A stretch of DNA of 64,000 bases from a virus. Shown piece after piece: positions 1-64,000 of the stretch (positions within the stretch are counted from its first letter, which is position 1; the number at the start of each line of letters is the position of its first letter). Below the pieces are notes generated by a model that saw only the letters and a program-made list of their open reading frames with translations, was not told where the DNA came from and did not search any database. A program made the position numbers and the translations under genes. The stretch covers positions 127,127 through 191,126 of the IMG/VR virus record IMGVR_UViG_3300033144_005525; one strand, 5' to 3'.

Positions 1-366
1 GTTGACTTTTTTTGCCACATCCTTCGGATCCAAACGACCCAAAAGAAGTTGCTCCACCAATCTTCTCACCCTGAAATTGGGGAGGATGGACGAGGCAGCC
101 TTCACCTTGTCATCTGGATTGTGGAGAGACCACACACCTGCATTGCGTAGGAATCGAACGGAGGGACGGTTGTACCGATCAATAGGGTCGTAGTTGACTG
201 GAAGATCTACGTACAGGGCTTCTCGTAGGTTGGAGATGTACACCGCGTCTGGTGCAGGGAACCCCAGGGTCTGTACTGCCATTCGAATCCAGTCGTCCTT
301 CTGGGCGTCTGGGCTCTTAAGGGTCAGTAGATACTTGACGAAGTATTCACTGGGGTGGCGCTTCAT
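1..366 (-). CDS. Hypothetical protein, truncated at the window edge (3' end missing)
   Basis: Not in the ORF track. Manual translation from ATG at 366 (MKRHPSEYFVKYLLTLKSPD...) stays open to position 1 and begins 4 nt after the stop of the upstream gene. Confidence 0.75.
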   Translation of the reverse strand, partial: MKRHPSEYFVKYLLTLKSPDAQKDDWIRMAVQTLGFPAPDAVYISNLREALYVDLPVNYDPIDRYNRPSVRFLRNAGVWSLHNPDDKVKAASSILPNFRVRRLVEQLLLGRLDPKDVAKKVN

Positions 367-370
367 GTTT

Positions 371-2647
371 CTACTTTAGCGTCAATCGAGGCAGAGTCGT
401 AAGCCCAGTACCACTGCGCTGCAGACCTACGGCAATGAGGGCTCCAATGAGAGCTCCTCTCGCTACACCAGACACGCCCTTCTCGAAGATGCTGGTGTCT
501 CCTCGTTCGTTAGGTTTTGAGCCCTTAGCGGCTCCCAACAAACCACCCAGTACTGCTCCCCACCTGCCTCCGACCAGAGCAGCCTCCAGAGCTGTGCCTA
601 CTGCTCCTGTTTTGACTAGGTCACTGACGAACGAAACAGTGGCGACCTCAGCAGCTGTCTTCTTTTTGGACAGAAACTCCTTCTTGAACCGCTCGAGCGT
701 GACTTCTCGGACCTTGCCCATCTCGTCCTTGCCTTGGTGCTGCAGGTAGGACTTCTTGGCCTCCTCTTTTGAGTCGTAGCCAAGCATGATCTTGTTCTCG
801 TCGAAGCTGTCGTCTGAGCTACGCAGCTTCTCCAGGACGAAGACTTTGATGCTATCTCGGTTGGGGCCGATGTAGACGTCCAGCTCCTCTCCGTCGGCAT
901 CCATGACTCCACGGACGTATCCATAGTCCGCCTTCATCTTCTTGTCGTAGTCGATGGTACCTGTGGATTTCTTCTTGAGTGGATCGTGGTTGAAGTACTT
1001 GCGAGTCTCGCCCTTACGCCACTCCAGACTGAGGGGAATACCATGAAGGGTAAGCTTCTCTTTGACCGGATCGTTGGCGGTCTTCTCCTTGAGCCTTTTC
1101 TTAGCTGCCTGGCGAGCCTCATACTCCCGGCGCTTCTGTGGGTGCTTCATGAAGTACTCGAGCATGTCTCCGTTGGCGACCTTATCGAAGTCAATCGATT
1201 TAGATCCAGTGATCTTCGCATTTCTGGTAGCTATCGATAAACGCTTCCTGAAACCGGGATCGTTCAACTTGCTCTTCAGTTCTTGAGCACCTCTATCTTG
1301 CCAACGGGACAAAGGAGTACTTTTAGCCGCCATGCTGGGAGCACTGACAGGGTTTGGTGAGTCTCCCATGTTGGACTTTGGTGGATCTACAGGAGTAGGT
1401 GGAGGCATAGAAACAGGAGCCACACCAGATGTCTTCTCCTTCATCATCCTCTTCACACCCTCTCGAGCGATCAGAGCACCTAGAGCTGCAGTCCCAACGC
1501 CTATGGAGAACCGTCCAGGGTTCTTACGGACGTAGCTGGGGAAGGCAGGGGCTAGTTCCCTCAGGTTTCGGAGACGGCTACGCCCTTTACCTCCGTGGAT
1601 GTACTTTGAGGGAACATCTTTAGATGTTCGAGACGCACGGTCCTTTGAAGACTTGCTTCCCCAGTCAGTGTCTGTTTTGAATTCGGTGTCGTACATGCCC
1701 ATGGGGACATCTACTTTGACTATGTTTTTCCTTCTACTCCACGCCTCTCTTACGACTCTCCTTGCTAGTTCAGGAGTCATGGTGCCGGATGCGGCAGAGG
1801 TATTGAGGGATTTCAAAACATCGGGAGGCAGGGTGAATATATGAGCGACGTTGCGCTGACCGGTGAGATGCACTTTGCCTTTTGAGTGCTTACCGAATTT
1901 CTTGTGTATCGAAGCAGCACCCTCACCCCCTCTAGAAGCCTTGAGCCCCTCTCGCTTGATCTTTTCCACTGTCTTGGGATCAGCCGTACCGTGGTAGAGC
2001 TTCTTGTATCCCAACAGACGGGCACGGGTTCCAGAACCTGCGGCCAGGCTGGCTCCCTCGGCGGCTAAAATACCACCGGATAGGAGCTCACGATCTTCTG
2101 CGGTCTTCTCTTTGGACTTCGGCTTCACCAGCACTCCCCACCTCTTCATGAGCTTGTGGGGAGGAGCCATAGCTCGGTCCCACCAGATCTTCTCAAGCTT
2201 CTCTTCAGAGAGCACACGCCAGTTGGGGATAGCTGTCTTGCCCTTGGTATTAGGATCCATGACGATGAATCCCTTGCCCGGCTTGAAGCCTGTGATGACG
2301 ATGTAGTGACCCTTGCCCGGATAGTTGAAGCTTTGGATGTCCGCAATGATCGGGACCCCTTGCTTCAGCGTCTTCTTTGCTTCCTCAAGCGATGAAAACG
2401 AACCCTCGCTGGCGTCGAAACCGAGCTTGCGAGCACCTTCAACGATGTCGGTAGTCTCAGCCCCACGCCCTTCCCGTGCACCGATAGCTTTAACGATTTC
2501 TTCCTCTGAGATTTCGATCCCATAGTGCTGAAGGACCGATTTGAGTGTACCCGCAGAGCAAGACCACTCCGTCTTCTGCTGGTATGCGTCGACTTGAGCC
2601 GTCTTCGTGAACTCAATAGATCTCCTATGTATCTCAGAGAGGTTCAT
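371..2647 (-). CDS. Multi-domain (polyvalent) protein: peptidase C39-like + ADP-ribosyltransferase-like (H-H type) + inorganic pyrophosphatase-like + C-terminal glycine zipper
   Basis: C39 motifs QQKTEWSC, GHYIVITG, MDPN. ART/Tpt1-like motifs LYHGT...IKREGL...KVHLT. PPase-like motifs DYGYVRG..DADGEELDVYIG and DENKIMLGY. Hydrophobic Gly-rich tail GAVLGGLLGAA...GALIGALIAVGL. Confidence 0.8.
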   Translation of the reverse strand: MNLSEIHRRSIEFTKTAQVDAYQQKTEWSCSAGTLKSVLQHYGIEISEEEIVKAIGAREGRGAETTDIVEGARKLGFDASEGSFSSLEEAKKTLKQGVPIIADIQSFNYPGKGHYIVITGFKPGKGFIVMDPNTKGKTAIPNWRVLSEEKLEKIWWDRAMAPPHKLMKRWGVLVKPKSKEKTAEDRELLSGGILAAEGASLAAGSGTRARLLGYKKLYHGTADPKTVEKIKREGLKASRGGEGAASIHKKFGKHSKGKVHLTGQRNVAHIFTLPPDVLKSLNTSAASGTMTPELARRVVREAWSRRKNIVKVDVPMGMYDTEFKTDTDWGSKSSKDRASRTSKDVPSKYIHGGKGRSRLRNLRELAPAFPSYVRKNPGRFSIGVGTAALGALIAREGVKRMMKEKTSGVAPVSMPPPTPVDPPKSNMGDSPNPVSAPSMAAKSTPLSRWQDRGAQELKSKLNDPGFRKRLSIATRNAKITGSKSIDFDKVANGDMLEYFMKHPQKRREYEARQAAKKRLKEKTANDPVKEKLTLHGIPLSLEWRKGETRKYFNHDPLKKKSTGTIDYDKKMKADYGYVRGVMDADGEELDVYIGPNRDSIKVFVLEKLRSSDDSFDENKIMLGYDSKEEAKKSYLQHQGKDEMGKVREVTLERFKKEFLSKKKTAAEVATVSFVSDLVKTGAVGTALEAALVGGRWGAVLGGLLGAAKGSKPNERGDTSIFEKGVSGVARGALIGALIAVGLQRSGTGLTTLPRLTLK

Positions 2648-4111
2648 CTAATACGTCTCCTCGGAGGGGAGTAGATCTTTGAACTGATCTATCAAACCCT
2701 GTTTCTGCTTCGACAGCGTGGTCAGATACTCATCGGCCCCTGTACCTGGTTTACGGATCTTTGATTTCTCCAACAGGCCATGCTCAGGAAGAATGGCTAA
2801 GTACCTCTGCACGTGAACAACTCTCTTGTTCTTTGGGAGGTGAGAATGGCTTTTGTAGCGGATACCACGTCCCTCTACTTGACGAATCTTCTCCTGATTC
2901 CAATGAGGCTCCATGACCTGGATCATGCTAGTGCCCTTAAGGTCAAGTCCTTCTCCTCCAGCAGAGGATAAGAGCAGGACTCTGTTCTTGCCTTCATTGA
3001 AGTTCTGGACCATTTGATCTCGGTCCCTCTTCTTCATCTTACCGGTGAACTCACCGTAAGGGATCTTGGCTGAGTTCAACCGCTTCTTGTACGGATCTAA
3101 GCCAGCTTGTATGTAATTCGAATAGACAACGACTCGACCATACGGGTCTTTGAGCTCTTTCTTCAGGTTACCGAAAGCGGCCTGAATTTTAGCTTCGTGC
3201 GACGTCTTATCTTCTTTGATGTACGGGGCAGTACTCAAAGACACCTGACGAAGACCAGTCATGAACGCGTTGAGGTCCCTAGATTCCTGCTTAGAGGGAG
3301 GTAGATTGTTCCTGACTTTGAATCGAACCCAAGCCGGAGCCTTCTTGATGATGGAGTTGTATATCTCCCTCTGCTCCTTAGTCATGGGGACTTTGACGTC
3401 TGATCGTTCTACTAGTGGGAAATTCTCCTCACCTCTGGGGTGATGGTCTATCCACTTTTCGAACGATGCTCGTATCTCCTCCTCCATCTTGGGATCGAGC
3501 TCTGTCACAGAGCCTGGCCGAATACCTTTCAACGTCCCCCAAAACCCTGGGCCTACTTTCCGTTCCCGTGTGTACCGCTTTTTGAATTCAACAGGGTCGT
3601 TGGGGAATACGTTCTCCCCCGCGGCTATGTTGACTAGCGGAGCGATGTCGGACGGCCTGTTGTAGAAGGGACTGGCCGTCATCAACATACGTTTTTTAGA
3701 CTTATTGTCTCTCAGTACTCGGAACCCCTTGGTGTGGGTCTCCCGAATACGATGGGCCTCATCAACTACCAACACCTCCTCAACTGGAGGCTGTCCACTG
3801 ACTGTCACCTTCTGTAGGGACAGCAAGTCAGGATTAGGAGTGCCTCCGGTTGTGTGCTTCTTCAGCTCCTTCTCATAGTTCTTGATCAAAGAGGCAGGAG
3901 CTACAACTACTGAAGGCTTACCCAAAGCATCCAAAGCCGCTATGGAAGTTAGGGTTTTTCCAGACCCCAATTCATGGGCGATCAACAAACCAGGCTGATC
4001 TTCTTTGGTTATTCGATCTACGACTCTCTTTTGATGAGGCTGTAGCTTAGTTTTTACCTTTGCGTACTTCCGCAAAAGCTGCATCCCATCGCGTATGCCT
4101 GCAAAGTCCAC
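2648..4111 (-). CDS. SNF2-family (SF2) helicase/translocase with short N-terminal leader
   Basis: LQPHQ, AHELGSGKT, VVDEAH, MTASP, SSAGGEGLDL, QVEGRGIR. GTG start. Confidence 0.88.
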   Translation of the reverse strand: MDFAGIRDGMQLLRKYAKVKTKLQPHQKRVVDRITKEDQPGLLIAHELGSGKTLTSIAALDALGKPSVVVAPASLIKNYEKELKKHTTGGTPNPDLLSLQKVTVSGQPPVEEVLVVDEAHRIRETHTKGFRVLRDNKSKKRMLMTASPFYNRPSDIAPLVNIAAGENVFPNDPVEFKKRYTRERKVGPGFWGTLKGIRPGSVTELDPKMEEEIRASFEKWIDHHPRGEENFPLVERSDVKVPMTKEQREIYNSIIKKAPAWVRFKVRNNLPPSKQESRDLNAFMTGLRQVSLSTAPYIKEDKTSHEAKIQAAFGNLKKELKDPYGRVVVYSNYIQAGLDPYKKRLNSAKIPYGEFTGKMKKRDRDQMVQNFNEGKNRVLLLSSAGGEGLDLKGTSMIQVMEPHWNQEKIRQVEGRGIRYKSHSHLPKNKRVVHVQRYLAILPEHGLLEKSKIRKPGTGADEYLTTLSKQKQGLIDQFKDLLPSEETY

Positions 4112-4132
4112 GAAGCGGCTTCCTATCCTTCG

Positions 4133-6115
4133 CTACAGTAGCTGCTTCTGCTGAAGACCGCGGAGACCTTGGATGACCTCTTCCAGGTTCTTCATCGAAC
4201 GCTCGATAGCTCCCTCATCGACCTGAGACATACCCATGCGAGCAGCCATGAGCATCTCAGCCAACCTCTGGACAGTCTCATCCATCTGTGGGAGGTAGCT
4301 GGCGAAGATGGCGATGTTCTCCGGGTTGAGGAAGTTCATCGCCAAGATGCGATCTGCTGTCTCTGAGTCCTCGAGTGCAGCTGCTTCCTTGACGAGATCT
4401 CGACGAAGGTCGTAGGGGAACTTCCCAAGCAGGACGGAAGCCTCCTTGATGGCCTCCTGGTGCACATGCTCGAGCGGTGTGATGGTGAGGAGACCCTCAG
4501 CGGTCGTCCTACCCTGTCTCTGAGCCTCTGCCAGCTTCTCACGGGCTTGGAACTGGTTGAGACCTGCAGTCACCAGCAGGAACTCTGCAGCCTGTTTGTC
4601 CAGCCACTGGACTTGAGCCAGCTTGCTGAACGGAAGACCGCTGAGGTGGAACTCATCCTTCCCGGTCGAGCGAATCCAACCGGTGGTAGAGAATGCTCGA
4701 GCTTCCTTGACCTGCTCGGCGGCAGAGGGCGTCTTGACGACATGAACAGCCTCACCCAGAGGAGTGAACTTCATCGTGTCGGGGATCGCGTACGTGCCTT
4801 CACCAGTAGCTTCGATGGTGTTCAGTCCTTGGGTGACCATCAGAGTGATGTCGTTGCCGAAGGCATCCTGAACAATGAACCCAGGATTCCCCTGCTCGTC
4901 CTGAGTCTGGTTCTGCACGGTCACAGGAGGCAAAGCACAGACACTGCCGTCCGGCTTGATGTAGAAGAAGGCCCCATCCCCTTGAGGAGGGGCCTCAGGG
5001 ATACTGGCGGCGTCGTCGCCCACCCTAACCCCTACAATCTCATCCTGCAGGCTGTAGCTGCTCTCTCCGTCCGTGAACAGGAACAGAGGGAGCTTGTCCA
5101 TGTCGAAGTCCATGACCGGAATGACCCAACCGGTCTTGTCTTCTCCAGTCTCCTCGATCTGCACCTGATACTGACCGAAGTCTCCGACGATGGCAGGGGT
5201 CGGGTCATCGAGAGAAGGCTTAGCCTCCTCAGTCCCCACCGTCATGGAGTCTCCGGGCTGCATCTGCTGGACAGAATCCGTGCCCGCCATCTGCTGGGCT
5301 TCTTGTGGATTCGCAGAGGCTTCTTGCGGGGAGAATGCACCCGCATTGGCCCACTTGATCTTGAAGTTGCCGTCTGCCTGCTTGATGAACTGAACCACCG
5401 TGGGCTGGATGGATTGGACCAGAACGCCAGCCGTCTTCTGAACGGAGGTTCGAGGCGTCGACGTCACGATGTGGGCCATCTTGTGGAAGTTTGGATTGAC
5501 CTGTACTGCCACAAGAAGTTGCTGGTCCTTGGCGATCTTCTCCACCAGAGCAACTGCATCCTCATCAGAGATGGTGGGTGCGATTGCCTCCATCAGACTG
5601 GCGAACTTGCCAAATCCGGCTCCTCCGGCCGCGGCCCCAGTTGTCACGCCAGATCCGTACCCGTAGTTGGTTCGGATTGGTGGGTGTAGCTGGTCGACCA
5701 TGCCCTGATCGACAGGCTTGCGGGTTGATGGCTCGAAGGTTCGACCGTCGAAGAGAGCCTCACTGACACGCTGCTCACTCATCGGGAAGGCCTTGTCTTC
5801 GAACAGGAAGATGTCGGCCGGCGCCATGAGGCGGTCCTTCACGATGATGGGAATGATGACCTTCGGGCCTTCAGCAGAGGGCTGATCTGTAGGTGTGGTC
5901 ACCTCGGCACTACCAAAGGCATACCCACGCTCTGGATTCACTCTCTGGAAGATCACGTTCACCGTGTAGTTGGAGAGAAACGGCAGGAACTTGTAGATCT
6001 CTGAACTGACCTCTTTCTGCCAGTTGTCTACGTTGTCCGACAGTTTGATGGGCATAGCCATCTTCTCGAAGGAGATATCGGTAGCTTGCTGATCGAGAAA
6101 CAGTGGAGTTGTCAT
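4133..6115 (-). CDS. Putative head/inner-core structural protein rich in K-x-A motifs
   Basis: 660 aa acidic ORF in the structural-strand operon with about 13 K-x-A sites and no recognisable catalytic motif. Function is inferred. Confidence 0.5.
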   Translation of the reverse strand: MTTPLFLDQQATDISFEKMAMPIKLSDNVDNWQKEVSSEIYKFLPFLSNYTVNVIFQRVNPERGYAFGSAEVTTPTDQPSAEGPKVIIPIIVKDRLMAPADIFLFEDKAFPMSEQRVSEALFDGRTFEPSTRKPVDQGMVDQLHPPIRTNYGYGSGVTTGAAAGGAGFGKFASLMEAIAPTISDEDAVALVEKIAKDQQLLVAVQVNPNFHKMAHIVTSTPRTSVQKTAGVLVQSIQPTVVQFIKQADGNFKIKWANAGAFSPQEASANPQEAQQMAGTDSVQQMQPGDSMTVGTEEAKPSLDDPTPAIVGDFGQYQVQIEETGEDKTGWVIPVMDFDMDKLPLFLFTDGESSYSLQDEIVGVRVGDDAASIPEAPPQGDGAFFYIKPDGSVCALPPVTVQNQTQDEQGNPGFIVQDAFGNDITLMVTQGLNTIEATGEGTYAIPDTMKFTPLGEAVHVVKTPSAAEQVKEARAFSTTGWIRSTGKDEFHLSGLPFSKLAQVQWLDKQAAEFLLVTAGLNQFQAREKLAEAQRQGRTTAEGLLTITPLEHVHQEAIKEASVLLGKFPYDLRRDLVKEAAALEDSETADRILAMNFLNPENIAIFASYLPQMDETVQRLAEMLMAARMGMSQVDEGAIERSMKNLEEVIQGLRGLQQKQLL

Positions 6116-7221
6116 GATCTAACCTTCGGACTTACGTGTTTGAATGGAGGAACGATAGGCCCTCTCAATACTGGAACGGGCGGACTCGGTGGCCCTATCA
6201 ATAACCCTGTGACTGCGCCTATCCAGGCCATGAAATCTGGGGAAGCTCGTATGACTGGGAACTCTGCATCTCCCAATCCTACGCTCAGTCCGTTCAAAGC
6301 TGCGCCACCGGAACCAAGAGCAAGAGTAGCCCCGCCTCCAGATAAGGCCATGGAGGCTGCCGACGCCGTGAGAGCTACTGTCGAGGTGATATCGATGGCT
6401 CCTGTCACGATGAGCTTGAACAGGCCTTTGACGGTGGCCTGCATATCTCCTTCGACAGTGAGCGTGAACTTCTTGACGGTCCATGTGAGTTCTCCGTCTT
6501 TGTTGATCTCGAGGGATGTCTGAGTAGTTCCCCCACCAGAATCACGGCTTAGCAGGCTCAGAATAGTGTCATTGCCCTCTCCGTGGGAACCCATTTTGAG
6601 AATAGCGATGGGGTCCTCAATCGGATCATCTGCAAATTCACGGGCTCCCAGAGTGAACAAGCACATTTGGTGCCCTTCTCCATCCTCTTCCGTTCGGGCA
6701 ACCTCCCAGGTGAGGTCTCCGGCCGGAGTGTGGAGCTCGTAGTTCTCACAGTGGTCTTGGATGATGTTCCTGATAGGTAAGTAGATGCGTTGGCAAACAG
6801 GAGTGGCTCCCACCTGGATGATCCCACCACGACGCAGGTGGACGAAGTTCCCATCCCTGGTAGAGAAATGAAGATCTCCAGGATTCAGCAACTCACGGCC
6901 ACCCCTAAACGCACCACCTTCATCCACCATGCTCCAACCCAGAACGAAGGCATCCTTGCCTTCTTCTGAGGGAGTACATATCCAGCAGGTGGATCCCACT
7001 TCGGGCATAAAGTTGATCCCCTCTCCCTGCGTTTGGTTGCAGTAGGGAGACATGAAAGGGATGTCGAACTTGTTTTTGTACGTGAGGATGGTAGTCACGT
7101 CACACGTGTAGTCCCGAATGTTGACGGTCGTGATTCGGCCACTCTCTATCAGGGCACCTTTTACCTGAGCGGCCGACTTGGCCATGCTCTCACATCGTTC
7201 TGGTTCTACATTCGCAGGCAT
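6112..7221 (-). CDS. Putative baseplate central spike (gpV/Gp5 OB-fold type)
   Basis: N-terminal GRITTVN...CDV...MPEVGSTCWI resembles the spike OB-fold, followed by short beta-strand repeats (LTVEGDMQATVKG, IVTGAIDITS). Confidence 0.6.
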   Translation of the reverse strand: MPANVEPERCESMAKSAAQVKGALIESGRITTVNIRDYTCDVTTILTYKNKFDIPFMSPYCNQTQGEGINFMPEVGSTCWICTPSEEGKDAFVLGWSMVDEGGAFRGGRELLNPGDLHFSTRDGNFVHLRRGGIIQVGATPVCQRIYLPIRNIIQDHCENYELHTPAGDLTWEVARTEEDGEGHQMCLFTLGAREFADDPIEDPIAILKMGSHGEGNDTILSLLSRDSGGGTTQTSLEINKDGELTWTVKKFTLTVEGDMQATVKGLFKLIVTGAIDITSTVALTASAASMALSGGGATLALGSGGAALNGLSVGLGDAEFPVIRASPDFMAWIGAVTGLLIGPPSPPVPVLRGPIVPPFKHVSPKVRS

Positions 7222-7224
7222 GGG

Positions 7225-10200
7225 CTAGTACAGATGCGTCTTCTTGGGGGTTCCCTCCCCGAACTCCGCTCCGTAGGCATAAGCCGGGATTGGGTTGTTT
7301 CCGTGTAGGTTGGTTTTCCAACCCTTGGATGCACCCTCCATGAGGGTTTCCTTCAGCTTACGGAAATTGAGTCTGGCCATCCAATCCTCTTGCTGATCAA
7401 GAGCTCCCTGAGACAACCCCTTGATGACCGGTCTGTGTGTCACTGGGGCGCTACGGCTTCCTGCTTTTTTGTTCTCTTCTTCGATGACAGAACGAAGAAC
7501 TATATCCCCACTGAAATAATCTGAGTCTCCCGGATCCTTCACCTGAGTTAGATTGGTCAAAGAACGAACGACCATTTCTATGTTTCGTCGCTTGACCCGC
7601 TCATCTTTGTAGATCCCATCGTACAGCTCCTTGGTGAGGTAGTTCTGCACTGTTGGGATATCGGTGAGGGGAAGAAGCTCTCTTGGGTTGATTGGACCGT
7701 CCGTAAGGGGGGAACCCTTCTTCATGCTGGATCCAACCTGAAGAGGTTTTCCATCCCTCAACAGTTTCCTCTGCGATGGAGCGTAGTGTTTCTCTCCTCC
7801 GATGTAGACGTTCCAGCCCTGCGTGTCCTTGTCTCGTTCGATCTTCTGGACCTTCCCACCCACTCTTGAAAGCGTTGCGGATCCAGGTAGCTTCTTTGGG
7901 GGATTCAAGAGCTGCTTCAGGCGACCGATTCTACTGACCGCACCCGCACCTCTGGAGCCTGCGACTCCTCCTGTGTGGAAGCTGTCCATTGCTAGCTGCA
8001 TGGCAGGTTCACCTAGAGCGTGACCTGCGATGACACCGATGTTGGTACCCACACTGTGGTCTTCACCATTCTCATTCAGACCAAAGCACTTGGAGCATAT
8101 ACCCCTACCGTGAGAGCACTTGAGTGGGCTACGTACAACAACCTTCCCAACTCCATTCTTCTTCAACTGAGACAGAAGATGAGGAGTAACCAAAGAGCCC
8201 TCTTCGTGCAGCCTTCCTCCCGCTTTAACCTTCTTGGCCAGATACCTACCGTGGACATCCTCTTCGTGGATTCCCATGGAGATACCATCACCCACCTTGC
8301 AATCCTTGGACACAATCATCTCTGGGATGACTGTGTTGACGATCTCCTTGGTCAACATACCGGGCTCAGACGTTCCTTCTGCCCTTTGCAGAGTACCCAT
8401 CCGAGCTCCGTGTAGGGCTGTCCAATAATCTCCGACATCCAATCCCTCGGAGTAAGACTTCCTCACAGGGGTCGGGAGAGTCCTTCCGGTGGCATCCTGC
8501 ATGAGCATGGGCGCAATGTTCATCTGTCGGAACTGGGACCAGTTACCTCGAGTACCCGAGTCCACCATAGTGAAAATGTTATTCCCACTGGCCTCTATCC
8601 GGGGCTTGAGCTTCTTCTTCATATCGTCGGTGGCTTTGGTGTAGTTAGCCACCAGCTTTATGTCCTTGTCCTCTTGACTGAGCTTCCCTGCCATTATTTT
8701 GGCAGCAACTACATCTGCCTTGGCCAAAATCTCTTCTCGGACAGCTTTGTCTTCACCCAGACCGAGATCGGAGAGACCTATGGAGAATCCGAACTCGTAG
8801 CTATGTTGGTTCCCTAGGTTCTTCAGACGGTCAACTGTATTGGCGTAGTTGCGTGGATCATCTCTGGCAATTTCCGAGAGGATGTCATGAACACCGACCT
8901 TGTTCTTGTCTTTCGAGTCGGAGAACTTGTTGAGGACGAACCTTGGGTTGTGTAGGAGATCTTTGTTGTCTCGGAATCTCTTAGGGAGCTGATGAGCCAA
9001 CATCAGGCGACCTACAGTGGTCTTCTTCCCATTTACTGTAACCACGTCCTGCGCAGTGACGATCCCTCTGTCACAAGCCTTCTTCGCATCAGCGTAGGTA
9101 GAGAACTTCTTCCCTACGTCTTTGCCCCACTTGGACAGGAGGTGGATACCCAACAGAGACTCTTGCTCTGGGGCATACATGACTCCCCCATTGGTAGAGC
9201 TGAACAGGTTGTTTGAGGGGAACATCTTACGAGACTCTCGAACTGCCTTATCCGTTAATGGGACAAAGGCGCTCATCGTGTCTCCGTCGAAGTCTGCGTT
9301 GTAACCTGCAGTGACCAGAGGATGGATCCGAATAGCCTTTCCATCCACCAACTGCGGCTTGAACGCCATGAAGTTGAACTTGTGTAGGGCAGGATCCCTC
9401 TTCAGAAGAACAGGGCGGTCCTCTATGATCTTTTCGAGAGCTGCCCAAGCCACAGCTGTCTCTTCCTTGATGTCCTTATGAGCTTGTAGTGGGCTGCGTC
9501 CTGTTCTCTTGAGCTCTCGAATGACGAATGGCTTGTACAGCTCCATAGCTGCACTGCGAGGTATACCGACACGGTCCAGGTGCATCTCCGGCTCAGGGAT
9601 GATGGTGGAGCGCATCGACAGCTCTTGCCGTCTCTTCATCAACTTGCGTTGGAAGAACCCCTGCTTCGGAGAAGGACCCGCTACCGTATCCAGGATCCCT
9701 TTCAGTTGTCTGTTAGATTCGTACTGAGGTACTCCACCAGTACCCATTGTGGCTTTTAGTAGATCGTACAGCTCCTCTCGTAGAGGCTGATCTGCTTCCG
9801 GTAGGTCAAGGATCTTGTCCTTCAACTTGTTGTTGACGATCCCAAGATCCTTGTACAGGTGGTTGATGTCATCGAAGCGCAACGATCCATCAGGCATAGG
9901 AACGATTGGACGAAATACCGGAGGAATCACCGGTACATTGTTCATCACGTAGGCTTCGCTGGGAGACAGCTTCAGTTCCTTCAAGGCCCGGAGGTACTTG
10001 GCCTTCCTGTTGGCGTGGTTGAGCTTGGCCTTCCTGAGGTTGGGGAGCTCGGCCACTGTCTTCTTGAGCTCGGCATCTACATCGACTTGATCGAGAAGGT
10101 GTCGGATGGCTTCCCCTCCGATCTTCCCATCGATGTCCTTCTTACCCTTCACGATGTCTTCGAACTCTGGGTACTTCAACCCACTCAACACCACGGCGGG

Positions 10201-13200
10201 TCCAGGTTTCTGCGGTGTGCCTACGAACACAGGGTTTGGCATCGGCTCTGCCAGAGCTATGTGAGACCAGTTGAGTCCTTTGCCAGGTTCGTTAGGACTA
10301 GGTAGACCTCCAGTGATCTCTGGATCAAATAATCCCTTCTCGAGCTCCTTGGCATCCTTTCCACGAAGCACACGACCAGCATCTTTGATCTCTCCATTCG
10401 AGAGATTCAAGACCCCTTTGTCTGTGAGAGGGACAAGCTGCAGCTCATTTCCCTCCTTCTTAGTGTCGATGCCTAACCCCTTCAGATAAGCCTCAAACTT
10501 CTTGTAGGCAAAAGTAGGGCGTGGCGCAGGAATTGGCTGCCCCATCTGCACACGATGCCAGAAGTCTACGTGCGCTTGCGGATTCATGTTGTCGTCTACC
10601 TGACGATCCGCCTTGTACGTGGCCATCTCCTTTAGGTTCTCACGAGCTCCATGAGCCAACAGACTGTAGAACTCCAACTGTCCGATTCCCTGCCCCGGAT
10701 GCTCTGCCCCCGTACCCTTAGGAGCACCGTCGATGGAGTAGTTGGGTCCATGACTTCGGACAGTCAACTTCTTATCCACCTGATGCTTGAGTTTCATAAT
10801 GTACTGGTCCCCCGTCAGTACATTTCCAATCCTCTTCTTGGTCTCTGGATCAAACAGCTCTTCTTGATCCGATAGCCCATGATTAGCCAAATCCTTCTTC
10901 ACACCCTCGGTGTAGTCGATGTTGGCCCCACCAAAGTTGTTCACCAAGTAAGGACGACCTGTCTTCTTGGCTATTTTGCTGGAGGCTGTCTCCAACATTT
11001 GACCCAAGTTGATGCGACTGGGCACACCAGACGGATTCATCAGCACTTCTACATGCTCTCCGTCAGGACTCCCCTTACGTGGCATCTCTGCGTTGGGAAT
11101 TATCTTGGTGATAATGGCCTTGTTTCCGTGGCGACCAACAATCTTGTCACCCACCTCGGCAGGCTCTTCTGTGCGGATGTGAACTACAGCACCCTTCCCA
11201 TTCGGGATCTTATGTACCTTGACCACCTCACCAGGATTCTGAGACTCCCACTTGGAGCTTCTATCGGCGTACTCGAACAGCTTCCTGTCCAGTCTAGAGG
11301 CCATACGAGAGACAACGCCGAGGTTCTCCCTCTTCCCGACGGCAGCCACCAAGATGTCCCCAGTGTCCACTTTCTGCCCTACACGAATGACCCCATCGTC
11401 ATCCAGTTTATCCAACTGCTCTCGAGTCATTTGCTTCGAAGTAGTGGAAGCGTATGCCTGGAACTTCTTCTTGTTCATGAAGTCTTTGGAAGGGTCAATC
11501 TCCACACTCTTCCGATAGACATGCTCTGAAGTAAGTTTGTCGGCAGCTGAATCAGAAATGACGATGCCGTCCTCGAAGTTGTAACCCTTGTAAGGCAGGT
11601 AACTAACCCGCAGGTTTGTTCCCAGCGCTAGTCCACCATCCCTGGTGAAGTTCGTGTCGGCCAGGACCTGCCCTTTCTTTACCTCAGCACCGACCTCTAC
11701 TACGGGCTCTGAGTTCATGAAGGACTTTGCGTCATTCAGAGGGAAGTGATTGTAGAGCTGTACCTCGTGCTTCTTTCTATCCTTCCCCTTGATGATAATC
11801 GAGTCCGGATACTCGTTGTCGGTCTGATCAGAACGGATCTTCAAGACCTTTCCGTCAACAGGAGAGGAGTGAGAGAACGGACCACCAATGATCTTTTCCC
11901 AGCTATCCTTTCCTCCACGTACCTGGACAAGTGGAAGCTCTCTATCCCTCAGACCCACTGCCTGGTTGGCTTGGCGAGAGGCCGTCATCGTCCTGTTGCC
12001 CTGGTTGTTCTGAAGGAACGGAATCAGGTTGGTGGCTTCATCGAACAACTGATGAGGAGATACAAACAAGTAGCGAGCCTTCTTGAAAGGCTGCTTGATG
12101 ATGTCCCCTGTCTTGGGGTCCTTCATCTTCACTGTGGGGGATATAGGCTTGGGGCCTTTTCCATCCTCCCATGTGACTTGATCAGGAAGTAGGACGTACT
12201 CCGAATGGAGCTCCGCTGGAGTGACTCCGTTCCTACCCTTCCTGAATTTCTTTTCCTTCAGGTCGTAGACCAGTGCCTTGACGTCTTCCCCATCCTTGAC
12301 GACACCCATAGGCAAGTTGAGGCTGATGCCTGTTCTCTTGCTCTCCGGTGTGTGGATAGGATCCAAGAAGCCCATATGGCTGGGGTTGATGAGTTTCATA
12401 GAGCGGGACAAAGTCCTCTCGCTCTTGATCCCTCCCTCTTCTCCCCCAAGGATGGTAGTAGCTCGATGGTTGGAGAGCATCTCCAGAGGATTGACCTGCT
12501 CCGGATTCTCTGACAGAGAGGATCTGGTGAACACTTGATCGACGTGCCTACCGAACAGGTCTCCCGATACGACTTCTCGTACCTTGTCCTTCCTGTTGAT
12601 GTTGTTACTGATCTTCCTCTTGATCTCCCTCTGAGTAACGGCTTTGCCGATCCTCTCCAACAGGAAGTCGTCTACACTGGTGAGCTTTTTGAACACCAGA
12701 GAGTCTCGATCATCTGGTGGAGCTTCACCTCGAGCAACTTCAAGAACTCTCCTGGACGCTTGCAGCAGTGCATCACCAGTCACCGTCTTGTAGGGCTTAC
12801 CAAGAGTACGTTGGGTAGTCTCTGGCAGTAGCTCGGTGTTACCGAACTCTTCTACTACAGCACTGGCGATATCGTCGTACGTGTCACCCTTGGCCTTCAC
12901 ACCTCTTTGGCTGATTTTGCTGTAGAGCTGCTTGATGTTTCCTTCCGTCTTGTCTGTGACATTGGCCTTGTAGATGTCTGGTCCCCAGACCTTCTTCATC
13001 TCTTCGTCCTGGACACCCAAGGTCTTCAAGATGGAGTAGAGAGGTATGTTCTGGGTCCCCCATCTCATCTTGAACGCTTTGGTCTTGGGGCTGAATGGGA
13101 CCTTCAGCCTGGACTCTCGAGCGAAGGGCTTGGACAGTGCGAACTCTGTCTCTAGATCTCCATTCGCCTTGATCTGAGAGTACACACCAGGACGGAGTCT

Positions 13201-13539
13201 CCAGAGGTTCCCTACTTGCCTTTCATTGCCTCCGACGATGTAGCTGTATCGGTCGGTCGGTCTCGGTAAGGTAAACAGTTTTACCTTAGAGCGATCGACA
13301 ACCTTGCTGGTCTTCTTATCTACGAGGCTGATATCCCCATACACACCAGCTCCCCAAGTTCTATTGGACAGCTTGGCCTTTTCTTGGCTTCGAATGTCAC
13401 CGGATTCAGCAGATCGCTGATCTACGATAACCTCGTTTAGAACCAGTTTGCGGGTCTGTCCATCGACCGGAAAGCTAGCCTTGACAGACTTGACCGCGCT
13501 GCGCTGTAAATCTTTCCAAGTATCGGCTGGTGTTGTCAC
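7225..13539 (-). CDS. rpoBC: DNA-directed RNA polymerase, fused beta-beta' single polypeptide
   Basis: Beta motifs HTPES..TG, GYNFEDG, GDKIVGRHGNK, NPSGVPSRINLGQ, KLKH. Beta' motifs PVIPP..RP, LKRDPALH, YNADFDGD (9280-9300), RSPLKC...CSKCFG, GEPAMQL..SFHTGG. One uninterrupted 2104-aa ORF. Confidence 0.96.
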   Translation of the reverse strand: MTTPADTWKDLQRSAVKSVKASFPVDGQTRKLVLNEVIVDQRSAESGDIRSQEKAKLSNRTWGAGVYGDISLVDKKTSKVVDRSKVKLFTLPRPTDRYSYIVGGNERQVGNLWRLRPGVYSQIKANGDLETEFALSKPFARESRLKVPFSPKTKAFKMRWGTQNIPLYSILKTLGVQDEEMKKVWGPDIYKANVTDKTEGNIKQLYSKISQRGVKAKGDTYDDIASAVVEEFGNTELLPETTQRTLGKPYKTVTGDALLQASRRVLEVARGEAPPDDRDSLVFKKLTSVDDFLLERIGKAVTQREIKRKISNNINRKDKVREVVSGDLFGRHVDQVFTRSSLSENPEQVNPLEMLSNHRATTILGGEEGGIKSERTLSRSMKLINPSHMGFLDPIHTPESKRTGISLNLPMGVVKDGEDVKALVYDLKEKKFRKGRNGVTPAELHSEYVLLPDQVTWEDGKGPKPISPTVKMKDPKTGDIIKQPFKKARYLFVSPHQLFDEATNLIPFLQNNQGNRTMTASRQANQAVGLRDRELPLVQVRGGKDSWEKIIGGPFSHSSPVDGKVLKIRSDQTDNEYPDSIIIKGKDRKKHEVQLYNHFPLNDAKSFMNSEPVVEVGAEVKKGQVLADTNFTRDGGLALGTNLRVSYLPYKGYNFEDGIVISDSAADKLTSEHVYRKSVEIDPSKDFMNKKKFQAYASTTSKQMTREQLDKLDDDGVIRVGQKVDTGDILVAAVGKRENLGVVSRMASRLDRKLFEYADRSSKWESQNPGEVVKVHKIPNGKGAVVHIRTEEPAEVGDKIVGRHGNKAIITKIIPNAEMPRKGSPDGEHVEVLMNPSGVPSRINLGQMLETASSKIAKKTGRPYLVNNFGGANIDYTEGVKKDLANHGLSDQEELFDPETKKRIGNVLTGDQYIMKLKHQVDKKLTVRSHGPNYSIDGAPKGTGAEHPGQGIGQLEFYSLLAHGARENLKEMATYKADRQVDDNMNPQAHVDFWHRVQMGQPIPAPRPTFAYKKFEAYLKGLGIDTKKEGNELQLVPLTDKGVLNLSNGEIKDAGRVLRGKDAKELEKGLFDPEITGGLPSPNEPGKGLNWSHIALAEPMPNPVFVGTPQKPGPAVVLSGLKYPEFEDIVKGKKDIDGKIGGEAIRHLLDQVDVDAELKKTVAELPNLRKAKLNHANRKAKYLRALKELKLSPSEAYVMNNVPVIPPVFRPIVPMPDGSLRFDDINHLYKDLGIVNNKLKDKILDLPEADQPLREELYDLLKATMGTGGVPQYESNRQLKGILDTVAGPSPKQGFFQRKLMKRRQELSMRSTIIPEPEMHLDRVGIPRSAAMELYKPFVIRELKRTGRSPLQAHKDIKEETAVAWAALEKIIEDRPVLLKRDPALHKFNFMAFKPQLVDGKAIRIHPLVTAGYNADFDGDTMSAFVPLTDKAVRESRKMFPSNNLFSSTNGGVMYAPEQESLLGIHLLSKWGKDVGKKFSTYADAKKACDRGIVTAQDVVTVNGKKTTVGRLMLAHQLPKRFRDNKDLLHNPRFVLNKFSDSKDKNKVGVHDILSEIARDDPRNYANTVDRLKNLGNQHSYEFGFSIGLSDLGLGEDKAVREEILAKADVVAAKIMAGKLSQEDKDIKLVANYTKATDDMKKKLKPRIEASGNNIFTMVDSGTRGNWSQFRQMNIAPMLMQDATGRTLPTPVRKSYSEGLDVGDYWTALHGARMGTLQRAEGTSEPGMLTKEIVNTVIPEMIVSKDCKVGDGISMGIHEEDVHGRYLAKKVKAGGRLHEEGSLVTPHLLSQLKKNGVGKVVVRSPLKCSHGRGICSKCFGLNENGEDHSVGTNIGVIAGHALGEPAMQLAMDSFHTGGVAGSRGAGAVSRIGRLKQLLNPPKKLPGSATLSRVGGKVQKIERDKDTQGWNVYIGGEKHYAPSQRKLLRDGKPLQVGSSMKKGSPLTDGPINPRELLPLTDIPTVQNYLTKELYDGIYKDERVKRRNIEMVVRSLTNLTQVKDPGDSDYFSGDIVLRSVIEEENKKAGSRSAPVTHRPVIKGLSQGALDQQEDWMARLNFRKLKETLMEGASKGWKTNLHGNNPIPAYAYGAEFGEGTPKKTHLY

Positions 13540-14001
13540 CTGTGCGCTCCCTCGGGAATTCAGGCCTACGTATGTTCGTTCGGATCCTATGCACCTGCGC
13601 TCAGAGCAGTCCTCGGACCTTAGAACTTCAAATTAGGTTACGCCAAACAAAACTCTGCGTCCAGAGGGCATAAGAGTGTTGATGGGGCACCTCTGCCCGC
13701 TTCTGGGTATGTGACCCAGGGAAAAACCATGAGCCCCAACAGCAAGAATTTAGGAGAAAACCATGAAACAGACCAACACACGGGACCCGACCGCGACTAC
13801 CAAACCCAGTACGAGGACAACAAGACTGAGGCTCTCCTATTCCGCACAGACCAGCAGGTAGGAGAAGGCCAGTACGGAGGCTACAGCTACAACCCAGGGA
13901 AGTAGGGTATAGGCCCGTGAGCCTATTCCTGATCGCCGTAGCATTCGCTTTCGTGACCAGGTCTATTCTGATAATCGAGTATCATTGGCGGCAGTACTTG
14001 C
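13540..14001. promoter_or_regulatory. Divergent intergenic control region between rpoBC (minus) and the small-gene cluster (plus)
   Basis: Largest gap without a convincing ORF. Contains GGCATAAG at 13667-13674, an RBS-led 32-aa ORF (13763-13861) and a small hairpin ATAGGC-N6-GCCTAT at about 13909-13926. Confidence 0.5.
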
Positions 14002-14400
14002 ATGGCGGGTGGTGAAGTAGGGGCGTTCTGTCCGATTCTGTGGGAAGCAAACCATGGCAGGACAAACAAGGACGGAACGCCTCTGTTCGAGTCGGGGCTG
14101 TTGATTCAGGGTGTCTGCGAGAGTCCTCAAGATTGCGATCGATGCGGACTACTGCAGAACGCCAGGACTCAGATGTACGGACAAAACGTGACTACCTTGT
14201 GGGTCTGTCCGGACTGTTCTGGTGAGTCCATGAAGAGAGCCAAAGCCGACGACGTAGCTGCCAGCCTCCCAGGCTATTTCACCGAGGGGTACTGCCAACA
14301 CCCGCAGTGCGCCAGACCAAACGGTGATCAGTCTGACCAAGAGGCCAGATACTCAATACTCCTGCAGCTACTGACTGTTGCAGGAGCCACAATCCCATAG
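14002..14400 (+). CDS. Cys-rich hypothetical protein (putative Zn-binding)
   Basis: CPIL, CESPQDCDRC, CPDC, CQHPQC. Abuts the RBS of the next gene. Confidence 0.7.
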   Translation: MAGGEVGAFCPILWEANHGRTNKDGTPLFESGLLIQGVCESPQDCDRCGLLQNARTQMYGQNVTTLWVCPDCSGESMKRAKADDVAASLPGYFTEGYCQHPQCARPNGDQSDQEARYSILLQLLTVAGATIP

Positions 14401-14410
14401 GAGGCCATCA

Positions 14411-14716
14411 ATGGTCATTTGCTGTGGGTGCGGAGACCCTTTCGCTGCCGCAGACGGTGGCCTGATGATCAAGCCAGTTGTTGGCGTGGCCAGTCCCAAG
14501 TCAGGCAGATCCATACCTAACGAGAGTACGTTTCCGGACGGATCGAGGGAAAAGTTCCTATGCAACACATGCTGCTTTTCGGCAACTGAGGTAGGTGTCG
14601 TAGTTGGAATCTACGATACCGGCTACGACTTCCCCCACGAAAAGGAGGTGCACCCTGGCGCAGTGTCTGGAGTGTTCCCAACCTATCAACTTGGGTCAGG
14701 AGTTCATAAGAATTGA
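14411..14716 (+). CDS. Small Zn-finger-like protein (paralog of the next gene)
   Basis: AGGAGG RBS precedes ATG at 14411. MVICCGC...SPKSGRSIP...CNTC. Confidence 0.7.
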   Translation: MVICCGCGDPFAAADGGLMIKPVVGVASPKSGRSIPNESTFPDGSREKFLCNTCCFSATEVGVVVGIYDTGYDFPHEKEVHPGAVSGVFPTYQLGSGVHKN

Positions 14717-15053
14717 AACTGGAGTAGTAGTGGTGTCGAAAAAGTCTGGGCGACCACTACCTCTATCTAATTCTGGGGAACTGATCCACAACGTTTGTTT
14801 CCAATCCTACTTGGTGAATACCAGCAACCAACTGTGGGACCACATCATCACTATCCTGCAACCAAAAGTCAGGAAAGAAGTTCTTCAAGAGCTTGGGGAA
14901 GAATTGAAGCAGGAAGCGTTCGACGAAGCAGTGGAGGAGCTAGGCAGGACATGTGTTGTGTGTAGCGAGGAGATAGAGTTCATGGCTGAGACGGATCCGA
15001 CCGAAATCCAGCCTCACCATTCAGCTCTTCCTCCACCACTCTCTCACTACTAG
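14655..15053 (+). CDS. Small Zn-finger-like protein, probable CTG start
   Basis: AAAGGAGGTG RBS then in-frame CTG at 14655. (M)AQCLEC...SKKSGRPLP...HNVC, plus a C-terminal CVVC. Confidence 0.65.
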   Translation: MAQCLECSQPINLGQEFIRIETGVVVVSKKSGRPLPLSNSGELIHNVCFQSYLVNTSNQLWDHIITILQPKVRKEVLQELGEELKQEAFDEAVEELGRTCVVCSEEIEFMAETDPTEIQPHHSALPPPLSHY

Positions 15054-15061
15054 TAGATAGC

Positions 15062-15104
15062 AAAGAGAAAGGCGGGGGTTCCATACCCCCGCCTCCTCTC
15101 TTTT
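15062..15104. terminator. Bidirectional intrinsic terminator
   Basis: AGGCGGGGGT-tccat-ACCCCCGCCT stem flanked by A-rich and T-rich tracts, between convergent genes. Confidence 0.8.
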
Positions 15105-15118
15105 AGCTAGTTGCTGCC

Positions 15119-17797
15119 CTACGAACAGCCTGTAGTTGCTCCACAGTTGCTGCACAGAAAACAGGAGCCGGACCTCTTGGTCAAGCTGCCACAATCTGAG
15201 CACGGTGGACCGTCGTAGGCGATCGTCAAATCCACCACCTGGATGGGAGGTTTGACGATAGTTGATCCAGAGGCTTCCGCTTTCTTCGGCTCCTCTTCCG
15301 ACAGGTAGCGGAGCTCTATCCACCTAAAGAGATAGTCGATGATGGACTTGGCAATGCTGATTTCATCGTCACCTGTGAAACCGGCTGGCTCGAAGCTCGT
15401 ACCCTTGAACTTGTCGCAGAGGAGCTTGACCGGAACACCATGTTGGATCCCGAAGGACACCGACTGGGCGAAGCACTCGAGTATTCCTCCCAAGAAACTT
15501 CCCTGCTTGGAAATCCGAACGAAGATCTCAGCTAGGGTTCCATCCGGATACTCCCCAGCCGTGATGTATCCCTTGACGTTAGCCACTCGGAACTTGTGGG
15601 TGACTGAGTTTCTTGTGTTCGGCAGATCTTTGCGCTCTCCCCACTTCCTGATGGAGAACCCATCCTTGTGCTCCAGCTTGGTAGCAACGGGCTGGGATAG
15701 CTTGCACCCACTCCTATAGATGGCAACGCACTTCAGGCCACCCCTCCACGCCTTCATGTAGATGTCTGCTACGTCTTGAGAGGTAGCATCCTCTGGCATG
15801 TTGACGGTCTTGGAGATGCCTCCCGACAAGAAAGGTTGAACGGCCGCCATCATGTCGATATGCCCTTGCGGCTTTAGAGCATGTGACCCAAGGGACCCAG
15901 CGAAGATCTCGTTGTGCTCCTCTTTGAATCCGGGAGCACCGTGAATGTCCCCATTGTTCCTGATGTAGTTCTCGATCTCACCGATTTGATCGTAGTCGTA
16001 ACCCAGGTTGAGTAGGGCAGGACCCACCACGCGGCTAGGCAACATCAAGACACCCTCTCCGACGATCTTCTTGTAGACCACGACTCCCAACATCGGCTCA
16101 ATGCCTGTGGTATCGCAGTCCATCAAGAACGAGATGGTTCCCGTCGGAGCTAGCAGAGTAGTTTGTGCGTTTCGGAACCCCCACATCTTTCCGTTGGAGT
16201 AAGCACTGATCCATGCATTCATCGAAGACTTGGCCAGATCGGTCCAAGGTTTATCGATAGGGACCGGAATCTCCCTGGCGCTTTCCAGATGCCTCTCGAT
16301 CACCGCCAACATGGGCTCTCGGTTCTTCTCGTATTCCTGGAATGGTCCTTTTGCCATAGCCAGGATCGCCGATTGGTCGTAAGCCCTGCCGCCCATCAAG
16401 GAAGTGATGAGAGCTGCCACGTTCCTACCCTCATCACTGTCGTAGGGTAGACCCCAAAACGTGAGGAGGGCACCGAGGTTGGCATACCCAAGACCCAACG
16501 GTCGGAACTTGTGACTCATCTCCGCAATTTGCGGACTTGGGTAAGAAGCAGCATCGACGATGATCTCTTTAGCTATGATGGCAATGTCGATGGCCTGTAG
16601 GAAATCATTCACCAGGAACCCATCATGCTTGGCGAACTTCATGAGATTAAGGGATCCCAGGTTGCACGCCGAGTTGTTCAGGAACAGGTACTCTGAACAT
16701 GGATTCGTGGCAGTGATCTCCCCACTGTTCGGGCAAGTGTGCATCTCGTTGATGATGGACTTGAACTGCAGTCCAGGGTCACCACAGAGGTGCGCTGCGT
16801 CACTCATCTCTTCGAACATCTCCTTGGCCTGGTAGTGCCGATGATCGGAGCCGTCCGCGTACTTCGTGGTCCACACACTGTCGTCCACCACCCCTTGCAT
16901 GAAATCATCTGATACACGCACGGAGTGATTGGCGTTCTGGTAACCGACCCTGTCGTAGACGTTCCCTCGGATGTTCCACTCCGCAGAGTACTTCCCAGTC
17001 TCGTACAGGGCTTGAGCCTCCCTCTCTGCATCCGCCTTGCAGCCGATGAATCCAGGAAGACCATTCCTCTGGGCGATGATGTCTGGATGATCGGCATCGA
17101 GAACATTCATCTTCGCGGCACGACGAGTGGTGCCTCCGGATTTGGTGACTCCGGCAAAAGCGTCGTACCCCTTCATGAACGACACAGGTCCCGATGCGTA
17201 GCCTCCTCCCGATAGTTTTTCCCAGGAACTACGTATGGAGGACAGATTGGCTCCGGTACCGGAACCGCCTTTGAACAGCATGACCTCTCGCTTGGCGAGA
17301 TCCATGATGTCACTCATTGTGTCGTCCACTCCCTGGATGAAGCACGCTGAGCATTGTGGGTCTTCCTTCACCCCTACGTTGAACCAAACGGGAGAGTTGA
17401 AGGCGTACATCCCATTCACTAGGAGATGCAGGAGTTCCAGATGGAAGATGTTGGAATCTTCCGGGAGGATTACACTCTGCCCCACACCTTTTTGAGTGAT
17501 CCATATGGCCACTCTGTTGAACATCTGCTTGGCCGAGAACTCCTTTACCCCACTGACTACGCGAAAGTATTTCTCGACAACGATGTTGATCGTGTTGTCG
17601 GACCACGTCGATGGCACTTCGACGCCGTCCTGACGGAACTTCTCGACTCCATCCGCACCGATCAATACGGCGTCTGTAGTCACCCATTCAATGGTGTCGA
17701 AAGGGTGAGCACCCTCATCGACGAAGTGGCGCTTCACGCTCAGTGGACGATAGTCGTCCTTGACTGCCGTTGACTCTGGAACGACGGTAGTCTCCAT
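15119..17797 (-). CDS. nrdJ: Class II (adenosylcobalamin-dependent) ribonucleotide reductase
   Basis: FNSPVWFN, QCSACFI, TNPCSE, ACNLGS, LGLGYANLG, APTGTIS, ISKTVN, plus a C-terminal extension ending in a Zn ribbon (CSDCG...CSNCG). GGAGG RBS. Confidence 0.95.
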   Translation of the reverse strand: METTVVPESTAVKDDYRPLSVKRHFVDEGAHPFDTIEWVTTDAVLIGADGVEKFRQDGVEVPSTWSDNTINIVVEKYFRVVSGVKEFSAKQMFNRVAIWITQKGVGQSVILPEDSNIFHLELLHLLVNGMYAFNSPVWFNVGVKEDPQCSACFIQGVDDTMSDIMDLAKREVMLFKGGSGTGANLSSIRSSWEKLSGGGYASGPVSFMKGYDAFAGVTKSGGTTRRAAKMNVLDADHPDIIAQRNGLPGFIGCKADAEREAQALYETGKYSAEWNIRGNVYDRVGYQNANHSVRVSDDFMQGVVDDSVWTTKYADGSDHRHYQAKEMFEEMSDAAHLCGDPGLQFKSIINEMHTCPNSGEITATNPCSEYLFLNNSACNLGSLNLMKFAKHDGFLVNDFLQAIDIAIIAKEIIVDAASYPSPQIAEMSHKFRPLGLGYANLGALLTFWGLPYDSDEGRNVAALITSLMGGRAYDQSAILAMAKGPFQEYEKNREPMLAVIERHLESAREIPVPIDKPWTDLAKSSMNAWISAYSNGKMWGFRNAQTTLLAPTGTISFLMDCDTTGIEPMLGVVVYKKIVGEGVLMLPSRVVGPALLNLGYDYDQIGEIENYIRNNGDIHGAPGFKEEHNEIFAGSLGSHALKPQGHIDMMAAVQPFLSGGISKTVNMPEDATSQDVADIYMKAWRGGLKCVAIYRSGCKLSQPVATKLEHKDGFSIRKWGERKDLPNTRNSVTHKFRVANVKGYITAGEYPDGTLAEIFVRISKQGSFLGGILECFAQSVSFGIQHGVPVKLLCDKFKGTSFEPAGFTGDDEISIAKSIIDYLFRWIELRYLSEEEPKKAEASGSTIVKPPIQVVDLTIAYDGPPCSDCGSLTKRSGSCFLCSNCGATTGCS

Positions 17798-17872
17798 AGC
17801 GACCTCCCTTTAGTTGTCAGATCAAAGTGGTTCGGATCTCCTAGCTAAGTCCGAAGCTTAAACCTTATGCCA

Positions 17873-19942
17873 TCACACTAGCTGAACTTGACGGCGGGGC
17901 GGTTTTACTTCAGGCAGTGGGCTCTGCATAGGACTCAAATTGTCCGACTGCGATCCCTGTCCTGACTGCAAGATCCGAAGCACCAGCATGTAAAGCTGCG
18001 GATTCTGTGCCCTCATCTGCATCAACGCCATCTGCTGTTGCGAATCTTCATACTGGGAGATCGCAGAGGCAGCCCTTTGGGCAAGGTACAGAATATTCAT
18101 CTGCCCACCAGCTTGCTGCTGATTGAGCGGAGACTGGACCTCGACCGGTAGTCCCTTAGCAGGTGGAGTCGTTGAGTTCTCTGGATACGCAGTGGCGTCT
18201 GCCGGCATACCCGGAGCCGCCTGCTGCCCTACCATGGGCTGCTGATCTGTCATGCCGGCGGCTGGCGGCCCTCCCGCCGGGGGACCTCCGCCGGACGGTG
18301 GAGTAGGGACAGACTCCGGGTTGTCTGCGGTGGCACCGCCCGCTCCAGCCCCCATCCCTTGAGGATTCGGCATTGTTGGAGTCATGCCGCTCCGACCCAT
18401 GATAGCCATCGCCTGGGCCTGGTAGCGGGCCTGGACTATCTGCAGGTCTCCCTGCAGTGCTGCACTAGCAAGCTGCTGCTTGCGCTGGTTCTCAAGCTGC
18501 TGGGTGAGCTCGGCCTTCTTGTGCTTCTCCTCCTGGACGATATCCACTTCGACTTCATCGAGCAGAGTCGTATCAGAGATCTTCATGGCCTGATTCATCT
18601 GGAAGATCAGGGCAGTACGCTGGAGGTCATCTGCCATCCGGAACCGACGGAAGTGGACCTTGGGAGCAGACCAACCCATGTAGTTGGCGACACGACCGAG
18701 GATGAAGTCTCGACAGAGGATGAGTTGGTTGGTGCGGTAGCCGAGGAACTGATTCTCGAGCATCCGCATGGAGACGTTGGAACCGCTGTACTGCAGACCA
18801 CCGAACACGAATTCGATCGGAACGTGCATGCCGGCCACGATCTGCTCAGACCAAGCCCTCATCTCCTGGTGGAGCATCAAGGCTTTGCCCTCTCCACCGA
18901 TGGTCTCGTTCCCCACAGGGAGTGGGAGGATCGGGATGTAGTTCTGGTCCAGCTTCCACTTCTCGATCTCTGCCTCAATACGTCGACGCCACATACTGAG
19001 ATCAGCTGTGGAGTACGGGTCCGAGCTCGAGCTCCCAGCCTGTGGGAACAGGATGCGGAGAGGAACGATGTACTGCTGAGCGATGGCCTCCTGTGCCTTG
19101 CGTAGAACCTGAAGGTAGTAGGTGTCTTTGAGGACCGGGAGGATGAGTGGGATGCCCCAACCTTGGTCCTTCTGGGCAATGGTTGGACGCTTCAGATGGA
19201 ACACCTCGTTGTCCCTGAAGCGGAGGGACTTGGAGCCCTTCAAGGCCTCAACGAACTCATTGGGTATCGCCTCAATGACGTGGCGCTTACCCATCATGAT
19301 GTCGTTCTTCAACCCAACAGGTACATCGAAGAAGAACTCCGACTTACCTGTAACCTCATTGTGCTCAACCGTGATGTGCTCTGGGTTCCAACGGATGAGT
19401 TTGATACCTCGCAGATCCTTGATGTTGTGGTCGTACACCATGGCTTCTGTAGTGGTGATGCACTTGGGACAAGCCAGGTAGTACTTGAAGTTGCGGAACT
19501 TGTAGGCTGCGTTCTTCGCCTTCTGTTGTTCGTGGCAGTTGCGGCAGATCAGGTACTTCTCAAACGGGAAGTGAATCGTGATGAACGCATTGCCATAGCA
19601 GAAGTAGTCGAGACCGGTCTCAATCTGAAATGTCCGCAGTTTGAGAACGTTCTCGATGACATTCTCCCACTTTCCTCGTAGCTCTGGGTCTTCTTCATCT
19701 ACGACCAGAGGTGTAATCGGGTACTCCGCCATCTTGTACGTGACGGCATTGATGAGTGGGTTGACCAGGAAGTAGTACCGACACCACCTGAACATCTGCT
19801 TGACCGAAGTCGGCAGATAGGTGTGTCCGATATCGAAGAAGGGGGAAGGGTACCGCTGAGTACCGCTGTTCCCTTGGTTGTGGGTGGTATCGAAGCGAGC
19901 GGTGCTTCCAATGAACCCTGATCCCGGAGTGCCGGTTGACAT
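17873..19942 (-). CDS. Putative portal protein with Zn-ribbon insertion and Q/P/M-rich C-terminal tail
   Basis: Portal-like pattern NPLINAV...DYFCYGNAF...EVFHLKR...WGIPLILPVL. Insertion CRNC...CPKC. Located among putative head genes. Confidence 0.7.
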   Translation of the reverse strand: MSTGTPGSGFIGSTARFDTTHNQGNSGTQRYPSPFFDIGHTYLPTSVKQMFRWCRYYFLVNPLINAVTYKMAEYPITPLVVDEEDPELRGKWENVIENVLKLRTFQIETGLDYFCYGNAFITIHFPFEKYLICRNCHEQQKAKNAAYKFRNFKYYLACPKCITTTEAMVYDHNIKDLRGIKLIRWNPEHITVEHNEVTGKSEFFFDVPVGLKNDIMMGKRHVIEAIPNEFVEALKGSKSLRFRDNEVFHLKRPTIAQKDQGWGIPLILPVLKDTYYLQVLRKAQEAIAQQYIVPLRILFPQAGSSSSDPYSTADLSMWRRRIEAEIEKWKLDQNYIPILPLPVGNETIGGEGKALMLHQEMRAWSEQIVAGMHVPIEFVFGGLQYSGSNVSMRMLENQFLGYRTNQLILCRDFILGRVANYMGWSAPKVHFRRFRMADDLQRTALIFQMNQAMKISDTTLLDEVEVDIVQEEKHKKAELTQQLENQRKQQLASAALQGDLQIVQARYQAQAMAIMGRSGMTPTMPNPQGMGAGAGGATADNPESVPTPPSGGGPPAGGPPAAGMTDQQPMVGQQAAPGMPADATAYPENSTTPPAKGLPVEVQSPLNQQQAGGQMNILYLAQRAASAISQYEDSQQQMALMQMRAQNPQLYMLVLRILQSGQGSQSDNLSPMQSPLPEVKPPRRQVQLV

Positions 19943-19945
19943 TGG

Positions 19946-20533
19946 TTACCTACCCTGCTGAAGCGTTTGCATTGCAGCAGCTCTTTGTAGCAGAGCATCA
20001 CGCCGTGCTGGATCTTGGATTGGAGGCTGCGCAGCAGCTTGACGAGATCTCTGCCATGGCAACGTAGACACCTTCTCTCCCAACAATCCGCCTGCGATAG
20101 CCCCACCGATACTGCGAATAGCTCTACTGCCGATGATGGGAAGACCTCTTCCAGGAGCACTCAGTAAAGCTCCTGCTCCGGCTAGTCCTCCTAGCATCAT
20201 GCCACCGTACCCAGAGACCCTCTCGGTTCTGGATCGTCCCATACCCATTGGATCTTGTTTAGCCAAGAGACCAGGAATGGCAGGCACACTAAGTCCCACC
20301 ATCAAGGACTTCCCACCGATAGGAAGATGCCTACGAATGGCGGTGGGTTTACCCTTTTTGTTTTTCAAGGCTCCGAACCAACCACCGCGAGCTCCTCCTT
20401 CTCCCATGTCATCCCAGCCCTTGGACACCCACTTACCTACCGTCTTACCTACCCTAGATATCACCCCGGGACCGGCCGCTATCTTTACCAACTCATCACC
20501 GAACGCAGAGTAGGTTTTGGAGTCCATGATCAC
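19946..20533 (-). CDS. Basic glycine-zipper membrane protein with F-x-x-E-L-x-K-I-A leader
   Basis: AFGDELVKIAA leader; GGMMLGGLAGAGALL and IGGAIAGGLLG segments. Start may be the ATG at 20527. Confidence 0.65.
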   Translation of the reverse strand: MIMDSKTYSAFGDELVKIAAGPGVISRVGKTVGKWVSKGWDDMGEGGARGGWFGALKNKKGKPTAIRRHLPIGGKSLMVGLSVPAIPGLLAKQDPMGMGRSRTERVSGYGGMMLGGLAGAGALLSAPGRGLPIIGSRAIRSIGGAIAGGLLGEKVSTLPWQRSRQAAAQPPIQDPARRDALLQRAAAMQTLQQGR

Positions 20534-21483
20534 GAGACAGTCATCCAGTCTTTGATCTCCGACAACTGACGATCCCTCTGCTTTTGTCGGAACCTCATGT
20601 AGTCGGTGGCGGATATGAGTTTAGCAGCCTCGATGTCCTCAGCTACTTCTTGAATACGAAGATCTGAGGGATCCACCTTGATGAGCTCCTCGAATCTAGT
20701 CTTTGTGGGAGCAGGATCAAGGACCATCGAATACTCCACACGCTCGGGATCGTCCTTTGAATCCTCTGCTGGTTTGAAGTTGAATGGGTGGTCTTCAAAC
20801 TTCCTGGAACACGAATCACAGTGACTATTGAAAGGAGGCAAAGCGCTACCTTCTTTCCCACACTCAAGGCACTTGTACCTGGGTTGGGATAGATAGAGCT
20901 GACAGAAGTCCAAGGGGTCGGGGGCGTAACTCACGTTGTCATGCAAGAAACAAGCGGCCGTGTACCTGGATACCTCTTCTCCGAACTCTTCCTTCCTCAC
21001 TGTGTTGGCGATGTCCACTCCCACCATCAGCATAGAGATATCTGGTGGCTGAATGACCCCAACACTGGGGATGATTCCGTTTAGAGCAAGGATAGTCTTC
21101 TCGAAGATCTCCCACTTCTCCCAAAACACGTCGATGACATGAAGGGTCATGGTGGCCATGATCTTCACACGATTGATATCGGCGATGCTGGTGCTGAAGG
21201 TTTCCCGGATCTCCTGAAACAGTGTCTCTGGGGTCCACTCCAACCACTCAAGTTGGAAAGCCTTCAACAGAGCCAGGTCCAACACAAAGGCATGTGCTTC
21301 AGGATGAGAGAACAGATTGTTCTTCGTGACCGATCTCAGAGCTTGCTGAGCGGTCTTCTCTTGCATGAGATCGGAGGAATCGGATTCGATCACTCCAACC
21401 TCTTTGGAGAGACCAACAGAGGAGCCGTCCAGTACTCCCCCTAATCCCTCAAAGAACATCTCATCTGGTCGCTTAGACGACAT
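20530..21483 (-). CDS. Hypothetical virion-associated protein with Zn ribbon
   Basis: 317 aa, CLECG...CDSC, EKTA near the N-terminus. Coupled to its neighbours. Confidence 0.6.
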   Translation of the reverse strand: MSSKRPDEMFFEGLGGVLDGSSVGLSKEVGVIESDSSDLMQEKTAQQALRSVTKNNLFSHPEAHAFVLDLALLKAFQLEWLEWTPETLFQEIRETFSTSIADINRVKIMATMTLHVIDVFWEKWEIFEKTILALNGIIPSVGVIQPPDISMLMVGVDIANTVRKEEFGEEVSRYTAACFLHDNVSYAPDPLDFCQLYLSQPRYKCLECGKEGSALPPFNSHCDSCSRKFEDHPFNFKPAEDSKDDPERVEYSMVLDPAPTKTRFEELIKVDPSDLRIQEVAEDIEAAKLISATDYMRFRQKQRDRQLSEIKDWMTVS

Positions 21484-21495
21484 CGGTCCTGGAGA

Positions 21496-22932
21496 CTACT
21501 CTTCGCCGTCCCCAGAGTGGTCTGAGCACATGACCATTCTCGCCAGCACCAACTTGTTGGGTGTCGGAAGAGCCATGAAGAAGGTCTTGGGGCTCTTGCT
21601 GAACTCATCGGCGAACTTGTCACCGAAGGCATCACTCACTGAAGGCCGACCATTCCTGGCCAAGGCCTCCAGACCTTTCTCGTCGATGCGAACACCCTGC
21701 TCATCCCACACCCACTCTTCAGCAGCCACCTTCTCATAGGAAGCTCCGAACGTAGACGCCCACGGGTCTGGTACTCGAGCATCCCACTCGTGGTGTAGGT
21801 TCGTCATCTGATCAAACTCACACAGAGCCTCGGCGAATGTGTCTGGAGAGACCATCGCCTGTTTCTCCATGAGTACATCCAGGGCCGGGTGGAACTCCTC
21901 ATGAACGAATCCACGACGGTAGCCCACGTAGGCCTGCACATCCCCACCGAAGCCTTCTGAGGCGTACTTCTCGATGGCCCCGGTCACAGGGATGGAGAGC
22001 TCCGTCATCCTGGAGGCCAGCTTGATGCAGTACTCTCGTCGATCCCGGGGATGGAACCGGCGGATATACTCCCCAAAGTAGACCTCTGCCATCTTGACCT
22101 GGTCGTAGGAGTCGACCGGGAACTTACCCCTCAGGAGGGTGCGGGATGGAACGGACGCTTCCTTGATGATGTCTGCTCCAGGCTCCCAGTCCTGCACGTC
22201 CACGTAGGGAGACGTGCGCCAGTTCTGTTGCCTTGTCTCGACATTTGAGGAGTTCAGTAGTGCCAAGGTGGCTGGATCGGCGGCGGCCATCTTCTCTCGA
22301 TCGATGCCGCTGCCTTCTGCATTGCTGAAGCGCTCCTTCACCGTGAAGGGGGGAGCTTCCAAGAAGTTGGAGCCCATCACACCTTTGTGATTGGTCCTCT
22401 TCTTGACATCCGGATCTGTACCGTCTCCTTGACCGAGCTGAGGCTCCATCGTGGATTCCTTGGAAGGCTCTGGAACAGGGAACTCCCCACTCCGCTCGAG
22501 CTGAATGTTCAACACCTTACGAAGGTAGGGTTGCTGAGCCTCCCCTGACACCCCACTCACCCCAGTCTTTGCGGCCAGCTTGAGCTGATGGGGTACATCC
22601 AGGTTGAACCGATTGCAGGCTTCAACCAGATTCGATGCAGCCACCTTCACTGCCTTCTCGGGAAGGAAGTGGGCTTGCTTCAACAAGTACAGGACAGACA
22701 GAGCCGTGTTACCGGCATCCACTGTGGCGTACTTCTTGAACTTCTGACCTTCCTTGAGGAGTACCAGAGCGTAGTTGTCGTCTGGCAGTGTTGCCGATTC
22801 CTCTGGAGTAATCCGTTGGGCTTCTTTTACGAAGTCCGGGATCTCTGAACTGTCGGGAATGATGGTCCGAAGGGTCTCCCCGGACATGTCATCGTACGAA
22901 TCAAACACGACTCCTGCTAGCTGGCTCATCAA
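21496..22932 (-). CDS. Putative head/scaffold protein rich in K-x-A motifs
   Basis: 478 aa, AGGAGAGG RBS, about 13 K-x-A sites. First gene of the operon that includes the portal. Confidence 0.55.
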   Translation of the reverse strand: MMSQLAGVVFDSYDDMSGETLRTIIPDSSEIPDFVKEAQRITPEESATLPDDNYALVLLKEGQKFKKYATVDAGNTALSVLYLLKQAHFLPEKAVKVAASNLVEACNRFNLDVPHQLKLAAKTGVSGVSGEAQQPYLRKVLNIQLERSGEFPVPEPSKESTMEPQLGQGDGTDPDVKKRTNHKGVMGSNFLEAPPFTVKERFSNAEGSGIDREKMAAADPATLALLNSSNVETRQQNWRTSPYVDVQDWEPGADIIKEASVPSRTLLRGKFPVDSYDQVKMAEVYFGEYIRRFHPRDRREYCIKLASRMTELSIPVTGAIEKYASEGFGGDVQAYVGYRRGFVHEEFHPALDVLMEKQAMVSPDTFAEALCEFDQMTNLHHEWDARVPDPWASTFGASYEKVAAEEWVWDEQGVRIDEKGLEALARNGRPSVSDAFGDKFADEFSKSPKTFFMALPTPNKLVLARMVMCSDHSGDGEE

Positions 22933-23068
22933 GTACCTCTCCTAAGTAGAAGCTACCGCCCATCCTACGAAGAAGACAGGGTCGGTGCCAAGAGAAACGT
23001 CCGACAAGCCTTGAGATTCCAGGGGATAAGGATTGTGGATAGACATTTGCCTGAAAGGAGATGAGGCC

Positions 23069-23551
23069 TTGTACAACGGATCAAAACCTCCAGCAGCTCC
23101 GCACTGTTGGAGCAGATCTTTCGAGGAACCAGACCAAGAGTGCGATCGATGCGACTACAGACTGTCTTGCCAGGACATGTTTCTTAGGAGTCATGGGATG
23201 CAACCACAGATGAATAGCTACCCACAGCCGCCCCCTGTATCCCCGAACTACTGGGCGTCCCAACACCGAACACCTTCAGCCCCGCAGATACCTCCCCCTC
23301 TACCGATGACTCCATATCAACCGCAGCAACAACAAATGACCATGGCTGCTGCACCTGCCCCCACTACTCCGATGAATCTACCAGTCGGAGGAAATACGGC
23401 CTACTACAATCAGTACTACGCACCATATGCCGAAGAGGGAACCGCCCAAAGACTCGGCAAACACGTGGTTCTTAGGTTACTGGAAGTAGCCTTCGCAGAG
23501 CTGTCCAAATTCTTCCAGCTCTGGAGGTGGCCGCCATCGCATGGTAATTAG
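23069..23551 (+). CDS. Hypothetical protein: N-terminal 4-Cys motif, P/Q-rich linker, C-terminal amphipathic helix
   Basis: AAGGAG RBS then TTG at 23069. CW...ECDRCDYRLSC followed by a PQ-rich middle. Confidence 0.65.
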   Translation: MYNGSKPPAAPHCWSRSFEEPDQECDRCDYRLSCQDMFLRSHGMQPQMNSYPQPPPVSPNYWASQHRTPSAPQIPPPLPMTPYQPQQQQMTMAAAPAPTTPMNLPVGGNTAYYNQYYAPYAEEGTAQRLGKHVVLRLLEVAFAELSKFFQLWRWPPSHGN

Positions 23552-23592
23552 GTAGTGTCCGGGCTGGACACAGACAATTTAGGGAGGTCTTC

Positions 23593-25005
23593 ATGGACAC
23601 GGTCGACGTTCGCCTAGTCATACACGAGCCGGGTAAGGCTTACGTCTCCGACATGTTGTGGCTACCAAAGGACAGGGTGCGTGCGGCCGCTGTCCAGGAA
23701 GCCCTCCAATTCTGGGACACCAAGAAGGACGACTCTGGAAGGATGATGCCCTTCTTAGTCAAGCTATGGGATGAGACACCCAACCACACCATCGTTCCCA
23801 GGGAATTCATCACCCCCGACCAGTACCAGAACTACCAATTCCCCTTCATCGATCTAGCTCCTCGCCAGTTCACACGAACCCATGTAGGAGAGAACATCAG
23901 TTGGAGGAACGAAGACCAAGAGAAGGCGTGGAGAGCTCTCCAGAAATCAGATGGAGGGATCCTCAACCTAGCTTGCGGTAAAGGAAAGACTGTCCTTGCT
24001 CTCAAGAAGATAGCCGAGATGCAAGTACCCGCTCTGATCGTGGTCAACGACGGCGTTCAGTTTGAGCACTGGAAGGGAGAGATCGAGCAGCACTTGATCC
24101 TCCCTCCCGGTGAGTCCGTTGGTGAGTTCCAGGGGAAAACGAATGACTGGAAACACCCGATCACGATAGCCACCATCCAAACCTTAGCTACTAAGGTGAA
24201 GAAGGGCAGTCTACCTGTAGGATTCAGTTCCTGGTTCGGGGCATCGTGGTTCGACGAAGTACACCACTTAGCTGCCCCTTTCTTCGTACTGGCTGCCCCT
24301 CTTGTTCAGGGAAACAGGTTTGGGCTCACAGCGACAGCCAGTCGTCTAGATGAGTTGCAGTGGATCTACAACTACCACATCGGTGGGGTGTTCTACACGG
24401 ACCTGAGACAAGACCTGATTCCTTCTGTGTACTTCCAAGAGACAGACGTCGTCGTGGATGAAAACACGGACGATGTCAGGGATAAGCGCGGTGAGCTGAA
24501 CATTTCGAAGCTCAGATCGTTTCTCGGTAGGAACGAGCGGAGTCTCGAGGTCAGGGAATATTGCATCCGAGAAGCGCTGGACACAGGAAGGAAGATCCTG
24601 TGCATTAGCCACTCGAAGGACATGCTCTACGAACTGAGTGAGAGGTTTCAAGACTCAGCTTTATGTATTGCGGAGACCCCGCAGCAAGATCGAATCCCTC
24701 TAGTGAGGGCTAGCCGCATCGCTTTTGCTATTGCCAAGTTGGGCATCGAATGTTTGAACGATTCAGCTCTCGACGCTTTGTTTATCTTGACAGAGCTCAG
24801 CTCCCCTAATGATCTGCAGCAAATGCTTGGGCGGATTCAACGAACTCATCCGAACAAGAAGCCTCCGGTGGCTGTCATCTTCGACGACAAAGGGATACAG
24901 AGGCTGCACGGACTGCTCTACAAGGCAAAGAAGTACTTGAAGCGAGAGGGTATACCGTTCAAGACGCTGCCACTGCCTACAGCTCTCATCAAACAACACA
25001 CATAG
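23593..25005 (+). CDS. Superfamily 2 DNA helicase (DExH type)
   Basis: LACGKGKT, DEVHH, GLTAT, QMLGRIQR. GGAGG RBS. Confidence 0.88.
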   Translation: MDTVDVRLVIHEPGKAYVSDMLWLPKDRVRAAAVQEALQFWDTKKDDSGRMMPFLVKLWDETPNHTIVPREFITPDQYQNYQFPFIDLAPRQFTRTHVGENISWRNEDQEKAWRALQKSDGGILNLACGKGKTVLALKKIAEMQVPALIVVNDGVQFEHWKGEIEQHLILPPGESVGEFQGKTNDWKHPITIATIQTLATKVKKGSLPVGFSSWFGASWFDEVHHLAAPFFVLAAPLVQGNRFGLTATASRLDELQWIYNYHIGGVFYTDLRQDLIPSVYFQETDVVVDENTDDVRDKRGELNISKLRSFLGRNERSLEVREYCIREALDTGRKILCISHSKDMLYELSERFQDSALCIAETPQQDRIPLVRASRIAFAIAKLGIECLNDSALDALFILTELSSPNDLQQMLGRIQRTHPNKKPPVAVIFDDKGIQRLHGLLYKAKKYLKREGIPFKTLPLPTALIKQHT

Positions 25006-25013
25006 GGGGGAGG

Positions 25014-25736
25014 ATGGAAAAGGCCAGTTACCTGACCTCGATGCAGCAGTCTTGGAATACATGCCAAGGCTGTTTGCTCTGCAACGAGAGACAGTCAGTA
25101 GTTTTTGGTTACGGGAATCCGTATTCTCAAATCCTCATCGTAGGTGAGGCTCCCGGAGAACAGGAAGATCTGCAGGGCCTCCCATTCGTGGGAGCTGCTG
25201 GGCAGCTTCTTGATCAGTATCTTGCTACGGCTTCCATCGATCCTCGCTTGATGGAGCTAACAGCCGACGACAAGTTCCCACCAAAAGAACTGCGAGAAAT
25301 ACTCAAGGACACGACGTTCTACACCAACGTTGTATCTTGCAGGCCTCCAGAGAACAGAGACCCAACCATTAAAGAGGTGGTTGCCTGCAGAGCTCGGCTG
25401 ATCGAGCTCATCTACACAGTCGATCCAGTGTTGGTGATAGGCGTGGGTCGGATAGCTTCAGAAGCGCTCCTTAGGAGAAAGATCAGCATCACCCAAGTAC
25501 GAGGGGAATTGTTCGATATAACCATTCCCGGAAGGTTGATCGATGTCTCTTATCCTATGCTTGCCGTCCTCCATACCTCCTATCTGCTGAGGGTCAACGA
25601 CTTCAAGCAGAAGGGTGGGATGAGCGACAAGACGTTCTACGACTTACTACTGGCAGGTCATTTGGTGGACTGGTTCAACTGGCTCCACTACAAACAACCC
25701 CTATCGAAAGATCGAATCGAAAGGAAAATGCGATGA
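25014..25736 (+). CDS. Uracil-DNA glycosylase family 4 (Fe-S type)
   Basis: CQGCLLC, VFGYGNP, IVGEAPG..ED..G.PFVG.AG.LL, NVVSCRPPENRDP, H.SYLLR. Confidence 0.9.
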   Translation: MEKASYLTSMQQSWNTCQGCLLCNERQSVVFGYGNPYSQILIVGEAPGEQEDLQGLPFVGAAGQLLDQYLATASIDPRLMELTADDKFPPKELREILKDTTFYTNVVSCRPPENRDPTIKEVVACRARLIELIYTVDPVLVIGVGRIASEALLRRKISITQVRGELFDITIPGRLIDVSYPMLAVLHTSYLLRVNDFKQKGGMSDKTFYDLLLAGHLVDWFNWLHYKQPLSKDRIERKMR

Positions 25737-26254
25737 AGAAGGATAGCGTCAATTCCAACGATGAGTTCCTCTCCGACGACACCAAGAAGTTGGTGGCTTT
25801 GTTCGAGCAGAAGGAAGCCATATTCCAAGCGAAGCTCAACTACTTTTTCGATGCTTACGGAGACGACCTCACAGCTCTGGACAACTCTCGGGAGGAGATG
25901 AACGCAGCACTCGACGATGCCCGCAGAGAACTCCGTGCCGATGCAGAGCGTGCTCCCTACACCAAGGTGAAGACGATCAAGTTCGGGGGCTTCTCCATCG
26001 CGAAGAAGTGGTCCAGCTGGTTCATCGTGGACATGTTCGTGTCTCTGGTCAGGAACTGTGGGATGTACGACTCCGCGGTGGCTGAAGGAGTCATCCAGGA
26101 GAAGACAGAGGTCAATGGCAAACTGGCAGAGGAGTGGTTGCGGAAGAACAGCCTCACTCAGCAGTTCCGACAGGCCGAAGACGGTAAAGAGCTCACTCCG
26201 GCGATCTCCGGCCCCAAAGCCATCGCTCCGTTCGGTTCTCCCAAGAAGAAATGA
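25733..26254 (+). CDS. Hypothetical protein (coiled-coil N-terminus)
   Basis: ATGA overlaps with both neighbours. Confidence 0.75.
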   Translation: MKKDSVNSNDEFLSDDTKKLVALFEQKEAIFQAKLNYFFDAYGDDLTALDNSREEMNAALDDARRELRADAERAPYTKVKTIKFGGFSIAKKWSSWFIVDMFVSLVRNCGMYDSAVAEGVIQEKTEVNGKLAEEWLRKNSLTQQFRQAEDGKELTPAISGPKAIAPFGSPKKK

Positions 26255-26616
26255 ACCACATCAACGCAACACCAACTCGTCTGGTGATGCGCTACAACAT
26301 CACCATCAACAAGCAACCCCGACCAGACCTGGGAGAGGTCTATGAAGGAGAGGTTCCCATGTCAGATCAGGAAGCAGCAGGCCTAAAGGGCCTTCTCGGA
26401 GACATGAACAGCAAAGTCACAGTCAGCCGAGAGCTGGGCAAAATGGATTACGGTAATGGGGGCAAGGTCTTCGTTTCCGTTACTCTCACCTGTGATCAAT
26501 CAGAAGAGGGTGCTGCGTCTGCGGCCAGTTGGGCAAACCATCTGGCGGACAAGTACGTCACTGAGTACTACCAGGTGATGGAGACCAAGCTGGCTCAACT
26601 CGGCCTCGTTCAATGA
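26251..26616 (+). CDS. Hypothetical protein
   Basis: ATGA-coupled in the operon. Confidence 0.7.
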   Translation: MNHINATPTRLVMRYNITINKQPRPDLGEVYEGEVPMSDQEAAGLKGLLGDMNSKVTVSRELGKMDYGNGGKVFVSVTLTCDQSEEGAASAASWANHLADKYVTEYYQVMETKLAQLGLVQ

Positions 26617-26984
26617 AGCTAGTACGGGAACCCAGCAAGATTGTCGGCGTTCGGGTCGGTGAGTTCTCCGTGAACATGATTACGGGGGGAGGGTTGAAGG
26701 CCAAATACGTTTTACTTCGGGACCCTGAAGGAGATCACGAAGGGATTAACGCCGGGTCGTACACCAAGGAGGCTGATTTCTCCGAAGACACCATGGAGGC
26801 TCTACAGAGACTGATCGTCTGCATGGAGAACGACGTGGTGCCCGAACTCTTCGAAGTGAAACGAAAACTGCCGGAGGATCTCAAACCCTCGCCAAGTGCT
26901 GAAGAAAAAGATGATGAAGATCGCCTTGATTTTCCTCAGATACCGACGCTCGGGGTCGATGGCAAGTCAACTCCGCAGATCTAA
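26613..26984 (+). CDS. Hypothetical protein
   Basis: ATGA-coupled, acidic C-terminus. Confidence 0.7.
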   Translation: MKLVREPSKIVGVRVGEFSVNMITGGGLKAKYVLLRDPEGDHEGINAGSYTKEADFSEDTMEALQRLIVCMENDVVPELFEVKRKLPEDLKPSPSAEEKDDEDRLDFPQIPTLGVDGKSTPQI

Positions 26985-27083
26985 CCCCTTGAACAAATCG
27001 GCCTGACCCTGTAACGAATTAAGTCGGGCTGTATCTCGTGTTCCAGCGAGCGTTTGGGGAAATTTAGGAGGTCGCATTAGAGG

Positions 27084-28451
27084 ATGGCTGCCAACCTCGA
27101 GTACCAAGTTGTCTCAAAAATCATCGAGACGCAGGACTTTCACTCGATCGAGAGGCTGCGAGTAGATGATGACTTTTTCTTCTCACCAGAGTGCAAGACC
27201 ATATTCAAGTACCTGTGGCAGCACTTCCACCAAGCTGAGACTTTCGGCTACATACCTAGCTTCCAGATAGTCCAGCAGATCTTCCCGGGCTTTCCGTACA
27301 CACCGTCCTCCGACAACATCGACATTCTAGTAGACCAACTTAGGTTGGCGAAGATGAAGGTCGATCTGCTGGAATACGCCGAGAAGATACAGCAGTTCGC
27401 AGACTACAACCCGAGGGAAGGGTTGACCTTCCTACGGGAAGCTTCATCGACGATGTCCACTCGTCACGAGATGACGAACGACATGCTGTTGTCCGATGTC
27501 TACGACGACCTACTGAATGACTATCACCTAGTCGCTTCAGGGAAGGGAATCACTGGGCTTCCGTGGCCTTGGTACCCTTTGAACGAAGCCACTCAGGGAA
27601 TTCATCCTGGTGAGTTCATTCTGATCTACGGCAGACCGAAGAACATGAAGACGTGGACTGCGCTCTACATAGCGACCATTCTTCATCTGCACTGCAACGT
27701 ACGGGTGCTGATCTACAGCCTGGAGATGCACCCCAAGCAGATACTCCGTCGCGTGGCTGCTATCAGAGCCATGGTCAACTACAAGTCCCTGCTTTCTGGG
27801 AAACTGCAACAGCCTGACTATTACCGATTCTTCGAGCATCTCCAGTCTCTAAAGATGGACAAGGTTCAAGCCATCCAAGGGGTTGATTCGGTCAAGGCTG
27901 GGTTCATGGTCACTTCAGGTAAGGGCTCCAACGGAATCAGCTTTCTGCACTCCAAGATCCGAGAGTTCAAACCTCACATCGTGTTCGTAGATGGCCTCTA
28001 TCTGATGCAAGACGATAGGCAAAAGAAGAGGACCATTGACTGGAAGGCAATCGCCCACATCAGTCAGGACATGAAGATCACTGCTCGAGAGTTCGAAATC
28101 CCCATCATCGCTACAGCACAAGCGAATCGTGGAGCAGCTAAGACCAATCCAAAGGATGCAGATGTGTCGGAGATCGCCTACTCCGATGCCTTGGGGCAAG
28201 ACACGGACTTCTCCATCCGAGTCACCAAACGGATGGATGAGCAAAATGGTAACCCAGAGTTGGTCCTATCGTTTCCTGGAAGTAGAGAAACCGATCTGGA
28301 TGCTTTCCTCATCAACGCAATACCTGCCCTCAACTTCGATCTGAAGAGTCTCCACGTAACTACTAAGGAAGAAGACAGTAAGAAGGATCCTCCGGAGAAG
28401 AAGGCGGACAAACCACCTACCATCCAGGCCAGTCGGTTGAGGGGTACCTGA
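27084..28451 (+). CDS. dnaB: Replicative DNA helicase, DnaB-like (SF4)
   Basis: ITGLPWPW..LN..T.G, IYGRPKNMKT (variant Walker A), YSLEM, VFVDGLYLM, AQANR, SDALGQDTD. AGGAGG RBS. Confidence 0.88.
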   Translation: MAANLEYQVVSKIIETQDFHSIERLRVDDDFFFSPECKTIFKYLWQHFHQAETFGYIPSFQIVQQIFPGFPYTPSSDNIDILVDQLRLAKMKVDLLEYAEKIQQFADYNPREGLTFLREASSTMSTRHEMTNDMLLSDVYDDLLNDYHLVASGKGITGLPWPWYPLNEATQGIHPGEFILIYGRPKNMKTWTALYIATILHLHCNVRVLIYSLEMHPKQILRRVAAIRAMVNYKSLLSGKLQQPDYYRFFEHLQSLKMDKVQAIQGVDSVKAGFMVTSGKGSNGISFLHSKIREFKPHIVFVDGLYLMQDDRQKKRTIDWKAIAHISQDMKITAREFEIPIIATAQANRGAAKTNPKDADVSEIAYSDALGQDTDFSIRVTKRMDEQNGNPELVLSFPGSRETDLDAFLINAIPALNFDLKSLHVTTKEEDSKKDPPEKKADKPPTIQASRLRGT

Positions 28452-29518
28452 TGCAGGACTACATCATCGACTTAGTTAGACGGTATGTAGACGACCGAAT
28501 ACGTAGGTCAGGTGATTCCAACATCTCTTGTCGTTGCCCCTTCCATAAAGGCGGGCAAGAGTCGAGACCCTCCTTCTCTGTGAACGTAGAGCTGGGAGTG
28601 TTCAACTGCTACACCTGCCATGAATCAGGAACGATTCCGACCCTTCTCACCATGCTGGGTCTGCCTCCTGAGACTGTCGATCGTGAGACAGAGGGTATTC
28701 GTGACCAGATCAAATCAAACCTCGAAGATCTGAATCGACGGAAGACTCAACAGTTCTTCCATCACAATCCATTCCGAGCTCCCACAGTGCTCAGCGAGAC
28801 CTTCCTCTCGGCCTTCGATTGGTGCCCTACTCTGCTAATCAACCTTGGGTTCCAGTGGCAGTGGCTGAAGTACTTACAGATCGGCGTCGATCGAATCAAC
28901 AATCGAATCACGTATCCCGTTCGAGACATCTACGGGAACCTGGCTGGGTTCGTTGGTGGGGCCACCATGGCTGGTCAGTTACCCAAGTACAAGGTCTACC
29001 AACCGGAGAAGAAAGAGATTGGAGGTCATGTCACACCAGGGGACTACGGTCAGTGGTTCCTAGAGGATTATCCAGGGTACGAATTTAGGAAGAGCCAGTA
29101 CCTATGGAATTACGACCGGGTGTATCCACGGCTCTTCTTTGGAAAGGAGGTAGACACACTAATCATCGTTGAGGGATTCAAAGCGTGCATGTGGCTGCTA
29201 CAAAATGGCTTCAAGAACACAGTCGCCTTGATGGGTAGCAGCCTCTCCGAGAGGCAGAAGCAACTGATTCTCAGAGTGGATACAAGAATCCTCCTCTTCC
29301 TGGACAACGATGCTGCAGGTCAGGAAGGGACTAGCAAGATAGGTAGAAATCTCCAAAAGGCAGTGCCCACGGTATGGGCGGTACGTTATCCAGACGGTGT
29401 TTCAGAGGACTGTCAACCCGACGACCTCGACTACGCAAACTTGCGAAGCGCTATAGGAAACGCACCTCTGTTCCGAGATTGGAAGAAAGAGAAAACATCA
29501 TGGGTCTCAGTAATCTAA
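28451..29518 (+). CDS. dnaG: DNA primase (CHC2 zinc finger + TOPRIM)
   Basis: CPFH...PSFSVN...CYTC, IIVEG, FLDNDAAG. Directly follows the helicase. Confidence 0.9.
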   Translation: MQDYIIDLVRRYVDDRIRRSGDSNISCRCPFHKGGQESRPSFSVNVELGVFNCYTCHESGTIPTLLTMLGLPPETVDRETEGIRDQIKSNLEDLNRRKTQQFFHHNPFRAPTVLSETFLSAFDWCPTLLINLGFQWQWLKYLQIGVDRINNRITYPVRDIYGNLAGFVGGATMAGQLPKYKVYQPEKKEIGGHVTPGDYGQWFLEDYPGYEFRKSQYLWNYDRVYPRLFFGKEVDTLIIVEGFKACMWLLQNGFKNTVALMGSSLSERQKQLILRVDTRILLFLDNDAAGQEGTSKIGRNLQKAVPTVWAVRYPDGVSEDCQPDDLDYANLRSAIGNAPLFRDWKKEKTSWVSVI

Positions 29519-31056
29519 GAAACGCAGCCTCCCGCATGGGCGGTGGAGGCAAAGGCAAGGGAAAAGGCGGTTACTACGCAAGGTGGCAGCCTCCCAGCAT
29601 CACTAGGAACGCTCCGAAGCTGACTCCGGCAGATGTGCAGCAGCACGCAGAGCCAGTCGTCTTCATCGCGGCAGAATATCCCGACAAGTTCGACATCAGT
29701 CAGATCACGGGACAGCCGACGATTCAACCGGCGTTCAACCACAGGTTCCATCGCTACGTCCACACATACCAAGGTGGACAGAGCTTCCGAACCGTCACCT
29801 GCACAGCAGGTCCGGATCCCCATGCTCCGCAACCCTGTCTGGGTTGTTGGAAGATCGATCAGAAGGAGTGGGACGAGAAGACCTACGGAACTCGCACGAG
29901 TTGGGCCTTCAACGTCGCTCGCCTCTCGGCCTACCACGACATGCCCTACATGAAGGATGGGCAGATCCAATACAAGCAGGACAAGCCGAGTGAGCCTGTC
30001 ATGATCAGCAGGTCTTGCCAGGGGCAGTACGGTACGGTCGCAGACCGTCTCTACTGGGGACCTCAGGGACGCAACAAGCAGTGCACAGGCTGCCAGCAGA
30101 ACGCTCCCGTCCGATTGGGAAGCCACTGCTACCTCGAGCTAGGGAAGAACCACCTTCTCAACTTGCTCGACTTCGCCGACAACGTCCTAGGCAAAGTGTG
30201 CCTGAACTGCAACACAGGTCTGGTGAAGATCGGGTTCTCTTGCAAAAGTTGCAAGCAATCCGTCCTCGACATCGCTCAGAGCGGATGGACCAACGAGCAG
30301 ATCAAGGAGTTCCAGGACCAGGCAGTACGGTGCCCACACTGTGGAGTGACCGAGCTCCCGGACCCGGACTACGACTGTGGCTACGACGACAAGGGATTCT
30401 CCAAGATCCAGGGAGGTTGTCCCGAAGAGAATGAGCCGGTTCCGCTGTCGCTGTTCGACGTGGTGGTGTGGCTTCATCGTGAGGGAGAGGGGACGCAGTC
30501 GGCGCTCTCCGTGGCACAGTGGTGCCGACTCACTGAGGCTCCCTTCGGTAACAGTGGGGAAGCTTCCGACATCACGTCGTGGGTGAAGGACCAAATCGTT
30601 CCTCAGATCTTCGACTTCGAGGATCTGTTTGGGACGGACACTCAAGGTCAGGCCAAAGCGCTCAAGTGCTTCGACCCATTCACCCAGCAGAACCAGCAGA
30701 GCTTCCACAGCTACGGTCAGGCGCCTACGGTGGCTCCTGGAGCACCTCCTCCCGCTCCTCCACAGCCTGGTTACGCTCCCCCCGCTGCCGCTCCGCAGGT
30801 AGCTCCACAGGCTGTTCAAGGGATGCAGCCTGCCATGACTCCTCCCTACGTGGCTCCTCCCACCATGACTCCTCAGGCGGCACCGCAACCCGCTGCCATG
30901 CCTCCTCAGCAGCCAGCGATCGCTCAGCCTTATCCCCCTCAAGCAGCTCCTGGGGCTCCGGCTCCCGCTGCAGCACCACCTGCAGCACCACCTGCAGCAC
31001 CGGCCTACCCACAGCCTCCCTCTCCGGGCGGCAGGCCGCCTTGGGGCAACCCGTAA
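29500..31056 (+). CDS. Putative ssDNA-binding protein (gp32-like core) with several Zn ribbons and a P/A/Q-rich tail
   Basis: Lies between primase and polymerase. H...TC...CLGC, WAFNV and WLHREGEGTQ resemble gp32-type SSBs. Extra CTGC, CLNC, CKSC, CPHC. Start moved to ATG 29500. Confidence 0.55.
   Translation: MGLSNLRNAASRMGGGGKGKGKGGYYARWQPPSITRNAPKLTPADVQQHAEPVVFIAAEYPDKFDISQITGQPTIQPAFNHRFHRYVHTYQGGQSFRTVTCTAGPDPHAPQPCLGCWKIDQKEWDEKTYGTRTSWAFNVARLSAYHDMPYMKDGQIQYKQDKPSEPVMISRSCQGQYGTVADRLYWGPQGRNKQCTGCQQNAPVRLGSHCYLELGKNHLLNLLDFADNVLGKVCLNCNTGLVKIGFSCKSCKQSVLDIAQSGWTNEQIKEFQDQAVRCPHCGVTELPDPDYDCGYDDKGFSKIQGGCPEENEPVPLSLFDVVVWLHREGEGTQSALSVAQWCRLTEAPFGNSGEASDITSWVKDQIVPQIFDFEDLFGTDTQGQAKALKCFDPFTQQNQQSFHSYGQAPTVAPGAPPPAPPQPGYAPPAAAPQVAPQAVQGMQPAMTPPYVAPPTMTPQAAPQPAAMPPQQPAIAQPYPPQAAPGAPAPAAAPPAAPPAAPAYPQPPSPGGRPPWGNP
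30968..31001 (+). repeat. 12-bp coding tandem repeat (CTGCAGCACCAC, about 3 copies) encoding PAAP
   Basis: Read directly from the sequence. Confidence 0.8.
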
Positions 31057-31074
31057 ACCCTAACTAGATAGCTG

Positions 31075-31118
31075 AAGGGAGCCCACACTCTGCACTTGCG
31101 GGGTGTGGGTCTTCCTTT
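31075..31118 (+). terminator. Long stem-loop, possible terminator or attenuator ahead of the DNA polymerase
   Basis: AAGGGAGCCCACACTCTGC-actt-GCGGGGTGTGGGTCTTCCTT pairs with G-U wobbles and is followed by only a short T run. Confidence 0.55.
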
Positions 31119-31138
31119 GGCTCTCTCATGGGATCTTC

Positions 31139-33124
31139 ATGGCGAACTGGAACCTGATACCGCCTTGTGAGTGGTTGGATACAGAGGAACAGGTCATCGA
31201 GGCCAGTACCTATTTGGTCAACAACCCCAACAAGGAGGTAGGCTTCGATACCGAGACCACAGGTCTCCACTACATCCGAGATTTCCCACTGATGTTCTCC
31301 TTGTCGGACGGAGTTCGTCGCTTTGCTGGGATGTGGGATCCATGGGGCAACCACTACGCAATTCAGAACTGGTTGCTTGAGAATCCTGAGATCACCATCA
31401 TCGGGACTGGCATCAAGTTCGACATGCACATGGTCGCCAACCGAGGGATCACCATTAGAGGAGATGTCATCGATACCCTCGTCATGGATTGGCTCTACGA
31501 CGAGAACCGGTGGAACCACGACCTCAAGGCAACTGCCAGGGACCACTGCGGTATCAAGATGCGGGACTTCAAAGAAGTCTTCCCGTTTTTACCTAAGAAG
31601 AAGGACCGACCTAAAGACACTGCTGGAGCCGCTATCATGCGGAAGATTTCTACTCCAGAAGGCTTCGAAGAAGCGAAGGAGTACGCAGGTCTTGATGCCT
31701 TCGCTTCCTTGAAGGTCAGGGACTTCCTACGGGATCGGCTCAAAGAAGACACCCTCCGCAAGAACTACTCGTTTTGGCAGTACTTCAAAGACTGGGAGGT
31801 CGACTTCACTCGTGTGCTCTGGAACATGGAGCGCCGTGGATTCATGCTCGCCACCGGACATCTCCGAGCTCAGATCAAGCCGATGGAAGCTGAGATAGAG
31901 ACCCTCAAAGGGAAACTCGCACAACTGGTTGGGTACCCACTCAACCCAGGCAGCACCAAGCAACTCAAGGCCCTGTTCTTCGATCATCTACAGCGAGTAC
32001 CAATCAAGTACACCAAGGGTGGGAAGTCGGGCATCAAGAGCCCATCCACAGATGCAGAAGTACTAGAGACATGGGCAGAGGATGGGACTCCTGATGCTCC
32101 TGATGGTTGCCCCTACGCAAAGCTCATCATGGAGTGTCGTGGGGTGGTCAAGACGAAGGGTACCTACATCGAAGGTCCTCTAGAGCTCGTGGATGACAAC
32201 CTACGTATCCACACTCAGCTCAAGCAACACGGAACAGTCACCGGCCGGCTGAGCTCCAAAGAACCCAACCTCCAGAACCTCCCTAGACCTAAGGGCGACA
32301 AGTACAGGATCAGGGAAGCGTTCGTGGCTCCTCCTGGAAAGGTTCTGTTCGTCTCCGACTATGCCCAGTTGGAAATGCGTCTGATGGCGCATTTCTCTCA
32401 AGACCCGAGGATGCTCAAGGCAATCCTCGATGGTCTGGATCTTCACTGCTTCACTGTCTCACTTATGTACGGGGTCGAATACTCCGAGGTAGTGGCTGCC
32501 AAGAAAGAGAAAGGCACCCTCACTGATAGGCAAATCCTTCTTATCGGTTACCGGCAAGCAGCTAAGGCTACCGGCTTCGGTCTGATCTACGGTATCGGTC
32601 CCAAGAAACTGGGTGCTGATTTGACGCTCGAGCTCGGACGTCTGATCGACATGAAGGAAGCCCAGGGGATGATTCGTGCTTACTTCGACATCTTCCGTGG
32701 TGTCGAGGACTTCATCAAAGCTACACACAACAACTGCCGACGTACTCACTACGTCCAAACCATCATCGGACGGAAACGACGGCTTCCTCAGATCACTGCC
32801 AAGGGCAGCGACGCAGCAAAGGGACTAGCTGCACAGGCTCGACGGCAGGCAGTCAACTCCATCATCCAAGGTACTGCTGCGGACATCGCCAAGGCGGCCA
32901 TGATTCGATGCGAGTGGGATGCAGAACTCAATGAGCTCGATGCCCAACTTCTGATGCAGGTCCACGATGAGCTCATCTTTGAAGTAGACAACGTCCCGGA
33001 GACCATGGACCTGGTGGAGAAGCGAGTCACATCCATCATGGAGACCCCCTTCCCTGGCTATGCTCTCAGCGTTCCTATCCCGACTGAGGGATCCTTCGCG
33101 TATACGTGGGCTGATGCCAAGTAG
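31139..33124 (+). CDS. polA: DNA polymerase family A with 3'-5' exonuclease (no 5'-3' exonuclease)
   Basis: FDTETTG, TGRLSS.EPNLQN, DYAQLEMR, RQAAKATGFGLIYG, NSIIQGTAADI, QVHDEL. Confidence 0.95.
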   Translation: MANWNLIPPCEWLDTEEQVIEASTYLVNNPNKEVGFDTETTGLHYIRDFPLMFSLSDGVRRFAGMWDPWGNHYAIQNWLLENPEITIIGTGIKFDMHMVANRGITIRGDVIDTLVMDWLYDENRWNHDLKATARDHCGIKMRDFKEVFPFLPKKKDRPKDTAGAAIMRKISTPEGFEEAKEYAGLDAFASLKVRDFLRDRLKEDTLRKNYSFWQYFKDWEVDFTRVLWNMERRGFMLATGHLRAQIKPMEAEIETLKGKLAQLVGYPLNPGSTKQLKALFFDHLQRVPIKYTKGGKSGIKSPSTDAEVLETWAEDGTPDAPDGCPYAKLIMECRGVVKTKGTYIEGPLELVDDNLRIHTQLKQHGTVTGRLSSKEPNLQNLPRPKGDKYRIREAFVAPPGKVLFVSDYAQLEMRLMAHFSQDPRMLKAILDGLDLHCFTVSLMYGVEYSEVVAAKKEKGTLTDRQILLIGYRQAAKATGFGLIYGIGPKKLGADLTLELGRLIDMKEAQGMIRAYFDIFRGVEDFIKATHNNCRRTHYVQTIIGRKRRLPQITAKGSDAAKGLAAQARRQAVNSIIQGTAADIAKAAMIRCEWDAELNELDAQLLMQVHDELIFEVDNVPETMDLVEKRVTSIMETPFPGYALSVPIPTEGSFAYTWADAK

Positions 33125-33206
33125 CAAGAATCCACATGGGCCAGAGTACGTGGTCACTCAAGTGGAGCCTTTGCCGTTCCCAAGCACAAAAGTACTGGAG
33201 TTAGGC

Positions 33207-33398
33207 ATGGAGAAGCACGGAGTCAAGAAGGACGAGAGTAAGACCAAGACAGCGTCTTCACTCTCTGGTATTTGCCCTAAATGTGGAGGGGAACTCACGA
33301 AGGAAGACGAGTGGGGACCTATCGCTGGTGGGGCATTTATCGATCACTGCCCGAAATGTGGGACTTTACCGTTCGAGAAGAAGCCAGACCAAGACTAG
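33207..33398 (+). CDS. Small Zn-ribbon protein
   Basis: GGAG RBS then MEKHGV...KTAS...CPKCGG...CPKCG. Alternative start at 33114. Confidence 0.65.
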   Translation: MEKHGVKKDESKTKTASSLSGICPKCGGELTKEDEWGPIAGGAFIDHCPKCGTLPFEKKPDQD

Positions 33399-33405
33399 GA
33401 GCAAG

Positions 33406-34677
33406 ATGCCAAAGAAGACGATAGCTAAGAAGCCGGTTAAGCAGCCACAAAAGAAAGCTCCTACCACCAAGAAGACGGCTCCAAAGTCCACCAAGAAAAA
33501 GGACAAGACTCCGCTGTCTCGTAGCGAGCGTCTGGCGATTCTCAAGCAGAGTATCAACACCAACTTCAAAGGTAGGGCAACGATCAAGTCCGCCGACGAG
33601 TTCTCCAACGTCTTCATCCTGCGGAGACCAACGGGCATCACGTCTCTGGATATGTCCATCGGCGGAGGTTTCCCTGCTGGTGGTCTATCTCAGATCATTG
33701 GGTCGTCGAGCGTTGGTAAGGACTACTTGGTCAACCTCATCATCGCCAATCTCCAAACCACTTACGGAGAGGATGCCTCCGTATGCTTGGCCATGACTGA
33801 GATGCACTTCGACAAGAAGTACGCTAAGAAGTGTGGCGTTAGAATCGCTTTGACGGCTCTGGAGATCTCTCAATGGCAACAAGCTCTGGAGAGGGACTTC
33901 ACTCCAGAGGAAATGGCCTGGGCAACGGACCAGGTTGGTACTGTCAACGAGATCATCGCCAGCAACGCAGAGGAGCTGCTCGAGGCCACTGCACAGTGCA
34001 TCGAATCGAACCTCTACCAGATCATCGTGATTAATTCCTTCGGTGCTTTACTCACCAAAGCAGAAGAGGAAACGGATATCACACAGAAGCACTACGGCGG
34101 TGCGGCTATGCCCATCACCAACTTCATGAAGCGTGTCCACTCTGCTCTCAACAGCGAGGACGCCCACGGGCAGCCCAATACCACCACCATCATCGGGATC
34201 AATCAGTTCCGGGACAATCTCGGATCAGATGCAAAGTGGAACCCCTTGAAGATAGCCGGTGGTAATGCTCTGAAGCACGGGAAGCTGGTTGATGTCTATT
34301 TGAAGGCACAGGCCCGCATCAAGTACCCCACGGACTCGAAGATCATCCTTGGGAAGGAAATCCACTGGGAGATCCTCAAAGGCAAGGCTGGCTGTCATGA
34401 CGGTCCGAAAGGAATGTATCCGTTCTACTTCGGAGAGTATGGCTACCCATTCGGCGCCGACGTGTATCAGGACGTCATTGTTTGTGGGGTTCTCCATAAC
34501 ATCCTGCAAATGAACGGGGCCTGGATTCTGTGGGATCGCAGTGGAGGCCAGCTCAAAGGACAAGGCAAAGAGAAGTTCGCCCATGTGATTGCTGATGCTG
34601 GTCTCTTCAATCAGCTTCGGGACCTGTGTTTCGAGGCTGCTGGTGTCAACTTCATCACCAAGAGTGCCGATGATTAA
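33406..34677 (+). CDS. recA: RecA/UvsX-like recombinase with atypical Walker motifs and Lys-rich N-terminus
   Basis: PTGITSLD..IGGGFPAG, GSSSVGKD, IGINQFR, GGNALKH. AGGAG RBS before ATG 33406. Confidence 0.88.
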   Translation: MPKKTIAKKPVKQPQKKAPTTKKTAPKSTKKKDKTPLSRSERLAILKQSINTNFKGRATIKSADEFSNVFILRRPTGITSLDMSIGGGFPAGGLSQIIGSSSVGKDYLVNLIIANLQTTYGEDASVCLAMTEMHFDKKYAKKCGVRIALTALEISQWQQALERDFTPEEMAWATDQVGTVNEIIASNAEELLEATAQCIESNLYQIIVINSFGALLTKAEEETDITQKHYGGAAMPITNFMKRVHSALNSEDAHGQPNTTTIIGINQFRDNLGSDAKWNPLKIAGGNALKHGKLVDVYLKAQARIKYPTDSKIILGKEIHWEILKGKAGCHDGPKGMYPFYFGEYGYPFGADVYQDVIVCGVLHNILQMNGAWILWDRSGGQLKGQGKEKFAHVIADAGLFNQLRDLCFEAAGVNFITKSADD

Positions 34678-35200
34678 CAGGAGCAATCGCAGGATCCGAA
34701 ATCTAAGTCAGCGACAAGAGAAGCAAGCTGCCAAAGACGTGGGTGGGTACACCGTAGCTGGCAGCGGTGCTGCCAAATTCAGTGGAGGTGGGGATGTTCG
34801 CAAACAAGGAGAGCTTCGGATCGAGTGCAAGTACACCGAGAAGGATTACTACGATCTGAAGCTCTCCGAGCTCAAGAAGATCAAGCTCCAGGCGCTACAC
34901 GGTGGACTCGAACAAGCAGTCATGCAGCTCGAATTTGTTTCCGGTTCGTCGAGCTGGAAATGTGTGATCCTCCCGGCCCTACGAAATGACGCACTGCGTC
35001 AATTCAAAAGTACCGCCAATAGGCAAGCGAGACTTCATCGGGACGAGCTGATGGGATTTTTCCTGGAGAGCTCAGAAGGAGTCCAAGTAGTTTTCCTCGA
35101 GGAGCCTAAGGGTACCTCTCACGTATTCACGATCGTGAGCTGGCACGTATTCCTCTTCGGAGTTGATGAGGATGATCCCAGAGCAAGGGAACACGAATGA
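34670..35200 (+). CDS. PD-(D/E)XK nuclease, Holliday-junction-resolvase-like
   Basis: QEKQAAK..GG...AGSGA...GDV...IECKYT. Confidence 0.7.
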   Translation: MINRSNRRIRNLSQRQEKQAAKDVGGYTVAGSGAAKFSGGGDVRKQGELRIECKYTEKDYYDLKLSELKKIKLQALHGGLEQAVMQLEFVSGSSSWKCVILPALRNDALRQFKSTANRQARLHRDELMGFFLESSEGVQVVFLEEPKGTSHVFTIVSWHVFLFGVDEDDPRAREHE

Positions 35201-36150
35201 TCGAAATACGAAGCATCAACGACTTCCTACAGCTCTCTGAGTTTCACCGCTCAATAATTCTCAAGGAACTGAAGACCAAGATCCGTTTGGAGGATTGGCT
35301 CCGTGCTCTGAACGATAAGAAGAAGCGGGTTCTGCGGAACTCCAAGACCTTCCGAATGGCTTGCCGCAAGTGTGAAGGAAAGGGAGACATCGTTATCGTT
35401 CCTAGGGATGGTAGGGACGTACACCCTTCGCAGATTCACAAGTGCCTCAAGAAGATCTGGTTCGATTGCAATGATGTCGTGGTCGAACGGGAAGGGGTCC
35501 CGACGAAGGTACCCTACGCAGAGTTCGCAGAGGAATACATCGACCCTCGCCTGCGGATGATCTTCGACATGGGTCATGCCTGGCACGACACCATGCAAGG
35601 CTACGGAGCCAAGGGAGCTTGGTGTCCCAAAAAATCCTACCGCTCAGAGGTAGAGATAGATCCGGACAAGAAGAAGAACGGGCAGGCCGTTCACCCCATG
35701 GCAGAGGCTTACTGGATTCGAGGCTCTGCAGATGCCGTCCTCGACTTGTACGTCATCAACATCCCTGGCCTAGGGGAAATAGGCATTCGACTCATCCACG
35801 AGTACAAAACCATCAACTCGAATGGATACGGACGTCTTACCAAGCCGAAGTCCGATCACAAATGGCAGGCTACTATCTACTCCGTGGCTTTGGATGTACC
35901 GGTAGTCGTTTACATCTACACCAACAAAGACAACTGCCAACTTGCCGACTTCCCAATCTCCTTCGACGTCATGCTGTGGAAGAAGATCGAAGAGAAGATC
36001 GAGAAGGTCCAGTACTACACAGAGCAAGAGGGAACCCCTCCCTGGGAAGAGACATCTGCTGTCCTCAGTCCGAGGGATTGCACTGAGTGCCCCTACCAAA
36101 AGCTCTGCAACCCACCACAGGCTGAGGCCAAACGATCTAGGAGGAGGTAA
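35197..36150 (+). CDS. Cas4-like PD-(D/E)XK exonuclease
   Basis: HPSQIHKC, G..WH, GSADAV, HEYKT, QATIY and C-terminal CTECPYQKLC (split 4-Cys cluster). Confidence 0.8.
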   Translation: MIEIRSINDFLQLSEFHRSIILKELKTKIRLEDWLRALNDKKKRVLRNSKTFRMACRKCEGKGDIVIVPRDGRDVHPSQIHKCLKKIWFDCNDVVVEREGVPTKVPYAEFAEEYIDPRLRMIFDMGHAWHDTMQGYGAKGAWCPKKSYRSEVEIDPDKKKNGQAVHPMAEAYWIRGSADAVLDLYVINIPGLGEIGIRLIHEYKTINSNGYGRLTKPKSDHKWQATIYSVALDVPVVVYIYTNKDNCQLADFPISFDVMLWKKIEEKIEKVQYYTEQEGTPPWEETSAVLSPRDCTECPYQKLCNPPQAEAKRSRRR

Positions 36151-36153
36151 GAC

Positions 36154-36756
36154 ATGGGTTTCGATGTCGAGAATCAGATGGACCTAGCTGAGGGGATGTC
36201 TCTCTACGAGATTCAAGCCGACGTGTTGAACGACTTCCATCAACGTGGCTTCATCATCCCCGTAGCTCCTCAACAAAACACGGACCAAGGCCCTCAACCA
36301 TATCGTGGGGACCTCCCTCCCGATCTAACCCAGCTGGATGATCAAACTCTAGGGACTCTACTGACCATGCTCACCCGGTGGTTGGAGTACGTCGGGACAC
36401 AGCTAACCCTCACCGACCTGTCCAGAACTGTCTCAGGAGAGCAGCGGGACTTCACTGAGGCCACCATCAAACTGACCTACAAGTTCGACGACGATCAGAA
36501 GAAGAGGACAGTTCAGGAGCGCATGGCCAAGGTCACTACGGATCGACGGTATGCGAAGGTGAACCGTGCCTACATCTACCTGAACACCCTCTATACCCTC
36601 ACCGAGGGGGTGTACAAAGCCGCCAAGCAGAACTACGCTGCGGTGTCTCGACGGGTCACTCAACGTGGCCAAGAGATAGATCGGAACAACCGAACGGGGG
36701 CGGTCGGTCAACTACCAGCTCCAGGTGCTCCCCTGTTGCCTGGTAGGAGGCTTTGA
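36154..36756 (+). CDS. Hypothetical helical protein (possible UvsY-like recombination mediator)
   Basis: GGAGG RBS, long helical or coiled-coil character, located in the recombination cluster. The functional call is weak. Confidence 0.55.
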   Translation: MGFDVENQMDLAEGMSLYEIQADVLNDFHQRGFIIPVAPQQNTDQGPQPYRGDLPPDLTQLDDQTLGTLLTMLTRWLEYVGTQLTLTDLSRTVSGEQRDFTEATIKLTYKFDDDQKKRTVQERMAKVTTDRRYAKVNRAYIYLNTLYTLTEGVYKAAKQNYAAVSRRVTQRGQEIDRNNRTGAVGQLPAPGAPLLPGRRL

Positions 36757-37610
36757 TGGAGTTCACTGTTCTAGGTTTCATGGGTGAGTCAGGTTCTGGT
36801 AAGGACTTCTGCGCCAGTTGGGTAGCTAACAACAAGAACTTCGCACGCATCTCGTTCGCTGACCCCATCAAGAGGTTCTGTCGAACTGTCTTCAACTTCC
36901 ACTGCGAGAACCTGTGGGGGGATCCGAAGTACAGGAACCTGGATATTGTCCCGGCCAATCGGGGCATGGCCGCAAGCAGTGAGCTCCTCTCCATCTACTG
37001 GGACAGAGCCCTCGAGAACCTGACACTGGGAGTCCATGCTTGGGTGCATAACCTTGCACTCACTTCAACCGAACAGACTGAGTACGTCAAAGTTGTTGGT
37101 CGTTGGTTCGATGAGTGTCGGGACCGCACCAACGACGGGCTGATCTCTGCACGACTGGCTCTGCAGCTTCTGGGCACAGAGTACGGAAGGAACTTCAAGC
37201 CGACTCTGTGGACCGACTACTTGTACGGCCAGGTTGTCCCCAATATTCGTGCAGGTAAGATCTACACGAAGGAGGCCGGGTTCGTTGACGGTTGGTACGG
37301 AGGGTCTGCTGGAGTCGTCGTCACGGACCACCGCTTCCTGAATGAGGTACATGAGACCCAGAGTAGGGGCGGTTATGTCATCGATATCATCCGACTGTCT
37401 CGGGTGGGGAAGAAGAACAAGGCAGAAGAAGCTGGGATAGCTGGGCACGCCAGTGAGGCAGAGCAGCGATCGATTCCAGAGGATGCCTTCGACCTGGTTC
37501 TTCGGATGGAGGACGGAGCAGAGAACGTTTACCCCCGACTAGAGAAGATGTTTCAGGAGGAGGAATGGATCCGAAAACCGACCCCTATAACCGACCGCCC
37601 GACTCCCTGA
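36756..37610 (+). CDS. Deoxynucleoside monophosphate kinase
   Basis: GESGSGKD, SFADPIK, RLALQLLGTE, VVTDHRFLNE, HASE. Confidence 0.88.
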   Translation: MEFTVLGFMGESGSGKDFCASWVANNKNFARISFADPIKRFCRTVFNFHCENLWGDPKYRNLDIVPANRGMAASSELLSIYWDRALENLTLGVHAWVHNLALTSTEQTEYVKVVGRWFDECRDRTNDGLISARLALQLLGTEYGRNFKPTLWTDYLYGQVVPNIRAGKIYTKEAGFVDGWYGGSAGVVVTDHRFLNEVHETQSRGGYVIDIIRLSRVGKKNKAEEAGIAGHASEAEQRSIPEDAFDLVLRMEDGAENVYPRLEKMFQEEEWIRKPTPITDRPTP

Positions 37611-38068
37611 GGATCGTAGTCCCCTTCATTCCTCCGTCCTCGAACAAGATCTACGTGATCGATTGGAGGAGGAAGAGGAGGTTCCGCAGTGAAGAGGCCA
37701 ACGCTTTCATCAACAGATTCATGCAGGAGGTGGTCCCAAACTACCTCCCCTGGATCTCTCAGATGCTCGGTCCTGAGCAAGATCCCACAGTCATCTACAC
37801 AATCTCTTCGAATTTCTACTTCACGAAGTGGGCTGTGTTGAACAAGAGCTGGGGCGCAGCGAAAAACCCTGCGAAGACCCGCTATAAGAAGATGGACACT
37901 GGGAATCGGTTTAAGTTGATGCACGACTGTGTGTCACGAGCCCTAGCTATCGACGACAGTCATTTCTTTGGCGTCGGGGGTAATAAGCTAGTGGCAGAGG
38001 CCTTCGGTCTCACTCCCCAGGTCCACATCTTTTTGACTAGGCAGCGTCCAGCTGATCTAGGCGTGTAG
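37565..38068 (+). CDS. RusA-like endodeoxyribonuclease
   Basis: PPSSN near the N-terminus; DTGNRFKLMHD...IDDS matches the RusA D-x-x-N..K...D...DD pattern. GGAGG RBS. Confidence 0.7.
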   Translation: MDPKTDPYNRPPDSLRIVVPFIPPSSNKIYVIDWRRKRRFRSEEANAFINRFMQEVVPNYLPWISQMLGPEQDPTVIYTISSNFYFTKWAVLNKSWGAAKNPAKTRYKKMDTGNRFKLMHDCVSRALAIDDSHFFGVGGNKLVAEAFGLTPQVHIFLTRQRPADLGV

Positions 38069-38078
38069 TGGGAGACCT

Positions 38079-38447
38079 ATGGCCACAGGACTGAGCGTAA
38101 CGTGCCACGCGTGGGCACCTAAGAAGAAGGACAGACCTCACCAAACATCTCGTGTTAACTGCATCGCAGAATCGTACGATTACTGTCCTCGGTGTCCGAA
38201 CTCTCAATTCGTTTTGCGTTTACCTATTAGCATCGGAGACCAAGGAGTACTGTGCCCGAGGTGGGATCCCTCGAAAGGGTACTTGAAGGGAGGATCTCCC
38301 ACCTCATACGTACGGATGCGTAGAGAGTCTTGCCTCCGTATACGTCCCTTCGATTTCTGTTTGGAATGTCCTAATGCTTCTCCATCCAACGAGGCTAGGA
38401 CTAAGGAAGGGTGGTACTCATCAGAACGGAAAGTGCGTCGTGGCTGA
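38079..38447 (+). CDS. Cys-rich hypothetical protein with duplicated C-x6/7-C-x2-CPN motif
   Basis: CIAESYDYCPRCPN and CLRIRPFDFCLECPN. Confidence 0.65.
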   Translation: MATGLSVTCHAWAPKKKDRPHQTSRVNCIAESYDYCPRCPNSQFVLRLPISIGDQGVLCPRWDPSKGYLKGGSPTSYVRMRRESCLRIRPFDFCLECPNASPSNEARTKEGWYSSERKVRRG

Positions 38448-38775
38448 ATCGATCACACCGCTGGAGTACTTGAATAAGACGGAGCTGTTACAGATCCTCA
38501 GTAATGCAGGGCATGGGAACCTACGACTCAGTGCTCGAGTGCCACAGGAACGACTCATCACCTTAATCCGTACCGGCAATCCACCAAGACCTGATGAGCT
38601 GGCTGGGACCACAGAGACTCGTAAGAAATTGCAGGTGTGGGTGGCAGGTAACTGGGGAAGTATCGGGTCCCAGCTCCCATGTTCTGGCACCAACAAGGGC
38701 AGATGTACGGTATATCCCTGCTCCGAGGGAAGGCATCTGGAGTGCTACCTATCTGCTAAGGAGCACCTACTGTGA
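38440..38775 (+). CDS. Hypothetical protein (helical N-terminus, C-terminal C/H cluster)
   Basis: GTG at 38440 overlaps the previous stop. LNKTELLQIL; C...C...C...H..C. Confidence 0.65.
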   Translation: MAESITPLEYLNKTELLQILSNAGHGNLRLSARVPQERLITLIRTGNPPRPDELAGTTETRKKLQVWVAGNWGSIGSQLPCSGTNKGRCTVYPCSEGRHLECYLSAKEHLL

Positions 38776-38975
38776 GCGCTACATACCAATGCTTGAATTG
38801 CAAAACACTGGGCAGATGTAAGACCGCGGATGAGGAGAAGATACGGTCGGCCTACTGCTGCGAGAGGTGGGAGCCGGCTGTTGATGAGACTGTCCACGCC
38901 AGAAACAAAGTGATCGAACAGTTCGGAAACCAAGGTCTTCTCACCACACTGAAGACCGAGATCAAGGAGGAATAA
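38772..38975 (+). CDS. Small Cys-rich protein
   Basis: CLNC...C...CC. GTGA and TAATG coupling on the two sides. Confidence 0.65.
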   Translation: MSATYQCLNCKTLGRCKTADEEKIRSAYCCERWEPAVDETVHARNKVIEQFGNQGLLTTLKTEIKEE

Positions 38976-40174
38976 TGGGAAGGCCACAAGAACTGCCTCT
39001 GCTCAACATGGTGGATACGGCCGGGGGAATATTCACTCGACTCTCTATGGAAGAGCAGATTCGGGAGAAGCTGGCTACCGTACATGAACGTAGGCTGAAG
39101 GCCATCGAGCTGGGACTACCAACCAAGGTTGCCTACGACATGGCAGCCATTACAGTCATCCATTGGATCCTCGACCAGATGGTAGGGATAGGGGAAGTCC
39201 AAGGGGACGTCATCGGAGTTAGCTCCGAGCTCGGAGTCGACCACAACCCAGACACCAAGAGCCAGTTCACACAAAGGCTGGCTCTATTCATCGAGAGCGG
39301 ACAGGCGACAACACCACTAGCAGGAGAAGGTATCGATATGAACAAGCTCAACGTTCCACCCCCGCCCGGCATGGCTCCTCCCAACGGACAGCAGGCCCAG
39401 GCACCTCAGCAATTCAGCCCTCCGGCTCCTCCGCAGATGCCTCAGGCTCCCGGCATGGTTCCTGGCATGGCTCCTCCTGGAGTACCCATGGCAGCACCTC
39501 CGATGGCACCTCAAGCCCAAGCACCGGCGCCTCCGATGGCACCCCCGATGGCACCCCCGATGGCACCTCCCGCGGCCGCTGCGGCTCCGGTCCCTCAGAT
39601 GCCGATGGCTCCGATGGCAGCTCCTCAAATGCCGATGGCGCCGATGGCTCCGGCCCCTGTCGCACCTGCAGTTGCACCTGCAGTCGCGCCAGCTCCTGGT
39701 GGGGCCCCCATGAAGGCAGATCCCACCCGAGAGTGGAACAAGGCCCCCGCTGGCAAGAAGCGTCGTACGAAGGACCAGATCAAGGAAGACGACGTCTACA
39801 ACACCTGGGCAGCCACACAGGGCCAGGCTGCTGGAGGAGTTGCTCCCCAACCGCAGGCTCCCCAAGCTCCTCAAGCTCCTCAGGCGCCCGCAATGGCTCC
39901 TCCCGCCCCGGCGATGGCTCCACAAGCTCCCATGGCTCCACAGGCTCCCCCAGCCCCTGCCATGATGGCTCCCGCTCCGACACTCTCCGCTCCTGCTCCG
40001 CAGGCAGCCACCGTCGGTCTCGAGGAGCTCAGCGCCAAGTACAACCACATCCAGCGCCAGATCACCCTCATCGACATGTCCATGGCGGTGCTCCTGCGGT
40101 GGTCGCAGCAGAAGCCGGGAACTCCCACCTGTGAGTCCATCCTGATGGAGCTCGGGATCCCACTCCCTCAGTAG
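38975..40174 (+). CDS. Protein with long Pro/Ala/Met/Gln low-complexity regions and a basic KKRRTK..I motif
   Basis: AAGGAGG RBS; PPMA, PQA and PMA repeats. Confidence 0.8.
   Translation: MGRPQELPLLNMVDTAGGIFTRLSMEEQIREKLATVHERRLKAIELGLPTKVAYDMAAITVIHWILDQMVGIGEVQGDVIGVSSELGVDHNPDTKSQFTQRLALFIESGQATTPLAGEGIDMNKLNVPPPPGMAPPNGQQAQAPQQFSPPAPPQMPQAPGMVPGMAPPGVPMAAPPMAPQAQAPAPPMAPPMAPPMAPPAAAAAPVPQMPMAPMAAPQMPMAPMAPAPVAPAVAPAVAPAPGGAPMKADPTREWNKAPAGKKRRTKDQIKEDDVYNTWAATQGQAAGGVAPQPQAPQAPQAPQAPAMAPPAPAMAPQAPMAPQAPPAPAMMAPAPTLSAPAPQAATVGLEELSAKYNHIQRQITLIDMSMAVLLRWSQQKPGTPTCESILMELGIPLPQ
39533..39570 (+). repeat. 12-bp coding tandem repeat (CCGATGGCACCC, about 3 copies) encoding PMAP
   Basis: Read directly from the sequence. 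Confidence 0.8.
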
Positions 40175-40195
40175 CGGTCTCGACCAACAACTCCT

Positions 40196-40243
40196 CAGAG
40201 CCGGGGCGGGATGCGGAACCTACCCGTCCTGCCCCGGTACTCT
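40196..40243 (+). other. GC-rich stem-loop downstream of the low-complexity gene
   Basis: CCGGGGCGGGA pairs with TCCTGCCCCGG. No poly-T tract follows. Confidence 0.6.
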
Positions 40244-40335
40244 CGGCGGACCATGTCGAGAGTAGGCCGAGGCCGTACACAACGGGGCCAGACAAGAGTC
40301 AAATCGTAGAGGTCACCTCTGGTGAGCTGCGATTG

Positions 40336-40473
40336 ATGACTGAGGACCAGCTCCGGTGGACGTGCGACCAAGTAGGGATTGCTGCCAAGCCCAATTGGCA
40401 ACGCAGCAAACTACTGACTGAGATCCTTCGAGCCTCTGTCAGTGCAGAGAACTACCACCATCGAATCCGTTAG
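40336..40473 (+). CDS. Unannotated small ORF (45 aa; frame open from 40135) with HeH/Rho-N-like pattern
   Basis: MTEDQLRWTCDQVGIAAKPNWQRSKLLTEIL. Its TAG overlaps the TAA of the convergent gene. Confidence 0.5.
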   Translation: MTEDQLRWTCDQVGIAAKPNWQRSKLLTEILRASVSAENYHHRIR

Positions 40474-41069
40474 ATCTTACCGACTATCATCCCAGCTCCA
40501 GTACCCATCAAAGCTTCTGGGATAATGGATGCGTACGTACTGAACGAGTCCTTCAAGTTCTTCCGGTACTTCTCTACTTCTTTCTTCGAAGCACCTACTA
40601 GCTTGAGTTTCTTGCCTCCCTTACGGGTGGCTAGCCACTCAGACAACAGGGTGGGGGCTGCTGTTGCAACTGGTAGCAACAGCCCCCATTTTTTGCCCCT
40701 TGCTGCCAGTACTCCACCCAGGATGGCAGCCTTCCCTGTTTGCTCGAAGGCGTAGCGTCCTGTGGGGTGCTGAAGTAGACGACCTAAGAACTTCTTGTCC
40801 ATCTCTGCATGGCCAAGCTCGTGTGCGAGAGACTCATAGTCCTTGCGAGTGAGCCCGATCATTTTAGCTTGCTGATCGAAGTAGGCTCCTCCATGTGCTT
40901 CTGCAGCCCTGTCGATCTTGATCTTGACCTTGGGCTCAGCCGCTCGAAGTTTGTTCCACAGCTCTACATCTCGCTTGATCTCCTTGAGCTCAGCCTTGAG
41001 TGACGGCTGCTTGGCTGCAATCTTGGAGATTTCAGAGATGAAAGAAGCTATGGCGACTTCGGGGAGCAT
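40470..41069 (-). CDS. Zincin-like metallopeptidase with hydrophobic helices and F-x-x-E-I-x-K-I-A leader
   Basis: AHELGHA (HExxH) with downstream LLSEWLAT; SFISEISKIAA leader. Confidence 0.75.
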   Translation of the reverse strand: MLPEVAIASFISEISKIAAKQPSLKAELKEIKRDVELWNKLRAAEPKVKIKIDRAAEAHGGAYFDQQAKMIGLTRKDYESLAHELGHAEMDKKFLGRLLQHPTGRYAFEQTGKAAILGGVLAARGKKWGLLLPVATAAPTLLSEWLATRKGGKKLKLVGASKKEVEKYRKNLKDSFSTYASIIPEALMGTGAGMIVGKI

Positions 41070-41254
41070 CAGTCTTCTTGTATCAGACCCATGGAGATGG
41101 CTACGGTCTTGAGCAGTTCGTCTTTGTCGGAAGTCTTGAGCTGATTGAACTTCTTGCTCTTCATGACTCCGTGCCTACTTCTCTTGTCCCTCTTCTTCAG
41201 ACTCCTGGTGCTCCAGTCTGCAGGTAAGTCTTGCTTAGTCGTAGCAAATCTCAC
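41069..41254 (-). CDS. Small basic hypothetical protein
   Basis: Coupled overlaps on both sides. Confidence 0.6.
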   Translation of the reverse strand: MRFATTKQDLPADWSTRSLKKRDKRSRHGVMKSKKFNQLKTSDKDELLKTVAISMGLIQED

Positions 41255-41658
41255 GCTTCACCCCCAACAGGTGCTTTGGAGATAGGCGTACGTACTGTCT
41301 GAAACACTCGGACCTCTCCCTCGTCCAAAGATTTGACGTTCTTTGGAAGCTCTGCCTCGAAGATTCCGTACAGAGGTTTCATATTTGGATCTCTCCAGTC
41401 GTAGTTACTCTCTCCCTCTTCGATTGAGAACATCAGTACGTGGACTTCTCCCGAACTTAGATCGAGGTACAAGGAGCCGTCTATAAACTGACGCTTGCTC
41501 ACTGGTACTACTGTGTACTCTTCATCATCCGTGAGTAGGTAGTCTTGCCCATCTACTCGGAACGATCCTTTTCGAACAACAATCCGTAGACCAGCGATAT
41601 CTACCTGCAATCCTATTAGGGAGTTCCCAGAAGTCTGCTCCTTTACTTGGACTGGCAT
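41251..41658 (-). CDS. Hypothetical protein (possible tail-fibre-associated)
   Basis: ATG at 41658 overlaps the TGA of the upstream fibre gene. Confidence 0.65.
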   Translation of the reverse strand: MPVQVKEQTSGNSLIGLQVDIAGLRIVVRKGSFRVDGQDYLLTDDEEYTVVPVSKRQFIDGSLYLDLSSGEVHVLMFSIEEGESNYDWRDPNMKPLYGIFEAELPKNVKSLDEGEVRVFQTVRTPISKAPVGGEA

Positions 41659-44600
41659 CAGTTCTGCTCCCCAATTACGATCACCCAAATACATTGAGTG
41701 GCTCCCGCTCCATCCAGAGTTATGTCGGCTCCTGCACTGTCCTTTGCAGTGAGATCAAATCGAGATGACAGTTGAGCAGATGGATCTGCTTGTAGGCTCA
41801 TGAAAACAGGAGCTTGTCCTCCCATAGCTATGATCGCATAGTCAGCGCTGTTCATATCAGCAGCTAAGGTGACTCGTAGATCATCTCCAGAGTAAGCTAC
41901 AGACGTTATGTTCAACGCCTCGGCTAGGTTTGGGGTAGTGGCTGGCAAAAAGACCTTAGCCCAAGCCTTTATGATGCCTTTGCCATACAGCCTATTAGTG
42001 ACCGAAGTACCGCTCCCTGGATTAGTAGCGGTTCCAGCATCTAGATCTAGGAATCCTGTTGCGAAGTTCAGTTGGTTTGAGTTGGCGGCAAGGTAGATAT
42101 CACTCTGAAAATCGAGGATGGACTCAGTGGTCCACTTGTCTGCTGCGCCTGACACACCATCCAACCAAGGACTGGTATCAGAAACCAGCTTGAACCAGAA
42201 GGTAAGTCTCCCCCGCACGAACTCGAACTTGCTGGAGTTCACACCAGCGTCTTCTCGGAACCATTTATAGGTCCCTGCGTCATCTCTCCACTCTGCGTTG
42301 TATGTCAGCTCGAAGAACTCAGCGTCGAGAGTGCCACCTCTATCGATGTAGATGCGCCACTTGGCATCGACGTCCCCCATCTCCATTATCAGGGTCTTCG
42401 CGCCTGCTCCTCGAGCACTAGGAGCTGTCGGTACTACAAATCTGGGACCGGATGCAGAGGACAGGCTACCTAGTAGGGCCGATCCTATTGTCAGTAGTCC
42501 TGTGATATCGGCGCTGCCTGTGAGATCGAACGATCCTGTCTGGTCGACGTTACCGACCATCGTCATCAGGAACGTAGATAGATCGAACAGAACGTTGTCG
42601 CCACTCCAGGCAGAATCTATCCAAGGACTGGCAGATGGTATGTGGTACTGGAGATTGAAATTGGTGAGGGTCAGGGAAAGCTTGGTGGCATTCTTCGCTT
42701 GATCATCTGCAGCCCAGTCGGAACCTCTCCACCGAGCATTGATGGTTAGTTCGAAGCCTTCCGTCGATCGATAGAGACGGGTGTAGATGAACGGCCACCC
42801 AGGAGATGCCGAGACAGCATTCTGCGCCGACCACATCAATTGTCGGTCGGAGGGAACACCTGTGGATCGAAGAGCTGCCTTAGGGTCTGCGTTATTGAGA
42901 CCTACGTCGAGCGTTACATCATCGAACGTCTGGTCTTCAGTGACTGTGTTTGCTCGGTCTAGTTTGAGCCAGTCGGTAGCGAGCTCGTTCAGCTGTGCCC
43001 TGAGGTTACCTGCAGCCAAATCTGCAGTAGCCAACGCACTGATCTTGGCGACTCCATCGATCCCAGCTCCCGCCAGGTCAATGAGCATCTTGTCCAGCTG
43101 ACCTTCGATGGTAGTTGCTGGGTTGTCCGTGGGACCTACAGGAGTATCCCCTGCTGTGTCTGCCCAATCATCACCACCGCCGTAGGACAGTGCTCCTACG
43201 GATACATTGTTGATGTGGACTAGCAACTCGGCGAGCTGGTCTTCAACACTCCCCAAGGTCAGGGAATCTGGTGAGCCAGCTACTGCTGGGGCATCTACCT
43301 GATCTGCATCGTGACGCAGTCCGGAAGTGCCGTTGATGATGTGGTTCCAGATCTCCGTTAGGACTCCACCTTGGTTCGGGGACAAGCTACGGACCAAGTC
43401 ACCGAGACCTAGATCTCTCATGCGGGCAGCAGAAATGCACCGCACAACCACTGCACCTGCAGGTACCCAAGAAGGTACTTCGAAGGCTACGCCGTCCTTG
43501 GCGGAGAAGTAGTCCCCTACGACGATCCTGACTGTCCCGTAGGTAGTTCCTCCTGGGAGGTTGTTGTTCAGAGCTCGAGGCTTATCAGAAGAGATGAAGG
43601 TCCCTTCGAATTCGCTCTTGGCTCGGACGGTTATGACCTCCTCGGACAGGACATCCACAACGATGTACTCACCATTGTGGTTGAAGGGGGTGTTGTTGTC
43701 GGCCGCCTCGACGATTGCAGTATCTCCAGGCTGCGCTCCATTCGTCTGGAACAATGCACCTGTAGCTACGATGAGGTCTCCTCGAATGGAGGTGACTGTT
43801 ACTGCAGCCTGCTTGTCCTTATCGGAGACAGTGGGGCCGAAGATCGACTTGCCATCGGGAGTTCCCCAGGCAGCAAAGCTGGAGGCGTTGTCTAGGGCAG
43901 GGCTACCTGTGCCGGCTGCCTCGAAGTAGACATCCAGTACTCTGCCGTGCCTCTCCGTAGCTTCGTCGAGCTTGATCAGTGGAGAGTCATTGGCATCGAC
44001 TATCTGAACCACTGAGTCCAGCTCGTTGGCGGCTGGGGTGGTGGCAGTGACTCCGTACCCGTTGATGGGTATGCGGAGATCCGCATCCACCACGTAGACG
44101 ACTTTCTTTCCGCTCCCTGCATGAACTACGACAGAGCCAGCGAACTCTTTGGCAGTGGGTACCAAAACGTCCAGGGACTTGAGGACCCGTGTCGTCTCCA
44201 ACAGAGACCCAGCGAGAGCTCGGTTCAAGGAGCTCGACTTGAGGTCTTCGTCTCCGGAGATCAGGGAGGTGCCCTGTGGATTGTCTTGACCCTGCTGAAC
44301 TCCTGAAGGAGATGTGGCGATCTCTCCAGCAAAGCTCTTGGACCCGGGCTCTGGGCTGAGTGTGAAGCCGAGCAAGGCTGCAGCCGACCCGCTGAGTATC
44401 TCGAGGGTGTTCTTGTTACCTCCATTGAGGTTGCGGAGTACAACGTACCCGTTCTCTTCGAACCCCTCTAGGTTGGCTCCACTTACCGCATTGATCTCTG
44501 CGAGGGCTACATCGAGGTCATCGGACGTGAAGTTGATGACCAAGTTCCCTACGGGAGTTACATCGACCGTAAGGGATGTGCCAGACAGACCTGTGAAGTG

Positions 44601-44729
44601 TGGCTCTGCGTTGGTTCCGTCTGGGTCCGCACGACGTATCGACCCACGGATAGCAGGGTTCGCATTCCTGAGTAGGCTCGTGTTACCCAGGACGTGTTCG
44701 AAGCTGTACTTTGATTCTCCGGACGACAT
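41658..44729 (-). CDS. Putative tail fibre / baseplate-attached protein
   Basis: 1023 aa, rich in G/S/T/D/A, with internal duplication FELT.NA.W and a C-terminal KAWAKV...NITSV module typical of fibre tips. Confidence 0.65.
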   Translation of the reverse strand: MSSGESKYSFEHVLGNTSLLRNANPAIRGSIRRADPDGTNAEPHFTGLSGTSLTVDVTPVGNLVINFTSDDLDVALAEINAVSGANLEGFEENGYVVLRNLNGGNKNTLEILSGSAAALLGFTLSPEPGSKSFAGEIATSPSGVQQGQDNPQGTSLISGDEDLKSSSLNRALAGSLLETTRVLKSLDVLVPTAKEFAGSVVVHAGSGKKVVYVVDADLRIPINGYGVTATTPAANELDSVVQIVDANDSPLIKLDEATERHGRVLDVYFEAAGTGSPALDNASSFAAWGTPDGKSIFGPTVSDKDKQAAVTVTSIRGDLIVATGALFQTNGAQPGDTAIVEAADNNTPFNHNGEYIVVDVLSEEVITVRAKSEFEGTFISSDKPRALNNNLPGGTTYGTVRIVVGDYFSAKDGVAFEVPSWVPAGAVVVRCISAARMRDLGLGDLVRSLSPNQGGVLTEIWNHIINGTSGLRHDADQVDAPAVAGSPDSLTLGSVEDQLAELLVHINNVSVGALSYGGGDDWADTAGDTPVGPTDNPATTIEGQLDKMLIDLAGAGIDGVAKISALATADLAAGNLRAQLNELATDWLKLDRANTVTEDQTFDDVTLDVGLNNADPKAALRSTGVPSDRQLMWSAQNAVSASPGWPFIYTRLYRSTEGFELTINARWRGSDWAADDQAKNATKLSLTLTNFNLQYHIPSASPWIDSAWSGDNVLFDLSTFLMTMVGNVDQTGSFDLTGSADITGLLTIGSALLGSLSSASGPRFVVPTAPSARGAGAKTLIMEMGDVDAKWRIYIDRGGTLDAEFFELTYNAEWRDDAGTYKWFREDAGVNSSKFEFVRGRLTFWFKLVSDTSPWLDGVSGAADKWTTESILDFQSDIYLAANSNQLNFATGFLDLDAGTATNPGSGTSVTNRLYGKGIIKAWAKVFLPATTPNLAEALNITSVAYSGDDLRVTLAADMNSADYAIIAMGGQAPVFMSLQADPSAQLSSRFDLTAKDSAGADITLDGAGATQCIWVIVIGEQN

Positions 44730-45403
44730 TAGAACCTAATCTCCCAAGACACCTCGAGCACGAAGTTCTGGGTCTTGCTCAGTGGTTCAAAGATCTTATA
44801 GGCATTGGGAGATTGGAGTAGAGCATTGATCATTCCAATGTCCCTCGTCTCCGGATCGAAATCTGTCCCGGGATCCCCATCCGTGAACAGACCCGCCTCT
44901 GTAAGGATGACTGTTCCCCCAGTCGACAGTTCTGTTTCCGAGAACACTCGGGTGTATCGAACAGTGGTCCTGGATGGAGACAAGGGGAATGTCGGGAGAG
45001 ACATCTGCGACAGGAAGTCTCCACTGGCGTTGTAAGCCAGCGGGGTTACCAAGGAGATAACTGAAGAGACTTCCGGCTGACTACCTGTGCCGAACCCTAT
45101 GTATCTGATCCGATCCCTACGCTCCCCCACAGAGGGAGGGCCATACGATCGGTAGCTCATGATCTGAGCTGAGTATTCCCTACCTGTCAGGGTCCAGATG
45201 TTGTGACCCAACCTGTGGGATCCTGGAACGATCTTCCCTCGTTCCCGAGCGTACATGGAGAAGAATCCCTGAGCAGAGATGATGTCAACGGACTCGTTGA
45301 ACTCAGCAACGCACTCGTCGATCTTCTCTTTGGAAGAACCATCCCGGACCAACATCCGGAGACGGTCATCTACGCTCACAGAATCACTGCCACGTACTCT
45401 CAT
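44729..45403 (-). CDS. Putative baseplate/tail-fibre attachment protein
   Basis: HNIWT..GRE, IGFGTG, LTEAGLF, WEIRF resemble fibre-collar N-terminal domains. Confidence 0.6.
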   Translation of the reverse strand: MRVRGSDSVSVDDRLRMLVRDGSSKEKIDECVAEFNESVDIISAQGFFSMYARERGKIVPGSHRLGHNIWTLTGREYSAQIMSYRSYGPPSVGERRDRIRYIGFGTGSQPEVSSVISLVTPLAYNASGDFLSQMSLPTFPLSPSRTTVRYTRVFSETELSTGGTVILTEAGLFTDGDPGTDFDPETRDIGMINALLQSPNAYKIFEPLSKTQNFVLEVSWEIRF

Positions 45404-48400
45404 AAGGTCTTCCTCCGCTGCAACCCGTAACGAATGCCAGACGGGTTTGTGACAGTGAGAGGCCTAGTGAGTCGAAGGGCAGTGACAGTAGGCAGTTCCT
45501 GAATGGGGAACACACCGAGACCGTACCCGATGTCCCTGTTGCTATCTCCGCCTTCCAAAATCACAAGAAAGTCTCCCGGTTCAATCCCAAGCGCGTCGAA
45601 ATCTTCTGCAGATACTGTACCGACGTCGGCGGAAATGGCTGTAGTCAAATCTGAGCTCCCCACAGGAAGCTGCAGCTCCAATACTAGAGACTCGTCCGGT
45701 ATACGGTCAAGAATCTCGAAAGATATAGGAGTCTCTGGGCGTCGCAGCCTATGTACTCTGGTGGGGCTAGTTGGGCCAGCCGTAAAGGCCGGCTTCGGTG
45801 TCACGTATGCCGTCAATGAGGACGGGTCCCAGTCCAGGACCTCATGGAAGAGTCCAGGATTGGTATCGGACTCTATGCTGTCGCCCTTCTGCAAGAACGC
45901 AAGCGTATCTAGGTCCGATGACCCAGCAGAGAACACGACGGCGGCACTACCGGATGTGTAGGCCGCTGCATGAGGTTGGTCGGCTTCTAGAGCTCCGAAG
46001 AACCTGTCCTCGATCCCATCTCTTCTGATGATCCCGTTCGGATAGGTACCGGAGGGCTCCTCAATGGCTGGAGTTACTTCGATCTCCTTGATAGCTGGAG
46101 TCACCTTCGTGACGGTGTATCTGCGACTGGCATCTACTGTGAGACCGTGGAAGGCAAAGGTATCTCCCGCAGACACTCCAGCCGAGAACAAACCCTCATC
46201 CAACTCCACAAACTGGGACCCATTGGTTACCTCAGCAGTGGTTTGGAAAATGGGATTGATCACTGGTCGGAAGATTCTGAACCTCTGCTCAACTGCGGTA
46301 GAGAAAGCTCCCACCAACACGGTCACAGTGTTGTCATCAGGGACAGTATCCACTTCGTATTGCCCTGAGTTCGGACCCTCACTGATGACCAGGAGGTCGC
46401 CCGAACGAATCAGAGGGGAGTCGAAGGACTGCCCTGTTCCTGGGGTTATGAAACCTCCGATAACTGAGGTGACATCTAAGCTGCTGAAGGTTGTGACCAG
46501 GTCTTCTCCAAACAAGTAGCTGGAGTACATGACCCCTTCCACTGTGAGGAAGCTCTCGTCTCCGGAACCTTGGTCGAACTTCACAGCCATGGGTAGTGAG
46601 TACGATGGGGTGTCGAACCACTCCAGCTCTCGCCCAAAGATGAGAGCATCACTGATCTCAACAGTGTCTTCAACAATCTTCAACAACCCAGCAGACAACT
46701 TAGCGTAGTGAGGCTTCGCCCTCTGGATGAAGTTGGTTGTCTGATTCACATCGGATGGAGTAGTCACATCCGCATTGATTCGAAGTTGGAAAGAATGGAA
46801 CTGGGTGATGAGTGCTTCCAGACTTCCTTGTTGCACGAACCTGTCGATGGACTCAGGAGAAGACAAGTAGTCCTGAATCTCTACCCCCTTGGATAGAACA
46901 GCGAACTGTTCTACTGAATCCCCAACGACGTAATCAACACCTGTGGTCGGGTTGATGGCGATACCTGCTTCATTGGGAGTAGCCGGCAGAAACTCCCCTG
47001 GGTTGTCCTGATCAACTAATTGACGACCCTGTGGGTACAGATAGACGTTCGTGATTCCCAGACGATCTCCGTTGCTGTCTAGGGCATCTACTAAAATCCG
47101 TCCGAACAAAGAAGACCCATCACTTCTGATTCGGAAGTTCGGGTTGATCTCTGTGATGACTCCAGTGTTCTCGGCAAACGGAAGACCTAACAGAATCTGG
47201 GCAGCCAGGCGCAGGTTCTCATGCACAGGTCCGTTCGTTAGGGCGAACATCAGACCAGCCACAACACTTTTGTAGGGAGCCGTTACTGTCCCTCTCTCCA
47301 AGTCTTCACGTCGAACTCCTACCAACACACCAAAATTGGCTTCGATGTTTGGATCGTTGCTGAAGAACGTGAGCTCGGACCACAGTCTGGGAGGGGCTGG
47401 ATTGTCCTTAGAGAAACTACCTGTGATGAATCGGATAAACTTACCAAGCACTCTCCGAGTGATGGTCATGGGGACCGATGACTCGTTGGCTATAGGCTTG
47501 GGCTTTACCCTGATGTGCTCTGGATCTATGACACGGAGGATGGTGTAGATGACTGAGGTAGCACCGGATACAACCTCCATCGTGTCTCCTGGTCGAACAC
47601 TCCTATCTACCAGGTCTCCCCTAGACACTTCGATCTCATCGGAGTCTTGGATCGTGTTGACTACTCCAGAGATCTGCGACTCGTCATCAACCACATAGTC
47701 TAGGTTCTCGACCAGGTTGTATGGGGTGTGGTCTATCGGGGTGACACTCCCATTCCTTCCGATTACCTGAAGCACTCCATCTATCTCTCCGAGCTCAGGC
47801 TGTCGGATGAACTCCTGCAGCAAAGGGATGGAGAGAATTTCAGGGTCTACTGCGATCTTCGTGTTTCGAATGACCTGAACTGGACGGACCTTGATGACGA
47901 ATGCTCCAAGATCTATCTCCGTCTCTGTGTTCAGCTCGGTCTCGAAGTTGGTGCTCCGGAACAAGTTGGACACCAAGACATCGCGGACAGCTTCAGCCTC
48001 CAGGGCGTACTGAAGGACTCCATTCACATCCCTCTCAAGTCCTGTGACTTGAAGAGTCTCGGCCAGGTCCAATTGAGCTTGCTCGGATAAACCAGAAGCA
48101 GCGGTACCGTCCACCAAATCATCGAGATTGAATACGAAGGATAGTCTCCCTCTGTCTACACCAACTACTTGGAAGCGGATTACGGCTGCAAGGTTCAGGT
48201 CCTGACGAACGATCTCCACCTCGAGTACATCGCCTACAGATACTCCCTGCAGCTCCAGATCGAACTCAGTGGTGATGATCGTGGAGCTAAACCTCCAAGC
48301 CTGTCCCGCTGTGTCGGTTGGGATGTCCTTCACATCTGAGAAGAAGTTGCTCAGGTTATCGCTAGTCGGAATGACCGAGTAATTTAGATCTGTGGCAGTG

Positions 48401-49443
48401 CTAGTGAAGGCAACAGCGCCACCGAGCAGATCAGTTAGGGTCGCCTCCGTATCTCCTGTAGCCACACTATCAATCAGATAATCTCCGGCGTCATCACCAG
48501 ACAACACCCGAAGGATGAGTCCTACTTGATCCGCAACGAAGCCGCTCCCAAGGAAGACATCGCTCCCAACACTAGTGGCCCCGTCATCTCCTTCGTTGAC
48601 ACCTTTGATGCTGTTATTGGAACGGGCAAGTGTGTAGGACTTACCAGCTATGGTAAGCAGACGACCAGCAGAGATCGGCAAACCAGCAGGGGTCTCAACG
48701 AAACTACCATCTACCAGAGGGGTGGTAACCAAGTTGAAGAAGTCGGGAGAGTCCTCCAGTACGATACCTGTGTCCGAATCGATGGGAAGAGTAGCACCCT
48801 CCAACCCAGCTTGATCATCGGCCAAGATACCTGCGACCAACGTAGAGTCAAACTCCAGACCAGAGCTGTACTGAATCCATCTCTTCTGGAAAACTGTCTG
48901 GATGTCTCTGATGCTCTTGTTGTAGTCGTACTGATACAGCTTCAAGAGCTCGGCCGCTGTTATCTGAATGGCAGCAGACCACAGAACTTCGAATCTCTCT
49001 TTGTCTTCTACGATATTCCAGAAGTCGGATAGGTAATTCCAAATCCAACTGGCATCTGGAACAAGCCCACGGTTGTTGGGGACGATGAGTAAGTTGATGT
49101 CCGTACTGCCAACAGCAATTGCAGAGTCCACCGTCCCATCATTGACTACCAGACCGACCTCGTAGAATCCCGTGATGTCCGGAGCAAAACTGACCACTGC
49201 TCCGTCTGGATCTAGCTCAACAAATCCTTCTTGCTCTACTTGAGATCCGATGGGGAATCTCAAGAAGCTCCAGCTGTACGTTAGTACTCCAGCAGGCATG
49301 CCGTCTGCATCAAAGGACGCTCGGCCATCCATCTTCACTACAGATCCCAATACAGAGACCTGAGTTGCCGGAGTAATGATGGCTACTGGACCTACGTTGT
49401 CCTCGACTCCGAAGCTGTACCCTCTTGTAATCGAAGTAGCCAT
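45400..49443 (-). CDS. Large baseplate wedge-like protein with N-terminal PKD/Ig-like domain
   Basis: DGRASFDADG...LTYSWS...GFYEVGLVVNDG, IQRAKPHY, and repeated GD-x-L-x-I-x-x-G modules. Confidence 0.6.
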   Translation of the reverse strand: MATSITRGYSFGVEDNVGPVAIITPATQVSVLGSVVKMDGRASFDADGMPAGVLTYSWSFLRFPIGSQVEQEGFVELDPDGAVVSFAPDITGFYEVGLVVNDGTVDSAIAVGSTDINLLIVPNNRGLVPDASWIWNYLSDFWNIVEDKERFEVLWSAAIQITAAELLKLYQYDYNKSIRDIQTVFQKRWIQYSSGLEFDSTLVAGILADDQAGLEGATLPIDSDTGIVLEDSPDFFNLVTTPLVDGSFVETPAGLPISAGRLLTIAGKSYTLARSNNSIKGVNEGDDGATSVGSDVFLGSGFVADQVGLILRVLSGDDAGDYLIDSVATGDTEATLTDLLGGAVAFTSTATDLNYSVIPTSDNLSNFFSDVKDIPTDTAGQAWRFSSTIITTEFDLELQGVSVGDVLEVEIVRQDLNLAAVIRFQVVGVDRGRLSFVFNLDDLVDGTAASGLSEQAQLDLAETLQVTGLERDVNGVLQYALEAEAVRDVLVSNLFRSTNFETELNTETEIDLGAFVIKVRPVQVIRNTKIAVDPEILSIPLLQEFIRQPELGEIDGVLQVIGRNGSVTPIDHTPYNLVENLDYVVDDESQISGVVNTIQDSDEIEVSRGDLVDRSVRPGDTMEVVSGATSVIYTILRVIDPEHIRVKPKPIANESSVPMTITRRVLGKFIRFITGSFSKDNPAPPRLWSELTFFSNDPNIEANFGVLVGVRREDLERGTVTAPYKSVVAGLMFALTNGPVHENLRLAAQILLGLPFAENTGVITEINPNFRIRSDGSSLFGRILVDALDSNGDRLGITNVYLYPQGRQLVDQDNPGEFLPATPNEAGIAINPTTGVDYVVGDSVEQFAVLSKGVEIQDYLSSPESIDRFVQQGSLEALITQFHSFQLRINADVTTPSDVNQTTNFIQRAKPHYAKLSAGLLKIVEDTVEISDALIFGRELEWFDTPSYSLPMAVKFDQGSGDESFLTVEGVMYSSYLFGEDLVTTFSSLDVTSVIGGFITPGTGQSFDSPLIRSGDLLVISEGPNSGQYEVDTVPDDNTVTVLVGAFSTAVEQRFRIFRPVINPIFQTTAEVTNGSQFVELDEGLFSAGVSAGDTFAFHGLTVDASRRYTVTKVTPAIKEIEVTPAIEEPSGTYPNGIIRRDGIEDRFFGALEADQPHAAAYTSGSAAVVFSAGSSDLDTLAFLQKGDSIESDTNPGLFHEVLDWDPSSLTAYVTPKPAFTAGPTSPTRVHRLRRPETPISFEILDRIPDESLVLELQLPVGSSDLTTAISADVGTVSAEDFDALGIEPGDFLVILEGGDSNRDIGYGLGVFPIQELPTVTALRLTRPLTVTNPSGIRYGLQRRKTL

Positions 49444-51822
49444 CTACGAATCCAGGTCTTCTGCGAACGCAATAACAATCGCCTGTGCGTTGGCGATATC
49501 CTCTTCTAGTTGAGCTGTAGTTGCCACCTTCTTGAAGGAGATCTCGTACCCGGAGCTAAACATGGTCCGAACGAAGTCCCACTTGGATACCGAACCTTCT
49601 GTAGAGAACTGACCGAAAGCCACCACTGGGGCCAGGAACTGCGAAGAGGGGAAGTCCACGTTGTCTGAGTCCGGGATGACTAGTACTGGATCAGCAGCGT
49701 CATCCACGAAGATGTAGAGACCATCCAACGGTCGCCTCTCCATCCTGTACGTGTGCGGTTGATCCCAATCCACTTGGAAGCTGAGAGTCTCTGGGACTCC
49801 GTCTGTTCCCACCCTCTCTACGAAGCTACTGAGCCCTGATCGCACAGCCACGCCGGCGAACTTCCCGATGTCTGTATCTACGAACGATAAAATGTAGGAC
49901 CGTAAGCCGTCGTCGATGAACATCATCGTTCCGGTTCTGGCCTTAGGTTTGTGGTCCGTAATCTGTAGACGGGCCTCGATGACGGCCCCTCTATCCGGAC
50001 CTATGGGAGCGGAACGGAAGTAGACCTGAGTCTGTCCAGGGAGACTGGCCACAACCAGTTGGTCATCCACCATGGCAGAAGATCCGCTAGGACCACTACC
50101 TCCGAAGATGTAGAAAGGCAGAGAAGTAGGACCGAACCCACCGCCCAATAGATGGATGCCGAACAATGGATTGAGCTCTCCGAATCCACTGGTTGTGAGT
50201 ACCCAGACCGGATCTGTAGGAGCTAAGTTTGGGAGTGCATCGTCCGCACTCTCGTAGGCTTGATACAGGTGGGAGTACTTCAAGCTACGTAGCTCAAAGA
50301 TACCAGCCGTATCTATCTCACTCAGATGACCGAATGCGATGAAGGCTGGGAGCGCACTCACTCCGAGATCAGCACCAGTGGGGAAGTTCGATCTGTCGAA
50401 ATCCACAGAGAGTACAGGAGTGAGGATGTCTTCCTCAGAGTACAGCTCCACTTTATTCCTGCGGGGATCCACAATGAATCTGAACTTGGTCGACGTTGCC
50501 CAGTCGATATCTGTGGCTGGTAGGAGGTGCTCATCTACTTGTGAGGCATCTCCTCCAGGATTCAAGAGTCCTACAGTACGGGTGTCTCCTTCAATCAGGT
50601 TGATCATGAAGACGGACTGACCGTCCCAGATCATCACACCCATACCAGTCATACGCCCATTGATTGTCCTTGTAGGGACACCAGAGAACTCCATCTCCAA
50701 CAGAAGACCGTTGGTGTTGTCGCTGAGGAAACCAGGCTCCTCTCGATGGATAGCTACATGGGTATTCGCAGTGGACTTGATGAGCTGTACAGACCCTGAG
50801 CTGGGTACGGACACGACACCAGCTGGATCTGGGTTAGGAAATACAGTGTCGTCTGGACCGAACCAGGAGGATACATCTACCTTTCTGGGATCCCCTCCTT
50901 CGTAGCGTACGGTCTCATCGGTCCGACGTGTGGTGAAGAAGTTCCCTGGTCGGGCTCCACCAATGATCGGGAAGCCTACGTCTTTGGTGACTGCCAGGTT
51001 CCCAATGGTTACTCGATCTCCAATAGCTCCTTCGATTCCGTAGACAGCAGTGAGCTCAGACGCAGAGCCTCGAGGGGGAGTGGATTGCCCGGACTCCGTA
51101 TCGAACGACTGGAAAGAAGAGATGGGCTCGACCAACAAGATCGTAGTCAAGCTGTTCGTCTCATCGATAGCGTAGAGCTCTACCTGGCTGGAGATCTCAT
51201 TCCACACCAGGACATATCGACGCTCGAGACCGGTCCAATCGAATGGAATGGATACATCGGGCACCCGAACACCGAGAGAGTCGGCTGGTCCTGCCAACCT
51301 AATCCTCGGTGTCCCGCTCGGGTTGTCAAAGAACATGTAGGCCGCGGTGTTGCGGGGACCGTGCTCTAGTCCTAGTACAGCCCCGAGCTCTCCAATCGTA
51401 ATCACGTTGGGCTCAAGGACTGCCGTGACCATGGCGTCCTCAAACCCTGTCCCAGCATCGATACTGGTGAAGTACGTAGACTTCTGAGGAGTGGCTAGAG
51501 TCTTGGTGATTTGAACACCTTCAGCCACCACTGCAATCGTAGATTTCTCTGGGTCTACGATGCCGTGAAGAAGAGAGGAGAACTGAGTTCGCGGTAGGGC
51601 TGTTTCGAACGGCTCCGTTCCATCAGCGGTGACCTGTGCCCACCCAACAACGATCTGGATGAGGTTGGCCACCACATGAGTCTCGATGTCTCGAATCGAG
51701 AGTCGTAGTGCATCCGTGAGCCCAGACCCAGCTTGGTCTGGAGTTGGCGCAAGATTAACAATGAACGGAGCAAAGAGACCCCCGCCCATTGGGAACGCTA
51801 ATCCTATCGCCAGTCCTGACAT
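49444..51822 (-). CDS. Putative virion protein with beta-sandwich (lectin-like) domains
   Basis: 792 aa, beta-rich, with recurring DW...Y/F-R and AFG motifs. Located in the tail module. Confidence 0.5.
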   Translation of the reverse strand: MSGLAIGLAFPMGGGLFAPFIVNLAPTPDQAGSGLTDALRLSIRDIETHVVANLIQIVVGWAQVTADGTEPFETALPRTQFSSLLHGIVDPEKSTIAVVAEGVQITKTLATPQKSTYFTSIDAGTGFEDAMVTAVLEPNVITIGELGAVLGLEHGPRNTAAYMFFDNPSGTPRIRLAGPADSLGVRVPDVSIPFDWTGLERRYVLVWNEISSQVELYAIDETNSLTTILLVEPISSFQSFDTESGQSTPPRGSASELTAVYGIEGAIGDRVTIGNLAVTKDVGFPIIGGARPGNFFTTRRTDETVRYEGGDPRKVDVSSWFGPDDTVFPNPDPAGVVSVPSSGSVQLIKSTANTHVAIHREEPGFLSDNTNGLLLEMEFSGVPTRTINGRMTGMGVMIWDGQSVFMINLIEGDTRTVGLLNPGGDASQVDEHLLPATDIDWATSTKFRFIVDPRRNKVELYSEEDILTPVLSVDFDRSNFPTGADLGVSALPAFIAFGHLSEIDTAGIFELRSLKYSHLYQAYESADDALPNLAPTDPVWVLTTSGFGELNPLFGIHLLGGGFGPTSLPFYIFGGSGPSGSSAMVDDQLVVASLPGQTQVYFRSAPIGPDRGAVIEARLQITDHKPKARTGTMMFIDDGLRSYILSFVDTDIGKFAGVAVRSGLSSFVERVGTDGVPETLSFQVDWDQPHTYRMERRPLDGLYIFVDDAADPVLVIPDSDNVDFPSSQFLAPVVAFGQFSTEGSVSKWDFVRTMFSSGYEISFKKVATTAQLEEDIANAQAIVIAFAEDLDS

Positions 51823-51825
51823 GAG

Positions 51826-52347
51826 CTATGCCGCCGCTTCCTTTGAGGTCTCAGGCTTATTCCGAGGGTCTTCGTCCAAGGCCTTGATGACTGCCTTGGG
51901 GAAGCAGAGCATTTGCCGATTCAACCGTGGATGGATACCCCAACCAGGCATAGTCGCCGGTCCGGTTGGACTGATGTGCATGACCTTCGGATTCTGACAG
52001 GCCTCTTCCCAGTTCTTCCAGTCTTCCTCCGCTAGAACCATTACAGGAACGCCATCATACGTGTCCGCTGAGAGGGACTCATGGTAGGCCTCCCAGATTG
52101 CGTCCATGGACAGCCCGAGCTTGTAGGTGGTGACCCACTTGGGATTGTCCTCGACCTTCTCGAGGAAAGTCTTCCAATCCATAAGACCATTGTCTCCCTC
52201 GATTTCTTCTCCACTACTCCGCTCTTTGAAGCGGAGCTTCTTGGGATCCAGCATCACATATTTCTTCGGCATCGGTCCTCCCTTTTTACGTTTGGTTCTC
52301 CGTCTCTTACCAGCCCGACGGACTCTACTTTTTGGCCCGTTTCCCAT
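51826..52347 (-). CDS. Hypothetical protein (possible fibre chaperone)
   Basis: Follows the fibre gene. Alternative start at 52272 after a GGAGG RBS. Confidence 0.65.
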   Translation of the reverse strand: MGNGPKSRVRRAGKRRRTKRKKGGPMPKKYVMLDPKKLRFKERSSGEEIEGDNGLMDWKTFLEKVEDNPKWVTTYKLGLSMDAIWEAYHESLSADTYDGVPVMVLAEEDWKNWEEACQNPKVMHISPTGPATMPGWGIHPRLNRQMLCFPKAVIKALDEDPRNKPETSKEAAA

Positions 52348-52348
52348 A

Positions 52349-54973
52349 TTAGGTCAAGAAGCCAAACAGACGAGCTGCGTCATTCACCTGCTTAAGTTTT
52401 CGTGACAGTTGATAGATGGCGTTACGAATCGCCGCTGCATCTGTGGCGTAGGTAGACAAATCAGTCCAGTTATCAACCTGATCAGTGGTGCCACCGGAGG
52501 TGACGTTGTTGGTGAGATCCGCACCGGAGGTCTGCTGAGCTACCGCTGTTGTTCCCAGAACTCCGAAGGTTGAACCAGCATGTTCGAAGGCCCCACCTAC
52601 CGAGAGGCCGTCATCGAAGAGGACATCTCCGGCATCTACCCACAATGCTCTTGGGTTAGTGATGACGACGTTCCCGCCACTGACTGCGGGGGCCGCACTG
52701 ATATAGACCGTCGTCGCATTGACGATGGTCTGAGAGCCCGTGTCCGAAGTGAAGGTGGGGGCCAGGATGCGGACTGCTGTTTGATCTGTGGAGACAGAGG
52801 CGAAGTTGATGAAGCTGTCGATGTCGAAATCGATATAGATTGCGTTGCCATCGCTCAGATCGGTATGGGTATTTGAGTTGAGGTTCAGGATAGGAGTCAT
52901 GAAAACTCCGTCCTTCACCTCCTGAGTCACTGTCAATGAAGTGTGTGCGTTGATGTTCCGGAAGAGGGATCCACCAGAACCGACATCGTTGGTGGATCCA
53001 CTAGGCAGAAGGTCTTCACCCACAACGATATCGCCGACCGAAGACCATACACCTGTATTAGAGATGTCCCCAGCTGATGAATACGCGGCTGCGTCCACAC
53101 TGAACATGAAGTGGGCCCCACCACCTCCACCACCCGCACTTACTGTCTGTAGCTGAAGCCCGAACTTCGTTATCTCGTTCTCGGAGCCCCCTCCTTCTGC
53201 AGAATCCCATGAGGTTCCTTCGAAAACCAATACTGGGGACCACTGAGGAGATCCAACTGTGGACACTGTGGTGTTCTGAAGAAGAAGAGCAGTAACACCG
53301 TCGGTAGTTACGACTCCCACTGAATCAATGACGGTAGTAACGGCTCCGGCGTCTACCGTGATAGAAGTTCCACCGTCGTATGCCTCGTCTAGAGTCGTTG
53401 CTCCTCCAGCAGCTGCCGCCCACGACAGAATGCCAGCGTCGGTGCTCGACAAGACATAGCCAGTCGTAGCTGCAACTGCGGCTGGCCAGGTGAGTGTGTG
53501 GTCAGTTACCACCGCAGGCACGGACTGGGTCAATTTCCCAGAGGTCGCTCCTGTCTGTGCGATCGACCCATCAACTCTAATTGCGCCACTTGACCACAAG
53601 GCCCACGGGTTGGTAATCGTAACGTTGGTACCCTCTGTAGGTACTCCAGCGATTCTCCAGGTTGCACAGTCAGTGATCGTAACTACATCGGTATCAGCTG
53701 AGTAATCTGTGGTGTCGAAGTAGTAACCAGCCTGCTCAGCTATTGTCCCTCCGCCTGTGGTGTACTGGATGGTGTCGAGCTCAAAGGCCACGTGGAAGAA
53801 AGAATCAATATCTACACCAGTGTAATTGCCGTGAACGTAGAGAGCCCCAGTTGCAGTGTCATTGGGATCTACATTATTCGCGGTTATCTCTACACCGCTA
53901 TCGACATAGATCAATCCTGACGTGACACTGATAGCCCGCGCCTCGTTATCCGTACTGGCGTGAGAAATAGAGAGGCCTGCCCCACCGGCGTTGGCCCCCA
54001 TCGCTATGAAAAGACCATCTCCGGAATCAAAACCGGTCGGAGTTTTATTGATCTCCAGGACATTGGTGCCATCTACCTCCGTGGTTTGGATGACTACGGC
54101 ACCGTCGTGGGCAGTGATGGTCCTGCCTCCTCCCGCAGACCCGAAGTCGTAAGCACCCTGAAGACTGGTACCGGAAGCACCTGGGATAGTTACCGTACTG
54201 ACCCCGGATCCTCCATCCGCTACAGATACTCCAGAGCCAGCGAAATTGATTGTGGTGTGTGGAGTGTTGGTGACAGGACTACCCTCATCCTGAATGGTCA
54301 GGGTCGAGTCTCCCCACACTGCATCCGCTGCAGCCCCCTGTGTCTTCAAGAACTGCCCTGCTGTCCCGGGAACCAATGCGGATACAGCTGACCCATCAGA
54401 GAACCAGACGGATCCTTGAGCTACTGTCTCAAGCAATCCGATGTGGGTATCGATCTGAGCGTGGGTGTGGGTACCAGATCCGCTGAGGTTATTGTGGACG
54501 ACATTGGCCTCAACAACATCGATGTCGATCTCGTTGTTGCCTACCTCATCTACAATGGAGACCTTGGACGACCCCGCATTGAGGCCCTTGAACTCGAGGT
54601 CTACTCCAGACTTCTGTTTGAAGACACCCACTCCTCCGACGTTCACATTCGAGGCCGTGTTGACCTCTCCACTACCTCCAGTGGTGATGTTGATATCAGA
54701 ACCACCGCCACCACCTACGTGCAGGAACAGCTGATCGGATGTGTCAAACCAGAGATAGTCGTCTACGCCGGAGGGAGCTGGGTCCGTCGCTTGCGGAGAC
54801 AAGCCGTACCATTCTGCTCCACGGAGGACACCCTTTACGTCCTCGACAGCTTGATTGAGCGTGTTCCAATCGATGTCTGCAACGTACTTTGTCGAATCCC
54901 CACCACCGGGGATCGGATTCAGGTTGGTCTTCGGAAAGAACAACGCGGTGTCATCGTAGACAAAATTGGGCAT
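52349..54973 (-). CDS. Putative tail or head fibre protein
   Basis: 874 aa, rich in G/T/S/D, with fibre-type motifs GTAGQFLKTQG and GYVLSSTDAGILSW and an internal duplication. Confidence 0.7.
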   Translation of the reverse strand: MPNFVYDDTALFFPKTNLNPIPGGGDSTKYVADIDWNTLNQAVEDVKGVLRGAEWYGLSPQATDPAPSGVDDYLWFDTSDQLFLHVGGGGGSDINITTGGSGEVNTASNVNVGGVGVFKQKSGVDLEFKGLNAGSSKVSIVDEVGNNEIDIDVVEANVVHNNLSGSGTHTHAQIDTHIGLLETVAQGSVWFSDGSAVSALVPGTAGQFLKTQGAAADAVWGDSTLTIQDEGSPVTNTPHTTINFAGSGVSVADGGSGVSTVTIPGASGTSLQGAYDFGSAGGGRTITAHDGAVVIQTTEVDGTNVLEINKTPTGFDSGDGLFIAMGANAGGAGLSISHASTDNEARAISVTSGLIYVDSGVEITANNVDPNDTATGALYVHGNYTGVDIDSFFHVAFELDTIQYTTGGGTIAEQAGYYFDTTDYSADTDVVTITDCATWRIAGVPTEGTNVTITNPWALWSSGAIRVDGSIAQTGATSGKLTQSVPAVVTDHTLTWPAAVAATTGYVLSSTDAGILSWAAAAGGATTLDEAYDGGTSITVDAGAVTTVIDSVGVVTTDGVTALLLQNTTVSTVGSPQWSPVLVFEGTSWDSAEGGGSENEITKFGLQLQTVSAGGGGGGAHFMFSVDAAAYSSAGDISNTGVWSSVGDIVVGEDLLPSGSTNDVGSGGSLFRNINAHTSLTVTQEVKDGVFMTPILNLNSNTHTDLSDGNAIYIDFDIDSFINFASVSTDQTAVRILAPTFTSDTGSQTIVNATTVYISAAPAVSGGNVVITNPRALWVDAGDVLFDDGLSVGGAFEHAGSTFGVLGTTAVAQQTSGADLTNNVTSGGTTDQVDNWTDLSTYATDAAAIRNAIYQLSRKLKQVNDAARLFGFLT

Positions 54974-55030
54974 GTCGTACCTTTTCCCGAAGCCTTTGGG
55001 CCTTGTGCTAGTCTACTTGCGAGCGCAGAG

Positions 55031-55050
55031 AAGCGTCAATTAAGACGCTT
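55031..55050. promoter_or_regulatory. Palindromic operator-like site AAGCGTC-AATTAA-GACGCTT
   Basis: Perfect 7-bp inverted arms in the divergent gap, 9 nt before ATG 55060. Confidence 0.5.
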
Positions 55051-55059
55051 GGGGGTGTC

Positions 55060-55362
55060 ATGATTTTCAAGGAGATGGACCCTACAGAAGTACTGGGCCT
55101 CTTGGAAGGACATGAGAATGTCTTGCAGAAGGAGATCCAGAGCCATGAGGCCTACTTCGAGTCCCTCCAGTGTCCCTACTGTAGGGGTAGCTGCAGGAGT
55201 TTCGTATCTCCTGAAAGGCTGTTCGAGGCTAACTCCATGCTCCCCAAATACCTCGCTGAATGTAACGACTGTGGACATCAGTTCGAGCCTTACACCAAGA
55301 TCGAGCTACGGGGACCGGTACGGAATCCTCTGCAGGATGACGACGGCCTACAGTCGGACTAG
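55060..55362 (+). CDS. Small Zn-ribbon protein in opposite orientation within the tail module
   Basis: CPYC...CNDC. Fills the gap between two minus-strand genes. Confidence 0.75.
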   Translation: MIFKEMDPTEVLGLLEGHENVLQKEIQSHEAYFESLQCPYCRGSCRSFVSPERLFEANSMLPKYLAECNDCGHQFEPYTKIELRGPVRNPLQDDDGLQSD

Positions 55363-58300
55363 GAAGACCTGCTCCCCATCAGGCCTAACAGTCTCTGCGG
55401 AAGTGTCCGGACCTGGAATGAAGAAGGTCTGGTTGAAGGTTCCCCGGAACGTTGGGATGTTCTGACCGCCGACCACATCCTCAGACTGAGATCCTCGAAT
55501 CCGTCGATCGACTCCGTGTGTCAACACGATGATGTTGATAGGCAACCTGACCTGGTCTGCGTTCCTCTGCTTTACGATCTCCACCAGAGAATCGACTACG
55601 AGCTCGTTTAGATCTGGGTCAACGCTGTTGATGTGGTCAATGAGTTCAGCGGCGACCACCGACTCCCCATCCCCACCGACATAGTTGATGTCCAAGAAGA
55701 CATAGCTCGGCAAGAAGTGTCGAACCAACGTGTTAGCCACCACTACCCTATCCAAAGGGGAGTCGTAGAACTGCTGAATGCTGGCGACCAACGGAGCGTT
55801 GTCGTAGTTGATCTGAAGGTTCTGCCCAGCCAGGCTGATCTCGTTGTCTAGTCCTGGTGTCGAACCCACAGGTAGCACAGAGCCGGGGAGAATCAGACTG
55901 ACTCCCTCATCTACGGAGTACGAGAAGTTCTCGTCATCTACTCGCAGCGTGTACCCGGCGATATTGAAGCGACCTTCCAGGGTCAGTCCTATTGCTGGGG
56001 TGATATTGAGCTCTTCCAGTACTCCGATGCCGATGACCGGGACATCCATAAAGTACAGAGCCCCAGATCGTTGGGAGGCCATAGCAGTGGACGAGATTCG
56101 CTTGACCCCTTCTCGAATGATCCGATAGGGCATCTTATGTGAGAACCCAGACGAACCTGAGCCAGTGATGAAGTCGTCAGCCGACACCGTACCGACTTTG
56201 ATCTCCTCCTCACTGAGGTCATCTATCGGATTGACGGAGGCGGTTCCCCACGGGATAGAGATGGTGCGCTGCTCTGGCACCTCTCTGTACATACGACCAC
56301 GCACGAAAGTACTAGCTAGTTCCTTGCCTCCGTCTGTCGTGGTAGCTGGGGTCTGCGTTGGGGCAGCATGACGAACCCATCGAACATTTGCATCGGCAGC
56401 GAAGTCCACTTCTCGATCTAGTTCAATGAATGGCTCACTGTCTCGAGGGCCTCCACTGATGGTGCCTACAGCTACCACCTTGAAGGTACCAAGATAGGAC
56501 TCGTCCTCCCCGTCACTGAGAATCGCTGCCCCAGGTGTTCCATCATTGGCAGCGAACACAGATACCCACTGATCTATGGACCATCCACTGCTGAACACAT
56601 CCGCTATCAACCTCTTGGTGCCAGATGATGCCAAGGCACTCAAGTGTCTTCCATCGGCCTGCAGGGCGGTGTACTGGATCAGACCTACTCCGATACCAGT
56701 GGAAGCGGACCTGATGAAGAGTTCCTCATCGGGATAGGTGGACAACGTAGAACGTAGGACGAGCTCATCCACATCCTTGGTGACCTCTACTTTTCCTCCG
56801 CTTACGATGGGACCTCCAGCTATCTCCGCGACCAGGGCATCGATGTCTGCCGGGTTCGATACGAACGTGTGGGTAAGTACGAGACCACCCAGATCTACAC
56901 TCAAAGTTGCCCCGATAAGAGCCATGGGGGATGTGAAGTCGTTACCAATCGTGACCAAGACCGACTTGGCCTGGCTGGTGTGATCCATGTCGGTAACAGG
57001 TGGGAAGACTTCCGTAGAGTGTGTGAGTGCCTTGTCGAGCTTGAACTGAATGGACGGAGGAGAAGAGGTCAGGTCGTTTGTATCGAACACCTCCGTAACA
57101 ACATAGGCTCCGATGTCTGGACCACTGTCGATGAAGAACAGGTGACCAGGTTCAGGAAGAATGTCGTTCTCCAGACCTTCTCCGTTGTTGGCCTTCGGTA
57201 CGATCATCCGAACGATGTTCGACCCTGCCTGAGTTACACAGAGCCAACTGGACAGCATGTCCTTACGACTAGGCAAGTCGTTAATGGCTCGGTGGTACTC
57301 GATGATATCGCCGGTCAAGATCCCCTGCAGAGCAAAGGAAGAGCCATTCACATGGAACGCATTCAGGCGAGGGGACTCATCCCTGATTGCGAGATCCCTA
57401 GCCCACTCGGTGGGTGGGGTCTCTTCATCAGCCTCCGGGAGAATCTGAGCAGGAGGTAGCTTCGGATCCAACCTGTAATTGAGAGCGGTGTTCTGCACGG
57501 CCTGGAAAGTGGTGGGATCATCCTCACCAAAGAACAGCTCAGCAGACACAGGCTCCTGGAAGAACATACGTAATGTTCCATTGGCAGACTGACCAGTCTC
57601 GTAACCAGTACTGGCCAAACCGATTACCAGTTCTCGAACCTCCTCAGTGGTAACCGTGAAACCCTGAGAGGTCATACTGCCTAGAACTCGAGGAATCAGG
57701 ATGTCCTCGAAGAACCCAGAAGCTGAGAAGAATCGAGTCGCCTCTTCGATGTAGTCCGCCAACTCCACCGCAGTGACTACAGACTCCGAACCTACGTCCG
57801 TGATGTAGTCAATGAAAGATCGAATCGGATCGATCCTCATCTCTTGATCGACCTGAATCAGGGCGACCTTACGATGACCATCCGTTGACTTGCTCCACAT
57901 ATCCAGGACACGAACGTCCTTGATGGTGAACGATCCTGCATTCGGACCGTCCAGTATTACCAAGGAGTCCCCAATTGATGCCTCAGCAAGGGGAGAAGTA
58001 CGGTGCTCTCCTGGAGCAGATGGAATCGTATTGGTATCTGTGAAGTTCGGATCCTCTTCAGTAGTCAATGCGATGAACGCATCTCTCCTACCGTTGTACA
58101 GAAATGGAGGGAAGTTGAGCTCCGTTGTGGATATTGGATTGCCTCCGCCGGAAGAGGCTGTACGGATCCTTCCATCCTTAGGTTTCAATCCCTTTGAGTA
58201 GCTGGCGTCATCACCAGCAAATGTAGTAGACGCAAACACCTCAGGTAGAGTCCCTCCGTCTGATCCCCACAGAAGGGAGGCATCTGGGAACATGATGAGT

Positions 58301-60309
58301 TGGTTGCTCAGTACTCGGAAAGAGTTACCGGCTCCTTCCAGGTCACAGAGAGCTCGTACGTCTACTGCATCTCCATAAGGAACGGCGATCCCCGTACCTT
58401 GGTTGGTTGAATCCAACACTTCTAGAGAGCGAACACGAACCAATGGGAACGACAGTCCATCGGAAACAGTGAACACTTCGTAGAGGAGTCCTGCCTCAGA
58501 AGACGCTGCAGCTCTATCGACCACAGGACCTTGACCACCAAGAACAGAGTCGAAGGACCTGATGATATAGTCCCCCGCACTGGTTCCGGACAGAACTCGT
58601 ATGGTGTCTCCGATGGCTGCGCCGAGTGTTTGGAGATCCGTACTGAGGAGACGGAACAACGCTGAACCAACCGTTGTGCGTAGGTCTGATACAGGAGAGG
58701 CCGTGAACGGGACCTTCGGTACCTTTGGTTCCACCAGGTCGACGTTGATAGTGCGTACTACTCGAGCTCGAAGACCCGTCTCTGCTATGGTGAACAGAGA
58801 ATCCACACGGATATCGAAGTCTGTATCGGGACTACCAACCGACAGGATTTTGTAGCTTCCTGCACTGGTTCCGCTCTCTATTACCAGTAGGTCTCCCGCC
58901 TTGACCTCAGCGGTAACGAAACTGGAGCCCGCACTGGAGGCTTTGTTGTCACCCGAGGTCGTCACTATGTCCAGCAGAGCCATCAGAGGCTCTCCGCTGG
59001 TTAGGTTAGGTACGACTCCCTCCTGTTGTGAGTCCGCGGAGGGGCGGACCATCACATCTGTGTGACCGCCAAGATGAACTTGCCCATCGGGAACAGTTAC
59101 GTTGGCTGCTATCCCTCCAGGAATCCCAGAGATCGTAATGAACCCGGCCTTCAGGATAGCTATGGAGGCTCCAGTTCCTGATGACCCAATCAAGGTCACC
59201 AGTGCTTGGTCCAGGAACAGGATATGTTTCTCTGCAGCTGTGCCAACACCTGTAGAGATGAAGTCCGTGATGATGGCTTCGTTGACTATTCTGTCTGGAT
59301 CACTACCGACATCCAGAATCAATCGGATGGAGTCTCCCACCTGCAGCACGACGTTGTTGTCTGGCCCATCGTCCTTGTAGACAAGCGAACCCAAGAAGAC
59401 CATGTTGCCGAAGAAGGAGCAGGTACCCACCATGTGTACGAAGCCTTCGCCCGTACCAGTGAGGATGTCTCTATCCATCCCCTCTTCTCCAGCCCCTACT
59501 ACTTGGATCGCACGTACTTCAGACCCAAAGAGATCTGGAGTACGTGTGGTGACTCCTCTTTTGGTTACCAGAGACCGCTCGGTGAGGGCCTGTGGGATGC
59601 CGTCCAGGTAGTCTTCGTTGGTCTCTCTCGGTTGGCCTGTGGTGAATGCGGTCGGGTTGGACACCCTAATCACACCCTCTACATCATCGATGGACGTTAT
59701 GTCCCCGGCGATCACATTGAATGTATCACCAGCCTCCTCAGCACGTACCGAGATATCAACAAAGAACTGAGTCCCGTCCCTGTTGAAGATCATCTGCGCC
59801 GACGTGATGAACGTGTTCTCCGTCGGGAAATACGCGAAGCCCTGTCGGGAAGTAACCTGTCTGTCCGTGGTGATGCGAGAGGTGGTGGGAGCCGCAAAGA
59901 ACAAACGCACCAACCCACCAGCGAAGTCCCCCTCCTCCCTGGTCTCGAAGAAGTTAGACCCTAGAGCATCTGCTTCATCATCAGACAGAAGAGAAGCGTT
60001 CTCTACCGACTGATTGATTCGGGTCAGTTCGATCTCACGTTTGAATGGCTCGAGCAGTAGCTGCAGCGGCTCGGTGAACAAGTCCTCCAGAAGACCTGCC
60101 TCATCTGCCGCGAGCTCAGGGAACTCCTGCACGAGACGGTCCCGCATGAAGGTGGGGATGTCTACACTGAATGGATCGGTACCGAACCTGGAGATAGTGG
60201 GTTCGATGATCTGAACCTGAGCAGGGGAGTTGGCACCCAAATCGATGGTTGGGTCGAACGCCTGCAGGCGGTTCTCCATGAAAACCCGAAGATCGTCTTC
60301 GAATGCCAT
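55348..60309 (-). CDS. Baseplate J-like (gp6-type) wedge protein with large insertions
   Basis: N-terminal AGGLVRLFF...VRAEEAGDTFN...I..V.NP.AFT.G..RETNEDY typical of baseplate J. AGGAG RBS. Confidence 0.75.
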   Translation of the reverse strand: MAFEDDLRVFMENRLQAFDPTIDLGANSPAQVQIIEPTISRFGTDPFSVDIPTFMRDRLVQEFPELAADEAGLLEDLFTEPLQLLLEPFKREIELTRINQSVENASLLSDDEADALGSNFFETREEGDFAGGLVRLFFAAPTTSRITTDRQVTSRQGFAYFPTENTFITSAQMIFNRDGTQFFVDISVRAEEAGDTFNVIAGDITSIDDVEGVIRVSNPTAFTTGQPRETNEDYLDGIPQALTERSLVTKRGVTTRTPDLFGSEVRAIQVVGAGEEGMDRDILTGTGEGFVHMVGTCSFFGNMVFLGSLVYKDDGPDNNVVLQVGDSIRLILDVGSDPDRIVNEAIITDFISTGVGTAAEKHILFLDQALVTLIGSSGTGASIAILKAGFITISGIPGGIAANVTVPDGQVHLGGHTDVMVRPSADSQQEGVVPNLTSGEPLMALLDIVTTSGDNKASSAGSSFVTAEVKAGDLLVIESGTSAGSYKILSVGSPDTDFDIRVDSLFTIAETGLRARVVRTINVDLVEPKVPKVPFTASPVSDLRTTVGSALFRLLSTDLQTLGAAIGDTIRVLSGTSAGDYIIRSFDSVLGGQGPVVDRAAASSEAGLLYEVFTVSDGLSFPLVRVRSLEVLDSTNQGTGIAVPYGDAVDVRALCDLEGAGNSFRVLSNQLIMFPDASLLWGSDGGTLPEVFASTTFAGDDASYSKGLKPKDGRIRTASSGGGNPISTTELNFPPFLYNGRRDAFIALTTEEDPNFTDTNTIPSAPGEHRTSPLAEASIGDSLVILDGPNAGSFTIKDVRVLDMWSKSTDGHRKVALIQVDQEMRIDPIRSFIDYITDVGSESVVTAVELADYIEEATRFFSASGFFEDILIPRVLGSMTSQGFTVTTEEVRELVIGLASTGYETGQSANGTLRMFFQEPVSAELFFGEDDPTTFQAVQNTALNYRLDPKLPPAQILPEADEETPPTEWARDLAIRDESPRLNAFHVNGSSFALQGILTGDIIEYHRAINDLPSRKDMLSSWLCVTQAGSNIVRMIVPKANNGEGLENDILPEPGHLFFIDSGPDIGAYVVTEVFDTNDLTSSPPSIQFKLDKALTHSTEVFPPVTDMDHTSQAKSVLVTIGNDFTSPMALIGATLSVDLGGLVLTHTFVSNPADIDALVAEIAGGPIVSGGKVEVTKDVDELVLRSTLSTYPDEELFIRSASTGIGVGLIQYTALQADGRHLSALASSGTKRLIADVFSSGWSIDQWVSVFAANDGTPGAAILSDGEDESYLGTFKVVAVGTISGGPRDSEPFIELDREVDFAADANVRWVRHAAPTQTPATTTDGGKELASTFVRGRMYREVPEQRTISIPWGTASVNPIDDLSEEEIKVGTVSADDFITGSGSSGFSHKMPYRIIREGVKRISSTAMASQRSGALYFMDVPVIGIGVLEELNITPAIGLTLEGRFNIAGYTLRVDDENFSYSVDEGVSLILPGSVLPVGSTPGLDNEISLAGQNLQINYDNAPLVASIQQFYDSPLDRVVVANTLVRHFLPSYVFLDINYVGGDGESVVAAELIDHINSVDPDLNELVVDSLVEIVKQRNADQVRLPINIIVLTHGVDRRIRGSQSEDVVGGQNIPTFRGTFNQTFFIPGPDTSAETVRPDGEQVFLVRL

Positions 60310-60319
60310 CGATAGTCTC

Positions 60320-60973
60320 CTAGAACGTCAAGTTCGCAACAGCTTCACGACCAGACACAGCTCCCACTGATATCCTAGCCGCTAAGGTTGATGTAGTAGG
60401 GTTGAAACCAGCAGCTTGTATGTCTGCACGTAGCAAAGTTTCATCAGATGGGAGACGTCTGATGAGGCTCTGCCTGCTGATGATTTGATCCCGAGTTCTA
60501 TTGACGGCCCCAACAAGAGCTGCTTGCAAAGATGTGGAGTCGCTCTTGGACACAGTCCTACCTACCAGACTCAGCACACCACCACCATCGTCTGGGTGGA
60601 ACCTATCGGACCCAGGAGTCTGCAATAGAACCTTGACGAACAGCTGGATCAGTTTCTGTAGCCCCGTCTGAGAGGACAATGTCACTCCCATTTCAAATCG
60701 AAGGAAGCTTCTTCTGTCAGGAGAAGCCTTGGTGGCGAACACAGTTACTCGATTGATCTTGGAAGCGACTTGACTGTCCGGTACTTGAGCTAGGATCCGA
60801 GTGTCTGAAGAGATGACGAACTCTGGAGCAGGTAAATCGTTAATCTGTACTTCATCTGCTTGTAGAAACAAGAGACCACGTATGTCCAATGTCCTCGGCA
60901 AGAAGTTAGGAACGAAGCCGACCTCAGTTACTTGGAGGATGTCCTTGATGGATATGACCTTAACGTCAATCAC
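60320..60973 (-). CDS. gp25-like baseplate wedge/sheath-initiator protein with N-terminal Ig-like region
   Basis: KLIQLFVKVLLQTPGSD.F.P..GG resembles the gp25 LLT..G..P.FG pattern. Lies directly upstream of baseplate J. Confidence 0.65.
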   Translation of the reverse strand: MIDVKVISIKDILQVTEVGFVPNFLPRTLDIRGLLFLQADEVQINDLPAPEFVISSDTRILAQVPDSQVASKINRVTVFATKASPDRRSFLRFEMGVTLSSQTGLQKLIQLFVKVLLQTPGSDRFHPDDGGGVLSLVGRTVSKSDSTSLQAALVGAVNRTRDQIISRQSLIRRLPSDETLLRADIQAAGFNPTTSTLAARISVGAVSGREAVANLTF

Positions 60974-61341
60974 TAGTTCTCCGCTGCTGTCGCTGCTGCC
61001 GCTGCCACTTCCTCATCGTTCACTACCTTAGCTACCTTAGCCAACTCCTCTATAGTTTTGAAGCTAGCTCGAAACTCAGCCTCTAGCGAGTCCAGAAACT
61101 CCAATTTGGTTGGTCTCTGGTCGAAAGACTCTCCTGCAGCATTTCGAATAGCTCTCCCTGTACCTTTGATCCTTCTCTTGGCTTCGTCGATGTAGTGGTC
61201 GAACGTGAAGGATCCGATGGTTCGATTGATCTCTTGGCTCCGCACGAACGTATACACATCGGCCACGACGCGACGGACTTTTTCAGCCTGTGTGGGGGAC
61301 TGACCTTCAGCAATCTCTTCTCCTGCAATTACTTCAGCCAT
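60973..61341 (-). CDS. Hypothetical protein
   Basis: One-base overlaps with both neighbours. Confidence 0.7.
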   Translation of the reverse strand: MAEVIAGEEIAEGQSPTQAEKVRRVVADVYTFVRSQEINRTIGSFTFDHYIDEAKRRIKGTGRAIRNAAGESFDQRPTKLEFLDSLEAEFRASFKTIEELAKVAKVVNDEEVAAAAATAAEN

Positions 61342-63635
61342 TACAGATCGTCATCCTCATCGAAGGCCAAGAGATCTTCGTCCTCCCCACTAGACTCCTT
61401 ACCGGAAAGCAACTCGCTGTCTGGGTTGGTGCCAGAAGGTCTCTGATCATCTGGTATGTCCTGCTCTATGACGGAGGTTGGTACATCGTTCAGCATGATC
61501 TGCTCCATAGAAGAGAGGAATCTAGTTGACCTGGAGGCATCATTCTTTGACAGGACGAAGAACTCGATGAACTTCCCAGCTTCTATTAACTCCAAGGCCC
61601 TGTCCAGACCTCGTTCCTCCAGTGCTCTAAGGATCTTAGTGGCTACCTCATTGAACTGAGATCTGCTGGGATTCACCGTGATGGAATCCAACAAGTCCAA
61701 GACTCCTGTCGAGTCCGTATTGGTGAGGGTATTTCTGATGGAGTTGAGGACGCGCAAGGCATCATTTACCTGTGCGATTGTCGGGTTGGAGACTATCGGA
61801 GACAAGACTTGTTGTAGGTCCACGAAGTCTCCATCGAAGGAACCAACGAATGGAGACAAGACCTGAATGAGCTGCTGTGTGGCCACTACTATGGGGGCCG
61901 TGATCTCTGTGCTCATCAGCAGACTTCTAGGTAAGGACACCCCAAAGGATATCTGCGTACCCTCTATAGCTGTGATGGGCTCGTTGTTCAGTGTTCTGAG
62001 GGAACTTCCAACTAGGGCTGCTTCAGAGACGGTGACAATGCCACCCACAAACACGTTCACTGATGAAGGATCTACAGCCTGTCCATCCTCCACTAGCTCC
62101 AAGTAACTCGGTTGAGTCTCTGTCAATCCTTCAGTGAAACCGAAGTCGTCTTGCACTGCATCAGCTGTAGTACTGTCGAACGTGATTGAGTTCCTCAGTA
62201 CATCGTCGAGATCAGATGTGATGGACAAGGCGTCCCCAACCACCGACAGAGTTGCTCCTGTCAATCTGCTGGAGAGTGCATCACGTAGGGACTCTGCAGT
62301 GAACTCCCCCTTCGGTCGGCTATCTTGACTGAAACCGAACCCAAGGACCTCACTCACTGATGGAGATGTTATCGGGTCCGTGTACGTTCCTGCATCCGCC
62401 GCAGAGTCTTGGCGAACAACAACACTGGTTGTACTCCCCAAGTCTGCATAGATCAGGAACTGATTAGTACCTGGATTGAACTCGACACAAGTGGCATCTA
62501 CCAGAGCTGCGTCGATCTCGGACACTATAGTGGCGAACGGGACTGTAGGCCCTGTGGTAGTTAATGCTATCTCTTGGAACGGAGTGCCAACTCCAGAGCC
62601 AGTGATCTGCAGGTACAGAGTCCCTCCCGTAGGGATGTCGTACGTGGCTGCTGCAGAGGATGGTCTCGAGTACACGTAGACCCTATCGGATGCACTTTCA
62701 GCAGGTATCTCCAAGCTGTGTGCTATTGCTATTGGAGAAACTGCGGACTCGTTGAGGGTGACGTCGAAATTCCAAGGACCTGGATCAGTAACAGTCCAAG
62801 GACCTATGGAACTGACCACCTCTGTCTGAACATCTTCTGGACTCAGCTCGATCGTTCTGTTTAGGGGAAATACTCCTGTATCTACAGTGGCGTCGTAGAT
62901 CCCTACATTGGTAGCCACAGATTGCAACGACGCTGCTCCAGATAGCAGCTCTATGGCTGTCACCGTATTGGATATACGTGCAGCCTCCACGCGAGATTGC
63001 AGGAAGCGTAAAGAGGACCGGACCCTGGAGATGGTGCGTGTCGATACGATCCCGGTCAGGTCCACAGAGTTGAAGTCGCTGACAGAGTTCTGTAGATCGG
63101 CCAGAGTGTCAGCCATGACTCTGTGAGTTACTCCAAAGCTAGGCAAGATGTCGAAGATGTCTTGTCTGGCTTCGGACCCTGAACGCTCGAACTCCCTCTT
63201 AGCATTGCGCTTTAGGGAGGGTCCTAGCTGTTGATCTAGGAAGCGATCTACGGCGCTCTGGTACCGTCCGAACGCCTGGAGGTCCTCGGATACCCTACCC
63301 AACCTGTCAAGCTCAACCAGGGCGGTCTGAGCCTCTATCAGATCACTCACATCCTCGATATCGACGTCGGGATTCCTGATGTCTCCGATGGCATTGATGA
63401 TGAAATCGATTGTGTCGATGTCTGCCTGCACCACCTGACGGAGGATGTTCTTTCCGCGGAAGATGAGAGGGAGAGCCGCCTGAGGGAATAGCAAGAAGGA
63501 CGTAGCGATGGTCTCCAGTAGTGCCTGGATCTCTTCACCCTGGTCGGATTCATCATCCGTCTGAGGAGTAAGGATCTGCCGTTGCAGGAACTTACCGACG
63601 GCCGCCTTGGTGTCAATGTCATTGGCTGTGGCCAT
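61341..63635 (-). CDS. Hypothetical virion structural protein
   Basis: 764 aa, acidic, with helical ends and a beta-rich middle. Located in the baseplate operon. Confidence 0.6.
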   Translation of the reverse strand: MATANDIDTKAAVGKFLQRQILTPQTDDESDQGEEIQALLETIATSFLLFPQAALPLIFRGKNILRQVVQADIDTIDFIINAIGDIRNPDVDIEDVSDLIEAQTALVELDRLGRVSEDLQAFGRYQSAVDRFLDQQLGPSLKRNAKREFERSGSEARQDIFDILPSFGVTHRVMADTLADLQNSVSDFNSVDLTGIVSTRTISRVRSSLRFLQSRVEAARISNTVTAIELLSGAASLQSVATNVGIYDATVDTGVFPLNRTIELSPEDVQTEVVSSIGPWTVTDPGPWNFDVTLNESAVSPIAIAHSLEIPAESASDRVYVYSRPSSAAATYDIPTGGTLYLQITGSGVGTPFQEIALTTTGPTVPFATIVSEIDAALVDATCVEFNPGTNQFLIYADLGSTTSVVVRQDSAADAGTYTDPITSPSVSEVLGFGFSQDSRPKGEFTAESLRDALSSRLTGATLSVVGDALSITSDLDDVLRNSITFDSTTADAVQDDFGFTEGLTETQPSYLELVEDGQAVDPSSVNVFVGGIVTVSEAALVGSSLRTLNNEPITAIEGTQISFGVSLPRSLLMSTEITAPIVVATQQLIQVLSPFVGSFDGDFVDLQQVLSPIVSNPTIAQVNDALRVLNSIRNTLTNTDSTGVLDLLDSITVNPSRSQFNEVATKILRALEERGLDRALELIEAGKFIEFFVLSKNDASRSTRFLSSMEQIMLNDVPTSVIEQDIPDDQRPSGTNPDSELLSGKESSGEDEDLLAFDEDDDL

Positions 63636-63984
63636 CAGAGATCATCAACTTGCTGGATTCGTTTGGGTTGATATCAGGTAGGTCTCGTTCCCGGAACTCC
63701 ATCTTCCGGACCTCTTCCCTGGTCATGGAGAGAGCCCTCTTCCGTAGGCGCTCTAGTGGCCAACCGAACACCCTGCAGGCATCGATCAAACCGACATCGG
63801 AAGAGAACAACCACTGCTCAGCAGATGCAAAGTCTCGTCGGTCTTTGAGCTTGGTGGACTTCTTCAGGATGACGTAGTCGAACAGGGCTCTCTTGAGTAC
63901 CTGTGCCCATAGCACTCGTATGGAGTCGTAGAGTTCTGAAGAGTATGCTCGAGCAGCTGGTACCAACCTCACCAAGACCATCAT
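63619..63984 (-). CDS. Hypothetical protein
   Basis: 121 aa basic helical ORF (LWAQVLKRALFDY) overlapping the next gene. Confidence 0.6.
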   Translation of the reverse strand: MMVLVRLVPAARAYSSELYDSIRVLWAQVLKRALFDYVILKKSTKLKDRRDFASAEQWLFSSDVGLIDACRVFGWPLERLRKRALSMTREEVRKMEFRERDLPDINPNESSKLMISDGHSQ

Positions 63985-64000
63985 GTCACCGTCACTACCA

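Follow-up and report, generated by a model that had tools for sequence, protein, structure and literature searches.

A phage protein with K-x-A motifs at its module junctions as a probable precursor of capsid cargo

The window analysed here, a stretch of 64,000 nucleotides from a viral genome (IMG/VR record IMGVR_UViG_3300033144_005525, positions 127,127 to 191,126), carries on its minus strand a gene (371-2647) that encodes 758 amino acids in a single frame and lies between the gene of a 2104-aa RNA polymerase of the virion type and the terminase and head genes (Table 1). The gene of an SNF2-family helicase adjoins it, the TAG of the one being followed directly by the ATG of the other, and belongs to the same variable cargo slot; in one related locus, L086, a gene of a C92-like peptidase stands in the place of the helicase. 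Homologues of the 660-aa head-region protein border the cargo slot in L086 and in a second locus, L084. Megablast of positions 1-20000 of the window against GenBank phages returned no match, and tblastn of the 758-aa protein against phages matched the inorganic-pyrophosphatase-like (InPase) part alone, with an identity of at most ~41%. In a search of sequencing runs, two DNA runs (marine sediment and marine metagenomes) shared just 9-13% of words and no RNA run was among those listed.

Table 1. Features of the 758-aa protein and of the genes next to it, with window coordinates
Feature	Residues	Coordinates	Strand	Basis
N-terminal leader, ends F-T-K-T-A (site 1)	1-17	2597..2647	-	sequence
C39-like papain-fold cysteine peptidase	18-155	2183..2596	-	Pfam, PDB sequence matches
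KTA within C39 domain	137-139	2231..2239	-	sequence
Junction site K-E-K-T-A	179-183	2099..2113	-	linker with pLDDT <50 (model residues 22-32)
ART-fold module	184-402	1442..2098	-	AF2 model and VIA-align
Junction site K-E-K-T-S	403-407	1427..1441	-	C-terminal end of helix 377-406, disordered Pro-rich stretch next
Pro-rich disordered stretch and two helices	408-489	1181..1426	-	AF2 model
Degenerate junction site D-K-V-A	490-493	1169..1180	-	homologue alignment
Short conserved helical peptide	494-519	1091..1168	-	helix, pLDDT 92-93
Junction site K-E-K-T-A	520-524	1076..1090	-	end of helix 503-524
InPase domain (type I inorganic-pyrophosphatase-like OB-fold)	525-660	668..1075	-	Pfam PF18823
Junction site K-K-K-T-A	661-665	653..667	-	sequence; S-K-K-K-[T/I]-A after InPase in homologues
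Degenerate site K-T-G, ending leader-like helix	679-681	605..613	-	homologue alignment
Glycine-zipper-like hydrophobic C-terminal module	682-758	374..604	-	sequence appearance and family conservation
SNF2-family helicase gene		2648..4111	-	Pfam SNF2-rel_dom 9.4e-20, Helicase_C 7.1e-17
Conserved 660-aa head-region protein		4133..6115	-	5 hydrophobic-x-K-[TILVM]-A sites vs 0.29 expected

The peptidase module scores well above the Pfam cut-offs with both PF13529 (1e-16, 62.2 bits, cut-off 24) and PF03412 (8.5e-11, 42.3 bits, cut-off 22), and its fold probably extends beyond the Pfam match to about residue 178. Its PDB sequence matches are the PeiR endoisopeptidase (2.5e-5) and the C39 domains of bacteriocin ABC transporters. 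Cys30, the sole cysteine of the protein, and the G-H-Y at residues 113-115 align with their counterparts in PeiR (8z4h_A), and judged from sequence the peptidase is probably active, with Cys30 and His114 as its catalytic residues. As for the traits of bacteriocin-type C39 peptidases, the Pfam search detected no ABC transporter domain and the junction motif is K-x-A, not G-G. The KTA inside this domain lies 7 residues past the presumed catalytic Asp; it is kept in all close C39 homologues and is missing in the distant stand-alone C39 proteins of two genomes.

The middle module consists of a Gly-rich hydrophobic helix, a core (~210-365) with the motif Y-H-G-T (H219) and a second hydrophobic helix (377-406), and its model suggests that it belongs, at the level of fold, to the ART superfamily. 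The AF2 model has a pLDDT of 86-98 over residues 210-409. In VIA-align the nearest fold match is the NAD lobe of Tpt1/KptA, the best alignment being with Tpt1 (8tfz_A; rmsd 3.6, 86 aa, 24% identity) at a Z of 7.5, a value in the middling range of this program, followed by TreX (6.8), Arr (6.7), pertussis S1 (6.3) and diphtheria toxin (5.6), and all 50 of the rows listed are members of the ART superfamily. Foldseek aligned the module with KptA at a probability of 0.85-0.92 and an E of just 0.08. As Foldseek against the PDB gave no E ≤ 1e-3 for this module or for the N-domain model of the head protease described below, we used the VIA-align Z scores and the uniform lists of hits for the fold calls. 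The Pfam search of the 758-aa protein detected no ART family at E ≤ 0.1 (PF18760, ART-PolyVal, for example), and the ESM Atlas gave a weak lead to ART-PolyVal (score 0.80). H219 is kept in at least 90% of 146 sequences, a second motif, V-H-[VL]-T, is present as in Tpt1, and no conserved catalytic Glu was identified. The module has 190 sequence relatives, mainly stand-alone proteins of 220-290 aa; among the ~110 whose N-termini were read, most have a short leader ending K-[I/L/V/T/M]-A.

Beyond the ART-fold module the chain is poorly ordered at first (pLDDT 42-56 over residues 408-444) and then forms helices of intermediate confidence (65-83 over 445-479). The degenerate D-K-V-A aligns with a K-T-A ahead of the conserved 'N-G-D-M' peptide in five homologues, and the peptide that follows it (494-519) is a module of its own in homologues, recurring between two K-x-A sites at differing positions. 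The InPase domain is assigned by PF18823 (1e-28, 100.3 bits, cut-off 26.8; residues 524-656, profile positions 6-132 of 135), and its PDB sequence match is the C-terminus of a phage portal (9b41_L, 5.6e-14). InPase domains typically occur in polyvalent proteins packaged in the virion and in fusions to the portal, and have four acidic metal-binding residues (PMC5512222); the acidic cluster here, D-A-D-G-E-E-L-D, reads as having Glu in place of the canonical Asp. Further on, the K-T-G at 679-681 aligns with the E-L-x-K-I-[A/S] that stands just ahead of the glycine-zipper module in homologues. This last module, on which no Pfam glycine-zipper model reaches E 0.1, is invariably the last in the family and is kept at the C-terminus of eight homologues.

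The order of domains given by the original prediction, which was made from the sequence alone, is thus correct (C39 at 18-155 and InPase at 524-656 in Pfam, with a folded middle core at 210-409), and the hydrophobic helices, the Pro-rich stretch and D-K-V-A are found as described. Its C39 and InPase calls are borne out by scores above the Pfam gathering thresholds and its ART call at the level of fold only. The occurrence of a C39 domain, an ART-fold module and an InPase domain in one ORF, in a virion/late-gene context, is that by which polyvalent proteins are recognised.

KT[AS] occurs in the protein at residues 15, 137, 181, 405, 522 and 663 (2597-2605, 2231-2239, 2099-2107, 1427-1435, 1076-1084 and 653-661 on the minus strand), six sites where 0.82 are expected, and the longer K[EK]KT[AS] occurs four times against an expected 0.017. 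In 20,000 composition-preserving shuffles of the 758-aa protein two reached six of the former and none reached four of the latter. The ORF, the site positions and the shuffles all agree with the predicted sites, and the list needs to be extended by the KTA at 137 and the K-T-G at 679-681, which had been overlooked. According to the AF2 model the junction sites lie in low-confidence linkers or at helix ends beside disorder; sites inside folded domains had been named as grounds for refutation, and one KTA, that at 137, does lie within the C39 fold. With lysine making up 11.5% of the protein, and with AAG encoding all 23 of the motif lysines in the head-region genes, one might suspect that the motif arises by chance or from the low complexity of a Lys-rich chain, or that it is a DNA repeat that merely aids the recombination of cassettes. 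We find either scarcely credible. The shuffles reject a chance origin, the sites are kept at homologous junctions in proteins of 50-88% identity and beyond, and the enrichment is clade-wide. A DNA-level linker repeat is rejected by the Thr and Ala codons, which differ synonymously and vary freely between sites, indicating selection on the protein and not on a DNA repeat.

Homologues show the shuffling that the original prediction had set as a check: modules shuffle, fuse and split exactly at the motif sites, the residues after each site travelling with the downstream module. Leaders of homologues end K-[T/L/I/M/E]-A, with the conserved beginning of the C39 module following at once, and the stand-alone C39 genes of two relatives have leaders ending K-I-A or K-L-A. 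The junction after C39 reads P-K-x-K-E-K-T-A in homologues irrespective of the module that comes next, and the cargo between C39 and InPase may be replaced by a cupin, a GNAT, a kinase-like domain or nothing. In all InPase-bearing homologues K-x-A (x = T, V, Y, K or E) directly precedes the conserved N-D-P start, and the C92 peptidase that is a separate gene in L086 is fused via K-T-A in another homologue.

The motif had been taken as a feature of this one protein, a description that proved too narrow: as read from the sequences, K-x-A is a genome-wide and clade-wide code in phages of ~180-220 kb. In the 191-kb genome KT[AS] occurs 35 times in 219 called genes, 23 of these in ten head-region genes. 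For hydrophobic-x-K-[TILVM]-A the count is 57 where 21 would be expected, and these sites cluster in seven head-region genes. K-T-A is the form taken here by K-[T/I/L/V/M]-A, the top over-represented class of tripeptides in head-module proteins from 80 related phage loci (422,490 aa). Among all tripeptides in these loci KTA is the most strongly over-represented (745 against 150 expected), with KLA, KIA and KVA ranking after it, and enrichment exceeds 2-fold in 77 of the 80; the loci being homologous, their shared conservation counts only partly as independent evidence. All 70 homologues of the major capsid protein have K-[I/V/L/M]-A at residues 24-26. A literature search found neither a K-x-A prohead-protease motif nor an enzyme polyprotein in phage heads, which does not prove their absence.

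One short motif is common to the capsid protein, several internal head proteins and the head-maturation protease itself, a 707-aa protein encoded ~8 kb outside the window between the genes of the terminase and the capsid protein. As a search of the whole genome with Pfam S77 and S78 gave no match, the protease was identified by its fold; the ESM Atlas leads were S77/S78 (0.88-0.89). The model of its N-domain has a pLDDT above 86 over residues 41-240 and aligns in VIA-align with T4 gp21 (5jbl_B) at Z 9.4 and rmsd 2.7 over 132 of 164 residues, and with herpesvirus proteases at Z 5-7.8. Across 61 homologues His123, His124 and Ser180 never vary, nor does K32 in the K-x-A that ends the N-terminal leader; A34 of that motif and a K-T-A just past the last strand are near-invariant. 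The residue before the Lys is often Glu and varies (E, V, I, T, L). The protein also holds the second InPase domain of the genome, preceded by E-K-T-A, and more than 3000 members of the protease family were detected. Cutting after Glu is common to all characterised gp21-type proteases (PMC5694885), and a K-x-A specificity would be new to the gp21 fold; cleavage C-terminal to Glu in (L/I/A/S/G)-x-E is not matched here, the conserved positions being Lys and Ala.

Either the prohead protease or the C39 domain of the protein itself had been put forward as the enzyme that cuts, and the evidence favours the former. That the C39-like peptidase cuts the K-T-A junctions, be it in cis or in trans and inside the capsid or once injected, is decidedly improbable, even though a papain-fold peptidase that is probably active heads the chain. 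The leaders of the type E-L-x-K-I-A also bear what we take to be a loose likeness to the amphipathic double-glycine leaders cut by C39 domains, and we count this in favour of self-cleavage. Cleavage from within has in addition been hypothesised for polyvalent proteins, by way of metallopeptidase domains (PMC5512222); Pfam and PHROGs gave no metallopeptidase match in the 758-aa protein. Known C39 enzymes, however, cut after Gly-Gly, a motif that the polyprotein lacks at its junctions, and throughout the clade the capsid protein and the gp21-like protease invariantly carry K-x-A. The protease family has its thousands of members against 29 detected relatives of the polyprotein. A C39_2 domain is present in two of nine complete related genomes and is absent from Salmonella phage Arash, a cultured distant relative, and the genomes without C39 still show a 1.6-4.8-fold enrichment of K-[TLIV]-A in the head module. 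As seven of nine genomes lack C39 and yet are enriched, the head protease, and not the C39 domain, is the likely cutter of the polyprotein.

K-x-A could also serve for targeting, for docking to the scaffold, portal or protease, or for helix capping, with the 758-aa chain staying uncut in the virion like a classical polyvalent protein. No cleavage has been observed so far, and short leaders are able to direct loading, as the capsid-targeting sequence of T4 demonstrates (PMC3012670). The internal sites are Lys-rich, and at three of the four K[EK]KT[AS] sites the position two before the Lys does not have the hydrophobic residue often seen in other sites. In Arash virions the K-x-A-rich proteins have a whole-protein coverage of 80-100%; fragments are thus at least not lost, and full-length protein is compatible with these values as well. 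The Arash paper (PMC10585845) and its supplement (gene table) contain no peptide-level or semi-tryptic data and give no evidence either way on cleavage. We nevertheless regard an uncut chain as unlikely, as it fails to explain why the motif stands at every module boundary, why it coincides with the points of gene fusion and fission, why copies are repeated inside spacer regions, and why it lies ~25 residues into the capsid protein and ~30 into the protease, where the removal of a propeptide would be typical.

Based on these data we propose, as a reading that we hold to be fairly probable, that the 758-aa protein is a capsid cargo precursor that is loaded whole and cut at its K-x-A sites by the maturation protease. 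The short N-terminal leader ending hydrophobic-x-K-T-A would mark it as a head protein, the prohead would take up the whole chain, and the protease would cut it at K-x-A, probably just after Ala. The C39-like peptidase, the ART-fold module with its hydrophobic helices, the InPase, the glycine-zipper peptide and several spacer peptides would thereby be freed, and may exit together with the DNA to act at an early stage of infection, in the way of the internal proteins and Alt of T4. Packaging would fit the place of the gene between the RNA polymerase and the terminase and head genes, the InPase domain, and the virions of Arash, in which RNA polymerase subunits, a helicase and the homologue of the protease have been detected (PMC10585845). 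In place of the five or six effectors first envisaged, cutting at all sites would yield ~8 pieces, of which only 3-4 are folded domains.

A broader and more tentative proposal, to which we give a little less than even weight, is that an amphipathic leader ending hydrophobic-x-K-[T/I/L/V]-A acts both as a prohead loading signal and as a cut site, making up a plug-and-play injection system in this clade of ~180-220-kb phages. A gp21-fold protease of new specificity would then recognise Lys at P3 and Ala at P1, and as such a code is portable, enzymes could be added, swapped, fused or split at will, the 758-aa protein being a four-cargo example in a clade that is mostly uncultivated.

If K-x-A is indeed cut, it is the substrate motif of a protease branch that is very large and has gone unrecognised, and it differs from the motif of every characterised gp21-type enzyme. 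Packaged cargo, including dozens of unknown proteins, would become predictable from sequence in hundreds of uncultivated phages, a tailed phage would be seen to deliver several enzymes from one gene in the manner of a viral polyprotein, and the cut sites would double as the boundaries of evolutionary cassettes. A portable tag for loading and release would also be useful to package foreign proteins in capsids, as the capsid targeting sequence of T4 already is.

The Alt protein of phage T4 is an ADP-ribosyltransferase. Together with IPI-III it represents a diverse and fast-evolving set of enzymes and inhibitors that have only an N-terminal leader of ~10-20 residues in common, and the internal proteins of T4 are built into the prohead, trimmed by gp21, a protease of the assemblin fold, and injected with the DNA (PMC3012670). 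The likeness extends to the 707-aa protease, which has the gp21 fold (Z 9.4) and, unlike that of T4, continues into an InPase domain and a long C-terminal region. The cargo of T4 comes from separate genes with one site each, whereas the 758-aa protein is a concatenation of modules with a site at each junction, and the T4 motif is L/I-x-E, cut after Glu, in place of K-x-A. The assemblin of herpesviruses shares the protease fold (Z 5-7.8) as well. Its maturation and release sites have Ala at P1, a small residue next and a hydrophobic residue upstream. They differ in the Lys position, their substrates are scaffold proteins and not enzyme cargo, and the relation is remote.

In phiKZ-like giant phages many head proteins likewise have a short cleavage motif in common, and ejection and inner-body proteins (phiKZ gp175, SPN3US gp245) are processed by the prohead protease. 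Some proteins are cut more than once, the protease also processes itself, and a virion RNA polymerase is co-packaged (PMC5694885, PMC10052503). Their motif is A/S/G-x-E, unlike K-x-A; the identified cleavages remove N-terminal propeptides and, the C-terminal self-cleavage of the protease aside, do not separate enzymatic domains (PMC10052503), and module shuffling at the cleavage sites has not been described for them. The original prediction had called such a strategy rare in phages, which is overstated, since prohead proteases of this group are already known to process head proteins at multiple sites (PMC5694885, PMC10052503). The polyvalent proteins of Iyer, Burroughs, Anand, de Souza and Aravind (2017) also unite several unrelated enzymatic domains in one virion-associated polypeptide, and their repertoire includes InPase and ART domains (PMC5512222); a SNF2 helicase is adjacent in our phage. 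Release of their domains by proteolysis was proposed to proceed through an embedded zincin-like metallopeptidase, a frequent though not universal component, with no cleavage motif defined and C39 unmentioned (PMC5512222), whereas the defined junction motif of the 758-aa protein points to the head-maturation protease. Set beside these systems, the polyprotein would be a variant of known head-protein processing.

The polyprotein carries KT[AS] at residues 15, 137, 181, 405, 522 and 663, six copies where 0.82 are expected (at least six in only 2 of 20,000 shuffles), and the longer form K[EK]KT[AS] occurs four times against an expectation of 0.017. The original prediction had placed this motif at every domain junction and its coordinates proved exact, while its list lacked the copy at residue 137, which lies within the peptidase domain and is kept in close C39 homologues but missing from more distant stand-alone C39 proteins. 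Comparison of homologues yields two degenerate sites, D-K-V-A at 490–493, already in that prediction, and K-T-G at 679–681. Residues 150–540 were modelled from a 146-sequence alignment, with pLDDT 86–98 in the core (210–409). As none of the sites at 179–183, 403–407, 490–493 and 520–524 is buried in a globular core of the model, the alternative that the KTA sites fall inside folded domains does not hold for these junctions.

Features of the polyprotein, its neighbours and further K-x-A carriers
Feature	Location	Strand	Remarks
Polyprotein, 758 residues	window 371-2647	-	
Peptidase_C39_2/C39	polyprotein residues 18-155		Pfam, 62 and 42 bits
K-E-K-T-A	polyprotein residues 179-183		linker, pLDDT < 50
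K-E-K-T-S	polyprotein residues 403-407		C-terminal end of long helix, then low-confidence sequence
D-K-V-A	polyprotein residues 490-493		preceded by low-confidence stretch
K-E-K-T-A	polyprotein residues 520-524		C-terminal end of long helix, then low-confidence sequence
InPase PF18823	polyprotein residues 524-656		Pfam, 100 bits
SNF2 helicase	window 2648-4111	-	L-L-R-K-Y-A at residues 12-17
660-aa protein, no known family	window 4133-6115	-	5 hydrophobic-x-K-[TILVM]-A vs 0.29 expected; leader ending K-M-A
RNA polymerase, 2104 aa, single chain, beta-like and beta'-like parts	window 7225-13539	-	PHROG matches to phiKZ-type RNAP subunits
195-aa glycine-rich protein	window 19946-20533	-	leader ending K-I-A at 17-19
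317-aa protein	window 20530-21483	-	Q-E-K-T-A at 41-45
199-aa protein	window 40470-41069	-	K-I-A at 16-18
485-aa low-complexity protein, just upstream of capsid gene	genome 113998-115455 (L001:6872-8329)	-	11 K-[TIVLM]-A vs 1.3 expected
707-aa protein, between terminase and capsid protein	genome 117254-119377 (L001:10128-12251), 7.7-9.9 kb before window start	-	

The original prediction had proposed to compare homologues for domain shuffling at these sites, and in the relatives of the polyprotein (n=29) modules are indeed swapped, fused and split at K-x-A. Throughout these 29 relatives, C39 is preceded by K-x-A and then Q-V-D-A-Y; likewise, InPase always follows K-x-A and N-D-P-[VI]-K, a helical peptide of ~30 residues found at differing places follows K-x-A and N-G-D-M, and the terminal glycine-zipper module follows E-L-x-K-I-[A/S]. 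At the middle position of the site T, V, I, L, M, Y, K and E all occur, whereas Lys and Ala/Ser/Gly are kept. The cargo between C39 and InPase, here an ART-fold module, is a cupin in homologue P0008, an acetyltransferase in P0009 and absent in P0004; P0011 has an acetyltransferase-like module in front of InPase, and other family members carry KTSC, a P-loop kinase-like domain or a C92 peptidase. For the ART-fold module 190 relatives were found, mostly stand-alone proteins of 220–290 aa. Of the ~110 whose N-termini were inspected, most start with a short leader that ends in K-[I/L/V/T/M]-A and continue with the same Gly-rich helix as here and the Y-H-G-T domain. As stand-alone proteins start in this way, the polyprotein junction at 181 corresponds to the end of the N-terminal leader in single-gene forms.

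The cargo slot beside the 660-aa protein, which is conserved there in relatives, varies. In a 199-kb relative its sole content, as far as the next conserved gene, is a C39 protein of 177 aa whose leader ends in K-I-A, and in a 201.6-kb relative (L086) the slot holds a separate C92-like peptidase gene and a C39-InPase protein. The last residues encoded by the C92-like gene, A-D-E-L-C-R-I-A-S-S-S, resemble a leader (L086:7930-8060); the TGA stop that follows them shares bases with the start codon ATG of the C39-InPase gene, and the latter has no leader of its own. The pair looks as if one fused gene had recently been split. In homologue P0022 the C92 peptidase and this neighbour module are joined through K-T-A.

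The motif is also enriched beyond this gene. KT[AS] clusters in the minus-strand head-region genes, and hydrophobic-x-K-[TILVM]-A occurs 57 times genome-wide against 21 expected, with the strongest excess in seven head-region proteins. In the 422,490 residues encoded at 80 related loci that surround the protease gene, no tripeptide is as strongly over-represented as KTA (745 vs 150 expected), and KLA, KIA and KVA rank next if motifs that merely reflect conserved protease residues are set aside; enrichment exceeds 2-fold in 77/80 loci (median 4.0). The major capsid protein carries K-[I/V/L/M]-A at residues 24–26 in 70 of 70 homologues. On this sequence evidence K-x-A is a genome-wide and clade-wide code, and since Thr and Ala at the sites are encoded by freely varying codons, the constraint acts on the protein. 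The 485-aa protein is a candidate for a scaffold or inner-body component, which cutting at its sites would divide into many pieces, and the 195-aa, 199-aa and 317-aa proteins, with their leaders or sites, are candidates for additional capsid cargo or head proteins. Separately, the KT[AS] lysines of the head-region genes (genome 113998-133241 and 147656-148609) are encoded by AAG in 23/23 cases, AAG being 77% of Lys codons there (chance ~0.0025).

The original prediction had left the cutting to either the prohead protease or the polyprotein's own C39 domain. The N-domain of the 707-aa protein has no Pfam match, S77/S78 included, and its model (pLDDT > 86 over 41–240) aligns by VIA-align with T4 gp21 (Z 9.4, rmsd 2.7, 132/164 residues), followed by 28 herpesvirus protease entries (Z 5.0–7.8). 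Among 61 homologues His123, His124 and Ser180 are invariant, as is Lys32 of the protein's own leader G-L-E-K-T-A (Ala34 near-invariant), a site in a segment of pLDDT < 50, and near-invariance extends to a K-T-A that closely follows the last strand. Besides this gp21/assemblin-fold domain, the protein contains the second InPase of the genome, with E-K-T-A in front, and a C-terminal region of ~270 aa. In all, 3188 members of this family were detected, the majority with a fused InPase and many encoded on 180–220-kb contigs; some carry inteins (LAGLIDADG and Hint matches). The modelled fold points to the 707-aa protein as the likely enzyme cutting at K-x-A. Of 9 complete related genomes just 2 encode a C39_2 domain, and the cultured distant relative Arash, a Salmonella phage, has none. 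Because C39-less genomes keep the motif enriched (22–43 observed vs 8–14 expected per locus), C39 is unlikely to be the general cutter.

As to the modules themselves, Cys30, the sole cysteine of the polyprotein, and G-H-Y 113–115 align with PeiR, a papain-fold endoisopeptidase of solved structure, and a further solved structure, the phage portal 9b41, matches the InPase part with its C-terminus. With the model of residues 150–540 Foldseek returned nothing at E < 1e-3, its top matches being nevertheless ART-superfamily proteins, which also fill 50/50 rows listed by VIA-align, led by Tpt1/KptA (Z 7.5, rmsd 3.6, 86 aa, 20–27% identity) and including Rhs ART toxins (Z 6.8), Arr (6.7), pertussis S1 (6.3) and diphtheria toxin (5.6). 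Because of these matches the predicted ART-like domain holds at fold level, whereas Pfam matched no curated ART sequence family in the polyprotein. The Y-H-G-T His is nearly invariant in the 146-sequence alignment, and no catalytic Glu was identified in this module.

The window makes up the final 64 kb of one phage contig of 191,126 bp (completeness 91%, CheckV estimate). The polyprotein ATG directly follows the TAG of the SNF2-family helicase gene, and upstream on the same strand lie the 660-aa protein, a 369-aa protein and the fused beta/beta'-type RNA polymerase that heads the block; its 2102-aa homologue in L086 matches Rpb2 and Rpb1 in Pfam. The helicase L-L-R-K-Y-A is a possible leader site by its sequence, K-Y-A being also found at the InPase junction of homologue P0002; helicase gp217 of Arash, detected in virions, has no comparable leader. 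In Arash the beta and beta' subunits are separate and both were detected in virions (PMC10585845). Among the 116 proteins that proteomics of these particles listed are RNA polymerase subunits, a sigma factor, a helicase and the protease homologue (PMC10585845). A list of that length may include contaminants; its enzymes support enzyme packaging in the wider phage group.

We propose that the leader would load the whole chain into the prohead, by analogy with T4 and phiKZ-like phages, where the gp21-fold protease would cut it at K-x-A. The scissile bond is probably the one after Ala, as herpes assemblin sites are cleaved after Ala. Such cutting would yield a C39-like peptidase, an ART-fold enzyme flanked by helices, InPase, a glycine-zipper peptide and several spacers. 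Cleavage, the scissile bond, packaging of this particular polyprotein and its ejection are all proposals.

T4 and phiKZ-like phages equip diverse internal proteins with a common short leader at the N-terminus, which serves for targeting and cleavage, and a gp21-type protease trims these proteins (PMC3012670, PMC5694885, PMC10052503). As proposed, the polyprotein would work like the T4 internal proteins and Alt and the phiKZ/SPN3US ejection proteins, yet here one gene strings several enzymes together, and whereas characterised gp21-type proteases all share a Glu-terminal motif, the motif here is K-x-A. The arrangement also fits the definition of polyvalent proteins (PMC5512222), with the difference that those commonly contain an embedded metallopeptidase, whereas here a defined junction motif is tied to the head protease. 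Head-protein processing of the T4/phiKZ kind is thus known, and what appears to be new is the non-Glu motif and the concatenation of enzymes in one gene.

Follow-up and report, generated by a model that had tools for sequence, protein, structure and literature searches.

In an uncultured phage record of about 191 kb, we found that beta and beta' of a bacterial-type RNA polymerase form a single protein of 2104 residues (P0001). Its gene lies within the 64,000-nt stretch analysed here (the window; Table 1) and is an open frame of 2104 codons that begins with GTG and has zero internal stops; the N-terminus given by this start agrees with the family consensus. The Pfam matches run in the order Rpb2 domains 3, 6 and 7 (aa 347–983) and then Rpb1 domains 1–5 (aa 1194–2006), and PHROGs 24349 and 25354 are also matched. 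Only one locus of the 191-kb record matches the beta/beta' families, and no second two-barrel RNA polymerase gene was found in it. We suggest, with moderate confidence, that P0001 is an alpha- and omega-free beta-beta' core that is guided by a phage sigma factor (P0121), packed in the head, and ejected with the DNA to transcribe without the host polymerase.

An earlier note on this DNA had described beta as running into beta' at about 10440–10480 with almost no linker. Our alignments confirmed this: seven residues separate the last conserved beta motif (aa 1015–1025, window 10465–10497) from the first beta' strand (aa 1033–1051, window 10387–10443), and comparison with five bacterial rpoB/rpoC pairs showed that P0001 lacks both the acidic tail of beta and the initial residues of beta'. 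A stop or frameshift at the junction was looked for, and the junction was found to lie inside one ORF in 81 of the 82 related loci that cover it. The matches listed (JGI, ENA, NCBI and Logan assemblies) include more than 120 homologues close to 2100 aa in length, and the junction residues are conserved across the polymerase family. A sequencing or assembly error that erased a stop or frameshift between two genes is thus so improbable that we rejected it: the loci are independent, the proteins come from four assembly sources, and Gp206 of Salmonella phage Arash, which spans the junction, has 100% peptide coverage (PMC10585845). Full fusion is seen in 65 of 84 loci, more often than any other architecture, and relatives are encoded on at least 524 IMG/VR contigs. 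The fusion is not peculiar to one phage; it belongs to a large clade with hundreds of members from many environments.

In the beta half, aa 16–1024 of P0001 align to residues 34–1052 of a 1100-aa cyanobacterial beta (8syi_C, E 3e-78), and Rpb2_6 is matched at E 5e-60. Residues G802, R803, N806 and K807 are invariant in 23 family members, and the barrel shows two hallmarks of two-barrel catalytic cores, a flap insert and conserved basic residues. The usual resistance positions of rifampicin cluster I, placed tentatively on E. coli numbering by hand, appear to be substituted, and the fused enzyme is probably insensitive to rifampicin.

In the beta' half, aa 1118–2080 align to residues 150–1160 of B. 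subtilis beta' (6wvj_D, E 3e-124), Rpb1_2 is matched at E 1.7e-27, and the barrel contains the three-aspartate metal-binding motif of two-barrel catalytic cores. The N-terminal zinc-binding domain had been thought to be deleted, and it is: the ribbon is missing from the alignment with five bacteria, an AF2 model is confident at the Cys-free loop and shows no ribbon, and the N-terminal segment of beta' is free of cysteine in all 23 family members. P0001 has only five cysteines in total, four of them in the second zinc site. The second zinc site, the flap region and the clamp helices are retained in our alignments, as the same note had stated. Its view that 2104 aa is much shorter than beta plus beta' holds against E. 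coli; against the smallest bacterial pairs sampled (about 2280–2390 aa), the saving is only ~200–290 aa.

Phylogenetic analysis with cellular and phage RNA polymerases, which had been proposed as a check, placed the phage enzymes in a clade of their own with support 100 in both trees, with the Arash/D69-type enzymes inside it and the sampled bacterial phyla (8–10) outside. In both trees a branch with support 100 set the bacteria apart (tree 1, 22 rows from 10 phyla; tree 2, 15 rows from 8 phyla; the sampling leaned to best hits and had no Cyanobacteria or Deinococcota). The identity of P0001 to any bacterial beta or beta' is about 30%. We rejected its assignment as a bacterial RpoB/RpoC orthologue: the two halves score below the NCBIfam cut-offs (rpoB, 365 bits vs. 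896; rpoC, 572 bits vs. 963.5), the Cys4 ribbon is lacking, and the protein branches outside the sampled bacteria. Polymerases split near residue 1500 (Arash, Vibrio phage D69) form one subclade nested among fully fused ones, so the split state is derived and, by parsimony, full fusion is the ancestral architecture of the phage clade.

Table 1. Features of the polymerase locus and of the sigma gene (window positions unless stated).
Feature	Position	Strand	Basis or remark
758-aa protein, C39-type peptidase and pyrophosphatase-like domains	371..2647	(-)	last gene of the tightly packed run
SNF2-family helicase	2648..4111	(-)	SNF2-rel_dom, Helicase_C; homologue of Arash Gp217
660-aa protein, conserved cluster partner	4133..6115	(-)	4-nt overlap with the spike-like gene
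gp5/VgrG-like spike protein, 369 aa	6112..7221	(-)	starts 3 nt after the polymerase stop
Fused beta-beta' RNA polymerase gene (P0001)	7225..13539	(-)	open frame, Pfam, PHROGs
beta' module, aa 1033–2104, and stop codon	7225..10443	(-)	alignment to bacterial beta'
Second zinc site, Cys 1747, 1808, 1815, 1818	8086..8310	(-)	all four invariant in 23 members
Catalytic NADFDGD motif, beta' barrel, aa 1414–1420	9280..9300	(-)	invariant in 23 members
Clamp helices (coiled coil), predicted docking site of the phage sigma	9742..9876	(-)	aligned to E. coli beta', residue 174 onward
12-residue Cys-free loop, aa 1079–1090	10270..10305	(-)	replaces the ~35-residue bacterial Cys4 zinc ribbon
Seven-residue linker, aa 1026–1032	10444..10464	(-)	lies between the final beta element and the opening beta' strand
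beta module, aa 1–1025	10465..13539	(-)	co-linear with compact bacterial beta; near-complete
beta double-psi barrel motif with catalytic lysines, aa 802–813	11101..11136	(-)	alignment, family conservation
Flap-tip region, divergent (sigma region 4 site in bacteria)	11254..11325	(-)	position from alignment only
Rifampicin-binding cluster I counterpart	12445..12531	(-)	alignment; usual resistance positions apparently substituted
Ribosome-binding site, purine-rich	13547..13553	(-)	read directly; 7 nt 5' of the polymerase GTG start
Strong terminator-like hairpin	15068..15096	(-)	after the ribonucleotide reductase gene
Portal protein	17873..19942	(-)	upstream, same strand; Arash portal match E 5e-85
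Sigma-70-family gene (P0121, 286 aa), outside the window	record 9196–10056	(-)	profile and Pfam matches

No alpha, omega or sigma gene is recognisable in the 64-kb window, as had been reported. For alpha and omega the absence extends to the whole 191-kb record, which is 91% complete and could miss a gene (controls were detected in 14 of 14 genomes); for sigma it does not, because P0121 is encoded elsewhere in the record. The family profile of P0121 aligns with bacterial SigA/RpoS over regions 2–4, in order (E 1.6e-17), and its Sigma70_r3 score (26.0) is above the Pfam cut-off (25.3), with region 2 by itself sub-threshold at 14 bits. Since the phage has its own sigma-70-family gene, it is unlikely that the fused enzyme works alone as a minimal polymerase. 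The earlier idea of a minimal cellular-type enzyme is therefore supported in part, for the seamless fusion and the slimmed anatomy. No shared promoter motif was found in 83 upstream regions.

The polymerase gene lies in a block of virion genes. In the spike-like family, 5 of 18 members match Phage_base_V and 4 of 18 match Gp5_trimer_C. The spike-like gene is directly downstream of the polymerase in 47 related loci, and the 660-aa gene, whose product was assigned to no family by our family searches, is downstream in 51. The portal gene is upstream in 62 of the 65 loci with enough sequence, and 47–62 loci keep the gene order portal, polymerase, spike-like, 660-aa. The genes for portal, SNF2 helicase and capsid have syntenic homologues in Arash (helicase vs. 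Gp217: 34% identity, full length, E 1e-80). Given the hairpin upstream, a separate promoter for the polymerase run is probable within 13540–15067, where none was found.

Mass spectrometry of purified Arash virions detected Gp206, Gp216, sigma Gp10 and helicase Gp217, and the two polymerase pieces had the highest and fifth-highest spectral counts (128 and 40 unique peptides); the authors considered that abundant infection-time proteins or enzymes could contaminate the particles (PMC10585845). In our record, an N-terminal leader ending in K-x-A occurs on sigma and on the four proteins encoded downstream, as on the capsid protein (12 of 22 head-block proteins vs. 21 of 149 others; Fisher p 7e-5). 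It is absent from P0001 itself. Taken with the virion evidence, which comes from one relative, Arash, at about 30% identity, our analysis suggests that the fused polymerase is probably virion cargo.

Bacterial RNA polymerase is assembled in the order alpha2, alpha2-beta, alpha2-beta-beta'. In the clamp of cellular enzymes, the beta C-terminus and the beta' N-terminus already adjoin; thus the short linker would couple these ends within an active two-barrel core, and the halves would be tethered without an alpha dimer or omega. Fusion may substitute for alpha-mediated assembly, in line with the lack of genes for alpha and omega; host alpha might also be used. P0121 would supply promoter recognition by canonical docking on the retained clamp helices. 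Because the gene lies in a virion block between portal and spike, the enzyme is probably made late and packed in the head. There it would be joined by sigma and the SNF2 helicase, and after ejection with the DNA it would begin transcription independently of the host polymerase. It probably transcribes later genes too, because it is the product of the only two-barrel RNA polymerase gene in the record. A more specific form of this proposal is put forward tentatively: the holoenzyme would consist of two polypeptides (beta-beta' and sigma) without alpha or omega, which would make it the simplest cellular-type transcription machine in nature. It would ride into the capsid on sigma, whose K-x-A leader is like those of the head proteins, and be injected transcription-ready, and the fully fused form would be ancestral in a deep-branching viral lineage of RNA polymerases.

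It is unlikely, though still credible, that the polymerase is made after infection for middle and late transcription only, with host RNA polymerase reading the early genes. The K-x-A leader of its neighbours is missing on it, the record's sigma-like proteins could act on the host enzyme, and the Arash authors allow that abundant enzymes may co-purify with particles (PMC10585845). However, the gene is flanked by portal and spike genes in 47–62 related loci, and the rank of the Arash pieces in the spectral counts, together with the detection of sigma and helicase, argues for packaging; an enzyme co-expressed with late structural genes but needed earlier would have to be carried in. We find it harder to believe that the fused chain still needs a host alpha dimer, and perhaps omega, the fusion being a mere convenience. 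The fused enzymes of bacteria such as Helicobacter do keep alpha, and the modules of P0001 are co-linear with bacterial ones nearly throughout, so that alpha-contact regions may persist. Against this, a virion-delivered enzyme would have to function on entry, an identity of about 30% to bacterial beta/beta' does not assure a fit to one host's alpha, and neither alpha nor omega is needed by phage enzymes of the phiKZ and AR9 types (PMC7598289; PMC13282480).

The phage sigma factors that have been characterised mostly work on the host core, and those of T4 and SPO1 redirect the host polymerase. P0121 could likewise redirect the host enzyme while the fused polymerase uses another factor or none, and the divergence of the flap-tip region would agree with this, but we consider it very unlikely. 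Among 50,697 cultured phage records, relatives of P0121 were found only in Arash and in Vibrio phages D69, D148 and D181, all of which carry a fused-junction polymerase too; the family is also present in 12 of the 13 polymerase-bearing relatives that are at least 90% complete. Sigma and polymerase were both detected in Arash particles (PMC10585845). Complex prediction with sigma aa 50–286 and polymerase aa 960–1500 passed at 0.72, whereas the best of the three controls had 0.00; 58 of 80 solved complexes attain that mark, as do 2 of 110 mismatched pairs. The runs agreed on at least 61% of contacts, partner pLDDT was at least 73, and the predicted interface sets clamp-helix residues 1220–1260 against sigma residues 97–115. 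Because holoenzyme structures have already been solved, this pass may reflect likeness to them and indicates compatibility, not binding.

If P0001 is a natural alpha-free core with clear beta/beta' homology, it would reveal what RNA polymerase really cannot do without. One polymerase gene and one sigma gene could give a compact, orthogonal and probably rifampicin-insensitive transcription system, and the clade includes the cultured representatives Arash and D69. If virion-borne, the enzyme would represent a third route for carrying a polymerase into the cell, beside the N4-type single-subunit and phiKZ-type split enzymes.

We found no publication describing a single-chain bacterial-type phage RNA polymerase of this design. 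The nearest known systems are in the same clade in both trees: Arash (Gp206 and Gp216, sigma Gp10; PMC10585845) and Vibrio phages D69, D148 and D181. The Arash/D69-type phages also have the fused junction, the zinc-ribbon loss, the sigma family, the portal-adjacent gene and a homologous SNF2 helicase. They differ in that identity is about 30% and their beta' is divided near residue 1500, the remainder being encoded by a second gene. The Arash paper labels the pieces plain beta and beta' and leaves the fusion unmentioned (PMC10585845). Weinheimer and Aylward (2020) reported uncultured tailed phages with recognisable, deep-branching beta/beta' homologues (mReC, multisubunit-RNAP-encoding Caudovirales; PMC7481178), a group compared with P0001 here by description. 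In part 9/14 of their Supplementary Data 2, beta and beta' are separate ORFs (~920–1560 and 900–1370 aa) in every metagenomic phage, and the text is silent on fusion in that group.

The other precedents named in the earlier note, the Helicobacter/Wolbachia fusions and the phiKZ-type split enzymes, were also correct. The bacterial rpoBC fusions (NCBIfam NF007172 and NF011417) likewise join beta and beta' head to tail in one chain, but they are 2839–2890 aa long, have retained both the zinc ribbon and lineage inserts, and use alpha and omega. P0001 was rejected as a member of this type (halves 236 and 343 bits, about 580 in sum, vs. a cut-off of 5372; 211 and 305, in sum 516, vs. 4632). The phiKZ/AR9-type enzymes are similarly phage-encoded and two-barrelled, function without alpha or omega, and have one virion-packaged set (PMC7598289, PMC7824862). 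Iyer et al. reported the N-terminal zinc ribbon only in the non-virion enzymes of this type, implying that those of the virion lack it, as P0001 does. However, these enzymes have beta and beta' each in two or three polypeptides, two paralogous sets and no sigma-70-family factor, and are linked to P0001 by weak PHROG matches only. With one gene, one locus and P0121 in the record, P0001 was not assigned to them.

The crAss-like gp66, YonO and the P23-45 tape-measure fusion carry both barrels in one polypeptide, and gp66 and the P23-45 enzyme are virion-delivered. To our knowledge, these enzymes have no sequence similarity to beta/beta' profiles and use no sigma. In contrast, P0001 matches eight Pfam beta and beta' domains. 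Because it aligns readily with solved enzymes, unlike the crAss-type and YonO enzymes, what it has lost (the zinc ribbon, the beta tail, part of the beta' N-terminus) can tell directly what is dispensable.

The window is the final 64 kb of a 191,126-bp IMG/VR record with an estimated completeness of 91% (CheckV). The earlier note had described beta and beta' as fused in one chain, and this was confirmed, with 2104 codons and no internal stops in the polymerase ORF. We found co-linearity with two solved structures: aa 16-1024 of the polymerase with residues 34-1052 of a cyanobacterial beta of 1100 residues, and aa 1118-2080 with residues 150-1160 of the B. subtilis beta'. The PHROGs matches fell in a single family each for beta and beta', neither of which is annotated, and a megablast search with the polymerase gene as query gave no match in cultured phages. 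An alignment of 23 family sequences shows conservation of two motifs (catalytic aspartate and beta lysine), of the regions of the bridge helix and trigger loop, and of the second zinc site. Rifampicin cluster I, which was mapped by hand, has substitutions at positions 513, 514, 516, 526, 529 and 531 (E. coli numbering), and judging from these residues the polymerase is likely to be insensitive to rifampicin.

The junction was aligned with five bacterial rpoB/rpoC pairs. The acidic beta tail, which is 20-100 residues long in bacteria, and the first few beta' residues are absent from the polymerase in this alignment, and the claim of almost no linker was borne out by the seven residues found. 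The bacterial Cys4 zinc ribbon sits between two conserved flanking motifs; the polymerase has a 12-residue loop instead, and the segment that follows is shortened by about 35 residues relative to bacteria. No cysteine was found in the beta' N-terminal segment of any of the 23 aligned family members, in agreement with the proposed deletion of the N-terminal zinc domain. The second zinc site had been described as retained, and it is: four of the five cysteines in the whole polymerase form this site. For aa 960-1330, AlphaFold gave a model (pLDDT 78.6, pTM 0.77) that was confident through the 12-residue loop and superposed on bacterial beta' chains with a TM of about 0.6.

Coordinates of the polymerase, its neighbours and compared loci (aa, polymerase residues)
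Feature	Position	Strand	Remark
Polymerase ORF (P0001)	window 7225..13539	-	
Polymerase start codon, GTG		-	7 nt after purine-rich ribosome-binding site
Rpb2 domains 3, 6, 7	aa 347-983		Pfam
Last conserved beta element	aa 1015-1025		alignment with five bacterial pairs
Beta/beta' linker	after aa 1025		7 residues; same alignment
First beta' strand	starts at aa 1033		same alignment
Rpb1 domains 1-5	aa 1194-2006		Pfam
Portal gene			upstream of polymerase
Ribonucleotide reductase large subunit, class II-type	window 15119-17797	-	between portal and polymerase
gp5/VgrG-like spike protein, 369 aa	window 6112-7221	-	starts 3 nt past polymerase stop
660-aa protein, no known family		-	4-nt overlap with spike-like gene
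SNF2 helicase		-	after 660-aa gene
C39-peptidase/pyrophosphatase-like protein, 758 aa	window 371-2647	-	last of run
K-x-A leader proteins	window 371-7221, 19946-21483; record 111915-121363, 9196-10056		
155-aa protein	record 35503-35970	+	outside window
Three polymerase ORFs	L082:9836-21100		cuts near residues 950 and 1505; canonical beta-beta' junction intact in middle piece
Exception among 82 loci	L089:9464-15363		beta'-like ahead of beta-like sequence; 27% identity
Gap between Vibrio-phage polymerase genes	L001:8548-9187		small ORFs
Apparent rpoB-rpoC fusion	L180:172-7014		DATJQA010000074.1

A junction-centred search returned at least 120 homologues. Among the matches listed, identities were 47-81%, most proteins were 2083-2128 aa long, longer ones carried intein or homing-endonuclease domains, and contigs reached 220 kb. 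At least 524 contigs encoding a relative were found in a profile scan of IMG/VR. We examined 84 loci for architecture, 82 of which cover the junction. The junction lies within one ORF in 81 of these 82, and the polymerase is fully fused in 65 of the 84. The earlier note had named reads with a stop or frameshift at the junction as evidence against its reading. None was seen in the ORFs of these 81 loci, and the fusion is a family trait and no artefact. For window 9900-11000, which spans the junction, no sequencing run was listed, of DNA or of RNA. The one exception, L089, is probably a different kind of phage polymerase picked up by the same pattern. Many members reach 2400-3600 aa through inserts that carry LAGLIDADG, Hom_end or intein-splicing domains (among them P0004, P0008, P0030 and P0084 and those at loci L061, L074, L075, L084 and L088); the window's gene has none.

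The polymerase is split near residue 1500 in seven loci, one of which is cut near residue 950 too. An intron was considered as the cause, and no intron was found in five split loci using Rfam at gathering thresholds; thus, the splits were taken as real gene splits. Small ORFs lie between the two polymerase genes of Vibrio phages (L001, D181 and D148), and in D181 and D148 an annotated homing endonuclease is found there too. This gives a hint of endonuclease invasion as the origin of the split near residue 1500.

Trees were built from concatenated beta and beta' sequences with FastTree (61 rows, 1953 columns; 22 bacterial rows from 10 phyla) and with a short IQ-TREE search under LG+G4 (43 rows, 1877 columns; 15 bacterial rows from 8 phyla). 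The bacteria were skewed to best hits, and archaeal, mReC (multisubunit-RNAP-encoding Caudovirales) and phiKZ sequences were left out; many rows were heterogeneous in amino-acid composition, and the models were not site-heterogeneous. In both trees, one branch with a support of 100 sets all bacteria apart from the phage enzymes. With bacterial rooting, the divergent and fully fused L071 branches off first. A single subclade (support 99) amid fully fused lineages holds the forms split near residue 1500, those of Salmonella phage Arash and of D69 among them. By parsimony, this position and that of L071 suggest that the fusion is ancestral and the split derived.

The mReC enzymes are deep-branching phage homologues of beta and beta' (PMC7481178). 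Supplementary Data 2 of that paper lists metagenomic phages with beta and beta' as separate ORFs, whereas the polymerase here is fused; the text of the paper describes fusion in crAss-type enzymes only. The Arash paper labels the polymerase pieces beta and beta' (PMC10585845), and no mention of a single-chain beta-beta' architecture was found in reviews of jumbo-phage polymerases or of comparative genomics. Further literature searches gave no description of a fused phage polymerase, with subscription journals mostly outside their coverage, so one may exist elsewhere. As to bacteria, what looked like fused rpoBC in a MAG of Hyphomicrobiales (L110) proved false, with an in-frame stop at the junction. 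In a Candidatus Paceibacterota MAG (L180), rpoB and rpoC apparently form one 2281-aa ORF that has no stop at the junction and keeps the zinc-ribbon region; if true, it would be a CPR bacterial fusion beyond Helicobacter and Wolbachia.

The earlier note had recognised no alpha, omega or sigma gene in the window and had suggested that the polymerase may be a minimal enzyme. Searches of the 191-kb record for alpha (PF01000, PF01193) and omega (PF01192) gave no match and were positive in all 14 control genomes; only one locus in the record matches the beta or beta' families. For T7-type polymerase (PF00940) there was no match, yet the control genomes likewise gave none. The absence of alpha and omega thus extends to the whole record, but that of sigma does not hold for the genome, because a sigma-70-family protein of 286 aa (P0121) is encoded outside the window, on the minus strand at record 9196-10056. 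It passes the Pfam Sigma70_r3 threshold and matches RpoS across regions 2-4, and a profile of its family (12 members) matched SigA and RpoS chains with an E-value of 1.6e-17. Among 50,697 cultured-phage records, relatives were found only in Arash (Gp10) and Vibrio phages D69, D148 and D181, which are exactly the cultured phages that carry this polymerase; the family is also present in 12 of 13 IMG/VR relatives at least 90% complete. A complex prediction for sigma aa 50-286 and polymerase aa 960-1500 scored 0.72 (best control, 0.00); 58 of 80 solved complexes attain this mark, as do 2 of 110 mismatched pairs. At least 61% of contacts were common to the runs, the partner pLDDT was at least 73, and the predicted interface sets the clamp helices (aa 1220-1260) against sigma residues 97-115. 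Because holoenzyme structures exist in the PDB, this prediction would indicate likeness and compatibility, short of binding. The polymerase is a genuine streamlined single-chain core in a record without an alpha or omega gene; self-sufficiency, the other half of the minimal-enzyme reading, probably does not apply, since a cognate sigma exists. The 155-aa protein encoded elsewhere in the record combines a cysteine cluster with a helix-turn-helix of sigma region 4 (Sigma70_r4, 34 bits), and could serve the phage polymerase as a second transcription factor.

We also searched for promoters. In 83 upstream regions, exact k-mer enrichment yielded no usable signal. A Gibbs sampler gave information contents barely above those of shuffled sequences (6.5 versus 5.8-6.4 at width 10; 7.1 versus 6.1-6.7 at width 16), and a scan with the sigma-70 consensus had fewer hits than in shuffles; no promoter is put forward.

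In purified Arash particles, mass spectrometry gave the top spectral count to the polymerase piece Gp206, and the other piece Gp216, sigma Gp10 and helicase Gp217 were detected too (PMC10585845). Aligned over the full length, the window's SNF2 helicase and Gp217 share 34% identity. We found a short N-terminal leader ending in K-x-A on the sigma, the helicase, three other proteins downstream of the polymerase, the capsid protein and several head proteins. A loose form of the motif is present in 12 of 22 head-block proteins versus 21 of 149 others (p = 7e-5), and these leaders look like prohead-protease or capsid-targeting signals. Because the polymerase has no such leader and the sigma has one, we speculate that the polymerase enters the head bound to sigma. 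Most likely, it is virion cargo that starts phage transcription, and it probably sustains that transcription as well.

The polymerase is the first gene of a tightly packed minus-strand run. The portal gene is upstream in 62 related loci, the spike-like gene is directly 3' of the polymerase in 47, and 51 have the 660-aa gene downstream. A ribonucleotide reductase gene between portal and polymerase was seen in only 2 of 84 loci, plus L190: those of this phage and of its nearest relatives. The spike-like gene is an unusual neighbour for a polymerase gene, and its place there suggests joint expression with the ejection apparatus. Its 369-aa product was ruled out as an alpha analogue, as the family matches gp5/VgrG spike domains; an Atlas look-up of the 660-aa neighbour gave no usable match. 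The 758-aa protein has an N-terminal C39-type cysteine peptidase and a pyrophosphatase-like domain known in polyvalent and DarB-like phage proteins, and is a candidate injected effector.
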